Origin: a virus
Taxonomy: Duplodnaviria > Caudoviricetes
Direction: 5' to 3' (one strand)
Length of the DNA stretch: 61,727 nt
Virus record (IMG/VR): IMGVR_UViG_3300034102_002694
Coordinates: 1 to 61,727 of that record
Shown: piece after piece, positions 1 to 61,727 of the stretch
Position numbering within the stretch: position 1 is the first letter of the stretch
Layout: each line of letters begins with the position of its first letter
The notes under the pieces: model-generated
What the model saw: the letters and a program-made list of their open reading frames with translations, nothing else
The model's database searches: none
Told to the model about the DNA's origin: nothing
Made by a program: the position numbers and the translations under genes

Positions 1-1
1 C

Positions 2-7
2 TAAATA
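2..7 (+). promoter_or_regulatory. T4-type late promoter core (TAAATA)
   Basis: TAAATA about 20 nt upstream of the ATG at 27; matches the gp55 late-promoter core. Confidence 0.55.
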
Positions 8-26
8 TCTAAAAAGTATTCTTAAA

Positions 27-611
27 ATGGACACACAAGATATTCGTAGTCTTCAAGAAGCATATTTAGAAGTTGTTATGAGTGAAGGCAAAGTTCCTTG
101 GAATGACCCTAAGAACCCTCTAGAGAGTGGACACACTCCAGCAGAAAAGAATAGGGCAAAAAGAGAAAGAACTGGTGTAGAAGACCTTAAGAAGTCTCCG
201 TCAGATAAAGATTATGCTAGATATGGTGCTATGAAGTCGGTTGATGATGAGCAGTCTAGTGCCTCCAATAAAAATAAATCCGCTCATAAGTTTCGTGATT
301 ATCCAATCAAAACTAGTAAAGGAAAAACACAAACAACAGGTCAACTCAGAAGGTCTAGAGGAACTCCTAAACCAGGAGCATCTGATGAAAAATCAAATCT
401 TTATCAATCTCCTATTAAAAAAGATGATAAGAGAACTAGGGGTGGAAGAACAGACCAGTGGAAAGGTTCAAATCCAAGAAATGAAGAAGTAGACATCTAC
501 GACATCATCCTTTCGCACTTACTTGATGAAGGTTATGCTGAAACCACAGAAGCAGCAGAAGCAATTATGGTGAATATGAGTGAAGAGTGGAGAGATAGTA
601 TTGTTGGATGA
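27..611 (+). CDS. Cyanophage hypothetical protein, possibly an internal head protein (basic core, acidic conserved-looking termini)
   Basis: 194 aa ORF with upstream late promoter and downstream terminator; N-term SLQEAY, K/R-rich middle, C-term EEVDIYDIILSHLLDEGYA...MSEEW. Confidence 0.5.
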   Translation: MDTQDIRSLQEAYLEVVMSEGKVPWNDPKNPLESGHTPAEKNRAKRERTGVEDLKKSPSDKDYARYGAMKSVDDEQSSASNKNKSAHKFRDYPIKTSKGKTQTTGQLRRSRGTPKPGASDEKSNLYQSPIKKDDKRTRGGRTDQWKGSNPRNEEVDIYDIILSHLLDEGYAETTEAAEAIMVNMSEEWRDSIVG

Positions 612-636
612 TAAAAACTGAATAACTAATATAACT

Positions 637-663
637 AAGAGGGTATAACAACCCTCTTTTTTT
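637..663 (+). terminator. Rho-independent terminator
   Basis: AAGAGGGT-ataaca-ACCCTCTT hairpin followed by a T-run. Confidence 0.85.
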
Positions 664-783
664 ATGTCTCATAATACTCAAAACGAACCTATGCCTAACT
701 GGATAATCTGGGCAGGCATAGGACTTATGATATTCACAATACTTTGCTTTGTCTTACTGACTGTTGGGATGATTTATGAATGA
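664..783 (+). CDS. Small single-pass membrane protein (39 aa)
   Basis: Read manually: MSHNTQNEPMPNWIIWAGIGLMIFTILCFVLLTVGMIYE; one hydrophobic helix. Confidence 0.5.
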   Translation: MSHNTQNEPMPNWIIWAGIGLMIFTILCFVLLTVGMIYE

Positions 784-796
784 GTAGAAACACTCA

Positions 797-830
797 TTGA
801 CCTCTTTGTTAAGGAGTGTTAAGATAAATA
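797..830 (+). promoter_or_regulatory. Dual psbD promoter: sigma70-type (TTGACC-17-TAAGAT) overlapping a late ATAAATA
   Basis: TTGACC 797-802, TAAGAT 820-825, ATAAATA 824-830; strong SD GGAGG before the ATG at 852. Confidence 0.7.
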
Positions 831-851
831 TGAGAAATAACATAGGAGGTT

Positions 852-1913
852 ATGACTTCTTCAACACTTTCACGACCAATTTCACAAAGAGGATGGTTTG
901 ATGTACTCGATGACTGGCTTAAGAGAGATCGTTTCGTTTTTGTTGGCTGGTCTGGACTTCTTCTTTTTCCCACTGCTTACCTTGCTCTTGGTGGTTGGCT
1001 TACTGGGACGACTTTCGTTACGAGTTGGTATACTCACGGGTTGGCAAGTTCCTATCTTGAGGGTGCAAACTTTCTTACTGCAGCAGTTAGTACTCCAGCA
1101 GATGCTATGGGTCATTCTCTTCTTCTGCTCTGGGGTCCTGAGGCTCAAGGGGATATCGTCAGGTGGTTCCAACTTGGGGGACTCTGGACTTTTGTGGCAC
1201 TCCACGGCGCCTTTAGTCTGATTGGATTCATGCTTCGTCAGTTTGAGATTGCTCGTCTGGTAGGTATCCGTCCTTATAATGCAATCGCATTCTCTGGTCC
1301 TATTGCAGTATTTGTTTCTGTATTCTTAATGTATCCTCTGGGGCAATCCAGTTGGTTCTTTGCACCTTCATTTGGTGTCGCTGCTATCTTCCGCTTCCTG
1401 CTGTTCCTACAAGGTTTCCATAACTGGACTCTCAACCCCTTCCATATGATGGGAGTTGCTGGTATACTGGGAGGAGCATTGCTCTGTGCTATTCACGGAG
1501 CAACTGTAGAAAACACACTATTTGAAGACAGTGAACAAGCAAATACATTCAAAGCGTTTGAACCAACTCAAGAGGAAGAAACCTATTCAATGGTTACTGC
1601 TAACAGATTCTGGTCGCAAATTTTTGGTATTGCTTTCAGTAATAAGCGTTGGCTTCATTTCTTCATGCTTTTCGTTCCCGTTATGGGTCTCTGGACTTCT
1701 TCTATCGGTATTATTGGTCTTGCTCTTAACCTTAGAGCTTACGACTTTGTAAGTCAGGAGATTAGAACAGCAGAAGACCCTGAGTTTGAAACATTTTACA
1801 CAAAAAATATACTTTTGAATGAAGGACTCCGTGCCTGGATGGCTCCAGTAGACCAGCCACACGAGCAATTTGTATTTCCTGAAGAAGTGTTGCCTAGGGG
1901 TAATGCTCTGTGA
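852..1913 (+). CDS. psbD: Photosystem II D2 protein
   Basis: [34 protein letters not shown]-term [12 protein letters not shown]; uninterrupted 353 aa. Confidence 0.99.
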
Positions 1914-1920
1914 TATACTG

Positions 1921-1942
1921 GGAGGGGCAACCCTCCTTTTTT
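1921..1942 (+). terminator. Rho-independent terminator
   Basis: GGAGGG-GCAA-CCCTCC plus TTTTTT. Confidence 0.9.
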
Positions 1943-1943
1943 A

Positions 1944-2198
1944 ATGATTGGTTCAGACACTCCTTACAAACTCACTGAAATTATCCAAGACACTTGGCCA
2001 CAACTTTATAGACCAATGAAGAAAATGCAAGTCACTGAACATAATATTACTGATTGGAACCTCAACGAAGAGGAAATCGATGCACTCATCTCTCTTTCCA
2101 AGGAGAAGATGAAGTCATGTGATGATGATAAGATGTGTGAACTATTTTATGGACTTCTTACTGGTAAATTGATCATTATGAAAAATGATAGAAATTGA
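1944..2198 (+). CDS. Hypothetical protein
   Basis: ORF in a tightly packed + strand run; start uncertain. Confidence 0.55.
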   Translation: MIGSDTPYKLTEIIQDTWPQLYRPMKKMQVTEHNITDWNLNEEEIDALISLSKEKMKSCDDDKMCELFYGLLTGKLIIMKNDRN

Positions 2199-2403
2199 AT
2201 CTTTCAAACAAACATCTGAAAAACCTTATATTCGTCATGACTATAAAGTAGTTTTTGCGAATGGAAAGTCTGCCATCTTTGATAACTATGAAGATGTTCA
2301 AAGAACTTGGTGGCAAACTCCAAACCAACTTCTAGGACATGTTGAAGTTTTAGATCATAAGGAAACAAAACCAAAACCAAAACCAAAAAGTAAAGGATTT
2401 TGA
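2185..2403 (+). CDS. Hypothetical cyanophage protein
   Basis: ORF overlapping the previous stop; ends in KSKGF. Confidence 0.65.
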   Translation: MIEIESFKQTSEKPYIRHDYKVVFANGKSAIFDNYEDVQRTWWQTPNQLLGHVEVLDHKETKPKPKPKSKGF

Positions 2404-2404
2404 A

Positions 2405-2734
2405 ATGAAAAAGTATAATGAAGAATACTTTTCAGTCTTAAATAAAAAGACTGGGAAAAAACTTTTAGATTGTGGTGAAGAATTTGATGCTCTTGAAATG
2501 GTTGCCCTTGATCCACATAACCGAACTTATACTCGTAATAAATTCCTGATGGGCCCTGTTGTGGATGTTGAGATTCCTAAGTCACTTCCAACTAACGAGA
2601 TTGTTGATTTGGGCGGTAAGTGGGATGATCCAATTTCAGAAGGTATTGATCCTTATAACCTAAGGGGAAGGCATCCAATGCAGCCAGTTAAAAAACAATT
2701 AAATAAAAGTGATGCTGAAGTTTTCGTACCCTAA
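2405..2734 (+). CDS. Hypothetical protein
   Basis: 109 aa ORF abutting the previous gene. Confidence 0.65.
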   Translation: MKKYNEEYFSVLNKKTGKKLLDCGEEFDALEMVALDPHNRTYTRNKFLMGPVVDVEIPKSLPTNEIVDLGGKWDDPISEGIDPYNLRGRHPMQPVKKQLNKSDAEVFVP

Positions 2735-2834
2735 TGAAAATTAGATTTTAGCTATATTTTGACCCTAAAAAAATTCCCGGTAAAAAATCACCATATAAGA
2801 TTTTTTCCTATATAATATCTGGTGTTGCGTTTTT

Positions 2835-2990
2835 ATGCCAAAAAATCAGTTAATGAAAGATGAATTTAAAGTTAGAGTTATGAAGTTGAAACAACAACTC
2901 CAATCTGAACAACGGTATCCAGGAGAAAAAGAACTTGCCAATAAGTACTTAGATGAAGTATTATTCATTATTGATCAGTATTCTAGATGA
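2835..2990 (+). CDS. Hypothetical protein (51 aa)
   Basis: Read manually: MPKNQLMKDEFKVRVMKLK...LDEVLFIIDQYSR. Confidence 0.55.
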   Translation: MPKNQLMKDEFKVRVMKLKQQLQSEQRYPGEKELANKYLDEVLFIIDQYSR

Positions 2991-2993
2991 CTT

Positions 2994-3317
2994 ATGACCT
3001 TGCCTCAACAAGAACATAACTCTCTTCTAGCCACCAGAGAGTTTTTAAAACTTCTTTTAGATGAAGTAAAGTATCCAGATCTTCCTGAAAAAATTAGGTT
3101 ATCTGCAAAATCTCTTTTGGAATATTATCCACAACGTTCAAAAATAGATCAATTATATTCTGGAAATACATTTTCTGATATTATTCCCTCCAATGAATCT
3201 GATATAACAGATGAAGAAAGAGAAAATAATAATAAAATTTTAAATGACAATCAAACTTGGGAAACTCCTGGATTTAAATGGAAAACCGAAGTTGAGTTTG
3301 TTTCTGCAGAGTCTTAA
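2994..3317 (+). CDS. Hypothetical protein
   Basis: 107 aa ORF, MTLP...TREFL...P..IR..AKSLL..YP. Confidence 0.6.
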   Translation: MTLPQQEHNSLLATREFLKLLLDEVKYPDLPEKIRLSAKSLLEYYPQRSKIDQLYSGNTFSDIIPSNESDITDEERENNNKILNDNQTWETPGFKWKTEVEFVSAES

Positions 3318-3327
3318 GACTTTTCTT

Positions 3328-3398
3328 GGGGAATTAGTTAAACGGTATAACGGGTGCTTTGCAAGCACTTATTAGGAGTTCGATTCTCCTATTCTCCA
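3328..3398 (+). tRNA. tRNA-Ala(UGC)
   Basis: Acceptor GGGGAAT/ATTCTCC with the G3:U70 Ala identity pair; anticodon loop TTTGCAA; TTCGA T-loop; no encoded CCA. Confidence 0.9.
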
Positions 3399-3401
3399 TT
3401 C

Positions 3402-3429
3402 TTGACAAATAGGCTAAATAACTTATAAT
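3402..3429 (+). promoter_or_regulatory. Dual early/late promoter
   Basis: TTGACA-16-TATAAT with TAAATA (3415-3420) in the spacer. Confidence 0.65.
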
Positions 3430-3452
3430 TACTAAGTGTTTAGTGATTTAGT

Positions 3453-3626
3453 ATGAACGTTCCGAATACTTCCGAATTGATGCACATGAGGATTCAAGCT
3501 TGGATGAGGGAGTATAAATGTGAAGATATTGAATATCTCGGTGTACGAGAAGGTGAGCATTATTATAGAATTGCAGAACACGAAGTACCTGTATCAGCCA
3601 TAGAAGATTTGGAGCAAGTATCATGA
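3453..3626 (+). CDS. Hypothetical protein (57 aa)
   Basis: Read manually: MNVPNTSELMHMRIQAWMRE...; ATGA overlap with the next gene. Confidence 0.6.
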   Translation: MNVPNTSELMHMRIQAWMREYKCEDIEYLGVREGEHYYRIAEHEVPVSAIEDLEQVS

Positions 3627-3820
3627 CAAAACCCTACATAATATATGACGCAGAACCAAAACAAGATAAATGGAATCGAGGACTAGATTTGTTCATCGAA
3701 AGTGTTTATAAACCGGATAGTGAACTTAGACAATCTGCTCATGATCAAAAATGTTTCCATGAATTGATGGATGTCAGAGAAAATGTTTTAGAGTATTTAA
3801 AAACAATTCGCTGGCAGTGA
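3623..3820 (+). CDS. Hypothetical cyanophage protein
   Basis: WNRGLDLFIESVYKPD..LR..AHDQKC; coupled start. Confidence 0.65.
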   Translation: MTKPYIIYDAEPKQDKWNRGLDLFIESVYKPDSELRQSAHDQKCFHELMDVRENVLEYLKTIRWQ

Positions 3821-3821
3821 T

Positions 3822-4058
3822 ATGGAATACTACTATATTTGGTTTTTTTTATTTGTAATAGCTGCATATTTTATTGTCACCGATAGTAGTGTAGCACAGG
3901 CATTTTATTATGTTAGTAAACTTTTAAAGTTCCAATATGAAAAAACCAAGTGGTGGTTATTGAATAATCCTCGTAATCCTATAGTAAAATATTTGGTGTG
4001 GAGACGAGCGATGAAACTTGCAAAACAATTGGAAAAAGAATTTAGAGAGAAAAATTAA
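3822..4058 (+). CDS. Hypothetical membrane protein
   Basis: N-terminal hydrophobic helix; abuts the previous gene. Confidence 0.6.
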   Translation: MEYYYIWFFLFVIAAYFIVTDSSVAQAFYYVSKLLKFQYEKTKWWLLNNPRNPIVKYLVWRRAMKLAKQLEKEFREKN

Positions 4059-4064
4059 AAATTA

Positions 4065-5210
4065 ATGTCAATTAAACTAATATGCTTTGAACCTTGGCAA
4101 GGAAAAGGTATATCCCAATATGATAGTGGATTTGGGGATAGGATTAAATTTTGGGTCTTAGCTTATCACCTTTCGTTAATTATTGAAGATGTTCAAATAA
4201 TCGTGGAAGAACAATATTGGCCCGAATTATTGTTGATTGATTTGCCCAATACCACACCACAAAATATTTTTTCATTGGGGCTATCTAAAAATCAATTACT
4301 TCCACTTACTTGGGAAAAAGTTAGAGATATCATATTAACTGAAGATAATAGTTTGTTAAATTCTTCCGACGATACTTACTATTATTTTAATTTTTCTATA
4401 CATTATATTGGGGATATTTTTTGTAACCAAAATATTACCAACAATTTTATTATACACAACGGTGTATCTAAAATTAAATTGAAACTACCAATTGTTTCTG
4501 ATTTTATAGAACAAGAATTTTCTGACTGTTGTTATATACATTTACGGAGAGGTAATGGAACATTCCCTACTTTAAAATTTTTAAATGAAATGGAACGATT
4601 CTTATCTAAAGAAACCGTAGATTTTTATTGGAAAACTTTTCATAGGGAAAGGTTAGGAAAATCCATACGTTCAAAAACATATAAGTATTATGATTTTTTA
4701 ATTGATAAAGATACTGACACTGAAAAAAAATATTTACCTACAAAAAAAGTTGCTTATGATTATACTTGGGTAAATAATTATAAAATCATATCAGATTCAG
4801 ATTATTTTAATTTAATTCAGACGGTTATTCTTAAAGAAAATCCTGATCAAAAAATTTATATAAGCTCGGACATTCCCAAAAAGTATTACTCATATTATTA
4901 TGATAATTTTCCAAATAATATAATGGATAAGGAGTTTTATTTTAAAAAATTTTTAAATTTATATAAAAATAAACTTCCCGCAGAAAAATTTAAAAATCAA
5001 TATTCAATTCCGATTTTTAAAATTTTTGAAAATGTATTTGATTTGATGGTAGGTTGTTATTCGGAAACTGTAGTTAAATCAACTTCCAATTGGAGTAAGA
5101 TCTCTGCACTCTATAAAAAAAAGAACATTATACATGCGGACAGAATACTTTCAATCAATTCTTTAGGGAATTGGATTTTTATAGATCATGAGATTGACTT
5201 TATAGATTAA
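4065..5210 (+). CDS. Putative GT-B fucosyltransferase-like glycosyltransferase (GT11/NodZ-like)
   Basis: Motifs GFGDRI (cf. GLGNQ), IHLRRGN (cf. VHIRRGD), IYISSD, FDLMVG...STSNWS (cf. DL.LM...STFSWW). Confidence 0.65.
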   Translation: MSIKLICFEPWQGKGISQYDSGFGDRIKFWVLAYHLSLIIEDVQIIVEEQYWPELLLIDLPNTTPQNIFSLGLSKNQLLPLTWEKVRDIILTEDNSLLNSSDDTYYYFNFSIHYIGDIFCNQNITNNFIIHNGVSKIKLKLPIVSDFIEQEFSDCCYIHLRRGNGTFPTLKFLNEMERFLSKETVDFYWKTFHRERLGKSIRSKTYKYYDFLIDKDTDTEKKYLPTKKVAYDYTWVNNYKIISDSDYFNLIQTVILKENPDQKIYISSDIPKKYYSYYYDNFPNNIMDKEFYFKKFLNLYKNKLPAEKFKNQYSIPIFKIFENVFDLMVGCYSETVVKSTSNWSKISALYKKKNIIHADRILSINSLGNWIFIDHEIDFID

Positions 5211-5220
5211 ATTCTTTATA

Positions 5221-5499
5221 ATGGGAAGGATTCTTGAATTTAAAATGAAAGATCTTAGAACTCCAAAGTTTCCTTCTTATAATATTAAAGAAGGTCAGTA
5301 TGTAAAATTTGTTGGTTGTACAAGAGAACAAGTCAACTGGGGTAATAATACGGATCCAGAAAATCTTCTTGTTCCTGGTGGAATCTATTACGTTGAACAG
5401 GTGATTATAAAATCTTCTCATACTAAACTCATCCTCCGTGGTGTTGGGGGTAAGTTCAACAGTGTTTGTTTCGAATCATTAGGTAATGGCTCTTTCTGA
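5221..5499 (+). CDS. Hypothetical protein
   Basis: VKFVGC..EQVNWG..DP...HTKL.L.GV.GKFNSVCF. Confidence 0.65.
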   Translation: MGRILEFKMKDLRTPKFPSYNIKEGQYVKFVGCTREQVNWGNNTDPENLLVPGGIYYVEQVIIKSSHTKLILRGVGGKFNSVCFESLGNGSF

Positions 5500-5683
5500 G
5501 AAAGCTAAGATTTACTACAATGTCTGGTGTTGTGCTTATAGGAGACGATACGAAGCCAAAATAAAAGAAAATTGGGATCTTTATGATGGAGAACATCTCA
5601 CACTTCTTATGTGTTTCAAAATGAAAGATGCAAAGTGGACAAAGTTTGATAGTGACAAAACTTATTTTCCTGTAGGACAATGA
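5486..5683 (+). CDS. Hypothetical protein
   Basis: Overlapping coupled ORF. Confidence 0.6.
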   Translation: MALSEKAKIYYNVWCCAYRRRYEAKIKENWDLYDGEHLTLLMCFKMKDAKWTKFDSDKTYFPVGQ

Positions 5684-5874
5684 TTTCTATTTTTGATCTG
5701 TTTCATGATGAACGTCGTTATGGGTGGGTTGTGGATAAACGTTACGACTGGATTAACTTACTTCACAAAATGGAAAAGAATAATCCACGCCGTTTCGAAG
5801 AATTTAAGTACTCTAAAGAAACTTTATATCATTACCTAGATAGAATACAGCAAGAACAAAATTTGTACGACTAA
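5680..5874 (+). CDS. Hypothetical protein
   Basis: ATGA-coupled ORF. Confidence 0.6.
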   Translation: MISIFDLFHDERRYGWVVDKRYDWINLLHKMEKNNPRRFEEFKYSKETLYHYLDRIQQEQNLYD

Positions 5875-5875
5875 A

Positions 5876-6859
5876 TTGATGAATAAGAAAATTATTAAAG
5901 TAATTCAAAGAGATAAATCTTTGATGAATTTAACTTGGGTAGTTAATAATATATGTAATAATAAATGTTCATACTGCGTACCAGATTTAAATAGTGGTAT
6001 GGGACACCACTATACTTGGGAAAACGCACAAAAATTTTTAGAAAAATTATTTGAAAAGTATCCAAAAATTCATTGTTCAGTAAGTGGAGGTGAACCAAGT
6101 ATTAGTCCTTTTTTGCCAGATTTGGTGAAAATGTTCAATTCTTCGGGCAATACTATAGGTACAACCAGTAATGCATTTAAACCAATAGAATATTGGGAAG
6201 ACATCTCAAAATATTTGTATTATATTTGTTTTTCGTATCATCCAGAGTTCCCTGTTAAAAACTTTAGAGAAAAAGTAATTGCTGCCAGTTTGAATACTTA
6301 TGTAACTGTAAGAGTGATGATGCTTCCATCTAAGTGGGAACACTGTGTAGAAGTATTCAATTCTTTAAAAGATATTGATACTCTTCTTATAGAACCTGTT
6401 AGAATTTTAGATTGGGGTGGTAAAAATAGAGAAGCCCATGTTTACACCAAAGAACAATTAGATTGGTTTGAACGTGAAGAAATTATGGAAGCACATAATA
6501 AAATGATATCCCATTTAATGGAAAGGGGAGAATCAGTGGAACTACAATCCACATTTATACTTGATGATGGATCTATTTTATCTGGTAAAAATGCAAATCC
6601 CGTACAATTTATTAATTACGGTATGACCAATTTTGAAGGATATGTTTGTGAAATTGGATTAAAAAGTTTATTTGTACATTATGATGGAAAAATACAATTA
6701 GGAAACTGTATGGTTGGTGGGATTATTGGAGAAATTGAAGACTTTGAAAATATTAAGTGGCCAACTTATCCTGTTATCTGCAACAAAACCTTATGTCATT
6801 GTGCCACTGACGTTAATATTAGTAAATGGGCAATAAATTATACTGAATACATACAATGA
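5876..6859 (+). CDS. Radical SAM protein with C-terminal SPASM/twitch-like Cys cluster
   Basis: CNNKCSYC (CxxxCxxC), SGGEP, C-term C..G..SL...G....C and CNKTLCHC. Confidence 0.9.
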   Translation: MMNKKIIKVIQRDKSLMNLTWVVNNICNNKCSYCVPDLNSGMGHHYTWENAQKFLEKLFEKYPKIHCSVSGGEPSISPFLPDLVKMFNSSGNTIGTTSNAFKPIEYWEDISKYLYYICFSYHPEFPVKNFREKVIAASLNTYVTVRVMMLPSKWEHCVEVFNSLKDIDTLLIEPVRILDWGGKNREAHVYTKEQLDWFEREEIMEAHNKMISHLMERGESVELQSTFILDDGSILSGKNANPVQFINYGMTNFEGYVCEIGLKSLFVHYDGKIQLGNCMVGGIIGEIEDFENIKWPTYPVICNKTLCHCATDVNISKWAINYTEYIQ

Positions 6860-7014
6860 ACTTTACTAGAGAACACTGTCAATTGATTTACACAGCAGTT
6901 AGAAGTCATCAAGACAAATATTATTATGATCGTCAAACCTGGGCCCAATGCAACGAGGTTCTTGACGAACTCTATAAATTGGTCTATACTCAAAGACAAG
7001 AACAACCCACTTAA
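6856..7014 (+). CDS. Hypothetical protein (52 aa)
   Basis: Read manually: MNFTREHCQLIYTAVR...; ATGA overlap with the radical SAM stop. Confidence 0.55.
   Translation: MNFTREHCQLIYTAVRSHQDKYYYDRQTWAQCNEVLDELYKLVYTQRQEQPT
6962..6990 (+). promoter_or_regulatory. Sigma70-type promoter
   Basis: TTGACG-17-TATACT. Confidence 0.55.
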
Positions 7015-7016
7015 TC

Positions 7017-7196
7017 ATGGTTATTGCAACAACTGAAAAGTTTCCACATTCCGGTTTTCCATTTCGTCTTGATTTGAAAGAAGGAAAAGACAACCGAATT
7101 TGTTGGTTTGAATGTAAAGTTCATGTGGATAAATTTATTCAAAAACATAAACTTAAAAAGAAAGATTATACTTTAACTATTTCGAAAGAGGTATAG
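7017..7196 (+). CDS. Hypothetical protein (59 aa)
   Basis: Read manually: MVIATTEKFPHSGFPFRL...ICWFEC..HVDKFI. Confidence 0.6.
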   Translation: MVIATTEKFPHSGFPFRLDLKEGKDNRICWFECKVHVDKFIQKHKLKKKDYTLTISKEV

Positions 7197-7409
7197 ATGC
7201 AAGAATTTGAATGGATTGACGATTGTTTTCGAGTAGAAGAACAGAAGTGGGGAACTTGGAGGTCTTATGACACAGAAGGAAATGGAGTCATTACTTCTCT
7301 TCACAGGGAAGAATGTATCGCAGCTACTCGTTGGTATTTAAAAAATAAACAGGAAGGTTTTGTTGAAAATGATGTTAAATATGAGGGGGTTGTAGGAGGA
7401 AAACTCTGA
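7197..7409 (+). CDS. Hypothetical protein
   Basis: Abutting ORF ending YEGVVGGKL. Confidence 0.65.
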   Translation: MQEFEWIDDCFRVEEQKWGTWRSYDTEGNGVITSLHREECIAATRWYLKNKQEGFVENDVKYEGVVGGKL

Positions 7410-7675
7410 TGTACGTTCCACAGGTTAACGATTATGTAATCTGGAATGATGGAAAAAGTGTAGAGGGTTGGGTCTATTTTAAAGACGATGAGTATGTAAC
7501 AATTGAAGTTTGCGTAAGACCTAAAGATTGTATAAATTATGAAGCTTGCAACTTACATCGTAATGAAAGACTTCTTGTATTATGTTATAAAAACCGATGG
7601 AAGGAATTAGTGTATGTCAGATCAAGAGAATCAGTATATGAAGAAACAGAAAACTGTATGGCGATGGTGGGCTAA
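7409..7675 (+). CDS. Hypothetical protein
   Basis: MYVPQVNDYV.W...EGWVYF; coupled start. Confidence 0.65.
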   Translation: MYVPQVNDYVIWNDGKSVEGWVYFKDDEYVTIEVCVRPKDCINYEACNLHRNERLLVLCYKNRWKELVYVRSRESVYEETENCMAMVG

Positions 7676-7871
7676 AGCACTTGGAGAAAAAGCATCTAAA
7701 TGTGACCGAGAATCTGATACTGTTGCTCGCATACGCACCTTTATTTTTATTACTTACTTAGTCACTAACTGTTTTATTGTGGCCGGGGTAATCCGACACT
7801 GGAATGATACTTCTCCAGTCATTCATATTGAAATTAAACCGGAAGATGGATCACAACTCCCAGAAGTCTAA
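7614..7871 (+). CDS. Hypothetical membrane protein
   Basis: WRWWAKALGEKA...IRTFIFITYLVTNCFIVAGVIRHW; start probably at the internal Met. Confidence 0.6.
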   Translation: MSDQENQYMKKQKTVWRWWAKALGEKASKCDRESDTVARIRTFIFITYLVTNCFIVAGVIRHWNDTSPVIHIEIKPEDGSQLPEV

Positions 7872-8054
7872 TAGTACTATACCACTTATAATCGTTTTAG
7901 TCATTCTTTTTTTGCTTGACTTATCAATTATAGGTGGTATACTATATAAGGGACATGCAAATTTTATCGAATTATTTAAACATTTAAACCATGGCTAAAA
8001 GAACTTACACAATTCAAAAAAAAGATCCAACACACAATCAAGTATGGGAATGGA

Positions 8055-8255
8055 ATGAAACTCCAGAACTTATTCAACTCCTTAAAGAACTACACACAAA
8101 CAAGCCCACACCCAGCATTGGACCCAACAACTCCCTGGTATGATTGGTTGTGTTATTGCGAAATCTGCGAAAGTTTAGGTCCCCTCCCAGGTCAACCTTC
8201 TCTTCGCAGATTTATGTCATATAGGAGATACTTAAAAGAAGTAGGTGTATTATGA
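8055..8255 (+). CDS. Hypothetical protein
   Basis: WLCYCEICESLG motif; coupled to the next gene. Confidence 0.5.
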   Translation: MKLQNLFNSLKNYTQTSPHPALDPTTPWYDWLCYCEICESLGPLPGQPSLRRFMSYRRYLKEVGVL

Positions 8256-8467
8256 TTACAACAAATTGGTTCCAGAGAAAATGGGGATTTGAAGATACTG
8301 TTTTGATCGATGAGCTTTATTCCCGAATCGTTGATTTGGAACAAAGAGTTAGAGTTCTTGAAGAAGAAAATGTAAGTACTACTAACGAATTGTATCGCAT
8401 GGAGAATTCTTTGGATGCTCGTATAGATATTATTGCAGAACGTTGTGGAATTAGTTACGATGTATGA
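8252..8467 (+). CDS. Hypothetical coiled-coil protein
   Basis: LEQRVRVLEEENV..TNELY heptad pattern. Confidence 0.6.
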   Translation: MITTNWFQRKWGFEDTVLIDELYSRIVDLEQRVRVLEEENVSTTNELYRMENSLDARIDIIAERCGISYDV

Positions 8468-8633
8468 ACTTGATGACTTTGAAAAAGCCCTCGCTCATTT
8501 TGGTACACGGGTGGATATCATTATTGCTCTTGAAATGGGTGGAAAAATTGATGGCATATCTGCCTATAAAGAAATCAAAGCAGAACTTAAAGAACTTAAA
8601 CGAGCAAAGAAACAATACGGTAAGGATATGTAA
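8460..8633 (+). CDS. Hypothetical protein
   Basis: MYELDDFEKALAHFGTRVDIIIALEMGGK. Confidence 0.6.
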   Translation: MYELDDFEKALAHFGTRVDIIIALEMGGKIDGISAYKEIKAELKELKRAKKQYGKDM

Positions 8634-8779
8634 TAAATGTGGTGAAACCAAACCACTAACTTTAGATTATTATCAACCCGTAAAATCCTTTAAATATAAT
8701 TTCAGTTATTATTGCAATGACTGCAATAAACCAAAACCTAAAGAATAATATTTTTAAAGACCCCCCTAACACATTGACT

Positions 8780-8787
8780 TATAAATA
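8780..8787 (+). promoter_or_regulatory. T4 late promoter TATAAATA
   Basis: Perfect consensus about 30 nt upstream of the tail-collar gene at 8819. Confidence 0.8.
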
Positions 8788-8818
8788 TTCTAAACGCAGG
8801 TAATAGTTTGGTATACTT

Positions 8819-9397
8819 ATGGCTACATTGACATCCAGTGGAATAAGATTTGCAAGTACTCCAGTAGTAGATGAATTAAATTCAAAGAGAGGAATTTTTC
8901 CTACTGGCACTGCTTGGGTTTTTTATCAAGGTTCTGCTCCTACTGGGTGGACTAAAGATACAAGTCTAACAATTAATGATAAAGCACTTAGAGTTGTAAG
9001 TGGAACTGGTGGTGTTTATGGGGGAACAAATGGTTTTTCTGTAATTATGAATGGATTTAATGTTGGTGGTGGATCACTAACAAGTTCAAATGCTACAGGA
9101 GGAACTCAATTATCACTTCCGCAAATTGCTTCTCACGACCATCCGAATAGTGGTACTGGGTTGAATGCAGTTCCAACATTAAACAATCCGGATGGAGCCT
9201 TTACTGGATGGAATGGTGGTGATGTAGCTAGAAGTTCTGGTTGGACTCGAACTTCTCCTGGGTTTGGGGATGCTGGAACTGCACCAGTTGGTGATAATCA
9301 CATACACCCTTTTAGTGGAACTGCACCAGTTCCCACTCAAAACGTATCTATGCAACCTACTTACATGGATGTTATCGTCTGTACTTTCGATGGATAA
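8819..9397 (+). CDS. Tail-collar/short-fibre-like virion protein, paralog 1
   Basis: FYQGSAPTGWTK...KALRVVSGTGG, SHDH/HIH metal-binding fibre motifs, Y.DVI.C C-term. Confidence 0.7.
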   Translation: MATLTSSGIRFASTPVVDELNSKRGIFPTGTAWVFYQGSAPTGWTKDTSLTINDKALRVVSGTGGVYGGTNGFSVIMNGFNVGGGSLTSSNATGGTQLSLPQIASHDHPNSGTGLNAVPTLNNPDGAFTGWNGGDVARSSGWTRTSPGFGDAGTAPVGDNHIHPFSGTAPVPTQNVSMQPTYMDVIVCTFDG

Positions 9398-9434
9398 ATA
9401 CTTTAAATAACATCTGTAGTTTACATCATATAAA

Positions 9435-9956
9435 ATGGCTAAATTAACAGCGTCGGGAATAGTTTTCAGTGATTCTACAATTTTAAATTCGAAATACGGA
9501 ATTGTTCCACAAAACTCAGTATCAATATTTTATCAAGCCTCTGCTCCTACTGGCTGGACTAAAGATACAACTCATAATGACAAAACACTCAGAGTAGTTA
9601 ATGGAACCGGAGGAGTTTCTGGAGGAACTCAACCATTTACTACTGTGTTTCCCAACTCTGTTAGAACATTTTCATCTCCAAATATTCCTGTGACAGGAAC
9701 TGTGGGTAACACTACACTGACAACTGCTCAGTTACCAAGTCACACACACCCTAATGGTGGTTCTGTTGGATTAACTCCAGGTGGAGGTGATGTTGCTTTT
9801 GGAGCTGGATGGACTAGAACTTCCCCACTTACTGGTAGTGGACCTGCTCTTGGGGGTGGATCTCATGCACATCCTTGGTCTGGTACAGCCCAATGGTTTC
9901 TAGATGTGGATCTTAGAATTCAATATATAGATGTTATTCTTTGTAGTTTTGCTTAA
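9435..9956 (+). CDS. Tail-collar/short-fibre-like virion protein, paralog 2
   Basis: FYQASAPTGWTK, TLTTAQLPSHTH, SHAH, YIDVILC; ATAAATA at 9394-9400 upstream. Confidence 0.7.
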   Translation: MAKLTASGIVFSDSTILNSKYGIVPQNSVSIFYQASAPTGWTKDTTHNDKTLRVVNGTGGVSGGTQPFTTVFPNSVRTFSSPNIPVTGTVGNTTLTTAQLPSHTHPNGGSVGLTPGGGDVAFGAGWTRTSPLTGSGPALGGGSHAHPWSGTAQWFLDVDLRIQYIDVILCSFA

Positions 9957-9991
9957 TTTGTGGTAGAATATGTAAAAATATTTTTGATTAT

Positions 9992-10336
9992 ATGAAAAAA
10001 AACGAATCTGGTAATTTTTGTCCTCTTATTAAAAAAGATTGTGTAGAACATAAGTGTTCATGGTATACACATGTAAGAGGTATGAATCCAAATACAGGAC
10101 AAGATGTAGATCATTGGTCGTGTGCTGTAACTTGGATGCCCATGTTAACAATTGAAAATTCTCAACAACAAAGGCAAACTGGTTCCGCTGTGGAGTCATT
10201 TAGAAATGAAGTCGTTAAATCCAATGATGAGAATAGACAACTATATATTGATATGATTCAACAAAATGGTATATTGCCAGTAAATATAACTTCTTTGACT
10301 AGTACACATACCTTACCCGAAAATTCAGGAGAATAA
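9992..10336 (+). CDS. Conserved phage Cys-rich protein next to the tail-collar genes
   Basis: CPLIKKDCVEHKCSWY...CAV.W.P.L.IENS...AVESFRNE. Confidence 0.65.
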   Translation: MKKNESGNFCPLIKKDCVEHKCSWYTHVRGMNPNTGQDVDHWSCAVTWMPMLTIENSQQQRQTGSAVESFRNEVVKSNDENRQLYIDMIQQNGILPVNITSLTSTHTLPENSGE

Positions 10337-10339
10337 ATC

Positions 10340-10852
10340 ATGAGATTAACGATCATTCCATCAGACGGTTCCGTTTATATGGATGGATCTGGGTACACCA
10401 ACATAGATCTAACTTGGATTCCTAAAATTGATGGAAAAAAAGTTCATGCAGTTCAATGGTTCGATGGTGAAGGTGAAATTGAGTTTGTTGGTCCTGATCA
10501 AAATTTAAAAATTAATGAATTGGGTGCATTTGAAAAAGCAGTTGATTTGTGGAATGAAAGAAAAGAAGAGGAAGATATTCTTCGTCAACAACAATTAGAA
10601 GATGAGGAAAGACGTAGAAAACAAGAAGAAGAACGTGTAAAATCTCAGTTTCTTTCCTTTGATGAGGATGAACTTGGATTGGATATTGATAATTTTGATG
10701 ATCTTGTTGATGGGATCCCAAAAGCATATATTCCTCCTACATCAACACATATGCCTCCTGTAGAGCCTTTAATGTCAACGGAGAAAGTTGAAGAAGATGA
10801 GGAAGATGAAGATCTATTCTACGATATTGAAGAACTTTTAAAAGAAATTTGA
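10340..10852 (+). CDS. Tail-fibre-assembly-like hypothetical protein
   Basis: MRLTIIPSDG...VHAVQW...GEIEF, acidic tail; position after the fibre genes. Confidence 0.5.
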   Translation: MRLTIIPSDGSVYMDGSGYTNIDLTWIPKIDGKKVHAVQWFDGEGEIEFVGPDQNLKINELGAFEKAVDLWNERKEEEDILRQQQLEDEERRRKQEEERVKSQFLSFDEDELGLDIDNFDDLVDGIPKAYIPPTSTHMPPVEPLMSTEKVEEDEEDEDLFYDIEELLKEI

Positions 10853-10866
10853 GTTTATATTGTTAA

Positions 10867-12036
10867 ATGAATAAAAAATTAATTGAAAACAATTATATTG
10901 TGTTGCCAAATTTTATTTCAAAAGATAGAGCTATTAATCTTTCTTTTGAATTTTTAAATCATTGCAAAGAAAACAATTTATTGGGAGACAGTCAAGCGCC
11001 AAATTCATACTCCCATTATAATTACATTTCATTTCTGGAGTTACTTTGTGAAAAAACTCCAGAAATTTCTTCTGCAATTGAAGAAACTGTTTTACCTACT
11101 TATACTTATGCCAGAGTATATAAAAACAAAAGTGAATTATTGCGTCATACCGACAGAGATGCTTGTGAAATATCTTTAACTTTACATTTGCACGGAGATT
11201 CTACTTGGCCCATATGGATTGAAACTCCATCTGGAGAACAACGTTCCGTTGATTTGAATCCAGGTGATGCTATGATCTACTTGGGAAAAACTGCTCCTCA
11301 TTGGAGAGATCTTTATGATGGTGAATATTATACCCAAGTATTTTTGCATTATGTGAGAAGTCGTGGAGATTGTTCTTATTCATATTTTGATAAAGTTAAT
11401 GAAACTACCAAACCAACTGTTGAAGAACCAGTTATTGAGAAAAAGATAGAAACAAAATCAACCTCACCCAAAAGTAAAAAATCTTTAGAAGATTATATTT
11501 TTACACTAGATAATATTGTTCCAAAAGAATTATGCGATAGAATTATAAAGGAATATCGTGAATGTAGTTTTTGGACTCCAACTAGCGTGGGGAATGGAAA
11601 TGTAGATGATCAAATTAGAAACTGCGATGTCATTAATATTTCTGAAGATACAGTACTTCAGAAAAATTTTGATGTAAGAAAGAAAATAGATGAAGATTTT
11701 TATATCTGCGCTTCAAGAGCAATAAATGAGTATAGGAAATTATTTCCCGAAGTTGCATCAGATATTGATACTGGATATGGATTACTAAGATATAAAAAGG
11801 ATCAGTTTTATATTCAACACACCGATTCATTTCAACAACAACAGAGATCAGTAAGTTGTTCTTTTCTTTTGAATGATGATTATGAAGGTGGGGAGTTTGC
11901 ATTTTTTGATAGAGAAATTGTCATAAGTGGATCAAGGGGATCTATTGTAATGTTTCCTTCTAATTTTATGTTCCCTCATGAAATTATGCCTGTAACATCT
12001 GGAACTAGATATTCAATCATTACCTGGTATGTCTAA
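10867..12036 (+). CDS. Tandem two-domain 2OG-Fe(II) oxygenase (prolyl-4-hydroxylase-like)
   Basis: Domain 1 HTDR..CEIS.T...HWR; domain 2 HTD...LND.YEGGEF...FPSN..FPH...V..G.RYSI..W. Confidence 0.9.
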   Translation: MNKKLIENNYIVLPNFISKDRAINLSFEFLNHCKENNLLGDSQAPNSYSHYNYISFLELLCEKTPEISSAIEETVLPTYTYARVYKNKSELLRHTDRDACEISLTLHLHGDSTWPIWIETPSGEQRSVDLNPGDAMIYLGKTAPHWRDLYDGEYYTQVFLHYVRSRGDCSYSYFDKVNETTKPTVEEPVIEKKIETKSTSPKSKKSLEDYIFTLDNIVPKELCDRIIKEYRECSFWTPTSVGNGNVDDQIRNCDVINISEDTVLQKNFDVRKKIDEDFYICASRAINEYRKLFPEVASDIDTGYGLLRYKKDQFYIQHTDSFQQQQRSVSCSFLLNDDYEGGEFAFFDREIVISGSRGSIVMFPSNFMFPHEIMPVTSGTRYSIITWYV

Positions 12037-12826
12037 TAAACTTGAAGGAATTCCGAGTATTTACTATCTAAATTTAGACTCCGAATTAGATAGAAGAAAA
12101 TATATGGAAAGACAATTCGAAAAGTGGAATCTCACTAATATAAGAAGGTTTTCTGGATCACAATACTTGGCAGAAAATTATGAAGATTGGAAAAGTATTT
12201 TACATTTTCCTCATAAAATTACGGGAAAAAATCACCAATTAACGGCTTCCATTACACTTTCTACTCTTGAAATGATTCGACATTGGTTAGAAACTACCAA
12301 TGAAAAACATTTAATTTTAATGGAGGATGATTATGATTTAGACTTAATTGAACACTGGCACTTCGATTGGGAATATTTAATGAACAATATCCCATATGAT
12401 TGGGACTGCATTCAGTTGGGATATGAGTCATCTCTTTTCGTTAGATTTTTTCTTCATCCTAAAGATGAAACAAGTGCATATGGACCAATTCTAATTAATA
12501 GACACTTTGCTCAAAAGTTAATTAATTTACATTATGTAAAAGAAAAGTACATGTTAATTAGAAAATACGGAGGTTATCCATACAATACTGGTTACCGAGT
12601 TGTTTCATTAGATAGTTTCATTTGTTTTTTGGGGAAGACATATCAACTTCCTTTAATAACTCAAAATCCACATTTAGATAAAGTACCAAAGAAACATCAT
12701 TTTCTTTGCAGAGATATGTATTATGATTGGTGGCAGAACAAAAGAGATAATTTTTCTTTGGAAGATTTTTTTTCTTATGGAAAGAATAATGATTATGAAA
12801 TGACTATAAAAGTAAATTCTCAATGA
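12029..12826 (+). CDS. GT25-like glycosyltransferase, paralog 1
   Basis: YYLNLD...DRR..M..QF, LILMEDD, WDCIQL, LINR..AQKL. Confidence 0.8.
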   Translation: MSNKLEGIPSIYYLNLDSELDRRKYMERQFEKWNLTNIRRFSGSQYLAENYEDWKSILHFPHKITGKNHQLTASITLSTLEMIRHWLETTNEKHLILMEDDYDLDLIEHWHFDWEYLMNNIPYDWDCIQLGYESSLFVRFFLHPKDETSAYGPILINRHFAQKLINLHYVKEKYMLIRKYGGYPYNTGYRVVSLDSFICFLGKTYQLPLITQNPHLDKVPKKHHFLCRDMYYDWWQNKRDNFSLEDFFSYGKNNDYEMTIKVNSQ

Positions 12827-13647
12827 TAATTAATTCTAAATTAGAAACTCTTCCCCCAATATACTACTTTAATTTAGATCAAAGAACAGATCGTAGAGAA
12901 TACTTAGAAAAACAGTTCTCTGAGTATGGAATAACAAATTACTATAGAATTAATTCTTCTAGATATTCAGTAGATAATTATAAAGAATGGAAATCTAAAG
13001 TAGTAATTGATAAACTTAGAACACAAGTTTGGTTTCTTGCTACTTTAATTGACAGAATGCATGGCATAATTGACTGGTATAATTCCAATGTCTCCGAAAC
13101 TTGTTTAGTAATTGAGGATGATTTTTCTCTAGAACCAGTTGAATATTGGAATTTTGATTGGAAAACTTTTGTTAGTAATTTGCCTTGTAATTGGGAATGT
13201 ATTCAACTTCATATCATTGGAGAAAAATTTGTTAGGATGAACCTGTCCAATTGGACTAGAAATAATCATTCTACTGGTTGCATACTTATTAATAGATCAT
13301 ATGCACAAAAACTAATTAAACTTCATTACATAGATAATCAATTTAAATTATATTCTAATTATGGATATAACAAAAATTGGCCAGAATATCATTATCAATC
13401 TGTAGATTTTGTTTTATATCAGATAGGAGTAACATACTCCATTCCAATCTTTACTACTAACTATAATTTCATAAGTGATGGATTCAGGAATGGAAATATA
13501 AATCATATGTCTAAAAATTGTGATATTCTGGTTTTGGATTGGTGGAAAAATAGATCTCCAAATTATACTTTAGATGATATTTTTTATCTAAATTCACTTA
13601 GAAGAAAAGAATTAACTATAGAAGTAAATCATGAATTTGAAAGATAA
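12823..13647 (+). CDS. GT25-like glycosyltransferase, paralog 2
   Basis: YYFNLDQRTDRR, LVIEDD, WECIQL, LINRSYAQKL. Confidence 0.8.
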   Translation: MIINSKLETLPPIYYFNLDQRTDRREYLEKQFSEYGITNYYRINSSRYSVDNYKEWKSKVVIDKLRTQVWFLATLIDRMHGIIDWYNSNVSETCLVIEDDFSLEPVEYWNFDWKTFVSNLPCNWECIQLHIIGEKFVRMNLSNWTRNNHSTGCILINRSYAQKLIKLHYIDNQFKLYSNYGYNKNWPEYHYQSVDFVLYQIGVTYSIPIFTTNYNFISDGFRNGNINHMSKNCDILVLDWWKNRSPNYTLDDIFYLNSLRRKELTIEVNHEFER

Positions 13648-14497
13648 ATTACGAGGTTTTCCTCCTATTATTTTAGCAACAATTGACGAGAGAAAAGATA
13701 GACATGAATATACTGAAGCTCAGTATGATTATTGGGGCATAAAAAACTATACAAAAGTTTCCGGATCTAAGTACCAACTTGCAACATATGAAGAGTGGAA
13801 AGATCTAGTTATTTTAAATCCATTTGATGAGGATTATCGAAGAAAAAATCATCACATTGCAGAAATTTCCATAACTCTTGCTCATCTAATTAATATCAAA
13901 GATTGGTTAGAAAAAACTAATGATCCGTATGTCGTCATAATGGAGGATGACTATGACCTTAGTTTTATCGAACACTGGCACTTCGATTGGGAATATTTGA
14001 TGAACAATATCCCATATGATTGGGATTGTATTCAGATGAGTTTTGAGAATGAAGAGTGTGTTCCTTGTTTTCTACATCCAATTTTACCCAAACATGATAG
14101 TGGGGGTTCTTTAATTAATAGAAGATATGCGGAAAAAATTATAAATCTTCATTATAAAGACGGTAAATTCGATCTATCGCAAAAAATTTCTAATTATAAG
14201 TGGTCAAGTAAAGGAATTGCTACTTATGAGGGATTGGGGATGCCAAACTTCACTACAGATTATTTTCTTGGACATAACGGAAAGACCTATTGTTTACCTT
14301 TGTTTTCTGTAAATCAAGATCTCGGTAGTTGGGCTCAAGACATTTGTAGAAAAGAAGAAAGAACTGATTTGGAATTTTCTTACAAAGCTTGCCAAAAATG
14401 GTGGACAGAACTTAGAGATGAGTATACTTTAAAAGAATTCTTTACTTATGGTAAGCTAAATGATAGAATAATTACACCAGAAGAATTAGATAAATGA
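13631..14497 (+). CDS. GT25-like glycosyltransferase, paralog 3
   Basis: DERKDR, VIMEDD, WDCIQM, LINRRYAEK. Confidence 0.8.
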   Translation: MNLKDKLRGFPPIILATIDERKDRHEYTEAQYDYWGIKNYTKVSGSKYQLATYEEWKDLVILNPFDEDYRRKNHHIAEISITLAHLINIKDWLEKTNDPYVVIMEDDYDLSFIEHWHFDWEYLMNNIPYDWDCIQMSFENEECVPCFLHPILPKHDSGGSLINRRYAEKIINLHYKDGKFDLSQKISNYKWSSKGIATYEGLGMPNFTTDYFLGHNGKTYCLPLFSVNQDLGSWAQDICRKEERTDLEFSYKACQKWWTELRDEYTLKEFFTYGKLNDRIITPEELDK

Positions 14498-15330
14498 ATT
14501 TAGGTAATAAACTAAAAGGTCTCCCACCTATTAGGTTACTAACTCTTGATGAACGACCGGATAGACAGAGATACGCTGAGATTCAATATGATTATTGGGA
14601 GATAAAAGATTATACTAAAGTATCCGGATCGAAATATCAATCTTCAACATACGAAGATTGGAAACATTTAGTTATTTTAAATTCACTTGATGATTACGAA
14701 AGAAAAAATAACCACCTTACGGACGTTAGTATTGCTCTTTCATATTTACTGACAATAAAGGATTGGTTAGAAACAACCAATGAAAAACATTTAATTTTAA
14801 TGGAGGATGATTACGATCTATTTTTCATTGAATATTGGCATTTTGATTGGGAATATTTGATGAATAATATTCCGTATGATTGGGACTGTATTCAAATGAG
14901 TTTCGAAAATCCGAATGCAATTCCTTGTTTTTTGCATCCTATCTTGTCTGGTCATTGTGTTGGGGCTTCTTTAATCAATAGAAGATATGCAGAAAAATTA
15001 ATGTCCATGCACTATAAAGATGGGAAATTTGATTTATCTCAAAAAATTGGTAATGATCAGTGGTCAATGACTCCCAATTTTACTGTAGATTATTTTCTTG
15101 GTCATAATGGAAAAACTTATTGTTTGCCTTTAATCTCTGTAAATCAAAACTTTGGTAGTTATGCTCAAAATATTTGCAGAAAAGAAGAAAGAACTGATCT
15201 AGAATTTTCTTACAAAGCCTGTAAAAAATGGTGGACAGAACTCAGAGATGAGTATAGTCTAGAAGATTTCTTTACCTATGGTAAACCAAATGATAGAATA
15301 ATTACACCAGAGGAATTTGAAAATGTTTGA
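14494..15330 (+). CDS. GT25-like glycosyltransferase, paralog 4
   Basis: LDERPDR, LILMEDD, WDCIQM, LINRRYAEKL. Confidence 0.8.
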   Translation: MNLGNKLKGLPPIRLLTLDERPDRQRYAEIQYDYWEIKDYTKVSGSKYQSSTYEDWKHLVILNSLDDYERKNNHLTDVSIALSYLLTIKDWLETTNEKHLILMEDDYDLFFIEYWHFDWEYLMNNIPYDWDCIQMSFENPNAIPCFLHPILSGHCVGASLINRRYAEKLMSMHYKDGKFDLSQKIGNDQWSMTPNFTVDYFLGHNGKTYCLPLISVNQNFGSYAQNICRKEERTDLEFSYKACKKWWTELRDEYSLEDFFTYGKPNDRIITPEEFENV

Positions 15331-15910
15331 GTACGTTACTGAATTTGAGAATCAAATTGCAGAGTTTTTTGGAGCTCCTTATGCGGTAGCTACTGATTCG
15401 TGTACTCATGCTCTAGAACTTTGTTTGAGGCACACTCAAGAGGATTACATTACAATTCCCACAAGGACTTATGTTTCAGTTCCGATGACTTGCATGAAAC
15501 TTAGGTTAGACTGGAGCTGGAGAGAAGAAGAGTGGAGTGATTATTATTACCTAGGATTCACAAATATCATTGATGCCGCTGTTCTGTGGGGAGAGAATAC
15601 ATATATTCCTGGCACATTCATGTGTTTAAGTTTTCAGTTTAAGAAACACTTAAATCTTGGAAGGGGTGGTGCAATCTTGTTGCAAAATAAAGAGGATTAT
15701 GATACACTTAAAAAAATGTCTTATGATGGTCGTGATCTCAGTCGTCCATGGGCTGAACAAGATATAGATACCGTAGGGTATCATTACTACATGACTCCCG
15801 AGGTGGCCAAAATTGGTATTGATTTACTAAATGAGCGGAAAAAAACTCCCGGTAAAAAATGGAGCCATAAGGATTACCCTGATTTAACACAAATGTCGGT
15901 ATTTAAATGA
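15317..15910 (+). CDS. Short DegT/DnrJ/EryC1/StrS-family PLP aminotransferase
   Basis: FE..IAEF.GAPYAVATDSCTHALEL, IIDAA, SFQFKKHL..GRGGAI, GYHYYM; only 197 aa. Confidence 0.85.
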   Translation: MKMFEYVTEFENQIAEFFGAPYAVATDSCTHALELCLRHTQEDYITIPTRTYVSVPMTCMKLRLDWSWREEEWSDYYYLGFTNIIDAAVLWGENTYIPGTFMCLSFQFKKHLNLGRGGAILLQNKEDYDTLKKMSYDGRDLSRPWAEQDIDTVGYHYYMTPEVAKIGIDLLNERKKTPGKKWSHKDYPDLTQMSVFK

Positions 15911-16407
15911 TTAGTCATATAGAACCTAACTGGGACATTGAAGATTTTTATAATCTTGATTATATTTTATCTACCCATAAAGATGAAGATTTAGTGAATC
16001 AATATTTAAACTCTGGTCATAGTAGAGAAAAACTATCTATGTATAAGTACCAGTTGCCAAATCCTATGCCTGGGTGTGTTTATGACTATATCATCCCACA
16101 GTTTACTTTTTTGGATAAAGTAGCTGCTGCCGTTAATTACTTCAAACCTGGACAATACCTTCCTCTTCATACGGATTTGTATGGTAAGTATATCGAAATA
16201 AATGATATTACATCTGAAAATGTAATACGATGTATGGTTATGTTGGAAGATAATTCACCAGGACAAATCTTACAGATTAACGATGTCGCACATTGTACAT
16301 GGAAATCCGGAGATTGTTTTTACTGGAATTATGATGAGATACATGCATTTTATAATTTCAGTATGAAAGATCGATATGCAATTCAAATTACTGGGATTTT
16401 AAAATGA
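15907..16407 (+). CDS. 2OG-Fe(II) oxygenase/cupin-fold protein
   Basis: PGQYLPLHTD ... W..G...W....H...N......R..IQITG. Confidence 0.7.
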   Translation: MISHIEPNWDIEDFYNLDYILSTHKDEDLVNQYLNSGHSREKLSMYKYQLPNPMPGCVYDYIIPQFTFLDKVAAAVNYFKPGQYLPLHTDLYGKYIEINDITSENVIRCMVMLEDNSPGQILQINDVAHCTWKSGDCFYWNYDEIHAFYNFSMKDRYAIQITGILK

Positions 16408-17366
16408 AAAGTCAAAATGAATGGGGTAAATTAAAAAAAGTAATAGTCGGAGTTGCGGACTATGCAAGAGTTCCAGAAATAGATTTAAGTGTCCGTACAA
16501 TTAACTATGCGGATAGGGAAGACGTTTCGGATGTTCCTGTTGGACTTTATCCTCAACAAGTTATAGACGAAGCAAATGAAGATCTAGAAACTTTTGTTAA
16601 GTTTTTACTAGGGGAAGGTGTAGAAGTTGTAAGACCGAAAAGAACTCCTACAGATTACTACAATTTTTGTCCAAGAGATGTAGTCTTCACCCATAAAGAT
16701 TTGACTATTGTTACTCCGATGCCATTGGAGTGCAGAAAAGATGCATGGAAGCCTTTAATTGATCGTCTAGGCACTACTATTGTTGTTCCATGTAAATATC
16801 AAGAAGACCTCTACAATGAAGATTGTGTTGGGGATAAAGATACTCTTGCACTTACAGAAGTTACTCCTGCATTTGATGCAGCAAACGTCATTCGTGCAAA
16901 TGATGATATTTTGTATCTTGTATCTAATAGTGGAAATGTTGCAGGAGCTAATTTGCTCCAAGAAATGCTTAAAGATCGTGCAAAAGTGCATCTTCTTCAG
17001 GGTGTTTATAGTTATATGCACATAGATACTACGATTGCATTTCTTCGTGAAGGATTGATGTTATTAAATCCAGAAAGAATTAAATCTGTAGATGTTCTTC
17101 CAGAACCTTTTAGAAATTGGGATGTAGTTTGGTGCCCAGAACCAGTAGATATTGGTTATTATCCAGGTTATAACCATTCTTCAGAATGGGTTAATATGAA
17201 TCTTTTTAGTGTAAATCCAAATCTAGTTGCTTTGGAAGAACATCAAGAACCAACTAGAAAAGAACTAGAAAAACATGGTATAGAGTGTGCAATGCTTCCT
17301 ATGAGACACGGAAGAACATTAAGTGGTATTTTTCATTGCGTTACATTGGATCTTGAAAGGGAATAG
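16404..17366 (+). CDS. Amidinotransferase (glycine/inosamine-phosphate amidinotransferase family)
   Basis: NEWGKLKKVIVG, CPRD, FDAAN, HID, GIFHCVTLDLER; catalytic Asp/His/Cys present. Confidence 0.92.
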   Translation: MKSQNEWGKLKKVIVGVADYARVPEIDLSVRTINYADREDVSDVPVGLYPQQVIDEANEDLETFVKFLLGEGVEVVRPKRTPTDYYNFCPRDVVFTHKDLTIVTPMPLECRKDAWKPLIDRLGTTIVVPCKYQEDLYNEDCVGDKDTLALTEVTPAFDAANVIRANDDILYLVSNSGNVAGANLLQEMLKDRAKVHLLQGVYSYMHIDTTIAFLREGLMLLNPERIKSVDVLPEPFRNWDVVWCPEPVDIGYYPGYNHSSEWVNMNLFSVNPNLVALEEHQEPTRKELEKHGIECAMLPMRHGRTLSGIFHCVTLDLERE

Positions 17367-18223
17367 TGGACTTAGAGAATAAACTCAAAGACCTTCCTAT
17401 GATCTATTATATAAATTTAGATCATAGAACGGATAGAAAAAAATGGATGGAATCCCAATTTAATCATTGGGGCATAAAAAACTATCGTAGAGTTCGTGCA
17501 TCTAAGTATCATGTTTCAAAATATGATGAGTGGAAAAATGTAGTTGTAGAGAAAGAAATTCTAGAATGTCTATCTCTAATGTCAGTTGCATTAAACAATA
17601 TAGAAACAATTATCAATTGGTATGATGAATATGTTTCCGAAACTTGTATCATCATGGAGGATGATTTATCATTAGCTAATATAAAGTATTGGAATTTTGA
17701 CTGGACTTATTTTCAAAATAATCTTCCGGAAAATTGGGAAATTATTCAACTTTATTACTGTACTACCTATCAACAAGATGGGTTATCAGTTCCTATGTTT
17801 TTACACAAAAGATATGACGCTGGTTCTGCAGCTGCATATTTAATAAATCGATCATACGCAAAAAAAGTTAAAGATTTATTATATCGTGATGGTAAGTATA
17901 GGTTGACTTTTTCAGATAATTCATATCATAGAAAGTATAGTAAAGAACATATCATACAAGATGATGTTTTGTTTGATATGGGGATCACTTATTCGGTTCC
18001 TCTTTTCAATCTCAATATCAATTTAGGTGGCGATAATCAACAAAATAATCATAAAATGTTTCCCATAGATATACTTTGTAGTAAACTAATACAAGATTGG
18101 TGGAAAAATTATCACCATAACTTCACCTTAGAAGATTTTTTTACTTATGGTAAACCACATGATCATAAAATGACCATGAAAGTAAAAATGGAAGATTTGC
18201 AAAAATTTTTAGAAAAATGTTAA
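17366..18223 (+). CDS. GT25-like glycosyltransferase, paralog 5
   Basis: YYINLDHRTDR, IIMEDD, WEIIQL, AYLINRSYAKK. Confidence 0.8.
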   Translation: MDLENKLKDLPMIYYINLDHRTDRKKWMESQFNHWGIKNYRRVRASKYHVSKYDEWKNVVVEKEILECLSLMSVALNNIETIINWYDEYVSETCIIMEDDLSLANIKYWNFDWTYFQNNLPENWEIIQLYYCTTYQQDGLSVPMFLHKRYDAGSAAAYLINRSYAKKVKDLLYRDGKYRLTFSDNSYHRKYSKEHIIQDDVLFDMGITYSVPLFNLNINLGGDNQQNNHKMFPIDILCSKLIQDWWKNYHHNFTLEDFFTYGKPHDHKMTMKVKMEDLQKFLEKC

Positions 18224-19713
18224 TATTAAGTGTTCATTTGGGACATGATTCCTCAATATGTGTCTTCGATAATGGTAGTATAGAGAAATATTTTTTACTA
18301 GAAAGATTTACAGGGAAAAAACATGATTATGATGAAAAACTAATATTAAAATTAGTTAATAGTATTTGTAGTAAATTTAATATAGATGTACTCTGTATAT
18401 CTAATTTCAATACACACGATGAGATAGTAACAGAAATTTTTGAACAATGTAAAAAATATAATCCAAATGTAAAAATAGTGATGCAATCGGATCACCATTT
18501 GAATCACGCTTCTCTTGCTTTTTATAATAGTGGTTTTGATGAGAGTCTCGTTGTTGTCGCTGATGGATCTGGATCAACAATAAAAGATAATCTAGTAGAA
18601 GTGGAAAGTGTTTTTTCATTCAATAGAGAAAAGAATGATTTAATTTATAAAAATATTGTGGAAAAATCCTCTTTTGGTGTAGGTAAATTATATGATATTG
18701 CAGCTGTATTGATTGGAAATACTCCAGATGATTGTGGAAAAGCAATGGGTCTTGCATCTTATGGGTCTTCAAATAAATTATTTCAAAATCTGTTCTTAGA
18801 GAAGAAATGGAATATAGAACCTATAAAAAAGGTAGAAGTAGATAATTATAAATTACACGCAGATTTTTGTTATGAAGTTCAACAACAAACACAAAAAGTA
18901 ATTGGTGATTTAATAGAAGATTCTATAGAGAAGACGGGAATTCAAAAGGTCTGTATTTCTGGTGGTTATGGCATGAATATCGTTGCAAATTACTATTATT
19001 TGCAACGATTTCCTGATGTGAAATTTTACTTTGAACCATTGTGTAACGATAATGGTGTAAGTATAGGTGCCGCAATGAATTCATATTTTAAATTAACAAA
19101 TAAAATTCCAAATTCGATTCAAACAACTTCTTTCCATGGATTAGATTATGAAGTTTCTCCATATAAAGGTATAACAACTACAATAAAAGGTATTGCTAAT
19201 CTATTAAATCGGGATAAATCTATTGCTGTTTATACTGGCTTTGCGGAATCGGGTCAAAGAGCTTTGGGTAACCGTTCCATATTTTTTAATCCTTTAAATC
19301 TAAATGCAAAAGATATTGTAAATCAAATCAAAAAAAGAGAGTGGTATAGACCTTTTGCTTGTGTAGTATTGGAAGAAGATGCTAATATTTACTTAGATAT
19401 GGGTAGAATTAAATCAAGTCCATTTATGACTACGTGTTTCCCAGTAAGACAGGAGTATGTTAAAATAATACCAGGAGTAACTCATGTGGATAATACATGT
19501 AGAGTTCAAACTGTTTCCAAAATAGATGGTTATTTGTACAAACTTTTGCAAGAGTTTAAAACTCTATCTGGACATGGAATACTTTTGAATACTAGTTTTA
19601 ATTTAGCGGGAAACCCTTTAGTAGAGACTCCATCAGATGCATTGAATACTCTAAATAATTCGTCCTTAGATTATCTTTGGTTTGAAGAAACACAACAATT
19701 ACTTAGTAGATAA
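18217..19713 (+). CDS. Carbamoyltransferase (NodU/CmcH/TobZ family)
   Basis: GHDSS, HHLNHA, DGSG, GKAMGLASYG, SGG..MN, ESGQRALGNRS, KREWYRPFA, HVDNTCRVQTV, LNTSFN. Confidence 0.95.
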   Translation: MLILSVHLGHDSSICVFDNGSIEKYFLLERFTGKKHDYDEKLILKLVNSICSKFNIDVLCISNFNTHDEIVTEIFEQCKKYNPNVKIVMQSDHHLNHASLAFYNSGFDESLVVVADGSGSTIKDNLVEVESVFSFNREKNDLIYKNIVEKSSFGVGKLYDIAAVLIGNTPDDCGKAMGLASYGSSNKLFQNLFLEKKWNIEPIKKVEVDNYKLHADFCYEVQQQTQKVIGDLIEDSIEKTGIQKVCISGGYGMNIVANYYYLQRFPDVKFYFEPLCNDNGVSIGAAMNSYFKLTNKIPNSIQTTSFHGLDYEVSPYKGITTTIKGIANLLNRDKSIAVYTGFAESGQRALGNRSIFFNPLNLNAKDIVNQIKKREWYRPFACVVLEEDANIYLDMGRIKSSPFMTTCFPVRQEYVKIIPGVTHVDNTCRVQTVSKIDGYLYKLLQEFKTLSGHGILLNTSFNLAGNPLVETPSDALNTLNNSSLDYLWFEETQQLLSR

Positions 19714-19917
19714 ATGGATAACAAACAATTACATGAATCTGGTCTAAACATTATACAAAACTCCGATGGATCTTATGCATTTGAATGGGATCCTAAAGAT
19801 GAGCGTTGGTCATGGTTGAATGGCTTGACAGATGAACAGATTAAGACTATTATAGAGGAATCCGTTCAAACAAAACAACTTTTAGAGAATATTTCAAATG
19901 AACTTGGACTCGAATAA
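19714..19917 (+). CDS. Hypothetical protein
   Basis: QN.DGSY..EWDP.D.RW..LN.LT. Confidence 0.6.
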   Translation: MDNKQLHESGLNIIQNSDGSYAFEWDPKDERWSWLNGLTDEQIKTIIEESVQTKQLLENISNELGLE

Positions 19918-20536
19918 GATTTGGGAAGTAATGAATGATCTTGAGATGGTAACATCTAAAGTTTGTTCTGCTCGTGAGATTGTTGATGTTGTTATAGAAT
20001 CAATTCAAAAACGTGATTATGAGAAAGCTGAATCAATGGCTGCGGCTGCATATGAGTTTCTTGGATATTATCTGAGTGAATTTGATGATAAGTTTAAAAA
20101 AGCTTGGAATGAAACTGTAGTCAAACAAAAAGAAGAGGATCCTTGTATGACTCCTTGGGGACATAGTGACCTTGAATATCTCGTGAATAAAAATAAATCT
20201 CTTTCTTGTGATGGAGACGATCCATCACAAGAGTGTCAAAGTGCTTGGACTGATTTTTGGGTAGAGAATTCTTATCCAGAAGAACATTCTGAACATTATT
20301 ATGATTATACTAGAAATGATCCTGATCGACCGAATCCTTTTGTAGATAAAGTTGTAAAATGGTCTCTTCCTGTGGAACTTGATGGTTTGACTGGAGATTA
20401 TATGGTTAATTTGCCCGATGATCTCCTAGAAATAGCAAACCTGAAAGAAGGAGATCGAATTGAATGGGTGGATCAAGGTGATGGTTCGTATCTTTTTAGT
20501 AAGGTAACACGGACACTCGAAACGGGTGAGTGTTAA
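19898..20536 (+). CDS. Hypothetical protein with C-terminal AbrB/MazE-like DNA-binding domain
   Basis: C-term DYMVNLPDDLLEIANLKEGDRIEWVDQGDGSYLFSKV. Confidence 0.6.
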   Translation: MNLDSNKIWEVMNDLEMVTSKVCSAREIVDVVIESIQKRDYEKAESMAAAAYEFLGYYLSEFDDKFKKAWNETVVKQKEEDPCMTPWGHSDLEYLVNKNKSLSCDGDDPSQECQSAWTDFWVENSYPEEHSEHYYDYTRNDPDRPNPFVDKVVKWSLPVELDGLTGDYMVNLPDDLLEIANLKEGDRIEWVDQGDGSYLFSKVTRTLETGEC

Positions 20537-20726
20537 TGTTCGAGATTCTCACTTGTGGGTATAATATTTTTTGTCATTTTGATAACATCAATGATTTAAA
20601 TAGACCAAAGTATCCACCAGATGTTGTACAACTTTGTCAATACTTTGAAGATCAAAAATCAGAACTTCCAGATTATTGCAAATGGCCGGATAAACCTTTT
20701 ATACCAAGACGACGGAGTGAATTTTA

Positions 20727-20960
20727 ATGGCATTATCTGAATCAGTAGAAACTAGTCTAAGGGAAGCAGAACAATCTTTGCGTAATGCACTGGCTTATGC
20801 AGCTCGTCAAGAAAAACCATTTGTCGCTAAACATATATCAGAAATGATTATGAACATCGACAATCTTATTTCTACAGATAAACTAATGGATAAATTGGAA
20901 GAAAGGATGAGTGGTGAAGATGATACCAAGCGTGGCCGTTGGGGTCCTTTTGGATCTTAA
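20727..20960 (+). CDS. Hypothetical cyanophage protein
   Basis: MALSESV..SL.EA...LRNALA.AAR.EKP. Confidence 0.65.
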   Translation: MALSESVETSLREAEQSLRNALAYAARQEKPFVAKHISEMIMNIDNLISTDKLMDKLEERMSGEDDTKRGRWGPFGS

Positions 20961-20989
20961 CTAGATAGTGGTAGATCATAATAAAGGTC

Positions 20990-21466
20990 ATGAATGAGTT
21001 ACCAATAGAACCATATAAGACAATATTGGTTTTAAATTCTAGTTATGAACCAATAAATTTTACAAATTGGAAAAGAGCAATAGTTCTTCTTTTAAAAGAA
21101 AAAGCACAAGTTCTTTCAAGTAGAGTAATTAGACTTCTAGATTATGTAAAATTACCTTTGTCTAAAATTATGAATATCAGTCCATCTCGTTCTATGATTT
21201 ACAAGAGAGATAACAATACTTGTCAATATTGTGGATCAAAATCCAAACTTACTATAGATCATGTTATTCCTCGTTCAAGAGGTGGGGATGATTCTTGGGA
21301 AAATCTTGTAGTTGCATGTAGTTCATGTAATACTAAGAAATCTAATATGTTTCTTGAACATACGGGGATGAAACTTACCAGAAAACCAAGAGCTCCTATT
21401 AATAAGATTCTTTTTGACTTAGAAAGAACTAACGTTGAAGAATGGAGACAGTATCATTATGACTAA
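20990..21466 (+). CDS. HNH endonuclease
   Basis: VLNSSYEP, RDNNTCQYCG, TIDHVIPRSRGG..SWENLV.AC..CN..K. Confidence 0.93.
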   Translation: MNELPIEPYKTILVLNSSYEPINFTNWKRAIVLLLKEKAQVLSSRVIRLLDYVKLPLSKIMNISPSRSMIYKRDNNTCQYCGSKSKLTIDHVIPRSRGGDDSWENLVVACSSCNTKKSNMFLEHTGMKLTRKPRAPINKILFDLERTNVEEWRQYHYD

Positions 21467-21821
21467 ACAACAACCCAACGAATTTGGCAAAGCACTACAA
21501 GAATGGTGGGATTCTGATGCTTGCAAACAACTTCAAAAAGATAATGAAGAGGCAAAGCAACGAGCAGTAGGAAAGTATTTTATGCTTTCTGAAGGTGACA
21601 AATGTGATATGGTACAGGCAATCTGTTACATTATGTGTAAGGCAGAAGAGGAAGGAACTTCTCATCGTGGTCTTCAAGATGCACTTGGAATCTATCCTGC
21701 TGGTTTCTGGGTGGATCACCTAATGGAAGTTCATAATGCTCTCTGGTCTTACTATCATGACCAAAAGAGAGAAAAAGAACTCAAAGATGATCTTGAGTCG
21801 CTTGAGAATTTTATTAAGTAG
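21459..21821 (+). CDS. Hypothetical protein
   Basis: ATG overlapping the HNH end. Confidence 0.65.
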   Translation: MTKQQPNEFGKALQEWWDSDACKQLQKDNEEAKQRAVGKYFMLSEGDKCDMVQAICYIMCKAEEEGTSHRGLQDALGIYPAGFWVDHLMEVHNALWSYYHDQKREKELKDDLESLENFIK

Positions 21822-21907
21822 TGTAACGCAATCCCGAAGAAAATATTAAGTTTATAGATAGTCATATAAGATCGTGTTAGAATTTGAACACAATCAATGG
21901 AGGTTTA

Positions 21908-22117
21908 ATGACTTATTCGCAACCCAAGAATACTGAACTAACAGATTCTGAATGGAAAGAATTGGTTGCACTTAAAGAAGCTATTAATGAAAATCCTGCA
22001 TCCGTACATCCAGAAAAGATGGAATTATTTACCGAACTTCTTGTTCGTTCTTGGGATGCAAAATGCGATCCTCCCGACATGACAAAATGGCGCAAAGGTC
22101 ATCCAATGGAAGAATAA
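21908..22117 (+). CDS. Hypothetical protein
   Basis: GGAGG SD; EW.EL.ALK.AI..NPASVHP.KME.F. Confidence 0.65.
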   Translation: MTYSQPKNTELTDSEWKELVALKEAINENPASVHPEKMELFTELLVRSWDAKCDPPDMTKWRKGHPMEE

Positions 22118-22208
22118 TATTGACTTAATGTTGGATAGGGTGTATGATTGCACAAATGAGTATGAAATAGAACTCTAAATATTACGAACTACGACAAAAC
22201 GAAATGCA

Positions 22209-22445
22209 ATGAGATTTATTGTTTATTCTAAACCAGAGTGTCCTTATTGTTTTAAAATTAAAAAAGTCTTAGAACTTTGTGGTAAAGAGTTTATTGTCTA
22301 TAATTTGGACGAACACTTTACCAAAAAACAATTTTATAGTGAATTCGGAGATGGTTCTACTTTTCCACAAGTTGTAGTTGATGATAAACGTCTGGGTGGT
22401 TGTACTGATACTATTCAGTATTTAAAAGAACTTTTACTCATTTAG
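22209..22445 (+). CDS. nrdC: Glutaredoxin
   Basis: CPYC, TFPQV, GGCTD. Confidence 0.92.
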   Translation: MRFIVYSKPECPYCFKIKKVLELCGKEFIVYNLDEHFTKKQFYSEFGDGSTFPQVVVDDKRLGGCTDTIQYLKELLLI

Positions 22446-22448
22446 TTT

Positions 22449-22625
22449 ATGAGTAAGTCTCGTGAGCTATACATAAATAGAGGTGTGGAATTATTGTTAA
22501 GAAAACGGAGGAGAAAACCTGAAGAACCAAAAACATTTCAATTTAGTTTTGGTAAGATGGTTACTCTCCTCAAGCGAGAGATAAACATCTATTTCGAATT
22601 TTCATTTGATATAAAAAAGAAGTAA
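22449..22625 (+). CDS. Hypothetical protein (58 aa)
   Basis: Read manually: MSKSRELYINRGVELLLR...FGKMVTLLKREI. Confidence 0.55.
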   Translation: MSKSRELYINRGVELLLRKRRRKPEEPKTFQFSFGKMVTLLKREINIYFEFSFDIKKK

Positions 22626-22644
22626 ATCTCTCGGAGGCAGATCC

Positions 22645-22872
22645 ATGACAGCACCATTAGTTGCCATCTTTTGCATGGTATCTTTCATGTTCTTGATTGT
22701 CGGTGGTATAGTTGGGTGGTTATGGAAAGAACATGTGGTTTTCTCCACTCCACAACAAGTATTCGCACATCCAGAAATGTTTGATAATAATGGAAATCTT
22801 ATTCCAGACGAAGTAATTGCAGTACGATTTGAAAATAGCTATGACGACTACGACGAAGAAGACGACGACTAG
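22645..22872 (+). CDS. Small membrane protein (DUF2973-like)
   Basis: TM helix followed by HPEMFD.NG and an acidic tail; GGAGG SD. Confidence 0.55.
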   Translation: MTAPLVAIFCMVSFMFLIVGGIVGWLWKEHVVFSTPQQVFAHPEMFDNNGNLIPDEVIAVRFENSYDDYDEEDDD

Positions 22873-23392
22873 TAGAAAGACTTCTACAACCGCAAAAAAG
22901 ACTACTACTAGTAGTAAACCTGAAACAAAACCAGTTGCAGAGAAAATTCAACTAACACCAACTTCTTATGTTCATGAGATTTTTGCAGCAGTGGTTGCAG
23001 AAAGAACTAAGGATAAGAAGATTGGTATTCTTCGACAATACAATGAGAATTTTCTCAAGTCTCTGTTGATTTGGAATTTTGATGATTCTATTCAATCAAT
23101 TCTTCCCGAAGGTGAAGTTCCAATTCAACAAAATGAGAATGCTGAAAAATCACCCTCTTCAAATATTCGTAAAGAATGGAGTAAGTTCTATAACTTTGTG
23201 AAAGGTGGTAATGATGCGATGAACAAACTCCGTAAAGAAACTATGTTCATCAATATTCTTGAATCTTTTCATCCTGGAGAGGCTGAAGTTTTGTGTCTTG
23301 TGAAGGATAAAAAATTACAAACTAAATATAATATTACCAAAGAACTTGTTTCCGAGGCTTATCCTGATATTCTGTGGGGGAATCGTTCTTGA
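22841..23392 (+). CDS. Conserved T4-like cyanophage protein
   Basis: LIWNFD.SI.S.LPEGEVP, FYNFVKGGN, RKETMFI..LE..HP.EAE. Confidence 0.7.
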   Translation: MTTTTKKTTTSRKTSTTAKKTTTSSKPETKPVAEKIQLTPTSYVHEIFAAVVAERTKDKKIGILRQYNENFLKSLLIWNFDDSIQSILPEGEVPIQQNENAEKSPSSNIRKEWSKFYNFVKGGNDAMNKLRKETMFINILESFHPGEAEVLCLVKDKKLQTKYNITKELVSEAYPDILWGNRS

Positions 23393-23393
23393 T

Positions 23394-23651
23394 ATGTCAG
23401 TGAACATTATTCATGGAGATTGTGATCCATCTGCTGCCAAAAATCGTGATCTACCAAGAAACTCATACTTGGTATCATATGGTGTAGATGATGAAACGCA
23501 ATATGATGTGGTTCAATCTGGATCACAATATGATATTTTTAATTATTACTGGGACAAGTATAGAGATGTGAGAGGTATTAAATGGACGGAAGGAACGATC
23601 AATCCAAAAATGTGGAACTACCAACCGCCGGAGAGGAAGAAAAAAAAGTAA
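23394..23651 (+). CDS. Hypothetical cyanophage protein
   Basis: IIH.DCDP......LP.NSYLV.Y...G..NPK.W. Confidence 0.65.
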   Translation: MSVNIIHGDCDPSAAKNRDLPRNSYLVSYGVDDETQYDVVQSGSQYDIFNYYWDKYRDVRGIKWTEGTINPKMWNYQPPERKKKK

Positions 23652-23662
23652 TCTCAGGTGAT

Positions 23663-23824
23663 ATGAACGTTGAGATGAATCTTGACGCAATCAAGGAAGT
23701 GAGAAAACAGTATAAGAAAATTAAAAGATACATGAGATCTTCTATTTACACAGTAGCCATGATGGACGGAAGGGAACAAATCGTGAGTCGTTTACTTAAG
23801 GATCAGGAGGACAATCCTACTTAA
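23663..23824 (+). CDS. Hypothetical protein
   Basis: Short ORF filling the gap before speD. Confidence 0.5.
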   Translation: MNVEMNLDAIKEVRKQYKKIKRYMRSSIYTVAMMDGREQIVSRLLKDQEDNPT

Positions 23825-24151
23825 ATGGGCAAACACTATCTTCTAAATCTCTTTGGATGCTCATTCGTTTTGTTAAACGATGAGCATTATCTTATGGAAC
23901 TCTTAGAACAAGCTGCAGCTGCAAGTGGTGCAACTGTATGTCAAACTATTTTTAAAAAGTTTGATCCACAGGGAGTTACCGTTTTATGTTTGTTATCTGA
24001 AAGTCACATAAGTATTCATACATGGCCAGAAGAAGGTAAAGCTGCTTGCGATGTCTATACTTGTGGAGATTGTGATCCAAAAATTGGTTGTGATATGATT
24101 ATTGAACAACTATATGCAACAAATCATACACTAAGTTATATTGAACGATAA
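23825..24151 (+). CDS. speD: S-adenosylmethionine decarboxylase proenzyme
   Basis: MGKH, F.PQGVT, LLSESHISIHTWPE (E-S autocleavage), DVYTCG. Confidence 0.93.
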   Translation: MGKHYLLNLFGCSFVLLNDEHYLMELLEQAAAASGATVCQTIFKKFDPQGVTVLCLLSESHISIHTWPEEGKAACDVYTCGDCDPKIGCDMIIEQLYATNHTLSYIER

Positions 24152-24180
24152 AATAAATAACACTATATCTGGTAAAATTT

Positions 24181-24501
24181 ATGCTCTCTACACAATATCG
24201 TCTTCGACTTGAAGCAATCTGCGAACGAATTGTAAAAGGTGAATCAGTAGAATTAAGTGAAATGATTTGGGCAGAGAAACTTGCCCAAGTAAATAGAAGT
24301 GCTGGAACACTTCTCCGCCAAGCAAGACGTAAAGCAGAGAATCCCGACATGCAGGAAGGTGGTTTAGATGATTTTCTGAACCAACTTGATATTGGTGGAG
24401 TTGGTCATGAAGGGAAAGGTATCCGTGGATTTGATACAGTAGATGATATTATAGACTTCTTTACTGAAGATAAACCAGATGATTGGAGACAGAGAGATTA
24501 A
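24181..24501 (+). CDS. Conserved cyanophage hypothetical protein
   Basis: MLSTQYRLRLE.IC..I...MIWAEKLA...DWRQRD. Confidence 0.7.
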   Translation: MLSTQYRLRLEAICERIVKGESVELSEMIWAEKLAQVNRSAGTLLRQARRKAENPDMQEGGLDDFLNQLDIGGVGHEGKGIRGFDTVDDIIDFFTEDKPDDWRQRD

Positions 24502-24504
24502 AAA

Positions 24505-24522
24505 TTGTATCGTATTTTACAA
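24505..24522 (+). promoter_or_regulatory. NtcA-binding site
   Basis: TTGTA-TCGTATTT-TACAA = extended GTA-N8-TAC palindrome in an intergenic gap. Confidence 0.65.
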
Positions 24523-24528
24523 ACTTAT

Positions 24529-24557
24529 TTGCATATATAAACCAACAGGTCTATAAT
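24529..24557 (+). promoter_or_regulatory. Sigma70-type promoter for the riboswitch leader
   Basis: TTGCAT-17-TATAAT; predicted start about 24564, immediately before aptamer 1. Confidence 0.75.
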
Positions 24558-24564
24558 GACCTCA

Positions 24565-24608
24565 CGTTCATCTGGTTTAACCAGACGGAAGTAAGCCGAC
24601 TCGGAACG
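24565..24608 (+). ncRNA. Glutamine riboswitch-like aptamer 1 (glnA/Downstream-peptide family)
   Basis: P1 CGTTC/GAACG, P2 TCTGG-tttaa-CCAGA, core CGGAAGTAAGCCGAC. Confidence 0.75.
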
Positions 24609-24611
24609 GAA

Positions 24612-24780
24612 CGTTCATCTATGGAAGCACTCATTCTTTCATGTTTACAGGCACAATTAATTGCTGGGAGAGTTCTAAAAGTGAACATTCCCAAACAAGC
24701 AAAGAATGATCTCATTTGGGAGATTAAACAGATCTCCCCAAAGGAGTGTAAAATAGACGCAAAAGCCGACTGAAGGAACG
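24612..24780 (+). ncRNA. Glutamine riboswitch-like aptamer 2 with greatly expanded P2 loop
   Basis: P1 CGTTC(24612)/GAACG(24776), P2 TCTAT(24618)/ATAGA(24753), core CGCAAAAGCCGACTGAAG. Confidence 0.7.
24621..24773 (+). CDS. 50-aa ORF nested inside aptamer 2
   Basis: MEALILSCLQAQLIAGRVLKVNIPKQAKNDLIWEIKQISPKECKIDAKAD; ATG in the P2 5' strand, TGA in the aptamer core. Confidence 0.55.
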   Translation: MEALILSCLQAQLIAGRVLKVNIPKQAKNDLIWEIKQISPKECKIDAKAD

Positions 24781-24812
24781 CTCTTTAGCCTCAAAATTAA
24801 GGAGAAAACCTA

Positions 24813-24944
24813 ATGTCTAAAGTAGTATATCGTGGTGTCGAATATGACACAGAAGTTCGCCGCCATCAACAACAGACACAACAACCACAACAATATAATG
24901 AAACATATCGTGGTGTTAAGTTTGTAAAGGAGGAACAAAAATGA
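24813..24944 (+). CDS. YRG-motif peptide (DUF4278-like, putative glutamine synthetase inactivating factor-like)
   Basis: MSKVVYRGVEYDT...NETYRGVKFVKEEQK (two YRG motifs); AAGGAG SD; directly downstream of the aptamers. Confidence 0.75.
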   Translation: MSKVVYRGVEYDTEVRRHQQQTQQPQQYNETYRGVKFVKEEQK

Positions 24945-25042
24945 ATACTTACTTTGTTCGTTACCTCAAGAATAAATCGAAGAGGGAACAGTTTCTTCAA
25001 ATCGCACAACTGAATATGGCAAAGCAACCACAAGTTGTTTAA
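24941..25042 (+). CDS. Small basic peptide (33 aa)
   Basis: MNTYFVRYLKNKSKREQFLQIAQLNMAKQPQVV; GGAGG SD, ATGA coupling. Confidence 0.6.
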   Translation: MNTYFVRYLKNKSKREQFLQIAQLNMAKQPQVV

Positions 25043-25047
25043 TGTTC

Positions 25048-25074
25048 AAGGGAGGTTTACACCTCCCTTTTTTT
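25048..25074 (+). terminator. Rho-independent terminator closing the riboswitch operon
   Basis: GGGAGGT-ttac-ACCTCCC plus T7. Confidence 0.9.
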
Positions 25075-25105
25075 GTAGTAAAATAGTAGGAGACTATGAA
25101 TAATC

Positions 25106-25261
25106 ATGGACAAAGAAAGACTTAAATTGATTGTAAGAAATCTGGAGTCACTTGTAAGTGCATTAAAAATGGAGATTTACTCTGATACGGATTCTTATGA
25201 ACGAGTAAAAGAAAATTTGGACCACATCTCAGATTATGATGAGGTTTTTGACGAAGACTGA
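25106..25261 (+). CDS. Hypothetical cyanophage protein (51 aa)
   Basis: MDKERLKLIVRNLESLV..LK.EIYSD...DYDEVF. Confidence 0.6.
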   Translation: MDKERLKLIVRNLESLVSALKMEIYSDTDSYERVKENLDHISDYDEVFDED

Positions 25262-25283
25262 TACCAAAAAATTGAGGAATTAA

Positions 25284-25916
25284 ATGACTGTAAAACTTAT
25301 TTCGATTACTCCCGATGCAGAACAAACAATGGCGTATATTGCGCGAGTTTCTAATCCTGCGAATCAAGACAACCAAAACTATGCCAAGTTGCTTGCTTAT
25401 TGTATTAAGCATAATCATTGGTCTGTGTTTGAACAGTCTTCTATGACTCTTGAGATTGAAACGAATCGTGGTATCGCGGCTCAAATTTTACGACACCGTT
25501 CGTTTACATTTCAAGAGTTTTCGCAACGGTATGCAGACACCAATCTATTGAGTTCTGATATTCCTTTGCCAGAACTGCGTAGGCAGGACACTACGAACCG
25601 CCAGAACTCGATTGATGACTTGGACGAGGAAAGGGTCTTCGTGATGAATAAGATGATTCAAGACCTGTTTCGTGACTCTCAGGAGGTCTATAACTATCTT
25701 CTAGGTCAGGGTGTTGCTAAGGAATGTGCTCGTTTTGTACTTCCTCTTGCAACTCCTACTCGTATTTACATGACTGGTTCTTGCCGTAGTTGGATTCACT
25801 ATATCAATCTTCGTTCTGCACACGGAACTCAAAAGGAACATATGGACATTGCCCTTGCTTGTAGAGAAGTTTTTAAAGAACAATTCCCATCGGTTTCAGA
25901 AGCTCTTGAATGGTGA
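25284..25916 (+). CDS. thyX: Flavin-dependent thymidylate synthase
   Basis: HWSVFEQ, QILRHRSFTFQEFSQRY, ECARFVLP, QKEH. Confidence 0.97.
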   Translation: MTVKLISITPDAEQTMAYIARVSNPANQDNQNYAKLLAYCIKHNHWSVFEQSSMTLEIETNRGIAAQILRHRSFTFQEFSQRYADTNLLSSDIPLPELRRQDTTNRQNSIDDLDEERVFVMNKMIQDLFRDSQEVYNYLLGQGVAKECARFVLPLATPTRIYMTGSCRSWIHYINLRSAHGTQKEHMDIALACREVFKEQFPSVSEALEW

Positions 25917-25943
25917 TATATAAAATGCCGCAATAAAAATAAT

Positions 25944-26123
25944 ATGTATTATCAAACTAAAGCCATCTCAAAAGATGAAACTTGGACTACATGTACAATA
26001 GTAGATACAACTGAAGACAATTATATTGTAGAATATAATGAAGATGGAAACTTCTTGACAAAAGAAATTAAACCAGAAGAACTTCAAAAATTAGATTATT
26101 CCGAACTTGAAATCAGTCAATAA
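25944..26123 (+). CDS. Hypothetical protein (59 aa)
   Basis: Read manually: MYYQTKAISKDETWTTCTIVD... Confidence 0.5.
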   Translation: MYYQTKAISKDETWTTCTIVDTTEDNYIVEYNEDGNFLTKEIKPEELQKLDYSELEISQ

Positions 26124-26124
26124 A

Positions 26125-26976
26125 ATGCCAGTTTCTATAATATCCGCATGTAAAAATAGAAAAAAACCTTTAGCCATATCTATGGCTTCATGGATGCAAT
26201 TTGATGAGGTTGATGAGATAATAGTAACCAATTGGAATTCTGATGAACCTATAGATCATTTAACTATACTAAGTAAAAAAGTAAAGATAATTAATGTAAA
26301 AAATGAACCATATTTTAATCAACCTCAACCATTAAACTTAGCCGCATCTTTAGTTAAAAGTGACTATATTTTGAAATTGGATTGCGATCATGTACTAAAT
26401 CCATATTTCAACTTTTTTGATTTTCATGATATTAAAGAAAATTCTTTTATATCTGGATCAAATAAGTTATTGGAAGGAATGGATTTTCATTTTTTACATC
26501 CCCTTTGGGGACTATTATATGTAAAGACCGAAGTTTTTAAAAAAGTCGGTGGATATAATGAAAATATGGGTAAGTACTATGCAGTAGAAGATGATGAATT
26601 GGCTGTGAGATTGATATCATATGGTCTTAATCCAATACTAATAGATAGTCAAAAATTATCCGCTTTGCATATTCCACATTCCAATAAAGATAGAGTAAAA
26701 AATTTCGAATCATTCGAGAGTATAACTAAAATTTTAAGTGAATTTGGGAAAGATTTTCTAGGAGATGATCTTTATACTTATATGTCAAAATTATGTAAAG
26801 ATAAAAATCACAATGTTTATCCTATATCTGCTAGAATGATGGAAATACTTGACTTGCAGGAGAAGAACAAATACAGTGAGAAAATAGAAATAGATGTAGA
26901 TTGGTATTCAGAACCACTCTACAAATGGGATATAACCCAAATAAACGATCAAATATATGAAGCAGTTAAGATATGA
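26125..26976 (+). CDS. GT-A glycosyltransferase (GT2/GT7-C galactosyltransferase-like), paralog A
   Basis: SIISACKNR, ILKLDCD (DxD), GGYNENM..YAVEDDE, H.PH. Confidence 0.8.
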   Translation: MPVSIISACKNRKKPLAISMASWMQFDEVDEIIVTNWNSDEPIDHLTILSKKVKIINVKNEPYFNQPQPLNLAASLVKSDYILKLDCDHVLNPYFNFFDFHDIKENSFISGSNKLLEGMDFHFLHPLWGLLYVKTEVFKKVGGYNENMGKYYAVEDDELAVRLISYGLNPILIDSQKLSALHIPHSNKDRVKNFESFESITKILSEFGKDFLGDDLYTYMSKLCKDKNHNVYPISARMMEILDLQEKNKYSEKIEIDVDWYSEPLYKWDITQINDQIYEAVKI

Positions 26977-27827
26977 GTATTTCTATAATATCTGCATGTA
27001 AAAACAGAGGTGAGGCTTTAGCCGTATCCATAAGTTCATGGATACAATTTGATGAGGTCGATGAAGTAATAGTAACAGATTGGAATTCTGATATTCCAGT
27101 AAACCACCTAACTCGATTAGATAGTAGAATTAAAATTATTACTGTTCCAAGGGAACCATATTTTAATCAACCTCAACCATTAAACTTAGCCGCATCTTTA
27201 GTTAAAAGTGACTATATTTTGAAATTGGATTCAGATACAGTTATGAATCCATATTTCAACTTTTTTGATCATCATACTATTGATGATCAATCATTTTTAA
27301 CTGGTACTGATGAATCATGGCACTTCACTAATTTAAAAGCTGATCCTAAACATGTTTACCAGAACTATAAGTATCTCAAACCTCTTTGGGGTACTTTATA
27401 CATAACAAGAGAAAATTATTTCAAAATTGGTGGATATAATGAAAACATGAATAAATTTGCAGCTTGGGAAGATACTGAAATATATGAAAGGTTATTGCTT
27501 TTAGGTTTGAATCATGTGAATATTAAATTCAATGAAAAAACCCTTTTTTCATTACCACACTTAACTAAAAAAAGAGTGGAAGAGTTCCAAGCTTATAATG
27601 AAAACAAATATTTGGAAGTAACAATTAGAGATCACATTAAAAAATATAATAATGTTGATGATGACAATGTTGTACATAAACTAATTCTAGAAAAACATAA
27701 TAGATTTAATTATAAAAAATTTAAACTAAAAGAAGATAGTAGTTATTATGTAAAACCCGTGGTAGAATGGGATATCCAACAAGTTTCTTCCCAACGTTAT
27801 ATTGCTAAAAAAATACACAATAAATAA
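26973..27827 (+). CDS. GT-A glycosyltransferase (GT2/GT7-C-like), paralog B
   Basis: SIISACKNR, DWNS, ILKLDSD, GGYNENM..FAAWEDTE..ERL. Confidence 0.8.
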   Translation: MSISIISACKNRGEALAVSISSWIQFDEVDEVIVTDWNSDIPVNHLTRLDSRIKIITVPREPYFNQPQPLNLAASLVKSDYILKLDSDTVMNPYFNFFDHHTIDDQSFLTGTDESWHFTNLKADPKHVYQNYKYLKPLWGTLYITRENYFKIGGYNENMNKFAAWEDTEIYERLLLLGLNHVNIKFNEKTLFSLPHLTKKRVEEFQAYNENKYLEVTIRDHIKKYNNVDDDNVVHKLILEKHNRFNYKKFKLKEDSSYYVKPVVEWDIQQVSSQRYIAKKIHNK

Positions 27828-27852
27828 ATTATACTTGAATTTTATTAATTAA

Positions 27853-28101
27853 ATGGCGACTTATCCTGTTATTAACAACACCACTGGTGAGCAGAAAGAA
27901 GTGATCATGAGTGTTCACGACTGGTCTCAGTGGAAGCAAGATAATCCGGACTGGGAGAGAGATTGGAGTGATCCATCTACTTGTCCTGGTTCGGGTGAAG
28001 TAGGCGAGTGGAAAGACAAACTCATCTCCAGAAATCCAGGCTGGAATGATGTTCTCACTAAAGCCGGAAAAGCTCCTGGTTCTCGCGTAAAGAAAATCTA
28101 A
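27853..28101 (+). CDS. Conserved cyanophage protein upstream of phoH
   Basis: MATYPV.N..TGEQKE..MSV..W..W...NP.W.RDW...GEW.DKL. Confidence 0.7.
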   Translation: MATYPVINNTTGEQKEVIMSVHDWSQWKQDNPDWERDWSDPSTCPGSGEVGEWKDKLISRNPGWNDVLTKAGKAPGSRVKKI

Positions 28102-28860
28102 ATGGCAAGACAAAGAAAAACATCTAACGGCAACATTGGGATTGGTATGAGCGCAAAACAATTGCGTCGTAAAAAACCAATCAATTCTGAATCTATGGTG
28201 GATATTTCTCCACTTACAGACAATCAAAAACTCTTTTTTGATGAGTATAAAAAAGGTAGAAATGTTTTTGCTTACGGTGCTGCAGGTACAGGTAAAACAT
28301 TTGTAGGTCTTTATCTTGCACTCAAAGATGTTCTTGATGAGAGAACGCCTTATGAGAAAGTTTATATCGTAAGGTCTCTCGTCTCTACTCGGGAAATTGG
28401 TTTCCTTCCAGGAGATCATGAAGATAAATCTTCTTTGTATCAAATTCCTTATAAAAACATGTGTAAGTACATGTTTGAGTTGCCTTCAGATTCTGATTTT
28501 GAAATGCTTTATGGAAACCTTAAAGGTCAAGAAACTATTTCATTCTGGTCAACTAGTTTTATTCGTGGTACTACTCTCGACAACGCAATTGTATTGGTCG
28601 ATGAGATGCAAAACTTGAACTTTCACGAATTGGATAGTATAATTACTCGTATCGGTGAAAATAGTAAGATCGTATTTTGTGGTGATGCTACTCAATCAGA
28701 TCTTGTTAAAACCCATGAAAAAAATGGGATTCTTGATTTTATGAAAATTATTCGTGCAATGGAATATGATTTTTCTATGATAGAATTTGGAGTTGATGAT
28801 ATTGTTCGTTCTGGACTTGTCAAAAACTATATTGTTACTAAATTGTCTTTAGGTATGTAA
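28102..28860 (+). CDS. phoH: PhoH-family ATPase
   Basis: GAAGTGKT, REIGFLPG, SFIRG.T, DEMQN, GD..QSDL, DIVRSGLV. Confidence 0.96.
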   Translation: MARQRKTSNGNIGIGMSAKQLRRKKPINSESMVDISPLTDNQKLFFDEYKKGRNVFAYGAAGTGKTFVGLYLALKDVLDERTPYEKVYIVRSLVSTREIGFLPGDHEDKSSLYQIPYKNMCKYMFELPSDSDFEMLYGNLKGQETISFWSTSFIRGTTLDNAIVLVDEMQNLNFHELDSIITRIGENSKIVFCGDATQSDLVKTHEKNGILDFMKIIRAMEYDFSMIEFGVDDIVRSGLVKNYIVTKLSLGM

Positions 28861-29540
28861 TGTTTGTTCATTTAGATTATTTAAAAGAAGAAGTTGATTT
28901 ACAAGCAGAAATGATTGAAGGGACTCGGTTTTATCGGGTCCCTTCTGGTAAGTTGTATCCTTCCATCACTTCTGTCACCAGTTTTTATGGTAGACAAAAA
29001 TTTATTGACTGGCGTAAGAAAGTTGGTGAGGAAGAAGCCAATAAGATCACTAAGGTTGCTACAGATCGTGGTACTAAGTTTCATGATATTGTAGAAAAGT
29101 ATTTGTTAAATGAAGATATTGACAAATATAAACCACTTCCTGTAACAAAGTTTCTCTTCCTTGCGGCTAAACCATATCTAGATCGTATAAATAATATACA
29201 TGCTTTAGAAAAGTCACTTTATAGTGACTACTTGGGACTTGCGGGCAGAGTTGATTGCATCGCTGAGTACGAGGGAGAGCTCGCAGTTATTGACTTCAAG
29301 ACTTCAAAGAAAATAAAACCTGAAGAATGGATTGAAAACTATTTTGTCCAGGAAACAGCATATGCTTGCATGTATTATGAAATGACTGGTATTCCAGTCC
29401 AAAAATTGATTACTATTATGGTCGCTGACAATGGAGAATGCTTCGTCTATGAAAAACGCAACAAGGATCACTATATTAAACTTCTTACCAAATACATTAG
29501 AGAATACGTCACTCATAAAACAGGAACCCATGCAGAATAA
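28860..29540 (+). CDS. PD-(D/E)XK exonuclease (T4-like exonuclease A / Cas4-like)
   Basis: YPSITSV, RGT.FH, E..L...LAGRVDCI, IDFKTS, YFVQ..AY. Confidence 0.9.
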   Translation: MFVHLDYLKEEVDLQAEMIEGTRFYRVPSGKLYPSITSVTSFYGRQKFIDWRKKVGEEEANKITKVATDRGTKFHDIVEKYLLNEDIDKYKPLPVTKFLFLAAKPYLDRINNIHALEKSLYSDYLGLAGRVDCIAEYEGELAVIDFKTSKKIKPEEWIENYFVQETAYACMYYEMTGIPVQKLITIMVADNGECFVYEKRNKDHYIKLLTKYIREYVTHKTGTHAE

Positions 29541-29793
29541 CGCTGAAGACGTAAATTCACTTATAAAAGAAAAGTTTCTCTGTCAGTCTAAGTTTGCACA
29601 GGATATTGAATATCTAGTATCGACTTCAAAAATCAATTATATTGAAGCCATCGTCACATATTGTGAAGAAAATAGTATTGAATTTGAATCTGTTTCAAAA
29701 CTTATTTCGAAACCGTTAAAAGAGAAACTTAAATACGAAGCAACTCAATTAAACTTTCTCAAAAAAACAAGTCGTGCTAAATTGATGTTCTGA
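29530..29793 (+). CDS. gp33: Late transcription co-activator gp33
   Basis: F...IE......NYIEAIV.YCEEN.IE.ESV.KLISKPLKEKL..EA..LNFL; synteny before gp59. Confidence 0.88.
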   Translation: MQNNAEDVNSLIKEKFLCQSKFAQDIEYLVSTSKINYIEAIVTYCEENSIEFESVSKLISKPLKEKLKYEATQLNFLKKTSRAKLMF

Positions 29794-30383
29794 TGACGCC
29801 AATAGAGGTATACAAAACGTACCTGGCATTCAAGAATCATTTCACTAAACCAAACTACGATTACTTCCAATATTGCGGAAAGTCCAGAGCTTCAAAGGAA
29901 TCCTTCAACAAAAGGAAAGATCGTTACTTCTTTGAACGCATGTCTCGACAAAAATCTGATGATGAGATCCGTCAATACTTCTTGGCTAATTTTGTAGAAT
30001 GTGATGATCCTGCTAAACTTTGGATCGGTGAAATCATTGAGTCAGGTGAAAAAAATTATTCAAACTGGGTGAAAAGATCTCAAAGCCTCTTCTATCTCTT
30101 CAAGACAGAGGCTGAGATTTTTATTCACAAGGATAACTTCAATGAATTATTTGAAGTTAATGGATCATCTCACCCAGAAATCCTTAAAAAGTATTTACAA
30201 AATGTTATATCCATAGAAACTTTTGTGATCATAGATATGATCCTTAATTTTTCTAAAAAATTTGATAAAAAACTCTTAGATCCTGTGTGGGAATCCGTCA
30301 GTTTACGCATCAAAAAATACAAATCATTCCTAAATATTGATAAGGAAAAGTACACACAGACACTAAAGGAGATTGTATTGTGA
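29793..30383 (+). CDS. gp59: Helicase loader gp59
   Basis: Y..YLA.KNHF....YDY..Y.GK......F.KRKDRYFF. Confidence 0.92.
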   Translation: MTPIEVYKTYLAFKNHFTKPNYDYFQYCGKSRASKESFNKRKDRYFFERMSRQKSDDEIRQYFLANFVECDDPAKLWIGEIIESGEKNYSNWVKRSQSLFYLFKTEAEIFIHKDNFNELFEVNGSSHPEILKKYLQNVISIETFVIIDMILNFSKKFDKKLLDPVWESVSLRIKKYKSFLNIDKEKYTQTLKEIVL

Positions 30384-30784
30384 GTGAATTTTTTCTATCA
30401 GAGGGTGAAAAACTTAAACAAATTCTGAATACTGTCAAAAATTTTGTGAGTTCTAATAATAATAGTATTAGATCTACCCAATACTACATATCATTGGGTG
30501 ATAAAAAACTTCTACAAGTTATTGAAGAAACTTTAAATGATTCTCATATAGATGAGGAACAAAAAAAAGAACATATAGATCTGATGAAAACTTTTTTGGA
30601 GAAAAAGAAGAATATTTACTCCCACCTCTCTTCTTCAAATGATCCAGAATCACTTGAAATGAAAAACGCAATTGAAGAAGCTGCTAAATCCTTTGGTTTT
30701 ACTGGAAATAATACTAATGATATATTTTTATTAGAGTTGGAAAATACTCTAGAAAGACTAGAAAAAAAGGAGATTACATTGTGA
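30380..30784 (+). CDS. Diverged paralog of the downstream DUF1825-like gene
   Basis: Shares KEHIDLMKTFLEKKKNIY.HLS.S.DPESLEMK..IEEAA...GF.GNN with the next ORF. Confidence 0.6.
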   Translation: MSEFFLSEGEKLKQILNTVKNFVSSNNNSIRSTQYYISLGDKKLLQVIEETLNDSHIDEEQKKEHIDLMKTFLEKKKNIYSHLSSSNDPESLEMKNAIEEAAKSFGFTGNNTNDIFLLELENTLERLEKKEITL

Positions 30785-31110
30785 GTGGATTTTTTCAATC
30801 CGAAATTGTGAGGGAAACCATCAAAGAGATGGAAGAACTTCAAAACCGTATTATTCAAGATACTTTCAAAGCACCGATTATGAGTCGGGAAGAAAAGAAA
30901 GATCATGTTGAACTCATGAGAACTTTTCTAGAGAAACAGAAGAACTTATACTTCCGACTCTCACTTTCAGATGACCCAGAAGCACTAGAGATGAAAGAAA
31001 GAATCCAAGAAGCTGCAGAGTTTCTTGGATTTAAAGGTAATAATGTTAATGAGTTATTTACCGAAATGGAAAACACTCTCAAAAGACTAGATAAAATCGC
31101 AGATATGTAA
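30781..31110 (+). CDS. DUF1825-like cyanophage protein
   Basis: FFQSEIV....EM.ELQ...LEKQK..YFRLSLSDDPEA..MK; conserved slot between gp59 and gp32. Confidence 0.7.
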   Translation: MSGFFQSEIVRETIKEMEELQNRIIQDTFKAPIMSREEKKDHVELMRTFLEKQKNLYFRLSLSDDPEALEMKERIQEAAEFLGFKGNNVNELFTEMENTLKRLDKIADM

Positions 31111-31111
31111 G

Positions 31112-31381
31112 ATGTCCTATCACTACAAGATCACCTCTCAATATTGTTACCACAATGGTGAAATTGTAGATATGTATTTCATCAATGGAATTCCTTTTAC
31201 CTTTGATGATATTCCATTAATTATGCAGGAAGATCCTTATATTCAAATAGAAGCGGAAAATAATGAGTATTATACAACAGAGGATATGTATAGGTGGTCA
31301 AATTATCTGATTGACGAAATGTGTCATCCACTTCTTTTTGAGTTGGCTCTGGAAAATCCAGAAGAAATGCCGAAAGATTGA
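31112..31381 (+). CDS. Conserved cyanophage hypothetical protein
   Basis: IV.MYFINGIPFTFD...YL..E.CHP. Confidence 0.65.
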   Translation: MSYHYKITSQYCYHNGEIVDMYFINGIPFTFDDIPLIMQEDPYIQIEAENNEYYTTEDMYRWSNYLIDEMCHPLLFELALENPEEMPKD

Positions 31382-31394
31382 TACAAATTTTGGC

Positions 31395-31423
31395 TTGACA
31401 ACCATTCCTACCCAGTGTAGGAT
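31395..31423 (+). promoter_or_regulatory. Sigma70-type promoter of gp32
   Basis: TTGACA-17-TAGGAT. Confidence 0.75.
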
Positions 31424-31467
31424 AAAGTCGTCCCAAAGGCCAAATACACTCAATACGGAGAATACAA

Positions 31468-32391
31468 ATGTCTTTTGCTGATCTCAAGAAACAGTCCCGT
31501 GCTGGTTCACTGACTGAAAAACTGATCAAACAAGTCGAAAAACTGAATAGTGGAGAATCTGGTGGCGATGACCGCTTCTGGAAACCTGAAGTTGATAAAG
31601 CCGGAAATGGTTATGCGGTAATCCGATTCCTCCCTGCACCCGAAGGATGTGAACTTCCTTGGGCTCAAGTCTGGAGTCATGCATTCCAAGGCCCTGGTGG
31701 GTGGTACATTGAGAACTCTCTGACCACAATGGGACAAAAGGATCCTGTGTCTGAACACAATCGTGTTCTGTGGAACTCTGGATCTGATCGTGATAAAGAA
31801 ATTGCTCGTAAACAGAAACGCAAACTGTCGTACTACGCAAACATTTATGTGGTAAGTGATCCTGCACACCCCGAGAATGAGGGTCGTGTGTTCCTCTACA
31901 AGTTCGGTAAGAAGATCTATGATAAGATTACCGAAGCAATGCAACCTCAATTTGCAGATGAAGAAGCTATCAATCCTTTTGACTTCTGGACTGGTGCTAA
32001 CTTCAAACTGAAGATTCGCAAGGTTGAAGGTTATTGGAACTACGATAAGTCTGAGTTTGACAAGTCCTCTACCCTTATGGATGATGATGACAAACTGGAA
32101 CGTATCTACAAGAACCTGAACGATCTGAATGAGTTTGCTGCTGCATCAAACTTCAAGTCCTATGATGAACTGAAGAAGCGTTTGGATTATGTTCTGGGTG
32201 CAAAAGCGCCTGCACGACAGGATCCTGAGACCATTGAAGAGGATGAACAGTGGGAAGCAGAACGCCGTGGTGAATCCACTCCGAAACGTTCCGCTCCTTC
32301 CTTTGAGATTGCTCGTCCTGCAGTTCAGGAAGAAGATGATGAAGATGCAGATGATGCTCTGAGTTACTTCCAGAAACTCGCCGAGTCCTGA
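31468..32391 (+). CDS. gp32: Single-stranded DNA-binding protein gp32
   Basis: DDRFWK, GNGYAVIRFLP, HAFQGPGGWYIENSLTT, FLYKFGKKI, G.NFKLK, acidic tail. Confidence 0.97.
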   Translation: MSFADLKKQSRAGSLTEKLIKQVEKLNSGESGGDDRFWKPEVDKAGNGYAVIRFLPAPEGCELPWAQVWSHAFQGPGGWYIENSLTTMGQKDPVSEHNRVLWNSGSDRDKEIARKQKRKLSYYANIYVVSDPAHPENEGRVFLYKFGKKIYDKITEAMQPQFADEEAINPFDFWTGANFKLKIRKVEGYWNYDKSEFDKSSTLMDDDDKLERIYKNLNDLNEFAAASNFKSYDELKKRLDYVLGAKAPARQDPETIEEDEQWEAERRGESTPKRSAPSFEIARPAVQEEDDEDADDALSYFQKLAES

Positions 32392-32397
32392 TAAACT

Positions 32398-32427
32398 AAA
32401 AGGAGGGATATCACCCTCCTTTTTTTT
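32398..32427. terminator. Bidirectional terminator between convergent gp32 and gp53
   Basis: AAAAGGAGGG-atatca-CCCTCCTTTTTTT. Confidence 0.88.
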
Positions 32428-34756
32428 ATATTCTCATGATTTTTTCATTATAAGTGCGTTTAAGTTTATCATTAATATAATTTGGATCATCTTGATTATA
32501 CGTCATAATATTTCTAAGATCGTTAATAACTGCAGGTAAGTATTGTGGTTTTAGAATTATTAGTTTTCTTTTTTCCTCGTTTAATCTGGATTCATATTCA
32601 TAATTTGATATTGGCCTACAAAGTGAAGATCCGGGAATTCTAATTATAGAATTTGTGGTTGGATCAAAGTATTGAAACTCCTCTGTAATCTTTTCTTGCC
32701 ATTCTGTTCCGGTCCATCTCCATGTGGTTTGATTTTGATTATATAAACCACCAACTTCAACGTTTAAAATTTCTTCTGGTAAACTTACGGTAATTGTTGG
32801 CGTTGTAACGTAGTTTGTTCCCCCATCAATAATTTGAATGTTTCCTATACCAGTGTTTATTAATTGGAATGTTATTGTTGCTTTTCTAGATATCGGAGCA
32901 TTTTCAATAGACACGGTTGGAGCTGCAGTATATCCAAATCCAGTATTTGTTATAGTAATACTGGTAACAATTCCACTTGTTAAATTTGCTGTGCCTGTCG
33001 CGGTTACAGCAGGATATGGATTTCCAATAGTTATCGTTGGAGGTACTGTATAACCAACTCCTGAATTTGTAATATTAATATTACTGACAGATCCTCCAGT
33101 AACTTCTGCAACTCCTTTCGCTGTAGAAATCAAAGTATATTCAAATAATTTGTTACTTGGATCACCGCCTACTATAAATTTTTCATTATTAGGTTGTATA
33201 AAAATGTCACATGGTTCTCCGATTCTATCTCCAACATAAAAATCATATGCATAAGTTGCGGTGTTTAATTGCCACGATTGCAAATTAAATTCGTAAATAC
33301 TAGAACTGTCTTGACTTGTTGCAAACAACTTAGTTCCATTGGAATTAAAAGTAAATCCCAGAATGGAGTTATCTCCAGTAGTAGTCGTGATATTTAAACT
33401 ACTTATAGTTGATCCACTTCTTGTAGTAATATCCCAAGGAGTTCCAACAGAATATTCCCTGATTACATCAGGATTGGAAAAATCTAGAATAAAAACCCTA
33501 GTTCCATCAGGTTTAAATCGGATTCCACCAGGAGAAGCTATGGTGATTTGATTTAATTTTGTTGCAGTTGAAAGATTCCATGCAGTGGATAATCCATAAG
33601 ATACTATTTTATAGGATAATCCAACTCCACCAGTCACATACATGATAGTTCCATCTGGTTTAAATTCAACACCAGTCGTATAGTTAAAATCCGCACTTAC
33701 ATCTAGTTCATAAGTTAGTAAAATTGTATCAATACTCCAAACACTACTTAAAGTATATTGTTTAATTTGATTCGCACCAGTAAAACTGGCTGTATATAAG
33801 TAGTTTCCAGCATCATTTAGATAGAAACCCTCGATATTATTGCCTACTGCAATTGGTGATTCTTTATTATAGGATCCAACTATAGTTCTTGGAGATGGTG
33901 AAAATGTTACCGTTGGCGCTGTAAGACCATAACCAATTCCACCAACTAAATTTTTAATCGTTGTAACTTTATCAATATTAATTCCATCACCTAAGTCACA
34001 CTCAGCAGTTGATTGGACTGATTGAACTGGACTTGAGAATGTTACTTGTGGAGAGTTATTATATCCTTGACCCCCGACTATACTTACAATTGAAGATACT
34101 CTAAAATTACCAATCAAACAATTTGCTGAAGCATTACTAGTAATTGGTGGATTGGAAATGTCAATTGTCGGAATTTGCGTGTACCCTAGTCCAGCATTTG
34201 TAATTTGTATGGATTGTATGCTGTTACCAAAACCTACTATCGGAGTTAATACAGCTTGGGTTCCTGGAATATAAATTGGAGGAAATGTTATTCCAGGAGG
34301 TATTTCCTCCACACTCACATATTCTGGACTTTTGTAAAAAGCCTCATCAAGAACTACTCCAGCAGGAAAAACTTCTCTACCGAAAGTATCTCTTGTGGAA
34401 ATAGATTCATAATAACGAATTTCGGAAAAAGCATCTTCAGATCCATATTTTTCCAACATGTAGTTATTAAAATTATCAAGAGTTAATGGCCATTCATCCT
34501 GAACATTAATAATATTATTAGTAGTTAATATAACCCAATCTAATTCCGGATCACCATAAATTTTTTCCGCAATTTCATCTGGTCTTTCATTTTCAGTGAT
34601 TATATAATATTCAAAAGCTGCAGTTATTGTACTTACGTCTTCTCTAAGTTTGGCTCTTTTAAAAATATTTTTGACAATAAGTGTTTCATCATTAGATACT
34701 TCATTTTTTGTTCTATTCAGAACTTGAATATTTGGTAATTCTTTAAAGTACGTCAT
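32426..34756 (-). CDS. gp53: Baseplate wedge gp53-like protein with a large internal repeat/beta-propeller insertion
   Basis: N-term YF..LP...VKNIF.R, ERPD.IA...YG.PELDWV.L..N...WP; C-term SNYEYE...NEEKR.L..LKP.Y; about 500 aa extra in between. Confidence 0.8.
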   Translation of the reverse strand: MTYFKELPNIQVLNRTKNEVSNDETLIVKNIFKRAKLREDVSTITAAFEYYIITENERPDEIAEKIYGDPELDWVILTTNNIINVQDEWPLTLDNFNNYMLEKYGSEDAFSEIRYYESISTRDTFGREVFPAGVVLDEAFYKSPEYVSVEEIPPGITFPPIYIPGTQAVLTPIVGFGNSIQSIQITNAGLGYTQIPTIDISNPPITSNASANCLIGNFRVSSIVSIVGGQGYNNSPQVTFSSPVQSVQSTAECDLGDGINIDKVTTIKNLVGGIGYGLTAPTVTFSPSPRTIVGSYNKESPIAVGNNIEGFYLNDAGNYLYTASFTGANQIKQYTLSSVWSIDTILLTYELDVSADFNYTTGVEFKPDGTIMYVTGGVGLSYKIVSYGLSTAWNLSTATKLNQITIASPGGIRFKPDGTRVFILDFSNPDVIREYSVGTPWDITTRSGSTISSLNITTTTGDNSILGFTFNSNGTKLFATSQDSSSIYEFNLQSWQLNTATYAYDFYVGDRIGEPCDIFIQPNNEKFIVGGDPSNKLFEYTLISTAKGVAEVTGGSVSNINITNSGVGYTVPPTITIGNPYPAVTATGTANLTSGIVTSITITNTGFGYTAAPTVSIENAPISRKATITFQLINTGIGNIQIIDGGTNYVTTPTITVSLPEEILNVEVGGLYNQNQTTWRWTGTEWQEKITEEFQYFDPTTNSIIRIPGSSLCRPISNYEYESRLNEEKRKLIILKPQYLPAVINDLRNIMTYNQDDPNYINDKLKRTYNEKIMRI

Positions 34757-34757
34757 T

Positions 34758-36392
34758 TTAGTATCCTACTGAGTTCGAACTTACTGAAGATAAATCACCC
34801 CTATTCATAAGATCCACCTTACCAGTTTTACTATCAACACCAAAAATATTTCCTTCCTGATAATCGGTATCATAAATTGGTTCAAGTTCATCAAACATCA
34901 TTTGCATGGTAGTTGAAACTGGTTGACCTTTTTCATATGCAGCCCACAAACCATCAGGAGTATAATTACAACTAAAACTTTTTAATGCACAAGTTTTAAA
35001 TTTATTTACACCTGCAATTTCATTGGTTTTTCCATTCCTAAACTCTAACTTAAAAACATTTGGACTTCCCAAGAAAAAAGATGATTGTCCAGATTTACCT
35101 GACATTTTTTTAACTGACATCCCTTGTTTAAAAAATCTTATAATTTTTCTAACCATTGCAGCTTCTTCTGCACTTCTTGGGGATAATCTATAACTAAAGG
35201 TAAAACTTCTAAGTGTTGGTGCGTTAAATAATAATTCCAAATTTGAGTTTGGAACAATTCCCGCTCCTCTTGCTAGAATTGATTCTGCTTCAACACCTAT
35301 GCCTTGCATTTTTAATAATCTCGAAACTCCCTCACCTCCTATTAACATCGCTAGTTCTTCACTTACAGCTCCCTGTTTAATTAATTCAAATAGATTTTTA
35401 CCTAGAAGAGCGGATCCAGCACCTTTTTCCATTCCAGCACCAAGGAGACCTCCAATCGCTGCTCCACCTGCTGCAGTCAAAGCCGAAGCCTTAGCATTTC
35501 CCATTGTTTGTGCAGCAACTGCAGCCGCAATATTTCCCATTGAATCTTCACCCCAACTAACATTATTGCTATCCGCAACACTATTAGGCATGGGAAGAAA
35601 TACTGTTCCTATAATTTCAGATAAATTTGATACAGTTTGAATTCCTTTTGATAAAGTTTGAACGGCCTCAGCAGTGCCTCCAAAAATAGAACTAGCTTTA
35701 GATGGTCGATATCTGTATTGAGAAATTGCAAAATGATCTTGAAGACTTGTCATTAAATCTTCAGGATATTTCATTTCTCCACTAAACAGTCCTTTTTCGT
35801 TTTTTACTCCAAAGTTATCACCATTGACCGCAAAGTTTTTATAACTTTCAGCGGGATTCTGTAAGAACCCATACAAGGAACCTACTCCCCCGCCACCACC
35901 TACTCCTCCAGCAGCTGAAGAACTGGTTGATCCTGATCCACCACTACCAGGAATCGATCCTGAACCAGAAGCAACAGTAGCCGCATTAGTTATTCTTGTT
36001 TCACTATTATTTATTGTACTTGACCCACCTAATCCACCTACAGTTCCGGAAACGGCGTTTTCTGGTGTAACAGATGTTTGTCCAGGGGATCCGGTGGTAA
36101 AATTTTCAGCTGCCCATTGCGGTAATTTTGATCCTGACGTAACTCCACCAACTTTTCTATATGCTGACTGAACTGATATGATTGTTTGTGTATGTAACTG
36201 ACTTTTTTCGTTATCATTAAATCCTAATGACGTAGATGATACGTTCCATTGACCATCTTGATAGATTGGTTTTGTTCCTAAAGGAGCGTTTTGTTGAATA
36301 ATTTGAACATACCCAGTAACTGGTTCATATTGAAGATTATATGAAACACCGTTTTTAGTAACTAATGGGGTTTTAACGTTTGTATACGCCAC
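34758..36392 (-). CDS. gp48: Baseplate tail-tube cap gp48
   Basis: LPMP..V.DSN.V.W, NSN.ELLF..P.LRSFTF...L.PRS..EA..V..II..FK, NYTPDG, F.ELEP. Confidence 0.88.
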   Translation of the reverse strand: MAYTNVKTPLVTKNGVSYNLQYEPVTGYVQIIQQNAPLGTKPIYQDGQWNVSSTSLGFNDNEKSQLHTQTIISVQSAYRKVGGVTSGSKLPQWAAENFTTGSPGQTSVTPENAVSGTVGGLGGSSTINNSETRITNAATVASGSGSIPGSGGSGSTSSSAAGGVGGGGGVGSLYGFLQNPAESYKNFAVNGDNFGVKNEKGLFSGEMKYPEDLMTSLQDHFAISQYRYRPSKASSIFGGTAEAVQTLSKGIQTVSNLSEIIGTVFLPMPNSVADSNNVSWGEDSMGNIAAAVAAQTMGNAKASALTAAGGAAIGGLLGAGMEKGAGSALLGKNLFELIKQGAVSEELAMLIGGEGVSRLLKMQGIGVEAESILARGAGIVPNSNLELLFNAPTLRSFTFSYRLSPRSAEEAAMVRKIIRFFKQGMSVKKMSGKSGQSSFFLGSPNVFKLEFRNGKTNEIAGVNKFKTCALKSFSCNYTPDGLWAAYEKGQPVSTTMQMMFDELEPIYDTDYQEGNIFGVDSKTGKVDLMNRGDLSSVSSNSVGY

Positions 36393-36917
36393 TTAAGATT
36401 TACTCCAGGCTTTGTGATTAGGGAAAGATTGACCTCTCATATCAACAAATTTTTCAGTGGGTAATAGTGCAACGGAGGGCCAATCTTTTTCTGGAATTCT
36501 TAAAAATCCTCCAGCGACTCCAGAAAAAAAGTAACGATGAATAGTATTACGAGGTATACCTACGGTATCTGACTTATTTATTAGGCTTTTTGCAAGGCCC
36601 TCCCTATATTGTCTTCCCACGTAATGTAGATTTATTCCAATAAAGTAGTTTTGATTATAATTAACCTCAGTAATATACGTGAGTGGTTGTCTATCAAAGA
36701 AACCAAGTTCTCTAGTACTTGCACCATAAATGAAGAAATACATTCTTCCGACTTCTATTCCACCAGTGTCCTGTAAGTTTATATCCGACTCTTGAAGTTC
36801 CCCCAATACCTGCCTAAGTCTGCCTGAATACCAATCTCCACTACGATTTTTCTTTCCGGCTTCTTTTATAATTTGATCACCAATTCCTTTTCCCTTTTCG
36901 TATGGAATGTCTCTCAT
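36393..36917 (-). CDS. gp2: DNA end protector gp2-like protein
   Basis: GRMYFF.Y.A......FD..PL, GINLHY, W.....LP.E.F; synteny next to gp4. Confidence 0.8.
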   Translation of the reverse strand: MRDIPYEKGKGIGDQIIKEAGKKNRSGDWYSGRLRQVLGELQESDINLQDTGGIEVGRMYFFIYGASTRELGFFDRQPLTYITEVNYNQNYFIGINLHYVGRQYREGLAKSLINKSDTVGIPRNTIHRYFFSGVAGGFLRIPEKDWPSVALLPTEKFVDMRGQSFPNHKAWSKS

Positions 36918-37357
36918 ATCCCCAGATCCTCCTCAGTCATGATTCGGAATTCATAATTACGATCTGCACAAAACTCTTTTGCGGCTTTCCACTTTGCCTG
37001 ATTTTTTACCCAGGTTTGGACTTTGTACGCCCATGCTTTTGTTCTTCTTTTAGGGTTTTGTTCTGGCATTTGCAATTCTTTCTTGGGTTTTATTTCAATC
37101 ACAACTGTTCGTGTATTTCCATTTTTATCTTTATATTTTACAAAGAAGTCCGGAAAGTAACGATGAACTTTGTTATCCAAAGGAGAAAGATAAGGAATCC
37201 AGAATTCCTCAGATTGCCATTGATTCACATTTTCATTTAAGTCACAATATCTCATGAACTTTCTTTCCCACAAAGAACGATAGACAATATTTGTGGGGTC
37301 ACCTTTATACTTTTTGGGGTTTTCTGGTCGGTATTTTCCCTTGTAACTCATATACAT
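36914..37357 (-). CDS. gp4: Head completion nuclease gp4
   Basis: YKGKY.P.NP.KYKGD, YRSLWE, HRYFPDF, EIKP, NQAKW.AA. Confidence 0.95.
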   Translation of the reverse strand: MYMSYKGKYRPENPKKYKGDPTNIVYRSLWERKFMRYCDLNENVNQWQSEEFWIPYLSPLDNKVHRYFPDFFVKYKDKNGNTRTVVIEIKPKKELQMPEQNPKRRTKAWAYKVQTWVKNQAKWKAAKEFCADRNYEFRIMTEEDLGI

Positions 37358-37384
37358 ACTATAGATCCTTAAGTAATATTTATA
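37351..37384. promoter_or_regulatory. Overlapping divergent late promoters
   Basis: Minus strand TATAAATA (37377-37384) for the gp4 operon; plus strand TATACATA (37351-37358) before gp54. Confidence 0.7.
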
Positions 37385-37385
37385 G

Positions 37386-38354
37386 ATGGCTGAACCATTT
37401 AGGCCAGATTTTCCTTCAAATGAGTATAGAATAGATCCAATCTATACAAGGATGACTCTGCCTAGAAATACTAATGATGGTCGTGCGGCTTTACCTGGAG
37501 TTAGTGAATTATTTGGTGAACTATCTGTTACAAGTCAATTTAAAGTTACTTTATTTCTTGGAGATACATATCCAATTACAAACTCAGATTCTGATATTAA
37601 TGCTTGGTTAGTTACCTGCGGAGTTTTGGGATCAAACTTATTCAATGGTAATACTTCGTATTTAAATTCTCTTCGTTATGAATTTATGTGCAATGAAACT
37701 GCTCTTCCAGGAGCATCATTTAGTATGTTCGAAGAAACTGGAAGCAGACAGGGGATTGTGGAAAGATTTCCAAATCGGAGAGATTTTCCAGAAGTCACAA
37801 TGACATTCTATGTTGATGCAGAATATGGTATTATTCGTCTATTTGAAGAATGGATGAATTTTATAAATCCACTTTATAATACAAAAGGTAAATTGAGTTC
37901 TGGAAATCCTAGAGGTGGAGTCGGACAATTTGATTCTGAACAATTCTTTAGATTTAGATATCCAAAAACATATAAGAGAGATTTAGCGATAACCAAATTT
38001 GAGAGAGACATTTATGTAGATCCAAATACCGCAAATGTTGAAAGAACCCCATCAATGTTGACATATAAATTTATCAATTCATTCCCAACTACTTTAACTG
38101 CACTTCCGGTCACTTATGAAGGTAGTACCATTACAAAAACCACTGTAAGTTTCAATTACGATCGTTATGTAATCCTAAATCATTTTGGAACTGGACAAAA
38201 TAATTATGAAAATCCATTTATAACTGATGGTGGAGAAAATATAAGTCTTACTACTCCATCTATTTCTTGGGGTAACGCTCCAGAATACTTTACAAATCCA
38301 ACATTTGGAGTTAACTCTGGAATTGATCTTTCCCCATCCTTTAAACCACTCTAA
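37386..38354 (+). CDS. Baseplate tail-tube initiator (gp54-like)
   Basis: C....LPG.S, R.F..V.MTFYVD..Y.....FE.WM.FI, YP..YK..L.I.KFE, F...FP.......V.Y. Confidence 0.75.
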   Translation: MAEPFRPDFPSNEYRIDPIYTRMTLPRNTNDGRAALPGVSELFGELSVTSQFKVTLFLGDTYPITNSDSDINAWLVTCGVLGSNLFNGNTSYLNSLRYEFMCNETALPGASFSMFEETGSRQGIVERFPNRRDFPEVTMTFYVDAEYGIIRLFEEWMNFINPLYNTKGKLSSGNPRGGVGQFDSEQFFRFRYPKTYKRDLAITKFERDIYVDPNTANVERTPSMLTYKFINSFPTTLTALPVTYEGSTITKTTVSFNYDRYVILNHFGTGQNNYENPFITDGGENISLTTPSISWGNAPEYFTNPTFGVNSGIDLSPSFKPL

Positions 38355-38380
38355 ATAAATTTAATTGATTACATAATTAT

Positions 38381-39109
38381 ATGCCATTACCTAAGATTGC
38401 TACACCAACTTATGAGCTTAAATTACCTTCCACAGGAAAACCTATAAAATATAGACCATTCCTAGTGAAAGAAGAAAAGGTTCTGATTTTAGCTTTAGAA
38501 AGTCAAGATATTAAACAAATTACCCTGGCTATTAAATCAGTCCTAAAAGATTGTATTCTGACGAAAGGAATTAAAGTAGAAGACCTACCATCTTTCGATA
38601 TTGAATATATTTTCTTGAATGTTCGAGGAAAGTCGGTAGGAGAATCTATAGATTTGGTCGTAACTTGTTCAGATGACGGAACAACTGAAGTTCCTGTTAA
38701 AGTTTTTGTAGATCAAGTTCAAGTCCAAAAAGATGATGAACACTCTACAGAAATAAAAATTGATAATGAAATCATGATTAAAATGAAGTATCCTTCACTA
38801 GATCAATTCATTAAAAACAATTTTGATTTCACAACTCAAGAATCTGTATCAACGATTGAAAAATCATTTGATATCATCTCTTCTTGCATTGAATCTATTT
38901 TTACTGCAGAAGAAGCTTGGGCTTCTGCAGATGTGACTAAAAAAGAGTTAATCGAGTTCATTGAAAGTATGAACGCAGATCAATTCAAAAAAATTGAAAA
39001 GTTCTTTGAGACAATGCCTAGACTGTCTCATACATTCACCGTCGTAAATCCAAATACCAAAGTAGAGAATACTGTAACTCTGGAGGGACTAACAAGTTTT
39101 TTCGGTTAA
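38381..39109 (+). CDS. gp26: Baseplate hub subunit gp26
   Basis: MPLPKI.TP.YEL.LPS, YRPFLVKEEK.L, FDIEY.FL..R.KSVGE, LEGL.SFF. Confidence 0.93.
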   Translation: MPLPKIATPTYELKLPSTGKPIKYRPFLVKEEKVLILALESQDIKQITLAIKSVLKDCILTKGIKVEDLPSFDIEYIFLNVRGKSVGESIDLVVTCSDDGTTEVPVKVFVDQVQVQKDDEHSTEIKIDNEIMIKMKYPSLDQFIKNNFDFTTQESVSTIEKSFDIISSCIESIFTAEEAWASADVTKKELIEFIESMNADQFKKIEKFFETMPRLSHTFTVVNPNTKVENTVTLEGLTSFFG

Positions 39110-39111
39110 TT

Positions 39112-39297
39112 ATGGCTCATATTGATCTTGAGTCATATTTTCGCATCAACTTCGCTCTCATGCAGTTCCATAAATACTCTTTGACAGAGATTGAAAACAT
39201 GATGCCTTGGGAAAGAGATATCTATCTCACCCTGTTGAAAATGCACATTGAAGAAGAAAACTTAAAGGCACAACAGGCAGCAAACCGTGGCAGTTAG
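39112..39297 (+). CDS. gp51: Baseplate hub assembly catalyst gp51
   Basis: NFALMQ.HKYSLTEIENM.PWERDIY..LL. Confidence 0.9.
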   Translation: MAHIDLESYFRINFALMQFHKYSLTEIENMMPWERDIYLTLLKMHIEEENLKAQQAANRGS

Positions 39298-41044
39298 TTC
39301 ACTACTCAATCCATCTAGAATTGTAAGAGAAAGACCAACGACGGCTGCAGCTGCTCAGAATTTTATCACTGGTGGATCTCCTTTAGGTCAAGGAGTTGTT
39401 GCTAGTGCTGCTAATAAAATTGTAGGATTTCAAAGAGGGGCTTCTGGAGTTGCAGCAAAACCACCAGATTTAAACTCTATCATTCAAACATTATCATCAA
39501 ATATTTTAACTAATGTTGAAAATAGAGTACAATCGGTAAATAAAAATGTAACTCAAATAGTCAATCAAAAAACTGATGGATTAGAAAAAAAATATCAAGA
39601 TAGATTAGATAAGATTGATGCTGCAAGACCAAATTCAATCTTACAAAATTTCTTAAATCTATACAAAGAAGCATTAGGATATATTCAGTTTTTAGGTAAT
39701 AGAAAAAATGTAAAAACTCTTGGTGATAACTTAAAAGCCCTTCAAAACGTTTTTACCGAAACTTTTAATATTGCCAAAATTATTCGTCAAACAATTGTAA
39801 GAATTGTAAAACAACTCTCAAATTTACCCACTGCAAATGCTGGTGGTGGAGGATTAAACTTAGATATTGATATCCCTGGAGGAAATCTTAGAAGAAGTCC
39901 TTTAGGTGGAATGTCTAGACTTCTTAGAGCCGGGAAACCAGCACTAATGTTAGGTGGTGCTGCATTAGCTGGTGGACTTGGATCAAAAGTTGTGAGTGGA
40001 ATGATGGATCTTGGTGGGGATGTTCAAACTGCACCAATGGCCGAGGGAACTATACCTGGTGCGTTATTAGATCGTTTTAATGCAATATTAGATAGATTTT
40101 CTACTGCAATTAATTCATTATCAAACGTTAAAAAATCCCAACCTTCTCCTGGAGGTGCTGCTCCTGTTCCACAAAAACCACCAGAAAAACCTCCTGGAAG
40201 TGGTGGGGGTCCAACACCACCACCAGCTGGCACAAAAGATCCCGGTGGAGCTACAGGTCCTGCAGGAGCTGCAACCAGATCTTTGTTAGATTCTATTGCT
40301 TTCGCTGAAGGAACCTATGATCAACCAAACAAAGGATACAACACACATTTTGGATTTAGTCAAACACAAGATCTCTCTAAACATCCAGATAAAGTAATTC
40401 GTAGTGGTGGGTATGCAAGTGCCGCATTTGGTCGTTATCAATTCATGCCTGATACTTGGCAAGGTGTTGGTGGTGGTAGAATGGATCCCGAAAGACAAGA
40501 TGCGGGTGCAGTTGAACTGACAATTAGGAGATTGAATAAAGCCGGAATAAAAGTAAAAAATGCAAATGAATTAGAATCTTTATTGCAGAAAGAAGGCATA
40601 AGTCCAAGAATAGCTGCCGCACTTGCTCCGGAGTGGGCTTCCTTCCCAACACTTGCGGGTGTAAGTGCATATGGTCAACCAGTCAAAAAATTACAAAGGA
40701 TACAAGAATTTTATACCAAGAGAATAAAATCGCAGGGAACTTCCACTGCGGCACCGGCACCACAAAAACCACCAACAGTTGCAGCAGCACAAACACAATC
40801 AACTACTCAACAACAACTTGCACAAACAGTATCACAACCACCAGTTCAACAACCACCTCAAGTTAATATAGCTCCTTTAAATCTCTCTACACCACAAGCA
40901 CAATCTACTAAAGTTGGAGATACTGTGGCCCCACCTCCAGTAATGAGTAAAGGTGGAGTTACGGTTCCATTTTTATCGTCATCAAATCACGATAATTTTC
41001 TTACATTATACTCTAAAATGGTTTATAACATTGTGGACGGATAA
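39287..41044 (+). CDS. Virion protein with lambda-type lysozyme (GH104-like) domain
   Basis: LLDSIAFAEGT...YN..FG, SAAFGRYQFMPDTW, QD, EWAS.P; helical N-term, Pro/Gln-rich linkers. Confidence 0.8.
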   Translation: MAVSSLLNPSRIVRERPTTAAAAQNFITGGSPLGQGVVASAANKIVGFQRGASGVAAKPPDLNSIIQTLSSNILTNVENRVQSVNKNVTQIVNQKTDGLEKKYQDRLDKIDAARPNSILQNFLNLYKEALGYIQFLGNRKNVKTLGDNLKALQNVFTETFNIAKIIRQTIVRIVKQLSNLPTANAGGGGLNLDIDIPGGNLRRSPLGGMSRLLRAGKPALMLGGAALAGGLGSKVVSGMMDLGGDVQTAPMAEGTIPGALLDRFNAILDRFSTAINSLSNVKKSQPSPGGAAPVPQKPPEKPPGSGGGPTPPPAGTKDPGGATGPAGAATRSLLDSIAFAEGTYDQPNKGYNTHFGFSQTQDLSKHPDKVIRSGGYASAAFGRYQFMPDTWQGVGGGRMDPERQDAGAVELTIRRLNKAGIKVKNANELESLLQKEGISPRIAAALAPEWASFPTLAGVSAYGQPVKKLQRIQEFYTKRIKSQGTSTAAPAPQKPPTVAAAQTQSTTQQQLAQTVSQPPVQQPPQVNIAPLNLSTPQAQSTKVGDTVAPPPVMSKGGVTVPFLSSSNHDNFLTLYSKMVYNIVDG

Positions 41045-41047
41045 CTT

Positions 41048-43027
41048 ATGGCACCTCCAAAGAAAGATACTCCACTAAAATCACCATTAGTATCTGCTTT
41101 TACTAATATTGTTAATATCGGTCGTTCTAAATCTCAAATGAGATCGACTCAAAGATCTTATAATGAATTTTTGAAATTCATGACGACTGAAGTAACAAAC
41201 CTCCAAGCAATTAAACTTCCAGAGGAAAAAAAGATAAAAAAATTAGCTAATATTAATGTATCTTCCACCTTTGGATCCGCTGGAAGTTTATTATCCGGTT
41301 TAGCTAGTGGGGCTTTAGATGCTGCGGGATTAGTTGGAGATCTTTTTGGTGGTCGTAAAGGTGGTAAAGGTGGTAAAGGTGGAACAAAACCAAAGCCAAA
41401 TCCAAAAGCAGGAAAACCGATACCAAAAGGAAAAAAACTTAGACTTCCAGGTATTAGGGGGTTACCAATCCTATCCGCAGCCTTAGCTGGTTTAGACTTT
41501 GCACAGGGAATTTCCGAAGGAGAATCTGCAGGTAAAGCGGGTGCAGGTGCTGTTGGATCTGCTGCTGGTGCAGCTGCTGGAGGTCTTGCTGGTGTAGCAT
41601 TAGCTGGAGCAATTGGACAAACTTTAGTTCCTATACCTGGACTTGGTTTTGTATTGGGAGCCGCAGTTGGTAGTTTAGGTGCATTTGGTGGTGGTTATTT
41701 AGCAGACAGAGCCTATGAAAAGGCAACTGGAGAAGGAAGTGTAAAAGAAAAGACAAAAGCAAAACTTAAACAACAAGAACAAAAACAAAAACTTGCAGCA
41801 TCAGCTAGTAAAGTTACCTTACCACAGGTATTGGATAAATTTGAAAATGTTGTTATTAAATTTGAAAAAGCTTCTCTTGGATCCATCCCCGAATCTGGAA
41901 ATAATTATACGCAAGAAGGATTTGGGGAAAAAAGTTTTGAGGGTGGAAAACCGACTCCTCCAGATGAACCAACACAACCATATGATGGACCAATTAGTAA
42001 AGACACTTTTTTTCCATTACCAAGAGGGATTATATCTAATCGTTCTGTTGGAGTTAAAGGTGGTGAATACGGAGCGCCAAGAAGTTATGGCGGACATAGT
42101 GGACAAGATATTGGAGGCCTTCCGCCAGGATCCCCTGTAGTCGCTTGGAAAACGGGAAAAGTTAGATATACTGGATCAGTTGAAGCAGGAGATACTATTA
42201 TAACTTTAGATCATGGTGGGGGTGAACAATCTGTATATAAACACGTTGTACCAACTGTCGCTCCAGGAACAGTTGTATACGGGGGTCAACAAGTTGCTAA
42301 ATTATTTGCTGCGAGAGCTTATCCAGAACACTTGCATTTTGAAATATGGAAAAATAAATCTCACGTAAATCCAAATGGCGCTATATCTGCTGCTCAAAAA
42401 ATTCCATCACCACTGACTGCAGAAAAAGCAAAAGAACAATCGGAAAAGTCGTCAGAAAAAAGTTCAATTGCCCCTGGTGTAAATCCACAATCTGTGCCAG
42501 GAACTCAACAAGCTGCAACTATAAGTCAAACTAAACTAATGCCTTCTGTTCCTAAACCAACTGTTCCTAGTGCAGATATGCAACAAAAGTTTCAGATGGC
42601 ATGGGATAATAGAAATAATCCCTTTGCAAGAGGGAGAATTGAATCTGCTTGGGATAAGATGACATCGGAACAACAACAACAATCAAAAACATGGGCTCAG
42701 TCAAAAGGATATAATTGGAATGAAATGAAGTTGAAAGAAAAACCCTCAACTATTCAAGCATCCCAATCAATGGTCGTTCCTGTTCCATCAATGCAACAGT
42801 CTGTTCCTGAACAAATACAACAATATCCAGATTATAATTTACCACAATCAAGTATAACTTTAATGCCTATCCTTATTGGTGGAGGTGGAGGGTCTCAACA
42901 GAGACCAATGGTTATTGCTGGAGGCGGAGGTGGTGGAGGGACAACAATTATGCCGCCAATTCCTGAAGGTCAGGTGTTAAATAGTTTATTTAAGACCATC
43001 TTGTTAACAAACTTGTCGGGAACGTAA
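41048..43027 (+). CDS. Virion protein with glycine-zipper region and M23 peptidase domain
   Basis: R....HSGQDIG, YKH, HLHFE; Gly/Ala-rich hydrophobic segment. Confidence 0.8.
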   Translation: MAPPKKDTPLKSPLVSAFTNIVNIGRSKSQMRSTQRSYNEFLKFMTTEVTNLQAIKLPEEKKIKKLANINVSSTFGSAGSLLSGLASGALDAAGLVGDLFGGRKGGKGGKGGTKPKPNPKAGKPIPKGKKLRLPGIRGLPILSAALAGLDFAQGISEGESAGKAGAGAVGSAAGAAAGGLAGVALAGAIGQTLVPIPGLGFVLGAAVGSLGAFGGGYLADRAYEKATGEGSVKEKTKAKLKQQEQKQKLAASASKVTLPQVLDKFENVVIKFEKASLGSIPESGNNYTQEGFGEKSFEGGKPTPPDEPTQPYDGPISKDTFFPLPRGIISNRSVGVKGGEYGAPRSYGGHSGQDIGGLPPGSPVVAWKTGKVRYTGSVEAGDTIITLDHGGGEQSVYKHVVPTVAPGTVVYGGQQVAKLFAARAYPEHLHFEIWKNKSHVNPNGAISAAQKIPSPLTAEKAKEQSEKSSEKSSIAPGVNPQSVPGTQQAATISQTKLMPSVPKPTVPSADMQQKFQMAWDNRNNPFARGRIESAWDKMTSEQQQQSKTWAQSKGYNWNEMKLKEKPSTIQASQSMVVPVPSMQQSVPEQIQQYPDYNLPQSSITLMPILIGGGGGSQQRPMVIAGGGGGGGTTIMPPIPEGQVLNSLFKTILLTNLSGT

Positions 43028-43028
43028 T

Positions 43029-44327
43029 ATGTCTAATGCATTAACTACATTAAAATACAATGCAGTAATAATTGAATCTTTAGAGACAAAAAATAAGATT
43101 GATTTAACTAATTCTATCGTATTCCTCGATTACTTTGAAGATATATTGTCTCCATGTGTCACTATGACGATTCAAGTTGCATCTACTTATTCAATATTCA
43201 ATGGTCTTCCGATTCGAGGTGGAGAAAAAGTTGCTATTGATATTGAAACTCTGAGTGGAACTTTTAACTTAGATGGTGATTATGCAATGTATGTTTATAA
43301 GGTAAGTGGAATTGTTTCTGATGGAGCTAAAGAATATTTTACTCTTCATTTGTGTTCTCGTGAAGCACTTACAAATGAAACTGCTAGGGTACAGAAAAAG
43401 TATGATAAAAAACCAATTAATGATCATGTAACTGCAATACTCAAAGATGTATTGAAAACAAAGAAATTTAAAAGTGGTAATATCGAAAAAACATCAAACT
43501 CTTACAGTTTTATTGGTACACTCAAAAAACCTTTTCATATTTTAACTTGGTTGGGTCCTAAGGGAGTGCCTGCAACATCATCATCAGGAAATAACGGAAC
43601 AACTGGAAAAGGAGTTGCTGGATTTTTGTTCTACGAAAATAAGGATGGGTTTCATTTTAGAAGTATTGATACTTTAGTTTCCGCAACAAAATCTCAAAGT
43701 GGAAGTACATCAAAAGAATCTATACCAAAATATAATTACAATCCTGGAGTAATAGAATCTGGAAATTTAAATAACAATTTCCAGATTCTAAATTATAATT
43801 TTGAAAAAAATATTGATTTAATGAAGTCTCTTAGAGTAGGTATGTACGCAAATATTACATATTTTTATGACCTATATCAAAATAAAATTAGTGGAATTAC
43901 TTATAGTTTAAACTCAGAACTTAAATCTAAACTTGGTGGTTCTAGGCCACCATACCCTAAAGATTTTGGTAATAGACCTTCTAGAATTCTTTTTAGATCT
44001 GCAGATGTTGGAATTTTAGATAAAACTGGCAAAATAGAAGATTCTGGCAGAGATAACACAGATATGGCTAAATCCTTTTCTCGTTATAATTTGTTGTTCA
44101 CTCAGTCACTAAATATGTCAGTACCAATGAACATCAATTTGAAAGCCGGAAACATAGTTTATGCACAATTTCAAAAAATTGATGCATCTCAATCCGCTGA
44201 AGTAGATTCTGAACAAAGTGGAAATTATTTAATTAAAGAAGTCCGACATCACTTTGAAGGTGGTCAGATGGTATCATCACTAAAACTCGTTAGAGACTCC
44301 TACGGATTATACGGAGCAAATCAATGA
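43029..44327 (+). CDS. Tail/baseplate hub protein (gp27-like)
   Basis: YFEDILSP, LPIRGGE, FLFYEN..GFHFRSID, SGNYLI..V.H, L.RDSYG; position before gp5. Confidence 0.6.
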   Translation: MSNALTTLKYNAVIIESLETKNKIDLTNSIVFLDYFEDILSPCVTMTIQVASTYSIFNGLPIRGGEKVAIDIETLSGTFNLDGDYAMYVYKVSGIVSDGAKEYFTLHLCSREALTNETARVQKKYDKKPINDHVTAILKDVLKTKKFKSGNIEKTSNSYSFIGTLKKPFHILTWLGPKGVPATSSSGNNGTTGKGVAGFLFYENKDGFHFRSIDTLVSATKSQSGSTSKESIPKYNYNPGVIESGNLNNNFQILNYNFEKNIDLMKSLRVGMYANITYFYDLYQNKISGITYSLNSELKSKLGGSRPPYPKDFGNRPSRILFRSADVGILDKTGKIEDSGRDNTDMAKSFSRYNLLFTQSLNMSVPMNINLKAGNIVYAQFQKIDASQSAEVDSEQSGNYLIKEVRHHFEGGQMVSSLKLVRDSYGLYGANQ

Positions 44328-44536
44328 ACAACATAGACGCACACATCGCAAAAGATAAAGAAATTCTTGACAATCCTGTTACTTCCCCACAAGCGAGAAG
44401 ACATACTCAAGAAGAACTAGAGGCTTTAGAGACATATAAAGCAAATCATCCAGATGATGATCACGACCCAACTCCACTAGAGTTGTACTGTGATAGCAAT
44501 CCAGGTGCTGCAGAATGTAAAATTTACGAAGACTGA
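44324..44536 (+). CDS. cp12: CP12 Calvin-cycle inhibitor
   Basis: EEL..L...HP....DPTPLELYCDSNPGAAECKIYED. Confidence 0.9.
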   Translation: MNNIDAHIAKDKEILDNPVTSPQARRHTQEELEALETYKANHPDDDHDPTPLELYCDSNPGAAECKIYED

Positions 44537-46821
44537 TGATAGACGAAGCTTTTATAAAATCGAATTTTTTAGGTAGAGACGGATTCGTTTGGTGGATCGG
44601 TCAAGTTGCCGATCCTAAAGTTTGGCGTAATGAAAAAACTCGTATTGATAAAGGCAAAGAAGCTTGGGGATATAGATGTAAAGTAAGAATTATTGGTTAC
44701 CATAGTTTCGATAGAAACGAATTAAAAGATGACGATTTGCCTTGGGCTCACGTCTTAACTAGTGCATCAGATGGTGCTCCGGGTCAAGGTGGTTTCGGTA
44801 AGTTGCCATTGCTTGTTGGTGGAGAATCTGTATTTGGATTCTTTTTGGATGGAGAAGAAGCTCAACAACCAGTTGTAATGTCATGCTTCCATAGAAGCCC
44901 AATGGTTGAAAATATTCCCAATCCTAATCCATTTGATCCATTTCCAGGAAGTTCCGGAAATTTGGCAAAAGGAGCACAAGCAACCAGAAATAAAGGCCAA
45001 GATGACGGAACTGCAAAAAGAGTTGATGAAAAACTTGGAACTGGATCTCAATTTGAAATGTTTGCAAATCCACAATTTGGTGCAGCAACAACAAAAAGTT
45101 TAGATTTAAGTCCAGGATTTGCTCCACTCACATCAGATACTAGTGCTAAAGCGGGTGCAATATTTGGAAATCCAAAAATTCCCACAGACCAGTTATTTTA
45201 TGACGAAAAAGCCGAAGTTGCATTTTTGTCGGAATTTGATAGATTGGGAAATGTTGAAACTGAAAATGGATGCGGAAATAATATTTTAAGTCAGATTACA
45301 AACGCTTTACAAAGTTTTATTAAAACTGTCAATGGACTTGAAAAAACTGCTTTGGGATTTATCGATCCAATTAGAAATGTTGTAGTGGATGTTCAACAAA
45401 CTGTTAGATCTACTGCTAGACTTATTGCATCTGTAATGAAATTTGTAATTAATGGGATGCGTGATAGTATCTTTTGTTTGGTTGGAAAATTATTCAAACT
45501 CCTCTCAATAACACTACCATCTTCAATTAAGTTACCTATCTCTGAAGCTGCTAAGAATATTTTAAATTTGATTTTTTGTCTATTTGAAAAATTATTTGGC
45601 CCCCTTATGGATTTTATTATGGGCCTCTTAAATGGACTAATAGGTAAAAGTGCTAATATACCTCTTTGTGCAATAGAAGAAATCACATCTTCTTTAATTA
45701 ACAAATTAGCAGATATGGCAGATAATGCACTATCTGCCATTTTAAGTGGATTGGATTGGTTAGCTAGTGGAATTAGTTCAATTGCTGGTGCTTTGACTGA
45801 TGGATTAAGTATGATCGGTAAGATTTTAAGTTTCTTAGATTGCGATTCTTTGGCTTGTAGAAGCACTACATCTTGGAATCCTTTCAGTGGTTCATCTTTC
45901 CCGAAATTAGACAGTTGGAATAATGTTTTAGGTAATATGGATATCCTAAGTGGACTTGGTGGAGCTAATCAAGCTTTGGGATATCTGTCAATGTTTGGAT
46001 CTTCAGATACTCCATTTAGTAAATGTAGAAAAAAAATTACAAATCCACGAACACAGGATGATCTTGCCCCAATGCCAATTGGAGTTAAATTTTATGATTG
46101 TATTCCACCAGAAGTTAGAATTTATGGTGATGGAGTTGGAGCAAGAGCAAAAGCAGTAGTATCTGAAAAAGATGGATCTATTGTAACTTTCTTATTATGC
46201 GATCCAGGTAGAGGATATACATATCCGCCAGAAATAAGAGTTGTAGATAACTCTAATTATGGAAAGGGAGCTCAAGCAAAAACTACTATTTCTAATGGTG
46301 GGATAGAGTCAATTTATATTTTGAATCCTGGAAGTGGATATTGTCAAACCAATTTGGGCGAAGAAACTGTCGGTGAAGGTGGTGCAGGCACTCCAAACTT
46401 ACCGCCGTGTCTAGATGTAGGACAAGGACAATTATCTCCAGCTGTTGTCGGAATTAACACTAATATAGTAATAGAATCTCCAGGAATAGGGTACACTTTT
46501 GGAGATACTATTCTGGTAGGAGAAAAAACTGTTTATAAACCAATTCTTACAGATAATGGTTCTATTATTGGAGTAGAATTACCAACTGGTCTTGCTCCAG
46601 GTGTTGGAACTGGAGTAACTACACCAACAGGAATAGTTGGAGGTGGAGGCACACAATTTGGAGAAACTTTTACAAACACCCCCACAGTTACCATAAATAC
46701 TACAACAGGAGAAGGTGCTGTTCTTTATCCAGTTATTCAGTTTGTACCGCAATTTATTGTTGACAACCCTGATCTGAATGTTGGTATTACTTCCATTGTA
46801 AACGTAGTAGATTGTGTGTAA
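44536..46821 (+). CDS. gp5: Baseplate hub/spike gp5-like protein
   Basis: GF.WWIGQV, RCKVRIIGYH, LPWA, GE.VFGFFLDG..AQQPV (gp5 OB-fold); no T4 lysozyme domain visible. Confidence 0.85.
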   Translation: MIDEAFIKSNFLGRDGFVWWIGQVADPKVWRNEKTRIDKGKEAWGYRCKVRIIGYHSFDRNELKDDDLPWAHVLTSASDGAPGQGGFGKLPLLVGGESVFGFFLDGEEAQQPVVMSCFHRSPMVENIPNPNPFDPFPGSSGNLAKGAQATRNKGQDDGTAKRVDEKLGTGSQFEMFANPQFGAATTKSLDLSPGFAPLTSDTSAKAGAIFGNPKIPTDQLFYDEKAEVAFLSEFDRLGNVETENGCGNNILSQITNALQSFIKTVNGLEKTALGFIDPIRNVVVDVQQTVRSTARLIASVMKFVINGMRDSIFCLVGKLFKLLSITLPSSIKLPISEAAKNILNLIFCLFEKLFGPLMDFIMGLLNGLIGKSANIPLCAIEEITSSLINKLADMADNALSAILSGLDWLASGISSIAGALTDGLSMIGKILSFLDCDSLACRSTTSWNPFSGSSFPKLDSWNNVLGNMDILSGLGGANQALGYLSMFGSSDTPFSKCRKKITNPRTQDDLAPMPIGVKFYDCIPPEVRIYGDGVGARAKAVVSEKDGSIVTFLLCDPGRGYTYPPEIRVVDNSNYGKGAQAKTTISNGGIESIYILNPGSGYCQTNLGEETVGEGGAGTPNLPPCLDVGQGQLSPAVVGINTNIVIESPGIGYTFGDTILVGEKTVYKPILTDNGSIIGVELPTGLAPGVGTGVTTPTGIVGGGGTQFGETFTNTPTVTINTTTGEGAVLYPVIQFVPQFIVDNPDLNVGITSIVNVVDCV

Positions 46822-46824
46822 ATC

Positions 46825-47376
46825 ATGGCAGAACAACCAAAAGAATATTATGAAAAAAAACCAGGTTTTATAGTTAAATCTGGAACTCCGGACTTATCAG
46901 GAAAAGTAATAGACTATGCAGTATTCACTGATTATGGTCAGGGATTTGAATATACACAAGATGGCCAACATAAACAACAATGTAGAAAAACTTCATATGA
47001 AGCTTGTGGATTAGATAATAAAGATGGTGAACCTGCTAAAATTATAAGAGCCAAAAAAGGTGATATTATTATTGAAGCAATGGATGGTGACATCATATTA
47101 AGAGGAAAAAATATTCGAGTTGTTGCTTTAGATGGAACTGGGGAAGTAACGGTAGTTTCAGGAAAACATTTCGCTGTAAATGCTCCCGTACAATCATTTA
47201 AAGGAAGCAATTCAAATACAGTAATGTCAAATAGTGCGTCCACTGGAGCTCAAGCAACAGATACTACTGGAAATATCCAAAATAGTCAGACTTCTGGTGC
47301 AGAAGATAGTGAAGGATCAGTTTTAACTAGACTTTTAAATATTGCTAAAAAGTTTCAAAAATGGCTAGATTGTTAA
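46825..47376 (+). CDS. Spike-associated protein (gp5 C-terminal beta-helix-like)
   Basis: IRA.KGDIIIEA.DGDI.L.GKNI repeats; follows gp5. Confidence 0.55.
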   Translation: MAEQPKEYYEKKPGFIVKSGTPDLSGKVIDYAVFTDYGQGFEYTQDGQHKQQCRKTSYEACGLDNKDGEPAKIIRAKKGDIIIEAMDGDIILRGKNIRVVALDGTGEVTVVSGKHFAVNAPVQSFKGSNSNTVMSNSASTGAQATDTTGNIQNSQTSGAEDSEGSVLTRLLNIAKKFQKWLDC

Positions 47377-47386
47377 GAGGTGAAAT

Positions 47387-48256
47387 ATGCCTGCAGAACC
47401 CGTAAAGTATATTGGCGATAAACTCTGTGTAGGTCCATTAGATTATTCATTTTTGCCTGCTGTTCCAGCAATACCTGGTACAACCGTTTTAAATGGACCT
47501 GTTTGGATTGGTGCTGGTGGACCTCAAATTCCTACAGCTAATTGTATGATTGGTCCTGGGTTAAATCCCATTTCCCTACAGGTTATCGGGATTGCCAATT
47601 TTTATTCAATCACCAATCAAATTGGAATTAATAATAGAACTGGTCTTGCAAATGTAACTGGATATACGCAAAAACTTGGGGCAAGTACAAAAGCCGCATT
47701 TTCTGGAACAACTGGATATAGTGCAAAGTCGGCTGCACAAACTACTGCTGGACCAAGTTATGCTCAATCTTTTGCACAAACCCCTTTAGCAAAAGCTGCA
47801 GTAATTCTTGGAAATGTTTCAACAACCACTGGAATTAATCCAACTCAAGCAGCAGCGTTAGCTACAAAAAAACCATTTGATATTAAACATCCAACAAAAG
47901 AAGGTTGGAGACTCAGGCACGTTTGTGTAGAAGGACCAACTGCAGATGTTTATGTTAGAGGTATAATAGAAAATTCCGATGTTATTGAACTACCAGATTA
48001 CTGGACTGGTTTAGTTGACTCGGAGACAATTACTATAAGTTTAACTCCAATTGGAGAATATCAAGAACTCTCTGCAAAATTATTAGATTGTAATACCAAA
48101 ATAAAAGTTTCTAATAATCTGGGAGAAGTTGGAAAGTATAGTTATCTTGTTTTTGGGGAAAGGAAAGACGTTGATAGGAATATTGCAGAATATGAGGGAT
48201 CATCTGTAGAGGATTACCCTGGAGACAACACTCAATATGGATTATTTACTTTATAA
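47387..48256 (+). CDS. Tail spike/fibre-associated protein with C-terminal chaperone-like domain, copy 1
   Basis: KPFDIKHP...RLRH.C.EGP..DVY.RG, LPDYW.GLV, LTPIG, ERKD. Confidence 0.65.
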   Translation: MPAEPVKYIGDKLCVGPLDYSFLPAVPAIPGTTVLNGPVWIGAGGPQIPTANCMIGPGLNPISLQVIGIANFYSITNQIGINNRTGLANVTGYTQKLGASTKAAFSGTTGYSAKSAAQTTAGPSYAQSFAQTPLAKAAVILGNVSTTTGINPTQAAALATKKPFDIKHPTKEGWRLRHVCVEGPTADVYVRGIIENSDVIELPDYWTGLVDSETITISLTPIGEYQELSAKLLDCNTKIKVSNNLGEVGKYSYLVFGERKDVDRNIAEYEGSSVEDYPGDNTQYGLFTL

Positions 48257-48261
48257 TTATT

Positions 48262-49161
48262 ATGCCTGCAGAACCCGTAAAGTATATTGGCGATAAACTA
48301 ACAGTAGGTCCATTAGATTATTCATTTTTACCTGCTATTCCAGCAATACCTGGCACAACTGTTCTAAATGGTCCTGCTTGGATTGGTGCTGGTGGTCCAC
48401 CATTTCCTACAGCTAATTGTATGATTGGTCCAGGATTAAATCCAATCTCTCTACAAGTTATTGGCATATCTAACATTCCAGCAATTAATAATCAAATCGG
48501 TATTTTCAATAGATCTGGTTTTGCTAATATTTTTGGATATACAAACAAAACTGGTGCCGATATAAAAATGGCATTTTCTGGGACAACAGGATTTAGTGCA
48601 AAGGCAGCTGCACAAAGTACTGCTGGTCCATATTACGCTCAGGCATTCAAAGAAACTCCTTTATTTGATGCAGCGGTATGGCAAGGAAACATGGCAACAA
48701 CAAAGGCTATGAATGCAATGTTTCAAGCTGCTGTCCAATCAAAAAAACCTCTTGGATCTAAAAACTTTGATATTGAAAATCCTATAAAAAAGGGATGGAG
48801 GGTTCGTTATGTTTGCACAGAAGGTGCAACAGCAGATGTTGTTGTTAAAGGAACTCTGGAAAATGATAACATCATAGAATTACCAGATTATTGGACTGGT
48901 TTAGTTCACACAGAAACAATTCATGTAATACTAACTCCAATAGGACATCATCAAAAGTTGTTTTATGATATTTCTGAATGTGGAACTAAAGTCATAGTTT
49001 CAAATAATTCAGATAATCAAATTCATTGTTATTATAAAGTATTTGCGGAAAGGAAAGATACTCCCAAAAATATTGTAGAATATAAAGGTTTCACATATAA
49101 CGATTATCCAGGAGATAATAATGAATATAGATTCTGGTTCAGCCCTGGAATATTCCCATAA
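48262..49161 (+). CDS. Tail spike/fibre-associated protein, copy 2
   Basis: Paralog of 47387-48256; first 38 nt identical. Confidence 0.65.
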   Translation: MPAEPVKYIGDKLTVGPLDYSFLPAIPAIPGTTVLNGPAWIGAGGPPFPTANCMIGPGLNPISLQVIGISNIPAINNQIGIFNRSGFANIFGYTNKTGADIKMAFSGTTGFSAKAAAQSTAGPYYAQAFKETPLFDAAVWQGNMATTKAMNAMFQAAVQSKKPLGSKNFDIENPIKKGWRVRYVCTEGATADVVVKGTLENDNIIELPDYWTGLVHTETIHVILTPIGHHQKLFYDISECGTKVIVSNNSDNQIHCYYKVFAERKDTPKNIVEYKGFTYNDYPGDNNEYRFWFSPGIFP

Positions 49162-49201
49162 ATAAAATTACCATTACTTTTGATCGTAGTATTAACTAAT
49201 T

Positions 49202-50869
49202 ATGGCTGGTATATCTACTGTTTTTATTGCAGAATTAAAAGAAGAACTTGAGTTCAAAAAGAAAGAAAGAGAACAATTGATGGATCAACTTGCATTGTAT
49301 GATGTGAGGATAGATCGTTATGATGCGGTTATTGAAAATATGGATAGATCCCTCTTACCATTGGTAAGTGAAATTAATACTGCTAATTCTTCAGTTGCCG
49401 CTTCATATGAATCTAGAGTTGCTGCAGGATGTTTGAGTGATTTAACTTGGGTTGTAACTGGAGTAACTAAAATTGGACTTCCAACAAAATATGGATTTGG
49501 TACTCAACAAATCAATACAACATATCAGGTTAAAAAAAATCCAGACCTTTATAGAAAATACGGTAAAACAGCATTAAAATATTACAGAAGACCAAAAAAC
49601 CAGGATTACGGTTCTAATATCGTTTCTGAATTTTTTGGAACTATTAGTGTTGGAAGTACAGAAATAGCAATTGTGCAAACTGGTCTTGCTGGAACAGCTG
49701 GAATACTAGCTGGAGATATTATTACGGATGATCTAGAAAATCCAACTGCATTTGGGGTAGATGATCTACCAACTATTGTTGGTTTTGGACAAACTACGAT
49801 AGTTATCGACACCCAAATGTTTGGTGGACAAACTACAATAGGATCTACTGTTATTGCTGCTACAGGAATTGGATCTACAGGAGGAATTTCGGTAGGTAAT
49901 GGTATTATTGGAACTAGTGTTTTGGTTCCGGGAACTACAGTTGTAGCAATTAGTACAGCTCCCTTTGAAATTCAATTATTTGATTTTGATTTCGGTGGTT
50001 TTATTACCACATCAGTTACAGTACCAGCTTTAGTTGTAAGTTCACCAGCCCTAGCGGCAACAAGTATTAACTTTGCGGTAGGAGTTACGAGTTCTTATCC
50101 CTCTTTCTTCCTCAGTACAACTTGTGATACTGCGGTGGAAACTACTAATTTTACCGTTATTAGGACCACACAATCTGTATTGGATGAATTTGACCCTTCA
50201 AATAATCCTATAGATCCAGTCACTGTAGGAATCATGAATGCTAGTACAATTGGATATGGTCATACTGTGGTGAGAGTTGGTAATCCCAATACATCTCCAC
50301 CAGGACCATTTCAATGGAGAGAAGTTCTAGGTGATTATGATCCAGAACCTGCATGTGGAGGTGGATTTGAAGATTGGTATGAAGGAAATACATCTTGGCC
50401 TACAATCACAACATACACATATAGCGCAGAGGGAGTATTACTTTCTCAAACTACTTCACACGCTCCAGAAGGAACTACGGTAGTGGTATCAACAGGATCT
50501 ACACTTCCAGCTCAGAGTGGAATAGGATACACTGCAACTAGTTCCAATAATCCAACTTTTTCAGGGTGTCCCGCAAGAACCTCTGCCATATCTAATGCAG
50601 AATCTGACAGAAATGCACTTATTTCAAGATATCAAGCCACTGTGGATGAAACGATTGCTGCATCAAATTCCCTAAGAAAACTTAGGGATGGTTTAGAAAG
50701 TCAGGCATTTATTCTTTTACAGGGAAGAGCTGCTTGTGATGCAGAAATAGTTAGAATAACTAACCAAATTGCTAGTCTGGAATCAATAGACTTATCTCCA
50801 TATGAACCAACCACAAATATAACAAAAAATAAGTATACAAGTAGTACGGTGGGAGTCCCTACCACTTGA
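49202..50869 (+). CDS. Putative virion structural protein
   Basis: Coiled-coil termini, Gly/Thr-rich beta-type middle, ATAAATA upstream. Confidence 0.55.
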   Translation: MAGISTVFIAELKEELEFKKKEREQLMDQLALYDVRIDRYDAVIENMDRSLLPLVSEINTANSSVAASYESRVAAGCLSDLTWVVTGVTKIGLPTKYGFGTQQINTTYQVKKNPDLYRKYGKTALKYYRRPKNQDYGSNIVSEFFGTISVGSTEIAIVQTGLAGTAGILAGDIITDDLENPTAFGVDDLPTIVGFGQTTIVIDTQMFGGQTTIGSTVIAATGIGSTGGISVGNGIIGTSVLVPGTTVVAISTAPFEIQLFDFDFGGFITTSVTVPALVVSSPALAATSINFAVGVTSSYPSFFLSTTCDTAVETTNFTVIRTTQSVLDEFDPSNNPIDPVTVGIMNASTIGYGHTVVRVGNPNTSPPGPFQWREVLGDYDPEPACGGGFEDWYEGNTSWPTITTYTYSAEGVLLSQTTSHAPEGTTVVVSTGSTLPAQSGIGYTATSSNNPTFSGCPARTSAISNAESDRNALISRYQATVDETIAASNSLRKLRDGLESQAFILLQGRAACDAEIVRITNQIASLESIDLSPYEPTTNITKNKYTSSTVGVPTT

Positions 50870-50917
50870 AGAACTGTCACAGGGCCCGTTGACGACCCCC
50901 CCATTTCTTGATATGAT
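50862..50917 (+). promoter_or_regulatory. Phage early-type promoter with upstream CCAST-N5-AACTGKCACA motif
   Basis: Motif 50862-50881, TTGACG 50889, TATGAT 50912. Confidence 0.65.
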
Positions 50918-50943
50918 AACAGTGTTCCTTAAACAACTCTCAC

Positions 50944-51120
50944 ATGCAAGTTGATCGTAAAACCCTTCAGGAACTTCGTGAATTTCAAGAAGATGCCGCA
51001 GCCCACTTTGTTCATGAATTTTTTCCTATGAGTGGTGAACTTTACTGGACTATGGTGGAATGTCTTGCAACTGCAAAACTCGCAGAACTGCGTGGTGAGC
51101 TGGTCGCAGATGAAGTATAA
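50944..51120 (+). CDS. Hypothetical protein (58 aa)
   Basis: Read manually: MQVDRKTLQELREFQED...SGELYW..VECLATAKLAEL.G. Confidence 0.65.
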   Translation: MQVDRKTLQELREFQEDAAAHFVHEFFPMSGELYWTMVECLATAKLAELRGELVADEV

Positions 51121-51259
51121 GGTTCAATACCTGAAACCTAAGAAAAAGGGCCTTGCCAAACACGAAGCGGTGTTCTACAATATAGAAGACGCAATGAGGT
51201 GGGAGACCTACGTTAAACACGAACTCAACGCACGAAACCTGAAGATTGTACCAATTTAA
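51110..51259 (+). CDS. Hypothetical protein
   Basis: MKYKVQYLKPKKKG......VFY.IEDA..WE. Confidence 0.6.
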   Translation: MKYKVQYLKPKKKGLAKHEAVFYNIEDAMRWETYVKHELNARNLKIVPI

Positions 51260-51260
51260 C

Positions 51261-51470
51261 ATGGATCCATTTAAAATTAGTTACAAAAATCTTTACGAAT
51301 ATCCAGTGAAAACCACTCCAGAAAATGTTCGTGAATCTAATGAAGGATTATTTCATGCAAAAATGACATTACCGGCTGCAGCAAAACACTGCGGAATGAC
51401 TCAAAAAGAAATGAAGTTGACATTCTTTGAGTACTTGAAGTATAATCCTAAAACCTACAAACAAGAGTAG
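51261..51470 (+). CDS. Hypothetical protein, possible HTH
   Basis: VKTTPENV...N.GLF..KM.LP.AAKHCGMT.KEMKLTF.EYLK. Confidence 0.6.
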   Translation: MDPFKISYKNLYEYPVKTTPENVRESNEGLFHAKMTLPAAAKHCGMTQKEMKLTFFEYLKYNPKTYKQE

Positions 51471-51478
51471 GTTCTCTT

Positions 51479-51550
51479 GGGACTGTCGCCTATTGGTTAA
51501 GGCCCACTGCTTATAACGGTGTGAACAGAGTTCAATTCTCTGCAGTCCTA
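51479..51550 (+). tRNA. tRNA-Ile(UAU)
   Basis: Acceptor GGGACTG/CAGTCCT; anticodon arm CACTG-CTTATAA-CGGTG; TTCAA T-loop. Confidence 0.85.
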
Positions 51551-51561
51551 CCTAAAAACAT

Positions 51562-51644
51562 GGGAGTATGGTGGAATCGGTAGACACACCAGACTTAAAA
51601 TCTGTTGGGCATTGCCCGTGGGAGTTCAAGTCTCCCTACTCCTA
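51562..51644 (+). tRNA. tRNA-Leu(UAA)
   Basis: Anticodon loop CTTAAAA, long variable arm GGGC-att-GCCC, acceptor GGGAGTA/TACTCCT; no intron. Confidence 0.92.
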
Positions 51645-51667
51645 TTGGTATACATAGTATACTATTT

Positions 51668-51739
51668 GCCCTTGTAGCTCAGTGGTAGAGCAATGGTTTT
51701 GTAAACCATTGGTCGCTGGTTCAAATCCGGTCGGGGGCT
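51668..51739 (+). tRNA. tRNA-Thr(UGU)
   Basis: GCCCTTG acceptor, AGCTCAGTGGTAGAGC D-arm, ATGGT-TTTGTAA-ACCAT. Confidence 0.93.
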
Positions 51740-51757
51740 TCAGTAATTAAAAGATCT

Positions 51758-51922
51758 ATGATCATAAATCTCTGGCACAATCAAGAAATGGATCAATGGA
51801 GATGGACTCTCACGGATCCACAAACAATGGATCAACATGCTGGAGGTCAAAAGGATTTACGTGGAGCTATGCACGATGTTGCAAACACCGTAGAATATAT
51901 TGTGAATTCAAAACAAAAGTAA
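51758..51922 (+). CDS. Hypothetical protein (54 aa)
   Basis: MIINLWH..EM.QWRWTL...G.Q.DLR.AM.DVANTVEY. Confidence 0.6.
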   Translation: MIINLWHNQEMDQWRWTLTDPQTMDQHAGGQKDLRGAMHDVANTVEYIVNSKQK

Positions 51923-51935
51923 GTAATTATACTCA

Positions 51936-52547
51936 GTGAAAAGTCAGTTTTACATAGATAAAGTTAGTAAAGATGAGATAAAAGATCTTCTTTATACTCA
52001 CCATTACTTAAAAGACGAATCTAAAGACTTTAAATCTGGATATAATTATGGGCTTTTCAGACGTACTGAGTGGGAATGTCCCCTTAGAATTGGCAGGTGT
52101 CTTGGTACTTGCATTTTTACTGGTCTCCCAGTTCCAGAGATAGCTGTAGGAGCTTTTGGTCTCCAAAGAGATAAACAAGAAGGTTTATTTGAACTTTCCC
52201 GTTTGTGTATAGATCCAGAGATTCAAAAAGAGGAATATAATATTACTTCATGGTTCGTCAGTCGTTGCATTAAGAGGTTTAGGAAAGACACCAAAGTTTC
52301 TGCTATTCTTAGTTACGCTGACTCTGATCACCATACTGGCACTATATACAGAGCTTGCAATTTCAAGTACTATGGGTTAACTGACCCCAAAAAAGATTTC
52401 TATTTTAGTAATGGAACCAAACATTCTAGAGGTAGTGTCAAAGATTTTGATGGTGAGTGGAGGGCTCGCTCTCGTAAACATCGGTATCTTATGGTTTTCG
52501 AAAAAGAACTAAAAGAAAAGCTTGCCTGGAAAGAAATTAAGTGGTAA
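51936..52547 (+). CDS. Mom-like DNA-modification protein (GNAT fold)
   Basis: HHY, FELSRL, SWFVSR, SYADS..HTGTIYRACNF.Y.G, KHRY. Confidence 0.7.
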   Translation: MKSQFYIDKVSKDEIKDLLYTHHYLKDESKDFKSGYNYGLFRRTEWECPLRIGRCLGTCIFTGLPVPEIAVGAFGLQRDKQEGLFELSRLCIDPEIQKEEYNITSWFVSRCIKRFRKDTKVSAILSYADSDHHTGTIYRACNFKYYGLTDPKKDFYFSNGTKHSRGSVKDFDGEWRARSRKHRYLMVFEKELKEKLAWKEIKW

Positions 52548-52555
52548 TATAATAA

Positions 52556-52630
52556 CTGGTGATACTAAGACACCAGCGACAACGCCCTTCCGTGTGCTCA
52601 AAACCCTCCTTTAAAGGAGGGTTTTGTTGT
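52556..52630 (+). ncRNA. Candidate small RNA ending in an intrinsic terminator
   Basis: TTGCCT-17-TAATAT / TATAAT upstream; hairpin CTGGTG-9-CACCAG; single-stranded CCCTTCCGTGTG; terminator AAAACCCTCC-tttaaa-GGAGGGTTTT. Confidence 0.4.
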
Positions 52631-52711
52631 ATGTACTCTTCCCTAAAATAGATAATATTTTCTTGGTGTCTAAATATAAAAAGAATAAATTTGTCACTGT
52701 AGGAAACCAAG

Positions 52712-55700
52712 ATGCCGCTAAGTAGATTAGAGAATTTCCTAAAAAATGCTGAGGGTACTATCTTATATGTTAACCCTTCTGATTTTGATGCTACTGACAG
52801 TATTGAAAATAGAGGTAACTCATTAACAAGACCATTTAGAACTATCCAAAGGGCTGTTTTGGAAGCGGCAAGATTTTCATATCTGGTAGGAAAAAATAAC
52901 GATAAAATTGATACTACAACAATTCTAGTCTATCCGGGTGTTCACTACATCGATAATAGGCCTGGACATTCTATTACAAATCAGAGTGGTACTGCACAAT
53001 TTAAGAGATATTTAAACGGATCTTGGACCACATCTGGCGCTACATTATCAGAATTTACCTTAAACTCTAATTTTGATATCTTTGATGAAGATAACGACTT
53101 ACACAAATATAACTCTACAGAAGGTGGTGTAGTTCTACCTAGAGGTACTTCTATTGTTGGTTTGGATCTCAGAAAAACTAAACTCAGGCCAATGTATGTG
53201 CCTGATCCACTGAATAATAATGTATCCGCTACATCTATTTTCAAAGTTACAGGTACTTGTTATTTTACATCATTCAGTATTTTTGATGCTGATCCACAGA
53301 GAGCTTGTTATAAGGATTCTACTGGAAGAAAAGTTGTTCCAAATTATTCTCACCATAAACTAACTTGTTTTGAATACGCAGATGGCGTCAATCAAGTTAA
53401 ATTGGGTTCTGAACAAACAAGTCTTACTGACTTGGAAATGTATTATTATAAGGTTTCATACGCTTATGGTGATACTTCTGGAAGAGGTATTCCAAATTAT
53501 CCAGTAAATAATACTTCAGACTTTGAGCCATCCATTGATGAATACAGAATTGTTGGAGATCTTCGTGCAGATCCTATTGGTATCACGAGTATCAAATCCG
53601 GTAATGGTATTGTACCATCTACGACCATTACAGTAACCACTTCTGCTCCACATAATTTATTTAAAGATACACCAGTCCTAATTACTGGAATTACAACAAG
53701 TGTTGATGAATATAATGGTTCTTTCTTGGTTAGTGATGTAACAAGTGAGACTGAGTTTAAATATGTTGCTCCAGCAACTCCAGTAATTGCTCTACCAACT
53801 TCTGGACAAATTCTTAATGCCAGAACTATTGTAGAATCTGATAGTGTATCTTCTGCATCTCCATATATTTTCTCTTGTACATTAAGATCCGTTTATGGTA
53901 TGAACGGACTTCATGCTGATGGCAGCAAAGCAACAGGATTTAAGTCCATGTTGACTGCCCAGTTTACTGGAATCTCTCTACAAAAAGATGATAATGCTTT
54001 TCTATTGTATGATGCGGAAACTGGTATATACAATGAAAATCTAACTGTTGATGACTCAGACAAACCACTTCATACTAATTCCAGAGCAATTTACAGGCCT
54101 GGTTGGGAAAACTTCCACATGAAGTGTAGTAATAATTCTATTCTTCAATGCGTCTCTATTTTCGCAATCGGATTCGCAAGACACTTTGTAGCTGAGTCTG
54201 GTGGTGACCAATCTATTACAAACTCAAACTCAAACTTTGGTGCAGTTTCACTGGAAGCTGTTGGATTTAGGCCAGAGTCGTTTGATAGAGATGACGTTGG
54301 ATACATTACTCATGTTATTCCACCAAGAGAATTAACCTTTAGAGAAACTAACGTAACTTGGCTTCCTCTGGATGTTAACAAAATAATTTCTGCAGGTAAT
54401 ACCGCAAGACTTTATATATCAGGTTATGATAGTGCGGACATTTCGCCACCTTCACAAATTGACTCATACAGAATTGGTGCGAAAGAAAATGAAGAGTTAT
54501 ATCTTTCAGTAATTATTGGATCCCAACAAAACAACTTTAAAGCTCCGATTTTGATGCAGGTTCCTAGTGGAATCGGAACTTCGTCCAAAAAAGTATATAC
54601 AGTTGGTAGAAATTCTGGAATTAATAGTATTACATCAAACATTTTAACTCTACAGTCAAATCACCAATTTTTCAATGGAGAAAAAATAAGAGTACTAAGT
54701 GATAACGGAGATCTTCCAGAAAACTTATCTCCAGATAAAATTTACTACGTCTCCATCAGTGGATTATCAGCAAATCAAATTAGATTATCCTCAACACTAA
54801 ATGATGCCAACTCTGGAAATACTATTTCCGGAATTTCAAATGGTGGTGGAAGATTGGAGGTAATTAGTTACGTCTCCGACAAACGCCCAGGAGATGTTGG
54901 GCACCCAATACAATATGATAGTACGGTAAGTAATTGGTATATTCAAAGTACTCCTGTTACTGTATTCAATACAATTTACAATGGTATTGTAGGAATTGGA
55001 TCAACTACATTAGGAAATCAAACTGGATCTACTTTTATCACTAGAAGAATTGATAATAGAGGTTTAGATGATAGAATTTATAAGTTCCGTTATGTTATTC
55101 CAAAAGAATTTGTAGATGCTAGACCACCAACTGATGGATTTGTTCTCCAAGAATCAAAATCTGTAGGTATTTCTAGTGTATCTTACTTAACATCTGTCCT
55201 AACAGACGTAACTCAACTAAGAAATCCAAAAATTATTAAAACCATCACCTATTCTTCTGGAAGTGCATTCATAAAGACAGAACTTCCACATAATTTAGTT
55301 ATTGGTGATACTGTAAAAATCTCAAATGTAGTAAGTTCTGCTCAAACTGTAGCGTCCTACAATGGATCATTTGAGGTTATTTCAATAACAAATTCGAAAG
55401 AATTTTCTATAGGTGGATTTGATGCAAACCCAGGAACATTTTTAAATCAAACCAATCAAAGATCAACTCAACAACAAATTGAAGCCTTACCGACAATACA
55501 AAAAGAAAAGTCTAGAGATAGTATATACATTTACAGAAGCCAAGAAGTTAAACCATTTATTCCTGGCGCTGGTGGACAAGACGGAATCTACAATATTATT
55601 GCACTATCTGGTAGTATCAGGCCAAATTCCAATGTTGGATTTGGTTTAAGTAATACAAATTTCAACCAAGACGTAAGAAATCTATACCCACAAATTGATA

Positions 55701-58700
55701 GGGATAACTATAACTCCGATCCACTTCCTACACTAAGTTACGCTGAATTATATCCTGCGGGAATTGTTAGAACTAGTGATAAAAAGAACTCTCTTACTAA
55801 AGAATCTTTAAACTATTTCTTTGATAATAATAGAGTTGGTTATGCAATTACTGGAGCGGTAATCACCGGATCTGGAAATACAACTATTACTCTTTACACA
55901 GATATTGATCATAATTTAAATTCCATTAGGTCTCTAACATTAACAAATCCTGGATCAGGATATAACAATAATGCTGGAGTTACAAGTACAATCTACTCAG
56001 CTGAGTTAATTAATAATTTCATAACTGGAAAGAATGGTACTGCAAAAGTAACAATTTCTGTTGGAAATACTATTTCATCTGTAGAAATTGTTGATCCTGG
56101 TTCCGTGTATGGAATCGGAAATACAATGACCATCTCTGCAGATCCTGCAGGAGTTCCATCAACCTATGCGGTTGTTCAAGTTGCATCCATCAATAATAAC
56201 ATTGGCGATTCTATAGAATTAAGTGGATTCATGGAACCACTCATGAATGGGACATTCAAAATCATAGATGTTCCTTCAACTAAATCTATCGCTGTAATAA
56301 GAGAAGGTGGCCTGCCTTCATCAATTTACAGAACTAGAAATGATGAAAAGGTCCCAATTGCATACCTATCTGCAAAAGAAGTTGGAGTAAGTTCTATTAG
56401 GTTTAATGGAACCCTTGGAATTACAACAGTAATTTGTTCAGAGGGTCATGGACTTCTACCTGGCAACACATTCACATTTGTTGGTCTGGGAAATACTTAC
56501 TTCTCTAAAAAATTCGTTGTCAATGAATCTCTAGGTATCACTTCATTCACTTTTAGTTCTGGAATTACTACTACTCCTCAGACCTGGAATCAAACTGGAG
56601 TAACTGTACATAAATCTACCCTTTCAGCAAATGGAAGAGCTTTGGGATCTGGAGAAGAGAACCTTGGTGGTAGAGGTAACTTTTTATATGCTGGAATTAC
56701 CACTACATTATCGACTCCAATCACATCAACAGACACTTCTATAACATTAACAAGTTCGGCCGGATTTAAAAAAGGTGATTTTATTTCCATCAACTCAGAA
56801 ATTATTAGACTTTCTAGTGATCCAGCCGGAAATACATTTAATGTACTAAGAGGTCAGTTCTCTACAGTTACATCTTCCAGTGGTTCATCTTCAATAGTAA
56901 GAAAAATTCGTATTCTTCCAGTAGAAATTCGTAGACCATCTATCCTTCGTGCTTCTGGCCATACATTTGAATATCTCGGATATGGTCCTGGTAACTATTC
57001 AACGGGTCTGCCAGTAAAACAAGACAGAATCTTAAGTACCGATGAAAGTTTAGTTTCTCAAGCAAGAGAACAGGATGGTGGTACTGTCGTTTACACTGGT
57101 ATGAACGACAGAGGTGAATTTTATACTGGTGCTTCAAAAGTTAACGGTGCAACTGGTGAAGAAGAGACTGTTGATGCTCCCGTTGTTTCATTCTTTGGGG
57201 ATGATTTATTAACTGGTTCTGAAAAAAGAAACAGTGGTGTTTTTGATGATTTGGTTGTTAAAGAAAGAATCACTGTTGAAGGTGGTGAAAACAGCAATCA
57301 AACATCACAATTCTATGGCCCAGTTAATTTCTCACAAAAAGTAACTAGCTCTGCTGATGACGGACTCGAAACAAGAGATCTATACATCAAAGGTCTTGCA
57401 TCTCAACCTAAACTCCTAACTGTTGGTATTTCAACTCCAACAGACGCTAAGAAGACTGGAGACATCTCTTTCCTAGCTAACCCAGATCCAGCTGGTTATA
57501 TCGGTCATGTTTATGCAGATGGTGATTGGCGTCGTTGGGGTATGATCTCCCAAGATAAGAATAGAGACTATCTAAAATTAGATCAAATTGGTATAGGTCA
57601 GTCTGTTGGAGTTTATAACTTCTCAGATGCATTAGAAGTTAACGGAACTGTTAAAGTCAGAAACCTTTATGTAGGTGGTGCAGTTACATTTGCTGGTGCT
57701 CAGTCAATCGGTAATGCTTCGTTTGATACTGTTACTGTTAATAATACAACTATATTCTCTGGAGTTGGAACAAATTACACAATTAGAACAACAAATGCGA
57801 ATACAATCGCACAATTCCAAAATATAGAAGTTATTGGGACTGCTGCAACATTCACAAACGCTACAGTAAGATTTGAAAATTCATTTAACTCTGTATTCAG
57901 TGGAGTATCTACTGTTGCTGGAACTTTAGTTGTTGGTAATTTAGTTTCAAATAGTGGTGTCATTTCAGCGACAAATATGGTCGTTGACAGTTTAAATGTC
58001 AACAGGTTGTCGGTATCAACGGAAGCTTCAATACAGTCTGGTATTATTACTGCAATTAGAACTCAATATATTGGTGGTGGTGTCGGAGCTAATTTACCAT
58101 CTTTAGCATGTTTTAATATTGGTATCGTAACTTCGATCACTGGTGTTGCATGTACGATCACAACAATTAGTGGTACTAATGCGTTCATTAGTGGTATTAG
58201 AGCGAATACATCTTTTGCAACTCCACTTGCAACAATCAACACTGGTATTATTACAAACCTTGGAAGTAATGTCGCAGGAATTACAAGTGCATACGTAGTC
58301 ACTGGATTTACAACTACTGCGGTTGTTACTGGTTGGATTGGAGCTCCAACAGGTTATATTAATGTTGGTATTGTAACTACCGCACAAGTTAATATATTAC
58401 ATGGTCAAAATGGTCAAGATTTAACTGCGTTTGTTAATACTGGTATCATAACAAACCTAAGTGGTAACCCTAGTGGTGCAACTGGGGGAACACTTAGATA
58501 TCTAAATGGACAATTTGGTGGAAGTTTGCTGTTAAATGGCACTGGAAGTGGTCAAGGTATTTACGCAAATATCGGTATTGTTAGTGCATTTGGACCTGGC
58601 GCTACAAATCCATCAGCTGGAAGCATGAACATTAACTGTGGAACTTCTGGAGATATCTCCGCAAGAGTAATCACTTCCACAGTCGCAACAGGAACTTCAC

Positions 58701-59257
58701 CACTTGTCATTACATCAACAACAGAAGTTGCTAACTTAAATGCTAGTCGAGTTGGTGGAAGAACTCTTACGGGACTCTTGAGAGGTGCAGTTGATGTATG
58801 GCAACAAAGTGATGATGCCAAAAATAGACTTTATTTTACAAACAGTGGAAAGACAATCTTCGGATCTCCATCTGCTGGATATGAATTCCAAGGAAGTTCT
58901 AATACATCAATTCTTTCAATAGACAATAGTGGAAATGTTTCTGCTACTGGAGAAATTACTGCAAGTTCTGATGAAAGAATCAAGACCAATATTAAGACAA
59001 TTGATAATGCCTTAGATAAGGTATCCGAACTTCGTGGTGTTGAATATGATCGTATTGATATTAAATCACATCAAATTGGTGTTATCGCACAAGAAGTAGA
59101 GAAAATTCTACCAGATATTGTTCATACTGATGAAAAGGGAATGAAGTCAGTTGCTTATGGTAACTTAACTGCAGTCCTGATTGAAGCAATTAAGGAACTT
59201 AAAGGTGAAATTTCCGAACTTCGTGCAGAATTGAATGAGTTAAAGGGTACTAAATAA
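52712..59257 (+). CDS. Long tail fibre with C-terminal intramolecular chaperone (peptidase S74)
   Basis: MPLSRLENFLKN N-term, PF.TIQRA..EA, SGHTFEY.G.GPGNYST, GI(I/V)T repeats, SDERIKTNI...GVIAQEVE...VAYGNL..LIEAIKEL; TAAATA upstream. Confidence 0.88.
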   Translation: MPLSRLENFLKNAEGTILYVNPSDFDATDSIENRGNSLTRPFRTIQRAVLEAARFSYLVGKNNDKIDTTTILVYPGVHYIDNRPGHSITNQSGTAQFKRYLNGSWTTSGATLSEFTLNSNFDIFDEDNDLHKYNSTEGGVVLPRGTSIVGLDLRKTKLRPMYVPDPLNNNVSATSIFKVTGTCYFTSFSIFDADPQRACYKDSTGRKVVPNYSHHKLTCFEYADGVNQVKLGSEQTSLTDLEMYYYKVSYAYGDTSGRGIPNYPVNNTSDFEPSIDEYRIVGDLRADPIGITSIKSGNGIVPSTTITVTTSAPHNLFKDTPVLITGITTSVDEYNGSFLVSDVTSETEFKYVAPATPVIALPTSGQILNARTIVESDSVSSASPYIFSCTLRSVYGMNGLHADGSKATGFKSMLTAQFTGISLQKDDNAFLLYDAETGIYNENLTVDDSDKPLHTNSRAIYRPGWENFHMKCSNNSILQCVSIFAIGFARHFVAESGGDQSITNSNSNFGAVSLEAVGFRPESFDRDDVGYITHVIPPRELTFRETNVTWLPLDVNKIISAGNTARLYISGYDSADISPPSQIDSYRIGAKENEELYLSVIIGSQQNNFKAPILMQVPSGIGTSSKKVYTVGRNSGINSITSNILTLQSNHQFFNGEKIRVLSDNGDLPENLSPDKIYYVSISGLSANQIRLSSTLNDANSGNTISGISNGGGRLEVISYVSDKRPGDVGHPIQYDSTVSNWYIQSTPVTVFNTIYNGIVGIGSTTLGNQTGSTFITRRIDNRGLDDRIYKFRYVIPKEFVDARPPTDGFVLQESKSVGISSVSYLTSVLTDVTQLRNPKIIKTITYSSGSAFIKTELPHNLVIGDTVKISNVVSSAQTVASYNGSFEVISITNSKEFSIGGFDANPGTFLNQTNQRSTQQQIEALPTIQKEKSRDSIYIYRSQEVKPFIPGAGGQDGIYNIIALSGSIRPNSNVGFGLSNTNFNQDVRNLYPQIDRDNYNSDPLPTLSYAELYPAGIVRTSDKKNSLTKESLNYFFDNNRVGYAITGAVITGSGNTTITLYTDIDHNLNSIRSLTLTNPGSGYNNNAGVTSTIYSAELINNFITGKNGTAKVTISVGNTISSVEIVDPGSVYGIGNTMTISADPAGVPSTYAVVQVASINNNIGDSIELSGFMEPLMNGTFKIIDVPSTKSIAVIREGGLPSSIYRTRNDEKVPIAYLSAKEVGVSSIRFNGTLGITTVICSEGHGLLPGNTFTFVGLGNTYFSKKFVVNESLGITSFTFSSGITTTPQTWNQTGVTVHKSTLSANGRALGSGEENLGGRGNFLYAGITTTLSTPITSTDTSITLTSSAGFKKGDFISINSEIIRLSSDPAGNTFNVLRGQFSTVTSSSGSSSIVRKIRILPVEIRRPSILRASGHTFEYLGYGPGNYSTGLPVKQDRILSTDESLVSQAREQDGGTVVYTGMNDRGEFYTGASKVNGATGEEETVDAPVVSFFGDDLLTGSEKRNSGVFDDLVVKERITVEGGENSNQTSQFYGPVNFSQKVTSSADDGLETRDLYIKGLASQPKLLTVGISTPTDAKKTGDISFLANPDPAGYIGHVYADGDWRRWGMISQDKNRDYLKLDQIGIGQSVGVYNFSDALEVNGTVKVRNLYVGGAVTFAGAQSIGNASFDTVTVNNTTIFSGVGTNYTIRTTNANTIAQFQNIEVIGTAATFTNATVRFENSFNSVFSGVSTVAGTLVVGNLVSNSGVISATNMVVDSLNVNRLSVSTEASIQSGIITAIRTQYIGGGVGANLPSLACFNIGIVTSITGVACTITTISGTNAFISGIRANTSFATPLATINTGIITNLGSNVAGITSAYVVTGFTTTAVVTGWIGAPTGYINVGIVTTAQVNILHGQNGQDLTAFVNTGIITNLSGNPSGATGGTLRYLNGQFGGSLLLNGTGSGQGIYANIGIVSAFGPGATNPSAGSMNINCGTSGDISARVITSTVATGTSPLVITSTTEVANLNASRVGGRTLTGLLRGAVDVWQQSDDAKNRLYFTNSGKTIFGSPSAGYEFQGSSNTSILSIDNSGNVSATGEITASSDERIKTNIKTIDNALDKVSELRGVEYDRIDIKSHQIGVIAQEVEKILPDIVHTDEKGMKSVAYGNLTAVLIEAIKELKGEISELRAELNELKGTK

Positions 59258-59286
59258 ATCGTTAGAGTTAATTAACGTTGAAATTT

Positions 59287-59448
59287 ATGACTGAAAAAGC
59301 AGAAAAAATGACTACTCAACTTACAGAAAGAGCTGAAAGTTTAAGAGAAGAACTCATCGAACTCGAAAGACAATTTAATATGAAAAAAGAAGAGTTCTTT
59401 AAAGTACAAGGAGCTCTAGAAGCAATTCAAGCTATGTCTCAGGATTGA
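59287..59448 (+). CDS. Small coiled-coil protein (53 aa)
   Basis: Read manually: ...LREELIELERQFNMKKEEFFKVQGALEAI. Confidence 0.55.
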   Translation: MTEKAEKMTTQLTERAESLREELIELERQFNMKKEEFFKVQGALEAIQAMSQD

Positions 59449-59477
59449 AAACCCACAGAGTTATTATAAGAAGAATC

Positions 59478-59513
59478 AAGGGGCTTTGTCAAGATTGACA
59501 ATTCCCCTTTTTT
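59478..59513 (+). terminator. Probable terminator hairpin overlapping a TTGACA
   Basis: AAGGGG..TTGTCAA-ga-TTGACAA..CCCCTT plus T-run. Confidence 0.5.
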
Positions 59514-59542
59514 AATGTATAGATAAATTATTTGTTCTTACC

Positions 59543-59818
59543 ATGACTGATCAGACGCCAGAATTCATAGATCCCAAAGAATATCCAGATTTTTGGGAAC
59601 AAATGAAAAACTTTAAAGAATTTGCAACATCTGTTGGACAGAATGTTGTCGAAGGTGATGGAATTTTTGTTTCCGAACAAAAAATTAATGATAGAGAAAA
59701 GATCTGTAATGATTGCTCTCAATTTAACAGAGAGAGTAAAAAATGTTATCTTTGTGGTTGTTACATGTTGGTTAAATGGAAATTCAAAGCTGCATCATGT
59801 CCTATAGAGTTGTGGTAA
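59543..59818 (+). CDS. Zn-binding protein (DUF6171-like)
   Basis: R..IC..C......C..CGC....K......CP...W. Confidence 0.7.
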   Translation: MTDQTPEFIDPKEYPDFWEQMKNFKEFATSVGQNVVEGDGIFVSEQKINDREKICNDCSQFNRESKKCYLCGCYMLVKWKFKAASCPIELW

Positions 59819-59821
59819 CTC

Positions 59822-59850
59822 TTGACAGAGTACTAAATATCTGATATTCT
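59822..59850 (+). promoter_or_regulatory. Dual early/late promoter
   Basis: TTGACA-17-TATTCT with TAAATA in the spacer. Confidence 0.55.
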
Positions 59851-59862
59851 GACATCAACCCC

Positions 59863-60261
59863 ATGAAACCAATGAAAAAACTGTTCCTACTTCCACTAGC
59901 AGTATCATTGTTTTCGGTGCCAGTTCAGGCTCAACAGGTAAATGATTATCAGACCTGCACAAAGTATCGTGAGGTTTATAATCCTGGTTACTATGATAGG
60001 TACGGAAATTATGTTCAAGGAAACGTTTCAACGCAATCTTACCAGACCCCTTGTGGAGTTGGACCCATCAATTATCGGCCACTCGGAAATGGCTATAATG
60101 GGAATAATTATTATGGTCGCGGTTATTGTAATCCTACGCAGAGCGCACTAGGCGCACTTCTAGGAGGCGGTGTGGGTGCTGCACTATCAAGAGGTGATGG
60201 AAGGTGGTGGGCGGTGCCTGTGGGTGCGGCCGTAGGCGGTGCAATATTTGGATGCAACTAA
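59863..60261 (+). CDS. Secreted glycine-zipper protein
   Basis: Signal peptide MKKLFLLPLAVSLFSVPVQA; C-term LGALLGGGVGAAL..G.G.W.AVPVGAAVGG. Confidence 0.75.
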   Translation: MKPMKKLFLLPLAVSLFSVPVQAQQVNDYQTCTKYREVYNPGYYDRYGNYVQGNVSTQSYQTPCGVGPINYRPLGNGYNGNNYYGRGYCNPTQSALGALLGGGVGAALSRGDGRWWAVPVGAAVGGAIFGCN

Positions 60262-60262
60262 A

Positions 60263-60559
60263 ATGAACCTAATTAAATTTAATCATCGTAAGGATTTTGG
60301 TGATGATTGGTATGTCCAAATCTTAAACACTGGAAAACATTTTCCTAAGATATTTAAGGATAGGTCACTTCTTCAAGTTTCTGTAGGTTGGAATGACTAT
60401 CCTGGATGGCCTTATCTTCAAATTACATTAGGTGGTAATGGCCTTTTGAGTATACTGTTTTGGGTATATAAGTTTGGGCTTGATATTGATTTCTGCAGTC
60501 GTACTTGGAACTTTGATCATTTGGAGAAACTAGATGAAGACGAAACTGAACTGGTTTGA
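60263..60559 (+). CDS. Hypothetical protein
   Basis: DFG.DWYVQ.L...SLLQ.SV.W..YP..PYLQI. Confidence 0.65.
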   Translation: MNLIKFNHRKDFGDDWYVQILNTGKHFPKIFKDRSLLQVSVGWNDYPGWPYLQITLGGNGLLSILFWVYKFGLDIDFCSRTWNFDHLEKLDEDETELV

Positions 60560-60881
60560 ATATTATTTTGGACACTGTTTCCAGACTGGTTGGAGAGAAA
60601 TGTGGAACAACTTTAAGATGTGGAGAGATCTCATCAGTGGAAACTATGCCGATTATGCTCTACTGAGTAATGATGATCCGTATGAAGAATGTTATCAGTG
60701 GTTCTGGTGCAGTATTAATATGGATGAAACATATCCTAAGGAGTTTCTAGAATATCTGATGGAAATGTGTGACAGAATTGATCGGGGTGAAGAGAAACTG
60801 ATTCCATTGGATGAGGAATTTATGAATAGATTGCAAGACCTTGTAAAGGATGTTGAGTTGGATGATGAAGACTTTACCTGA
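60534..60881 (+). CDS. Hypothetical protein
   Basis: LNWFEY.FGHC...WFW......TYPKEFLEYL. Confidence 0.65.
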   Translation: MKTKLNWFEYYFGHCFQTGWREMWNNFKMWRDLISGNYADYALLSNDDPYEECYQWFWCSINMDETYPKEFLEYLMEMCDRIDRGEEKLIPLDEEFMNRLQDLVKDVELDDEDFT

Positions 60882-60922
60882 TAAGAGAGAACTGGATATT
60901 ATGTGGACGGTTGCCACATCGA

Positions 60923-60978
60923 CCAGTATCGAAACTGGCACAAGACCTCAGTACGGGTTCGCCCAGATGCTGTATGAT
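60923..60978 (+). promoter_or_regulatory. Second copy of the CCAST-N5-AACTGKCACA promoter motif
   Basis: Motif 60923-60942; TATGAT at 60973, same 30-nt spacing as at 50862. Confidence 0.6.
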
Positions 60979-61016
60979 TACCTTGTAGACAAAAAACCCC
61001 GCGTGGAACTTCCCAA

Positions 61017-61460
61017 ATGACTTACAAGGCATCTCTTAAAGTTCAGTTTGATTCTGAATGGACTTCCACCAATTACAGTAGTGGTTTTGATGATACGGTG
61101 CTCCCTGAAGAGCATTATACTTTTCAGGTTCCTGCCGAAGACCTTAACATTTATCAACTGTTTCGCTTCTTTGAAACTGTTGCTCGTGCAATGGGTCACA
61201 GTGAAATCAGCATTATGAAAGGTGGTTGTGGTGTTGCATTTGCTGAGGATAAAAGTGTAGAGAATATGCGTAAGGTTGCTGATGAGTTTGAACTGACTTT
61301 GGGTGAAGACCTGAAGAAGAAGTTTGATGATATGCGAGAAGCAGAAGAAGAGTGGGCACGACTTAAAAAAGGTCCGATGGGAACTGTTCTAACTGATGGA
61401 GAAAATGAGGAAAGTCAAAGTCAAACCCAAAAGCAGCAAAGCGAAGAACCGCCTTGCTAA
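61017..61460 (+). CDS. Hypothetical protein
   Basis: 147 aa ORF downstream of the promoter. Confidence 0.65.
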   Translation: MTYKASLKVQFDSEWTSTNYSSGFDDTVLPEEHYTFQVPAEDLNIYQLFRFFETVARAMGHSEISIMKGGCGVAFAEDKSVENMRKVADEFELTLGEDLKKKFDDMREAEEEWARLKKGPMGTVLTDGENEESQSQTQKQQSEEPPC

Positions 61461-61620
61461 TACAATGGAAGGTAATCCTGTTTGTATTGTAGAGCAGGAT
61501 ACTGGTGGTGAATTGTTTCTTGCCTCTGAGAATCGTAAATACTTCTTCTGGGTAAGTACAAGAACTGGCACTAATCGTTTCGGTGACAAATCTGACGCAC
61601 ATTGGGAGGTTATTGAATGA
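61405..61620 (+). CDS. Hypothetical protein
   Basis: V.PKS.KAKNRLAN.M.....C.VEQ...LFLAS.N..Y.FW. Confidence 0.65.
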   Translation: MRKVKVKPKSSKAKNRLANTMEGNPVCIVEQDTGGELFLASENRKYFFWVSTRTGTNRFGDKSDAHWEVIE

Positions 61621-61727
61621 GTTTCTCTAAAACTGTTTCTGTTTTTGCTGCTCTTGCAAGTATCTTTGCCGCTGGTGCCACTGGTTGGAAACTGGCAGAT
61701 TCGCAAAAAGAAGTTCCTTTGACTCCA
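61617..61727 (+). CDS. Partial ORF with N-terminal hydrophobic segment (runs off the window)
   Basis: MSFSKTVSVFAALASIFAAGATGWKLA...; ATGA-coupled. Confidence 0.55.
   Translation, partial: MSFSKTVSVFAALASIFAAGATGWKLADSQKEVPLTP

Follow-up and report, generated by a model that had tools for sequence, protein, structure and literature searches.

What product could a lake cyanophage form with oxygenase, glycosyltransferase, aminotransferase, amidinotransferase and carbamoyltransferase genes placed directly behind genes of its tail fibre? The question is raised by IMG/VR record IMGVR_UViG_3300034102_002694, of which a stretch of 61,727 nt (the window below; about 29% of a genome) was analysed. 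An earlier note on this DNA had suggested that virion proteins are hydroxylated and decorated with an unusual oligosaccharide, and its interpretation is partly supported. The best explanation at present is a hydroxylation-primed glycan bearing guanidino and carbamoyl groups, which would be attached to fibre proteins of the phage. This reading is tentative and has nearly an even chance of being correct.

Fibre module and promoter-type elements

The genes under study, all on the plus strand, are best explained as two coupled modules, a fibre module (8780-10852) and an array of soluble enzymes (10867-19713). The set is confirmed to consist of real, intact genes, and all of them are under purifying selection (dN/dS 0.03-0.45 overall, 0.00-0.05 for 9992-10336). 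From 10867 to 19713 ten ORFs overlap or abut (overlaps of 8, 4, 17, 4, 14, 4, 4, 1 and 7 nt), in agreement with the gapless arrangement described earlier. Membrane segments are absent from all of the proteins (19-residue hydropathy at most 1.44).

The fibre module begins with two paralogues, 52% identical. TC1 (8819-9397, 192 aa) is a stand-alone tail-fibre-tip domain of gp10_C-like type; it has two HxH motifs and, unlike TC2 (9435-9956, 173 aa), an insertion that contains NPDG. These proteins had been labelled tail-collar, an identity that was rejected, since at E<=1 none of the 29 family members was matched by Pfam Collar (PF07484). The fibre-tip family profile matches tail-fibre chains 9qgo (3.4e-6) and 9nxk (5e-6), and H106, H108, H161 and H163 (TC1) are invariant in the family. 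The Atlas feature match for TC1 is to Gp10_C clusters (0.95), and its S-SCSM1 homologue is a 'virion protein' in the corresponding record. TC1 is the fastest-evolving gene (dN/dS 0.20-0.45).

Two small genes absent from the earlier account follow. The first (9992-10336) encodes a Cys-rich protein of 114 aa, matched by neither Pfam nor PHROG families, with invariant C10, C17, C22 and C44 and at least 595 relatives in viral contigs. The second (10340-10852) encodes a protein of 170 aa with a conserved N-terminal part of 50-75 aa and an acidic tail (net charge -29); its N-terminal domain matches the N-terminus of gp41 of Roseobacter phage CRP-361, annotated as 'tail assembly chaperone protein'. 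In the best 80 of at least 595 loci, a fibre-tip domain lies within 2.5 kb of the 9992-10336 homologue in 77, and the 10340-10852 N-terminal domain in 62. The former homologue directly follows the fibre genes in P-SSM2, CRP-361, S-B05 and S-SCSM1, and both families also accompany the fibre domain in podoviruses without any of the enzymes. From this context we take the two proteins to be candidate assembly factors of the fibre module; the first could also be an accessory subunit.

A perfect T4-type late promoter motif, TATAAATA (8780-8787), stands 39 nt ahead of the TC1 start codon (ATG), as the earlier note had pointed out. By number it is not enriched in the window (3 observed, 7.6 expected); its position is conserved, since among 29 distinct regions that precede the first fibre gene of related contigs, 18 contain it and 27 contain ATAAATA, at -27 to -44 (ATAAATA background 0.18 per kb). 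A second late-type motif, (G)ATAAATA, is found at 9394-9400, 41 nt before TC2. The window also encodes a gp33-like late coactivator (PF16805) at 29431-29793.

The proposal of one late operon for fibre and enzyme genes had to be abandoned. The enzyme array is headed by a sigma-70-type extended -10 element, TGGTAGAAT (9961-9969, 31 nt before 9992), and TGnTAnAAT occurs in 21 of the 34 distinct regions upstream of 9992-10336 homologues, mostly at -30/-31 (background 1.0 per kb). Loci of the S-SCSM2R type, which lack adjacent fibre genes, have a full TTGACT-17-TATAAT upstream. Because this conserved element precedes 9992-10336, the enzymes may be made early, apart from the late fibre genes.

Enzymes of the array and their proposed reactions

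The second module would build a short O-linked glycan on a structural protein of the phage. The steps proposed below follow family chemistry; the data cover the presence and intactness of catalytic residues. The identities assigned earlier to the enzymes were recovered, including the StrB1-type assignment made by eye.

Hydroxylation of the acceptor residue (step 1) could be performed by a P4H/PKHD-like double Fe(II)/2OG oxygenase with two DSBH halves (10867-12036). The C-half matches PF13640 (9e-18) and the N-half has no Pfam match; the two align in register at HTD (hhalign E 0.0058). H94xD96...H145/H161 of the N-half and H318xD320...H371,R381 are invariant in 35 sequences. PHD2, bacterial P4H, LH3 and PiuC are weak PDB matches (E 0.007-0.09).

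Sugars, one per enzyme, would then be transferred from host UDP-sugars (step 2) by five GT25-like paralogues of 265-288 aa: GTa (12029-12826, a GT-A enzyme), GTb (12823-13647), GTc (13631-14497), GTd (14494-15330) and GTe (17366-18223, GTG start). All match phrog_2835 at about 1e-36 to 1e-39 (GTa 3e-36, GTe 2e-39). Pfam GT25 (PF01755) matches are below the cut-off for all five, with E of 0.005-0.07 for three (0.0048 for GTa, 0.013 for GTe). The EDD motif (residues 99-101 of GTa) is kept in all five and in 130-131 of 131 family sequences. Orthologue clades comprise 31 loci for GTa (support 0.98), 33 for GTb (support 1.0) and 14 for GTe. The five represent four anciently distinct types and one recent duplicate, GTd, which is 74% identical to GTc and present in a subset of relatives.

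A keto group on a sugar (step 3) could be formed by a small cupin/DSBH Fe(II)/2OG-type oxygenase (15907-16407; PF05118 E 7e-4, below cut-off). Its H88xD90...H146 and R156 are kept in at least 90% of 51 sequences, it aligns in register with the P4H-like half of the double oxygenase (hhalign E 0.032), and a PDB sequence search gave no match. In relatives this step could be realized by a radical SAM enzyme, the gene of which lies within the array beside DegT in some of them. A different radical SAM protein of the window (5876-6859; PF04055 6.4e-10), outside the core, is possibly associated; 29 of 80 loci have a homologue ahead of their fibre genes (any position, weak minus-strand matches included).

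The keto group would be converted to an amine (step 4) by a half-size DegT-family sugar aminotransferase of 197 aa (15317-15910; PF01041 5.5e-17, 62.5 bits). Its start is more likely ATG 15323 than TTG 15317, because homologues have 195 aa. The C-terminal domain is missing from this enzyme, as are about 50 large-domain residues, and its activity is assumed; D86 and K110 (the PLP Lys and its Asp) are kept in at least 95% of 54 sequences. In Foldseek, the predicted model (pLDDT 91.5, pTM 0.89) is closest to GDP-perosamine synthase, AtS13, CalS13, ArnB, BtrR and WbpE (E ~1e-8, TMq 0.58-0.76).

Transfer of the amidino group of L-arginine to this amine (step 5), yielding a guanidino sugar, could be catalysed by a StrB1-type amidinotransferase (16404-17366), which has no Pfam match and is aligned with StrB1 itself (PDB 1bwd) at E 1.3e-58 over residues 4-319, ahead of HsvA (5.7e-31), SxtG (3.6e-29) and AGAT (3.5e-26). 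Its D92, D158, H206 and C312 correspond in the alignment to D108, D179, H227 and C332 of StrB1 and are kept in at least 95% of 58 sequences. A hydroxyl could finally be O-carbamoylated with carbamoyl phosphate and ATP (step 6) by a NodU/CmcH/TobZ-type enzyme (18217-19713; PF16861 1.7e-52, PF02543 5.7e-21; PDB 7xb6 1.1e-39, TobZ 3.2e-36). Steps 3 to 6 are equally possible on the NDP-sugar prior to its transfer.

In the streptidine/bluensidine branch of aminoglycoside synthesis, a ketone is converted to an amine by StsC-type DegT and then to a guanidine by StrB1, and TobZ-type enzymes perform O-carbamoylation. Likewise, no solved structure is closer to the phage amidinotransferase than StrB1, and TobZ ranks among those closest to the carbamoyltransferase; the phage array differs by its half-size DegT, the lack of cyclitol genes, and the GTs, protein-hydroxylase-like oxygenases and fibre genes that surround these enzymes in a virus. 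The cyclitol substrate suggested earlier finds no support, as inositol-pathway genes were not seen and distant viral or cellular copies of DegT, or of the DegT-amidinotransferase core, adjoin UDP-Glc/GDP-Man-dehydrogenase-like genes, SDR epimerases, a sulfotransferase, GT47 and a polysaccharide lyase. The substrate is therefore read as a sugar. A point against the proposed pathway is that neither an NDP-sugar dehydratase nor a nucleotidyltransferase is present in the window, about 29% of a genome.

Gene content of relatives and known systems

Co-occurrence in relatives, which the earlier note had proposed to look for, was found, and gene order is conserved. Where at least 7.5 kb of sequence precedes the amidinotransferase gene (55 viral loci), half-size DegT is present in 54, GT25-like genes in 43, the double oxygenase in 39 and fibre-tip genes in 34. 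The carbamoyltransferase is optional (23/72 loci, up to 2.6 kb downstream of the amidinotransferase).

Among 36 well-flanked loci fetched via 9992-10336, a related 2OG oxygenase lies within 5 kb in 22, GTs in 10, and DegT with amidinotransferase in 10; none of the 10 GT-bearing loci lacks the oxygenase. P-SSM2 and S-SCSM1 have a 2OG oxygenase among the fibre genes and no GT. Gene content is nested, with the fibre module as the base, the 2OG oxygenase as the next layer and the GTs, DegT and amidinotransferase as the last. Modification of a virion protein, as first suggested, gains independent support here, since these loci were fetched by a fibre-linked gene rather than by the enzymes; a search of this kind is biased towards close relatives of the window, and many of the loci obtained still hold the enzyme array.

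Virion glycosylation by viruses' own GTs is established for mycobacteriophage capsid and tail-tube, chloroviruses and mimivirus, with GT genes beside structural genes. To our knowledge, those systems have neither hydroxylase priming nor guanidino or carbamoyl sugars; their counterpart of the acceptor is, in this phage, a proposed one. Collagen-type O-glycosylation (human LH3 and GLT25D1; mimivirus L230, R655 and R699) also combines a 2OG hydroxylase with a GT25-type GT-A enzyme and acts on a structural protein, a viral one in mimivirus. Mimivirus R655, a GLT25D1-like putative collagen glycosyltransferase (PMC9546862), is the sole solved relative found by the phage GT profile (E 5.5e-5), and LH3 is among the weak matches of the phage oxygenase. 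The phage system differs by the absence of visible collagen repeats, by an oxygenase closer to prolyl hydroxylases and by sugar tailoring, which collagen-type systems lack. Hydroxylysine is unlikely in the phage, because the fibre-tip proteins contain only 1.6-2.3% Lys.

A characterised phage system with this enzyme set is still not known; the genes themselves are already annotated in Synechococcus phage S-SCSM2R as ORF299-310 (PQ898602; BMC Biol 2025, PMC12801897), whose authors place three of them under 'antibiotic synthesis genes' and assign the GTs to the cell wall. S-SCSM2R has, in the same order, homologues of 9992-10336 and 10340-10852, the double oxygenase, GT25-like GTs, DegT (67% identical), the cupin, the amidinotransferase (70.8% identical) and a further GT. 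It differs by a radical SAM gene within the array, a full -35/-10 promoter upstream, and the absence of a carbamoyltransferase in the array and of adjacent fibre-tip genes. Its second cluster comprises two fibre-tip genes, a P4H-like gene, a COG2192 carbamoyltransferase, epimerases and GTs.

Possible targets of the glycan

Instead of a fibre protein, the GT25-like and tailoring enzymes could modify the LPS core, O-antigen or another surface polysaccharide of the host, for instance as a block to superinfection, with the fibre genes as mere neighbours in a hypervariable island. Such remodelling is rather unlikely. The GT25 name refers to LOS/LPS enzymes (PF01755 description) and cellular half-size DegT copies lie in polysaccharide-type clusters, but the array includes no membrane protein, flippase, polymerase, lipid-carrier transferase or exporter. 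Its host-type promoter element suggests early expression, and surface-polysaccharide modification is favoured for cyanophage GT clusters in two papers (PMC7824862; PMC12801897). LPS synthesis, however, needs no P4H-like oxygenase, and GTs without one were found in 0/10 loci fetched via 9992-10336. The S-SCSM2R array, located ~40 kb from its fibre-tip genes, speaks against fibre coupling; the adjacency of array and fibre module recurs elsewhere, and the second S-SCSM2R cluster unites fibre-tip, P4H, carbamoyltransferase and GT genes. Also against fibre coupling, S-T4 and ACG-2014f have the double oxygenase at a distance from fibre genes, and single GT25-like genes are present in 98 phage records, for the most part outside this context.

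A soluble aminoglycoside-like pseudo-oligosaccharide with guanidino and carbamoyl groups, acting on the host or competitors, is less probable still. It is suggested in the literature (by the S-SCSM2R authors under 'antibiotic synthesis genes', PMC12801897; PMC7824862), every protein is soluble, and the closest characterised relatives of three enzymes belong to antibiotic pathways (StrB1; TobZ/NovN/GdmN; BtrR/AtS13/CalS13). On the other hand, profile searches of the window revealed no cyclitol synthase, inositol dehydrogenase, kinase, resistance gene or exporter, the oxygenase is of the protein-hydroxylase type, the array and the fibre module are linked, and four ancient GT types are more than one would expect for a small molecule.

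Hypermodification of phage DNA, by hydroxylation of a base and assembly of a modified sugar on it, is very improbable: phrog_2835 bears phage glucosyltransferase labels, and a Mom-family protein (51936-52547) points to investment in DNA modification elsewhere in the phage, but the weak resemblance of the N-half oxygenase profile to a Naegleria Tet-like dioxygenase is non-significant (E 0.058) with no Tet_JBP Pfam match, the array lacks a hydroxymethylase, DNA-binding domain and base-flipping enzyme, the phage encodes ThyX, and five GTs with three tailoring enzymes exceed any DNA sugar modification known to us.

For the preferred reading, a glycan on fibre proteins, the most likely acceptor would be the fibre-tip protein with the NPDG insertion. 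In GT-bearing loci the fibre-tip domain is always stand-alone (longer than 300 aa in 0/47). Of the 29 distinct GT-bearing loci, 26 have one paralogue with an NP[DNA]G insertion, as against 3 of 74 fibre-tip proteins from GT-less loci; for this correlation and the nested pattern, the loci are not phylogenetically independent, because they come from related contigs (best 80 of at least 595 and best 80 of 222 matches). If the proposal is correct, the virion would carry a cationic, capped glycan at its receptor-binding end.

The fibre module and the enzyme array

The window (61.7 kb, about 29% of the genome) belongs to an uncultured T4-like cyanomyovirus and encodes psbA, thyX, phoH, gp32, gp59 and baseplate and tail genes. 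The fibre genes and the enzyme array sit in a variable island between psbA and thyX/phoH. Among the sequencing runs searched, near-identical DNA was found in lake-water metagenome runs only, and none of 50,697 phage records matched the region by megablast. The gene set reported in the earlier note is real. The motif TATAAATA is located at 8780-8787, the next two ORFs (TC1, 8819-9397, and TC2, 9435-9956) are paralogous and 52% identical, and ten ORFs overlap or abut from 10867 to 19713. Two further ORFs, 9992-10336 and 10340-10852, precede this run and were absent from the earlier list. All fourteen genes are under purifying selection (dN/dS 0.00-0.45 against three relatives), and no membrane-spanning segments were predicted in any protein of the stretch.

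TC1 and TC2 had been taken for tail-collar proteins, which did not hold: PF07484 was found in 0 of 29 family members at E ≤ 1, and Pfam Collar gave no match on the two window proteins at E ≤ 10. The family profile matches the solved tail-fibre tips 9qgo and 9nxk (3-5e-6), and two HxH motifs are invariant across the family, which also has a PTGW motif. Long fibre proteins of Prochlorococcus phage P-SSM2, Synechococcus phage S-B05 and the Roseobacter podophage CRP-361 carry this domain at their C-terminus, and the stand-alone homologue of S-SCSM1 is a virion protein according to its record. PF21939 is not matched by the family; the one link to it is an Atlas feature match at 0.95. TC1 is the fastest-evolving gene of the stretch, as would be expected of a receptor-binding part; its monomer model is poor (pLDDT 61.6, pTM 0.33).

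The family of 9992-10336 has at least 595 relatives in viral contigs. Of the best 80 loci fetched by this family alone, 77 have a fibre-tip domain and 62 the N-terminal domain of 10340-10852 no more than 2.5 kb away. CRP-361, which is without any of the array enzymes, has the order fibre gene, 9992-like gene and 'tail assembly chaperone', the last being the match to the N-terminus of 10340-10852. On the strength of these counts and of the CRP-361 order, 8780-10852 is read as a fibre module, two of whose proteins would have an assembly or accessory role. We infer that both proteins bind the fibre; prediction of a complex of three TC1 copies with the 9992-10336 protein scored 0.00, which is uninformative either way.

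The description of the whole region as a late operon is half right. The late motif ATAAATA occurs upstream of the first fibre gene, at -27 to -44, in 27 of 29 distinct regions (background 0.18 per kb) and fits the cyanomyovirus late motif NATAAATA of a published study (PMC2984593). TC2 carries its own copy of the late motif, and a gp33-like late-transcription coactivator is encoded in the window. A T4-type signal of the TATAAATA kind at promoter distance was found for the two fibre-tip genes only, and a separate sigma-70-type extended -10 element is conserved about 30 nt before 9992-10336 (window copy TGGTAGAAT at 9961; 21 of 34 distinct upstream regions, background 1.0 per kb). Loci of the type seen in the cultured Synechococcus phage S-SCSM2R, without adjacent fibre-tip genes, have TTGACT-17-TATAAT at the same place. 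Because of these two elements the enzyme array probably has a host-type, presumably early promoter; read-through from the late promoters may also reach it. Since a generic scan did not stand out from shuffled sequences (60 promoter-like sites where shuffling gave 76.8, and 7 terminator-like sites where it gave 6.0), the promoter claims rest on positional conservation.

Several other genes of the window deserve mention. A very acidic 212-aa protein (net charge -25; 19898-20536, + strand) ends in an AbrB/MazE-like SpoVT motif that stays below the PF04014 cut-off (E 0.0014); relatives keep this gene shortly after the array, with or without the carbamoyltransferase. SpeD (S-adenosylmethionine decarboxylase; 23825-24151, + strand; PF02675 at 4.7e-34) is an auxiliary gene of polyamine metabolism with no relation to the array. 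Two overlapping glycosyltransferase genes between thyX and phoH (26107-26976 and 26973-27827, + strand) lie outside the array and represent another family (GT2/Glyco_transf_7C, E 1e-5 to 1e-6). A Mom-family protein (51936-52547, + strand; PF25680 at 2.5e-22; phrog_1384), encoded directly after a three-tRNA cluster (Ile-tat, Leu-taa, Thr-tgt; 51479-51739), suggests adenine modification of the carbamoylmethyl type in the DNA of this cyanophage; mom is described as new for cyanophages in the cited section of the S-SCSM2R paper (PMC12801897). Rfam at the gathering threshold returned four tRNAs only from the window and no wcaG-type RNA.

Enzymes of the array

The first array gene (10867-12036) encodes a putative double oxygenase. 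Its C-terminal half matches PF13640 (65.5 bits) with invariant H318, D320, H371 and R381, the HxD...H triad and the 2-oxoglutarate (2OG)-binding arginine. This half is P4H-like by Pfam; in the PDB it weakly matches protein hydroxylases only (PHD2, a bacterial P4H, LH3 and PiuC). The N-terminal half has no Pfam match, and its profile gave nothing significant against the PDB (Tet-like at 0.058). For the cupin gene (15907-16407), PF05118 at E 7e-4 and PF13640 at E 0.059 are both below the cut-off, and a PDB search with its profile likewise found nothing significant. HxD...H is conserved in the N-terminal half and in the cupin, and both align in register with the C-terminal half by hhalign (E 0.0058 and 0.032, low probability). 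The invariant motif and these weak alignments are the grounds on which both are assigned, putatively, as oxygenases. The family of 10867-12036 is labelled 'ferrochelatase' in the N-half PHROGs phrog_2954/3531 and in RefSeq (examples are S-T4, ACG-2014f and P-SSM2 piuC); the invariant HxD...H suggests that this label is an annotation error that spread.

The five glycosyltransferase (GT) paralogues, GTa-GTd (12029-15330) and GTe (17366-18223), had been named GT25 enzymes. All five match phrog_2835 (1e-36 to 1e-39) and keep E99-D100-D101, a DxD-type motif present in 130-131 of 131 family sequences, but none reaches the PF01755 gathering score of 24 (17.2, 15.8 and 13.5 bits, two without a match), and the name is retained here as GT25-like. 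Against Pfam GT25, 20 of 34 family members match at E < 0.1, the best at 5.4e-7. The only solved relative of the family profile is mimivirus R655 (9crz; E 5.5e-5, over the N-terminal 95 positions), which the cited text of a 2022 paper describes as a GLT25D1-like putative collagen glycosyltransferase (PMC9546862). GTa, GTb and GTe are old orthologous lines, present in single copy in 31, 33 and 14 loci, respectively; GTc and GTd are a recent pair, 74% identical. An extended -10-like nonamer, TGATAGAAT, occurs at 14461-14469 and 15291-15299 (+ strand), 33 nt before the GTd start and 32 nt before the DegT start, in the 3' ends of GTc and GTd, which are homologous; the nonamer may act as a promoter inside the array or merely reflect the duplication.

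The DegT gene (15317-15910) encodes a putative sugar aminotransferase that keeps the active-site residues of its family but departs from the two-domain architecture. It passes PF01041 (62.5 bits, cut-off 19.8), and K110 corresponds to the PLP-binding lysine in the SFxxxK motif of 7b0m and 8vr3, D86 being the aspartate for the pyridine N; D86 and K110 are kept in at least 95% of 54 sequences and are invariant in one further alignment. The protein is of half size (195-197 aa against about 360-400 aa), lacks the C-terminal domain and covers only positions ~34-86 and 162-245 of solved sugar aminotransferases. In the predicted model (pLDDT 91.5, pTM 0.89) the structural neighbours are GDP-perosamine synthase, AtS13, CalS13, ArnB, BtrR and WbpE, with Foldseek TMt of 0.32-0.42 against TMq of 0.58-0.76.

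The amidinotransferase (16404-17366) is of the StrB1 type, as proposed. It matches StrB1 (1bwd) end to end (E 1.3e-58, residues 4-319 on 7-339), and its C312, H206, D92 and D158 align with StrB1 C332, H227, D108 and D179, these catalytic residues being kept in at least 95% of 58 homologues. HsvA, SxtG and AGAT are matched too, AGAT more weakly (3.5e-26), which hints at an acceptor other than glycine, an amino sugar or amino cyclitol. Pfam, including PF02274, gave no match to the protein even at E ≤ 10; its HMM overlooks this branch despite the strong pairwise match to StrB1. A full-length relative with 24-27% identity occurs in twelve Campylobacter phage records (CP220, CPt10 and relatives).

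The assignment of 18217-19713 to NodU/CmcH carbamoyltransferases is borne out by both Pfam models, Carbam_trans_N and Carbam_trans_C, above the cut-off (75.8 and 177.8 bits) and by PDB matches to 7xb6 (1.1e-39) and TobZ (3.2e-36), with NovN and GdmN-type enzymes also matched. H93, H97 and D116, by their spacing candidates for the metal-binding His/His/Asp of the Kae1-like domain in TobZ, are conserved in 95% or more of 21 sequences. Alignment of the N-terminal part is poor.

Conservation of the array and the target of the proposed glycan

The array genes travel together in relatives. The best 80 of 222 loci fetched by the amidinotransferase include 75 with DegT, 73 with the cupin, 62 with GTs, 50 with the double oxygenase, 43 with fibre-tip genes and 31 with the carbamoyltransferase. 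Where at least 7.5 kb of upstream sequence is available (55 loci), the counts are DegT 54, GT 43, cupin 41, double oxygenase 39 and fibre-tip genes 34, so that the synteny expected in the earlier note was found. The invariant core is the DegT-amidinotransferase pair. Its neighbours in distant loci are UDP-Glc/GDP-Man-dehydrogenase-like genes, an SDR epimerase, radical SAM enzymes, a sulfotransferase, GT47 and carbamoyltransferases. A PDB search for the radical SAM gene gave weak matches of a generic kind only. Half-size DegT was also found in 35 cellular loci, Marinimicrobia, Bdellovibrio, Legionellales, Chitinophagaceae and Pelagibacteraceae being among the hosts; annotated loci have the same dehydrogenase-like gene, epimerases, radical SAM enzymes and a polysaccharide lyase, and the amidinotransferase accompanies DegT only in Bdellovibrio-like and Legionellales genomes. 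These viral and cellular neighbours point to sugar rather than cyclitol chemistry, and the cyclitol (streptidine) substrate of the earlier note is dropped, the core sitting with nucleotide-sugar-type genes. Within the window, about 29% of the genome, PF01370 has no match and no NDP-sugar dehydratase or nucleotidyltransferase is present; three quarters of the genome lie outside it.

The cellular half-size DegT regularly adjoins a divergent UDP-Glc/GDP-Man-dehydrogenase-like gene and several radical SAM genes of 420-480 aa, which looks like an uncharacterised sugar-modification cassette of its own. Four 'Prochlorococcus' single-cell contigs (L173, L176, L177 and L182) may be phage DNA from infected cells.

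A glycan on virion proteins is the preferred reading, tentatively and at a little under even chances. The best evidence on the target is a nested pattern of fibre, oxygenase and GT genes in 36 loci with enough flank, fetched via the 9992-10336 family (best 80 of at least 595). A related 2OG oxygenase lies within 5 kb in 22 of the 36; GT25-like genes occur in ten, none of which is without the oxygenase, and DegT with the amidinotransferase also in 10 of 36. P-SSM2 and S-SCSM1 have a 2OG oxygenase and no GTs among their fibre genes. Wherever GTs are present, the fibre-tip domain makes up a protein of its own (none of 47 is longer than 300 aa), and one paralogue bears an NP[DNA]G insertion in 26 of 29 distinct GT-bearing loci against 3 of 74 tip proteins elsewhere. 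This loop is a candidate acceptor, though no more than a lead given the relatedness of the loci. An acceptor hydroxylysine was dropped, the fibre-tip proteins having only 1.6-2.3% Lys.

The reactions on such an acceptor would follow family chemistry. The P4H-like oxygenase could hydroxylate the acceptor residue, to which GT25-like enzymes would add four or five sugars stepwise. A sugar position could be oxidised to a ketone by the cupin oxygenase (or, in relatives, by a radical SAM enzyme), the ketone would be transaminated by half-size DegT, an amidino group moved from arginine to the resulting amine and, finally, O-carbamoylation would take place. Alternatively, tailoring on the NDP-sugar could precede transfer, which is equally possible. 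In full, the phage would hydroxylate its own fibre-tip loop and add an O-glycan of four to five sugars with a StrB1-type guanidino sugar and a carbamoyl cap, tuning adsorption to the anionic cyanobacterial surface; this detailed version is doubtful.

Three observations bear against a fibre target: the double oxygenase (173 records) and single GT25-like genes (98) are common in other cyanophage contexts, the S-SCSM2R array lies ~40 kb from the fibre-tip genes of that phage, and expression of the array may be early. Remodelling of host-envelope glycans, which cyanophage GT clusters are taken to perform in the passages of the literature cited (PMC7824862, PMC12801897), is the strongest of the alternatives, though unlikely. 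A free aminoglycoside-like metabolite, in line with the category 'antibiotic synthesis genes' that appears in the cited part of the S-SCSM2R paper (PMC12801897), is less probable still, and hypermodification of DNA by the array is highly improbable. Some of the probability is given to none of these four readings.

Relation to S-SCSM2R and significance

The array genes are annotated in S-SCSM2R, where, in the portion of the paper cited, function is assigned by annotation alone (PMC12801897). The same phage has a second glycan cluster (188955-203351) that differs in make-up from the array. It includes two fibre-tip genes, the P4H-like ORF234 (labelled a baseplate protein) and ORF235, which is labelled a 2OG oxygenase but belongs to COG2192 and is 49% identical to the window carbamoyltransferase; an Rfam wcaG RNA is annotated between these two ORFs. 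After ORF235 come epimerases, GT10, an NAD-synthase-like gene, UGDH and five GTs, and the cluster has a COG3306 (GT25) gene. A literature search found no description of a phage guanidino-sugar system, and only PMC12801897 was relevant to a cyanophage amidinotransferase; papers on virion glycosylation and prolyl hydroxylases in cyanophages added nothing on this system beyond it. The earlier statement that no phage system with this enzyme set has been characterised agrees with that search.

The proposal combines known kinds of process, namely virus-encoded virion glycosylation, hydroxylation-primed O-glycosylation and aminoglycoside-type tailoring. New here are the split into a fibre module and an enzyme module with assignment of 9992-10852 to the fibre, the putative second promoter, the candidate acceptor loop, and the nested fibre-oxygenase-GT pattern, which was retrieved by a fibre-linked gene instead of the enzymes. 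The module is common (in viral contigs the amidinotransferase has 222 relatives and the fibre-linked gene at least 595), and a direct test is possible since S-SCSM2R is a cultured carrier.

If the target is the host envelope or a metabolite, the array would still be of note as an auxiliary pathway of antibiotic-type chemistry that is widespread among cyanophages. The detailed version of the fibre reading, if true, would be without precedent in two respects, as a guanidino sugar in a glycoconjugate of any kind and as protein glycosylation primed by hydroxylation in a phage. The fibre reading would also provide a new enzymatic route to guanidino sugars by a half-size aminotransferase and a StrB1-like amidinotransferase. 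Aquatic phages would then chemically modify the very structure with which they recognise hosts, using a cationic sugar unknown from any glycan, a layer of host range that would be invisible to sequence-based prediction of receptor-binding proteins.

Follow-up and report, generated by a model that had tools for sequence, protein, structure and literature searches.

A microprotein gene within a hairpin of a putative nested double glutamine sensor in a cyanophage leader

In the leader of a small phage operon, a complete open reading frame (ORF) and what resembles a glutamine riboswitch are written with the same nucleotides—which raises the question of what kind of RNA this leader is, and how both readings might coexist. 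The window (the whole analyzed stretch of 61,727 nucleotides) is a fragment of a T4-like cyanophage, with a completeness estimate of 29% for its IMG/VR record; the isolates closest to the window are three Synechococcus phages from freshwater, DSL-LC02, S-SRM01, and DSL-LC03. The operon is placed between a phrog_507 gene (24181-24501) and thyX (25284-25916) and consists, in this order, of a promoter-like site, a glutamine-riboswitch-like leader, a 43-codon YRG peptide, a 33-codon ORF, and a terminator-like hairpin. The elements flanking the leader are the following.

24528..24557, plus strand: promoter-like site, TTTGCA, 18 nt, TATAAT; 10/12 consensus matches, assigned by consensus match only
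24813..24944, plus strand: YRG peptide, 43 codons, IF17-like by a sub-threshold PF14105 match and by phrog_5049
24941-25042: 33-codon ORF, member of the small operon
25048..25069, plus strand: terminator-like hairpin with T run at the end of the small operon

From the predicted promoter, the transcript would start at about 24563-65, the first base of the sensor, and of 71 window-type relatives, 45 have a TATAAT at most 25 nt from the outer CGUUCA. The YRG peptide matches phrog_5049 with an E of 3.6e-12; its match to Pfam PF14105 DUF4278 (E 7.2e-4) reaches 20.3 bits and lies below the cut-off of 25.3. For the leader itself, the sole Rfam match is RF01739 at 24563-24612, with 33.3 bits versus a gathering threshold of 35 (E 2.4e-5). 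At the gathering level, Rfam gave no match in the window, and over 24612-24782 none even below this level. RF01704 (glutamine-II) scored 17.3 bits (E 0.092, threshold 33) against the first unit only.

Two units can be discerned in the leader. Unit 1 runs through CGUUC (24565-69), A, UCUGG (24571-75), a loop UUUAA, CCAGA (24581-85), and CGGAAGUA (24586-93). Unit 2 begins with CGUUCA at 24612-17, and its arms UCUAU (24618-22) and AUAGA (24753-57) flank 130 nt. The initial annotation had set a 5-nt loop in unit 1 against some 130 nt between the arms of unit 2, and this is read directly in the sequence. It had also placed the ATG at 24621 in the 5' arm of P2 and the in-frame TGA at 24771 in the core, and sequence and ORF list agree on these 50 codons: the ATG spans 24621-23, the codons extend to 24770, and the stop TGA at 24771-73 lies inside GACUGAAGGAACG, i.e., the UGA falls within the conserved GACUGAAGG core. 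The parts of the leader, named after the nested fold that is argued for below, are as follows.

24565..24569, plus strand: outer P1 5' strand CGUUC, partner 24776-24780; invariant in 94/94
24571..24585, plus strand: outer P2 hairpin, UCUGG, loop UUUAA, CCAGA; from sequence and covariation
24586..24593, plus strand: outer linking strand CGGAAGUA, whose G24588 is the long-range partner of C24781; from 94 sequences
24594..24601, plus strand: shared helix 5' strand AGCCGACU, partner 24764-24771; from covariation
24603..24616, plus strand: inner P1, closed into a hairpin by the loop GAA 24609-11 between GAACG 24604-08 and CGUUC 24612-16; strands invariant in 94/94
24618..24622, plus strand: inner P2 5' arm UCUAU, containing A and U of the start codon; from covariation in 139 units
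24621..24773, plus strand: nested gene, 50 codons and UGA, MEALILSCLQAQ...KECKIDAKAD; from ORF list, conservation, and phrog_504
24627..24630, plus strand: possible, weak 4-bp extension of inner P2, GCAC with GUGU 24746-49; from RNAalifold
24753..24757, plus strand: inner P2 3' arm AUAGA, the codon of Ile45 and the first two bases of Asp46; from covariation in 139 units
24758..24763, plus strand: inner linking strand CGCAAA, whose C24760 pairs with G24609; from 94 sequences
24764..24771, plus strand: shared helix 3' strand AGCCGACU, read as Lys-Ala-Asp plus the initial U of the stop codon; from covariation
24772..24781, plus strand: GAAG (E-loop side), outer P1 3' strand GAACG 24776-80, and long-range C24781; from the sequence and 94 sequences

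Relatives were collected by two pattern scans. A 15-nt pattern from the start of the nested ORF gave at least 119 viral loci, and a 3'-core pattern, which is silent on the presence of an ORF, gave at least 120 viral loci plus five genuine MAG or single-cell contigs; in the genome-contig scan, eight of 13 matches, located in GC-rich genomes with no CGUUCA nearby, were dismissed as chance. Among the start-pattern matches listed, 101 of 122 bear a family-like ORF of 49-55 codons, and the remaining ones are clipped by contig ends or are unrelated chance matches. The 3'-core loci listed (n = 124) divide into 79 with an ORF of 49-66 codons, 38 with a short hairpin and no ORF, and seven that are truncated or unclear. 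Pooling both scans yields at least 139 unique ORF-bearing units, which were picked by RNA motifs only. The alignment A3 comprises 94 ORF-bearing sequences, the window included, and the ORF-less comparison set 22 marine relatives. The layout recurs in three isolated freshwater phages. Searching isolated phages by tblastn with the window peptide and a marine member gave four and one records, respectively, the queries being divergent and of little length; cyanophage isolates were recovered with 34 nt of core DNA as the query. The RNA libraries listed amount to 17 runs, each with a small share (0.04-0.06) of the words. In four RNA libraries, contigs of relatives at 80-99% identity cover leader and ORF; strand, ends, and translation are not readable from these contigs, and DNA may be present.

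Is the nested ORF a gene? The initial annotation had named frame conservation and dN/dS among homologs as the check, and both speak for a gene. The frame is open in 139/139 of the unique units listed, and lengths range from 49 to 66 codons with in-frame insertions and deletions. In DSL-LC02, S-SRM01, and DSL-LC03, the ORF is open and shows synonymous changes as well as one in-frame 3-nt insertion; in DSL-LC02, S-SRM01, and P-HM2, it is an annotated CDS. The median dN/dS is 0.22 for 290 pairs with unsaturated pS, as compared with 0.78 and 2.19 in the shifted frames, and no other frame is open in any of 50 distinct 50-codon sequences. In this same set, the entropies of the three codon positions are 0.97/0.61/1.27 for codons 3-42. 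Both cysteines are invariant in 64 diverse members of the nested family, and 58 of 64 aligned relatives match phrog_504 with a best E of 5.2e-25; the protein of the window itself aligns to this profile with an E of 0.0068 and 17.1 bits over residues 6-48. As judged by this conservation, the nested ORF is a real gene under purifying selection. A profile search found 305 representative clusters at E<=1e-3. Its top representative match P0001 (2888 aa, 22 stretches), a repeat protein with a recurring QAQKNEITQEF motif, was set aside as summed chance likeness. AlphaFold (AF2) models the protein as two helices, 8-20 and 25-38, at a pLDDT of 84; by this model and the family match, the microprotein has two cysteines, is predicted to fold as a helical hairpin, and probably belongs to the phrog_504 family. 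A Foldseek search against the PDB gave no match at E<=0.001, a two-helix hairpin being too simple to place; Pfam held nothing for the protein, and the ESM Atlas no usable named cluster. For the nested AUG, no Shine–Dalgarno (SD) sequence is evident.

The hairpin that carries this gene is also conserved in the units listed. With CGUUCA and CGCA as anchors, the five pairs of inner P2 are kept in 139, 139, 138, 133, and 129 of 139 units, and pairs 3-5 swap among U-A, C-G, and A-U in a compensatory manner. Hence, the proposition of the initial annotation that the distal halves pair is borne out by arm covariation across the 139 units listed. The arm variants among these units are UCUAU/AUAGA, UCCCA/UGGGA, UCCUC/GAGGA, and UCCUU/AAGGA, and the residue preceding Asp46 tracks the arm: Ile for UCUAU, Trp for UCCCA, Glu for UCCUC, and Lys for UCCUU. 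Counted from the C of CGUUCA, the inner ATG follows at 9-11 nt in 139/139 units listed, and the stop is the core UGA in 137/139. The last six codons (DAKAD*) are near-frozen at all three positions, with entropies of 0.18/0.33/0.36 for codons 45-50. Together with the core-UGA stop, this freezing indicates that the C-terminal DAKAD* is dictated by RNA constraint. Within the loop, the 4-bp extension shows compensatory changes in 2/4 pairs (RNAalifold, 43 same-length units), and its 3' side is the Cys43 codon region. The loop hairpin of the initial annotation is present in the window, one base away from where it had been put (GGGAGAU 24717-23, 7 nt, AUCUCCC 24731-37). As a conserved feature it did not hold: none of 42 same-length relatives keeps six or seven of its seven pairs, and it is peculiar to the window phage. 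Altogether, a real gene within a real hairpin is very probable.

The initial annotation had taken this hairpin as P2 of the second of two independent tandem aptamers. Gene and hairpin stand; the independence of the second aptamer does not, as covariation favors nesting. Unit 1 has CGGAAGUA and lacks GAAG; unit 2 has GAAGGAACGC, with CGCAAA replacing CGGAAGUA, and lacks GGAAGUA. Each unit is, as far as its letters tell, one half of a canonical core, and the predicted E-loop is complete only by joining 24586-93 and 24772-75. The assignment of partners can be followed at the long-range pair. In solved structures, this pair joins the third base of the linking strand with the base after GAACG, taking the form G:C in glutamine-I riboswitches and C:G in glutamine-II riboswitches (PMC6698751). 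In the window, unit 1 offers G and then G, unit 2 offers C and then C, and only crossed partners pair. Across the 94 sequences, the nested outer long-range pair is GC in 55 and CG in 39, with none unpaired, and the nested inner pair is G:C in 88 of 94 and missing from the other six. The tandem assignment leaves the long-range pairs unpaired in 54 and 55 of 94, and its local 2-bp P3 is broken in 14/22 ORF-less and 12/89 ORF-bearing sequences.

The shared helix points in the same direction. Its end pair is UA in 76, AU in seven, GC in four, and UG in two ORF-bearing sequences, and AU in 14 and UA in eight of the 22 ORF-less marine relatives, being unpaired in neither set. Further pairs are GC 78, GU 9, AU 5, other 2, and AU 90, GU 2, CG 1, other 1. 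The helix comprises 8 bp with two near-constant mismatches (C.A in 88/93, A.C in 74/89), and a deletion variant retains it as AGUCG with CGACU or CGGCU. Gene conversion between the AGCCGACU direct repeats was considered as a source of this covariation and rejected: conversion would leave identical changes, but the changes that pair are complementary and are found at positions of the repeat that differ. When the long-range state is mapped onto a tree built from the ORF interior alone, it has switched 12 times or more, and the partners agree in 138/138 loci; 5/5 independent pairs on supported branches are concordant (sign test p 0.0625, n = 5). Outer P2 is compensatory in 4/4 pairs with 100% of cells paired in the 22 ORF-less relatives. 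For P1, the strands CGUUC/GAACG are invariant in both copies (94/94 and 22/22 sequences) and show no covariation, so that the P1/P2 covariation raised in the initial annotation is found for P2, where the arms covary in the 139 units listed, and is missing for P1. Because the P1 strands never vary, it was the shared helix and the long-range pair that decided which of them were taken as partners.

Hence, the outer unit (24565-24601 plus 24764-24781), which joins the 5' part of unit 1 to the 3' part of unit 2, is read as a canonical glutamine-I core. The inner core is predicted to be circularly permuted, built from what is left of the two units, and it shares the 8-bp helix with the outer one. 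In this predicted fold, the nested ORF lies in the hairpin of the inner core, runs through its linking strand and the shared helix, and stops in the outer E-loop. Such a double sensor would bind glutamine by either core. On covariation, the nested fold is favored over side-by-side aptamers and is likely correct. Against it, the choice of partners depends on one long-range pair and three covarying shared-helix positions. The 3-nt loop of inner P1, which also donates a G to the long-range pair, may imply strain; in relatives, this loop spans 3-21 nt. One ORF-bearing unit (L102) is without unit 1 upstream. A covariance model (R1), built on the nested structure from the 22 ORF-less relatives, did not span the window unit and gave truncated or locally ended alignments of 24.5-24.8 bits; as the 130-nt insert is too costly for the model, this outcome is uninformative on the fold.

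RF01739—represented by the Synechocystis gifB/IF17 leader—is among the closest known systems. This leader (PMC6212724) shares with that of the window CGUUCA, a hairpin, CGGAAGUA, a third helix, GAAGGAACG-C, and the long-range G:C, and the window leader, too, precedes a YRG peptide, here with a DUF4278 match below the cut-off. Unlike RF01739, its third helix does not close as a hairpin but leads into a second core, one of its hairpins holds a gene, and its canonical core is assembled from sequence 180 nt apart, of which Rfam scores a sub-threshold fragment only. The inner core resembles glutamine-II (Downstream-peptide motif, RF01704) in having CGC with GAACG-G and no E-loop (PMC6698751). It differs in being a three-way junction with a loop-closed P1, whereas glutamine-II is a pseudoknot. 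Two ligand-binding cores per leader also occur in the tandem glycine riboswitch. For glutamine, tandem glnA RNAs carry two such cores in one leader (Weinberg 2010, PMC2864571). Unlike in tandem riboswitches, the cores of the window are not consecutive: one is placed inside a helix of the other, and this helix is common to both. A complete ORF in a loop that is tolerated by the RNA fold is known from homing-endonuclease ORFs in group I introns. By contrast, the ORF of the window starts in a helix and takes codons from the arms and from the predicted ligand-binding core, in an RNA that would sense a metabolite and is no ribozyme. Regulatory upstream ORFs and leader-peptide attenuators have in common with the window that RNA structure farther downstream is remodelled when a short ORF is translated. 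Here, the product is not a disposable peptide but belongs to a conserved protein family under purifying selection, and the RNA itself would sense glutamine; with a dN/dS of 0.22, invariant cysteines, and four scattered Gln, the nested ORF was not assigned to the leader-peptide/uORF class. These four Gln are found among the 50 residues of the window's protein.

The outer hairpin can carry an ORF as well. Among the matches listed, this is the case in 63/222 parsed loci, with about 61-72 codons and an ATG 10-13 nt after CGUUCA. Marine members of this outer family end in GRK* (GGA-CGC-AAG-UAA), which again places the stop inside the core. The family corresponds to phrog_6471 (11/15) and is homologous to the inner one, with an hhalign probability of 95.7%, an E of 9.9e-9, and cysteine aligned to cysteine. 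In P-HM2, the three genes are PHM2_179, 180, and 181, and S-CREM1 has the ORF-less form, annotated as glnA. In one locus (L219), it is the inner hairpin that holds an outer-type protein, and the tail of this protein has become DAKAD.

How might glutamine and ribosomes act on such an RNA? Downstream of the sensor, the following element can be delineated.

24781..24804, plus strand: expression platform of the downstream gene, anti-SD CUCUUUAG 24781-88 with UUAAGGAG 24797-24804; from the folding of an identical tail

The SD sequence AAGGAG is located at 24799-24804. A tail identical to that of the window (L039) folds into an 8-bp anti-SD/SD hairpin of -5.7 kcal/mol, and the first 6 nt past the sensor pair with the SD in 39/46 unique C-type tails. 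C24781, the outer long-range base, is the first nucleotide of this hairpin. For gifB, it was proposed that glutamine binding melts the anti-SD helix and thereby turns translation on (PMC6212724). The layout of the window agrees with this proposal in that the long-range nucleotide starts the anti-SD stretch.

A ribosome initiating at 24621 would cover or open inner P1 and the arm; once elongating, it would unwind first the 3' arm and the linking strand of the inner core, then the shared helix and the E-loop, and would have disrupted both cores by 24773. As the AUG lies in an arm and the stop in the core, a ribosome on the nested ORF must therefore melt the sensor. It follows soundly from this geometry that one RNA molecule would either have its nested gene translated or keep its sensor folded around the ligand, but not both at once. 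At high glutamine, both cores would lock and bury the nested AUG, and C24781 would leave the anti-SD hairpin, so that the IF17-like peptide would be turned on as for gifB. At low glutamine, the output would be the opposite, and each passing ribosome would reset the sensor. Such a reciprocal glutamine control of nested protein and IF17-like peptide is the regulatory scheme that we favor; it is plausible, with odds somewhat short of even. Against it stands that a ribosome terminating at 24771-73 would also cover the anti-SD and possibly turn the downstream gene on.

For the leader as a whole, our preferred explanation is that of a nested double glutamine sensor with a microprotein gene in its inner hairpin, for which we estimate a probability of roughly 0.6. 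Four other explanations have to be weighed. It is hardly credible that the ORF is untranslated and that the 130 nt are a structured RNA spacer, open by chance. An evident Shine–Dalgarno sequence is missing, as would suit such a spacer, and RNAalifold yields the weak 4-bp extension; yet no internal helix is conserved, and third-position variation, in-frame length changes, invariant cysteines, and the dN/dS of 0.22 are the marks of a coding sequence. An arrangement of two aptamers side by side, each independent and the second with the ORF in its P2 loop, would conform to the usual order of CGUUCA, hairpin, and GGAACG in each unit and to the alignment of unit 1 alone by Rfam at 33.3 bits; moreover, loci with CGC and GAACG-G satisfy the long-range pairs under both folds. 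This arrangement is nevertheless very improbable: its own long-range pairs are unpaired in 54-55/94 and its local P3 is broken in 12/89, unit 1 is without GAAG and unit 2 without GGAAGUA, and the nested pairs are kept with compensatory changes.

More weight has to be given to a passenger gene, i.e., to a hairpin loop that tolerates inserts and in which a compact phage genome has parked genes with no functional coupling, the sensor acting only on untranslated copies or before the first ribosome. Among the same-core loci listed, 38/124 have a short hairpin and no ORF, from which it follows, in the passenger reading, that the sensor works without the gene. ORF-less and ORF-bearing forms also co-occur in the same RNA libraries, and both hairpins are found to host microprotein genes that are homologous, as expected of a movable cassette. 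A parked gene does not explain why, in the loci listed, the AUG offset is fixed (9-11 nt in 139/139 inner, 10-13 nt in 47/47 outer), why a spacer with a ribosome site of its own is never found, or why the ORFs enter the core and stop at core nucleotides in 137/139 instead of ending in the loop, and we consider it unlikely, if the most serious of the four. Finally, the coupling might work in one direction: a ribosome of the nested ORF, stopping at 24771-73, would sit on the anti-SD (24781-88) and free the downstream site; the sensor would then gate the nested AUG, and by way of it both genes would go up or down together. From the stop, it is 8 nt to the anti-SD and 39 nt to the YRG start, and the anti-SD/SD hairpin is present in 39/46 C-type tails, as such coupling would need. 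The ORF-less relatives, however, retain tail and downstream gene, and therefore the platform does not need an ORF ahead of it; nor do the two ORFs keep a fixed frame relative to each other, being spread 61/44/32 across the three frames. Same-direction coupling is hence rather improbable, and less probable than a passenger gene.

A full-text literature search, with partial coverage of glutamine-riboswitch papers, gave no description of a gene inside an aptamer or of a nested double core. In a survey of riboswitch distribution (McCown 2017, PMC5473149), only two glutamine aptamers are given for cyanophage genomes, and the conclusion is drawn that phages use riboswitches rarely. With at least 119 viral loci in each scan presented here, the rarity described in this survey is probably an artefact of models unable to span inserts. 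A double core that is nested and has strands in common calls for another way of modelling "tandem" glutamine riboswitches and may change how cooperativity arises in them. Riboswitch aptamers are regarded as non-coding; in this leader, a conserved protein has its final residues and its stop codon encoded by the ligand-binding core. With its start codon in a helix of the sensor, the leader offers a natural system for the competition of ribosome and ligand over the same nucleotides.

Extending the preferred explanation, one RNA might combine a two-site glutamine sensor with up to two microprotein genes, of which glutamine would pick the reading and which ribosomes would erase and reset; this extension is tentative and less likely than the reciprocal control alone. 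In a nitrogen-starved host, the sensor would be loose and ribosomes would make the two-cysteine microprotein. If glutamine does pick the reading, an aptamer would regulate an ORF physically contained in it, which would make the leader a gene switch of a new class, and riboswitches would be common in cyanophages yet hidden from family scans. The IF17-like peptide and the microproteins point to a phage control of host nitrogen assimilation during infection.

The outer hairpin of the glutamine sensor, that is the P2 hairpin of its first unit, also encloses an ORF of about 61–72 codons in 63 of the 222 parsed related loci, among the matches listed. The window bears no such ORF; its outer hairpin (24571-85) is short. 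Two examples are:

Examples of ORFs in the outer hairpin of related loci
L010:657-860, minus strand: outer-hairpin ORF
L137:209-409, plus strand: outer-hairpin ORF

The start codon lies downstream of the outer CGUUCA at a distance of 10–13 nt, and in the marine representatives the stop codon is the UAA within the conserved AAGUAAG core. The encoded products—assigned to phrog_6471—have a hydrophobic N-terminus and two cysteines. From profile–profile comparison (hhalign, 95.7%, E 9.9e-9), this family is homologous to that of the inner hairpin.

The related loci also differ in their upstream regions, which were compared over the 32 nt before the outer CGUUCA (24533-24564 in the window), counting unique regions only. 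For the mostly marine loci with CGC as outer linking strand, GT-N10-AC is present in 58/86 regions (shuffled mean 4.6) and GTA-N8-TAC in 20/86; this pattern is the NtcA-site consensus. Window-type loci carry GT-N10-AC in 3/71 regions and TATAAT in 45/71. In the window itself, an inverted repeat (GGTC/GACC) flanks the TATAAT.

Two further ORFs lie near the sensor and the downstream YRG peptide gene:

Neighbouring ORFs in the window
23825-24151, plus strand: 108-codon ORF just upstream
24941-25042, plus strand: 33-codon ORF overlapping the YRG stop (ATGA), upstream of the terminator

By eye, the former resembles an S-adenosylmethionine decarboxylase proenzyme and is a candidate speD, a known auxiliary gene of cyanophages. 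The latter matches phrog_18219 weakly (E 0.14) and has a conserved counterpart in S-SRM01, whose annotation includes a CDS at the equivalent position.

The inner unit varies as well. In P0061 (116 aa), a cluster representative with the nested protein family, the core UGA is replaced, and therefore the nested and YRG ORFs are fused in frame, the nested protein continuing via ...DAKAD-W-RNG... into the YRG peptide. In contigs from X13, a freshwater RNA library run, just 7 or 9 letters of other sequence separate window positions 24619 and 24756; these contigs are ORF-less relatives from the same sample as ORF-bearing ones. At L102, a viral contig locus, the ORF-bearing inner unit occurs without unit 1, and aptamer motifs are absent from the 70 nt preceding it. 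Either this locus has decayed, or its inner unit works alone.

At a further related locus (L219:311-508, minus strand), the inner hairpin holds a protein of the outer-hairpin family, whose C-terminal tail reads ...DAKAD in place of ...GRK. This locus is a natural swap, from which it follows that the RNA core, and not the protein, dictates the C-terminal tail.
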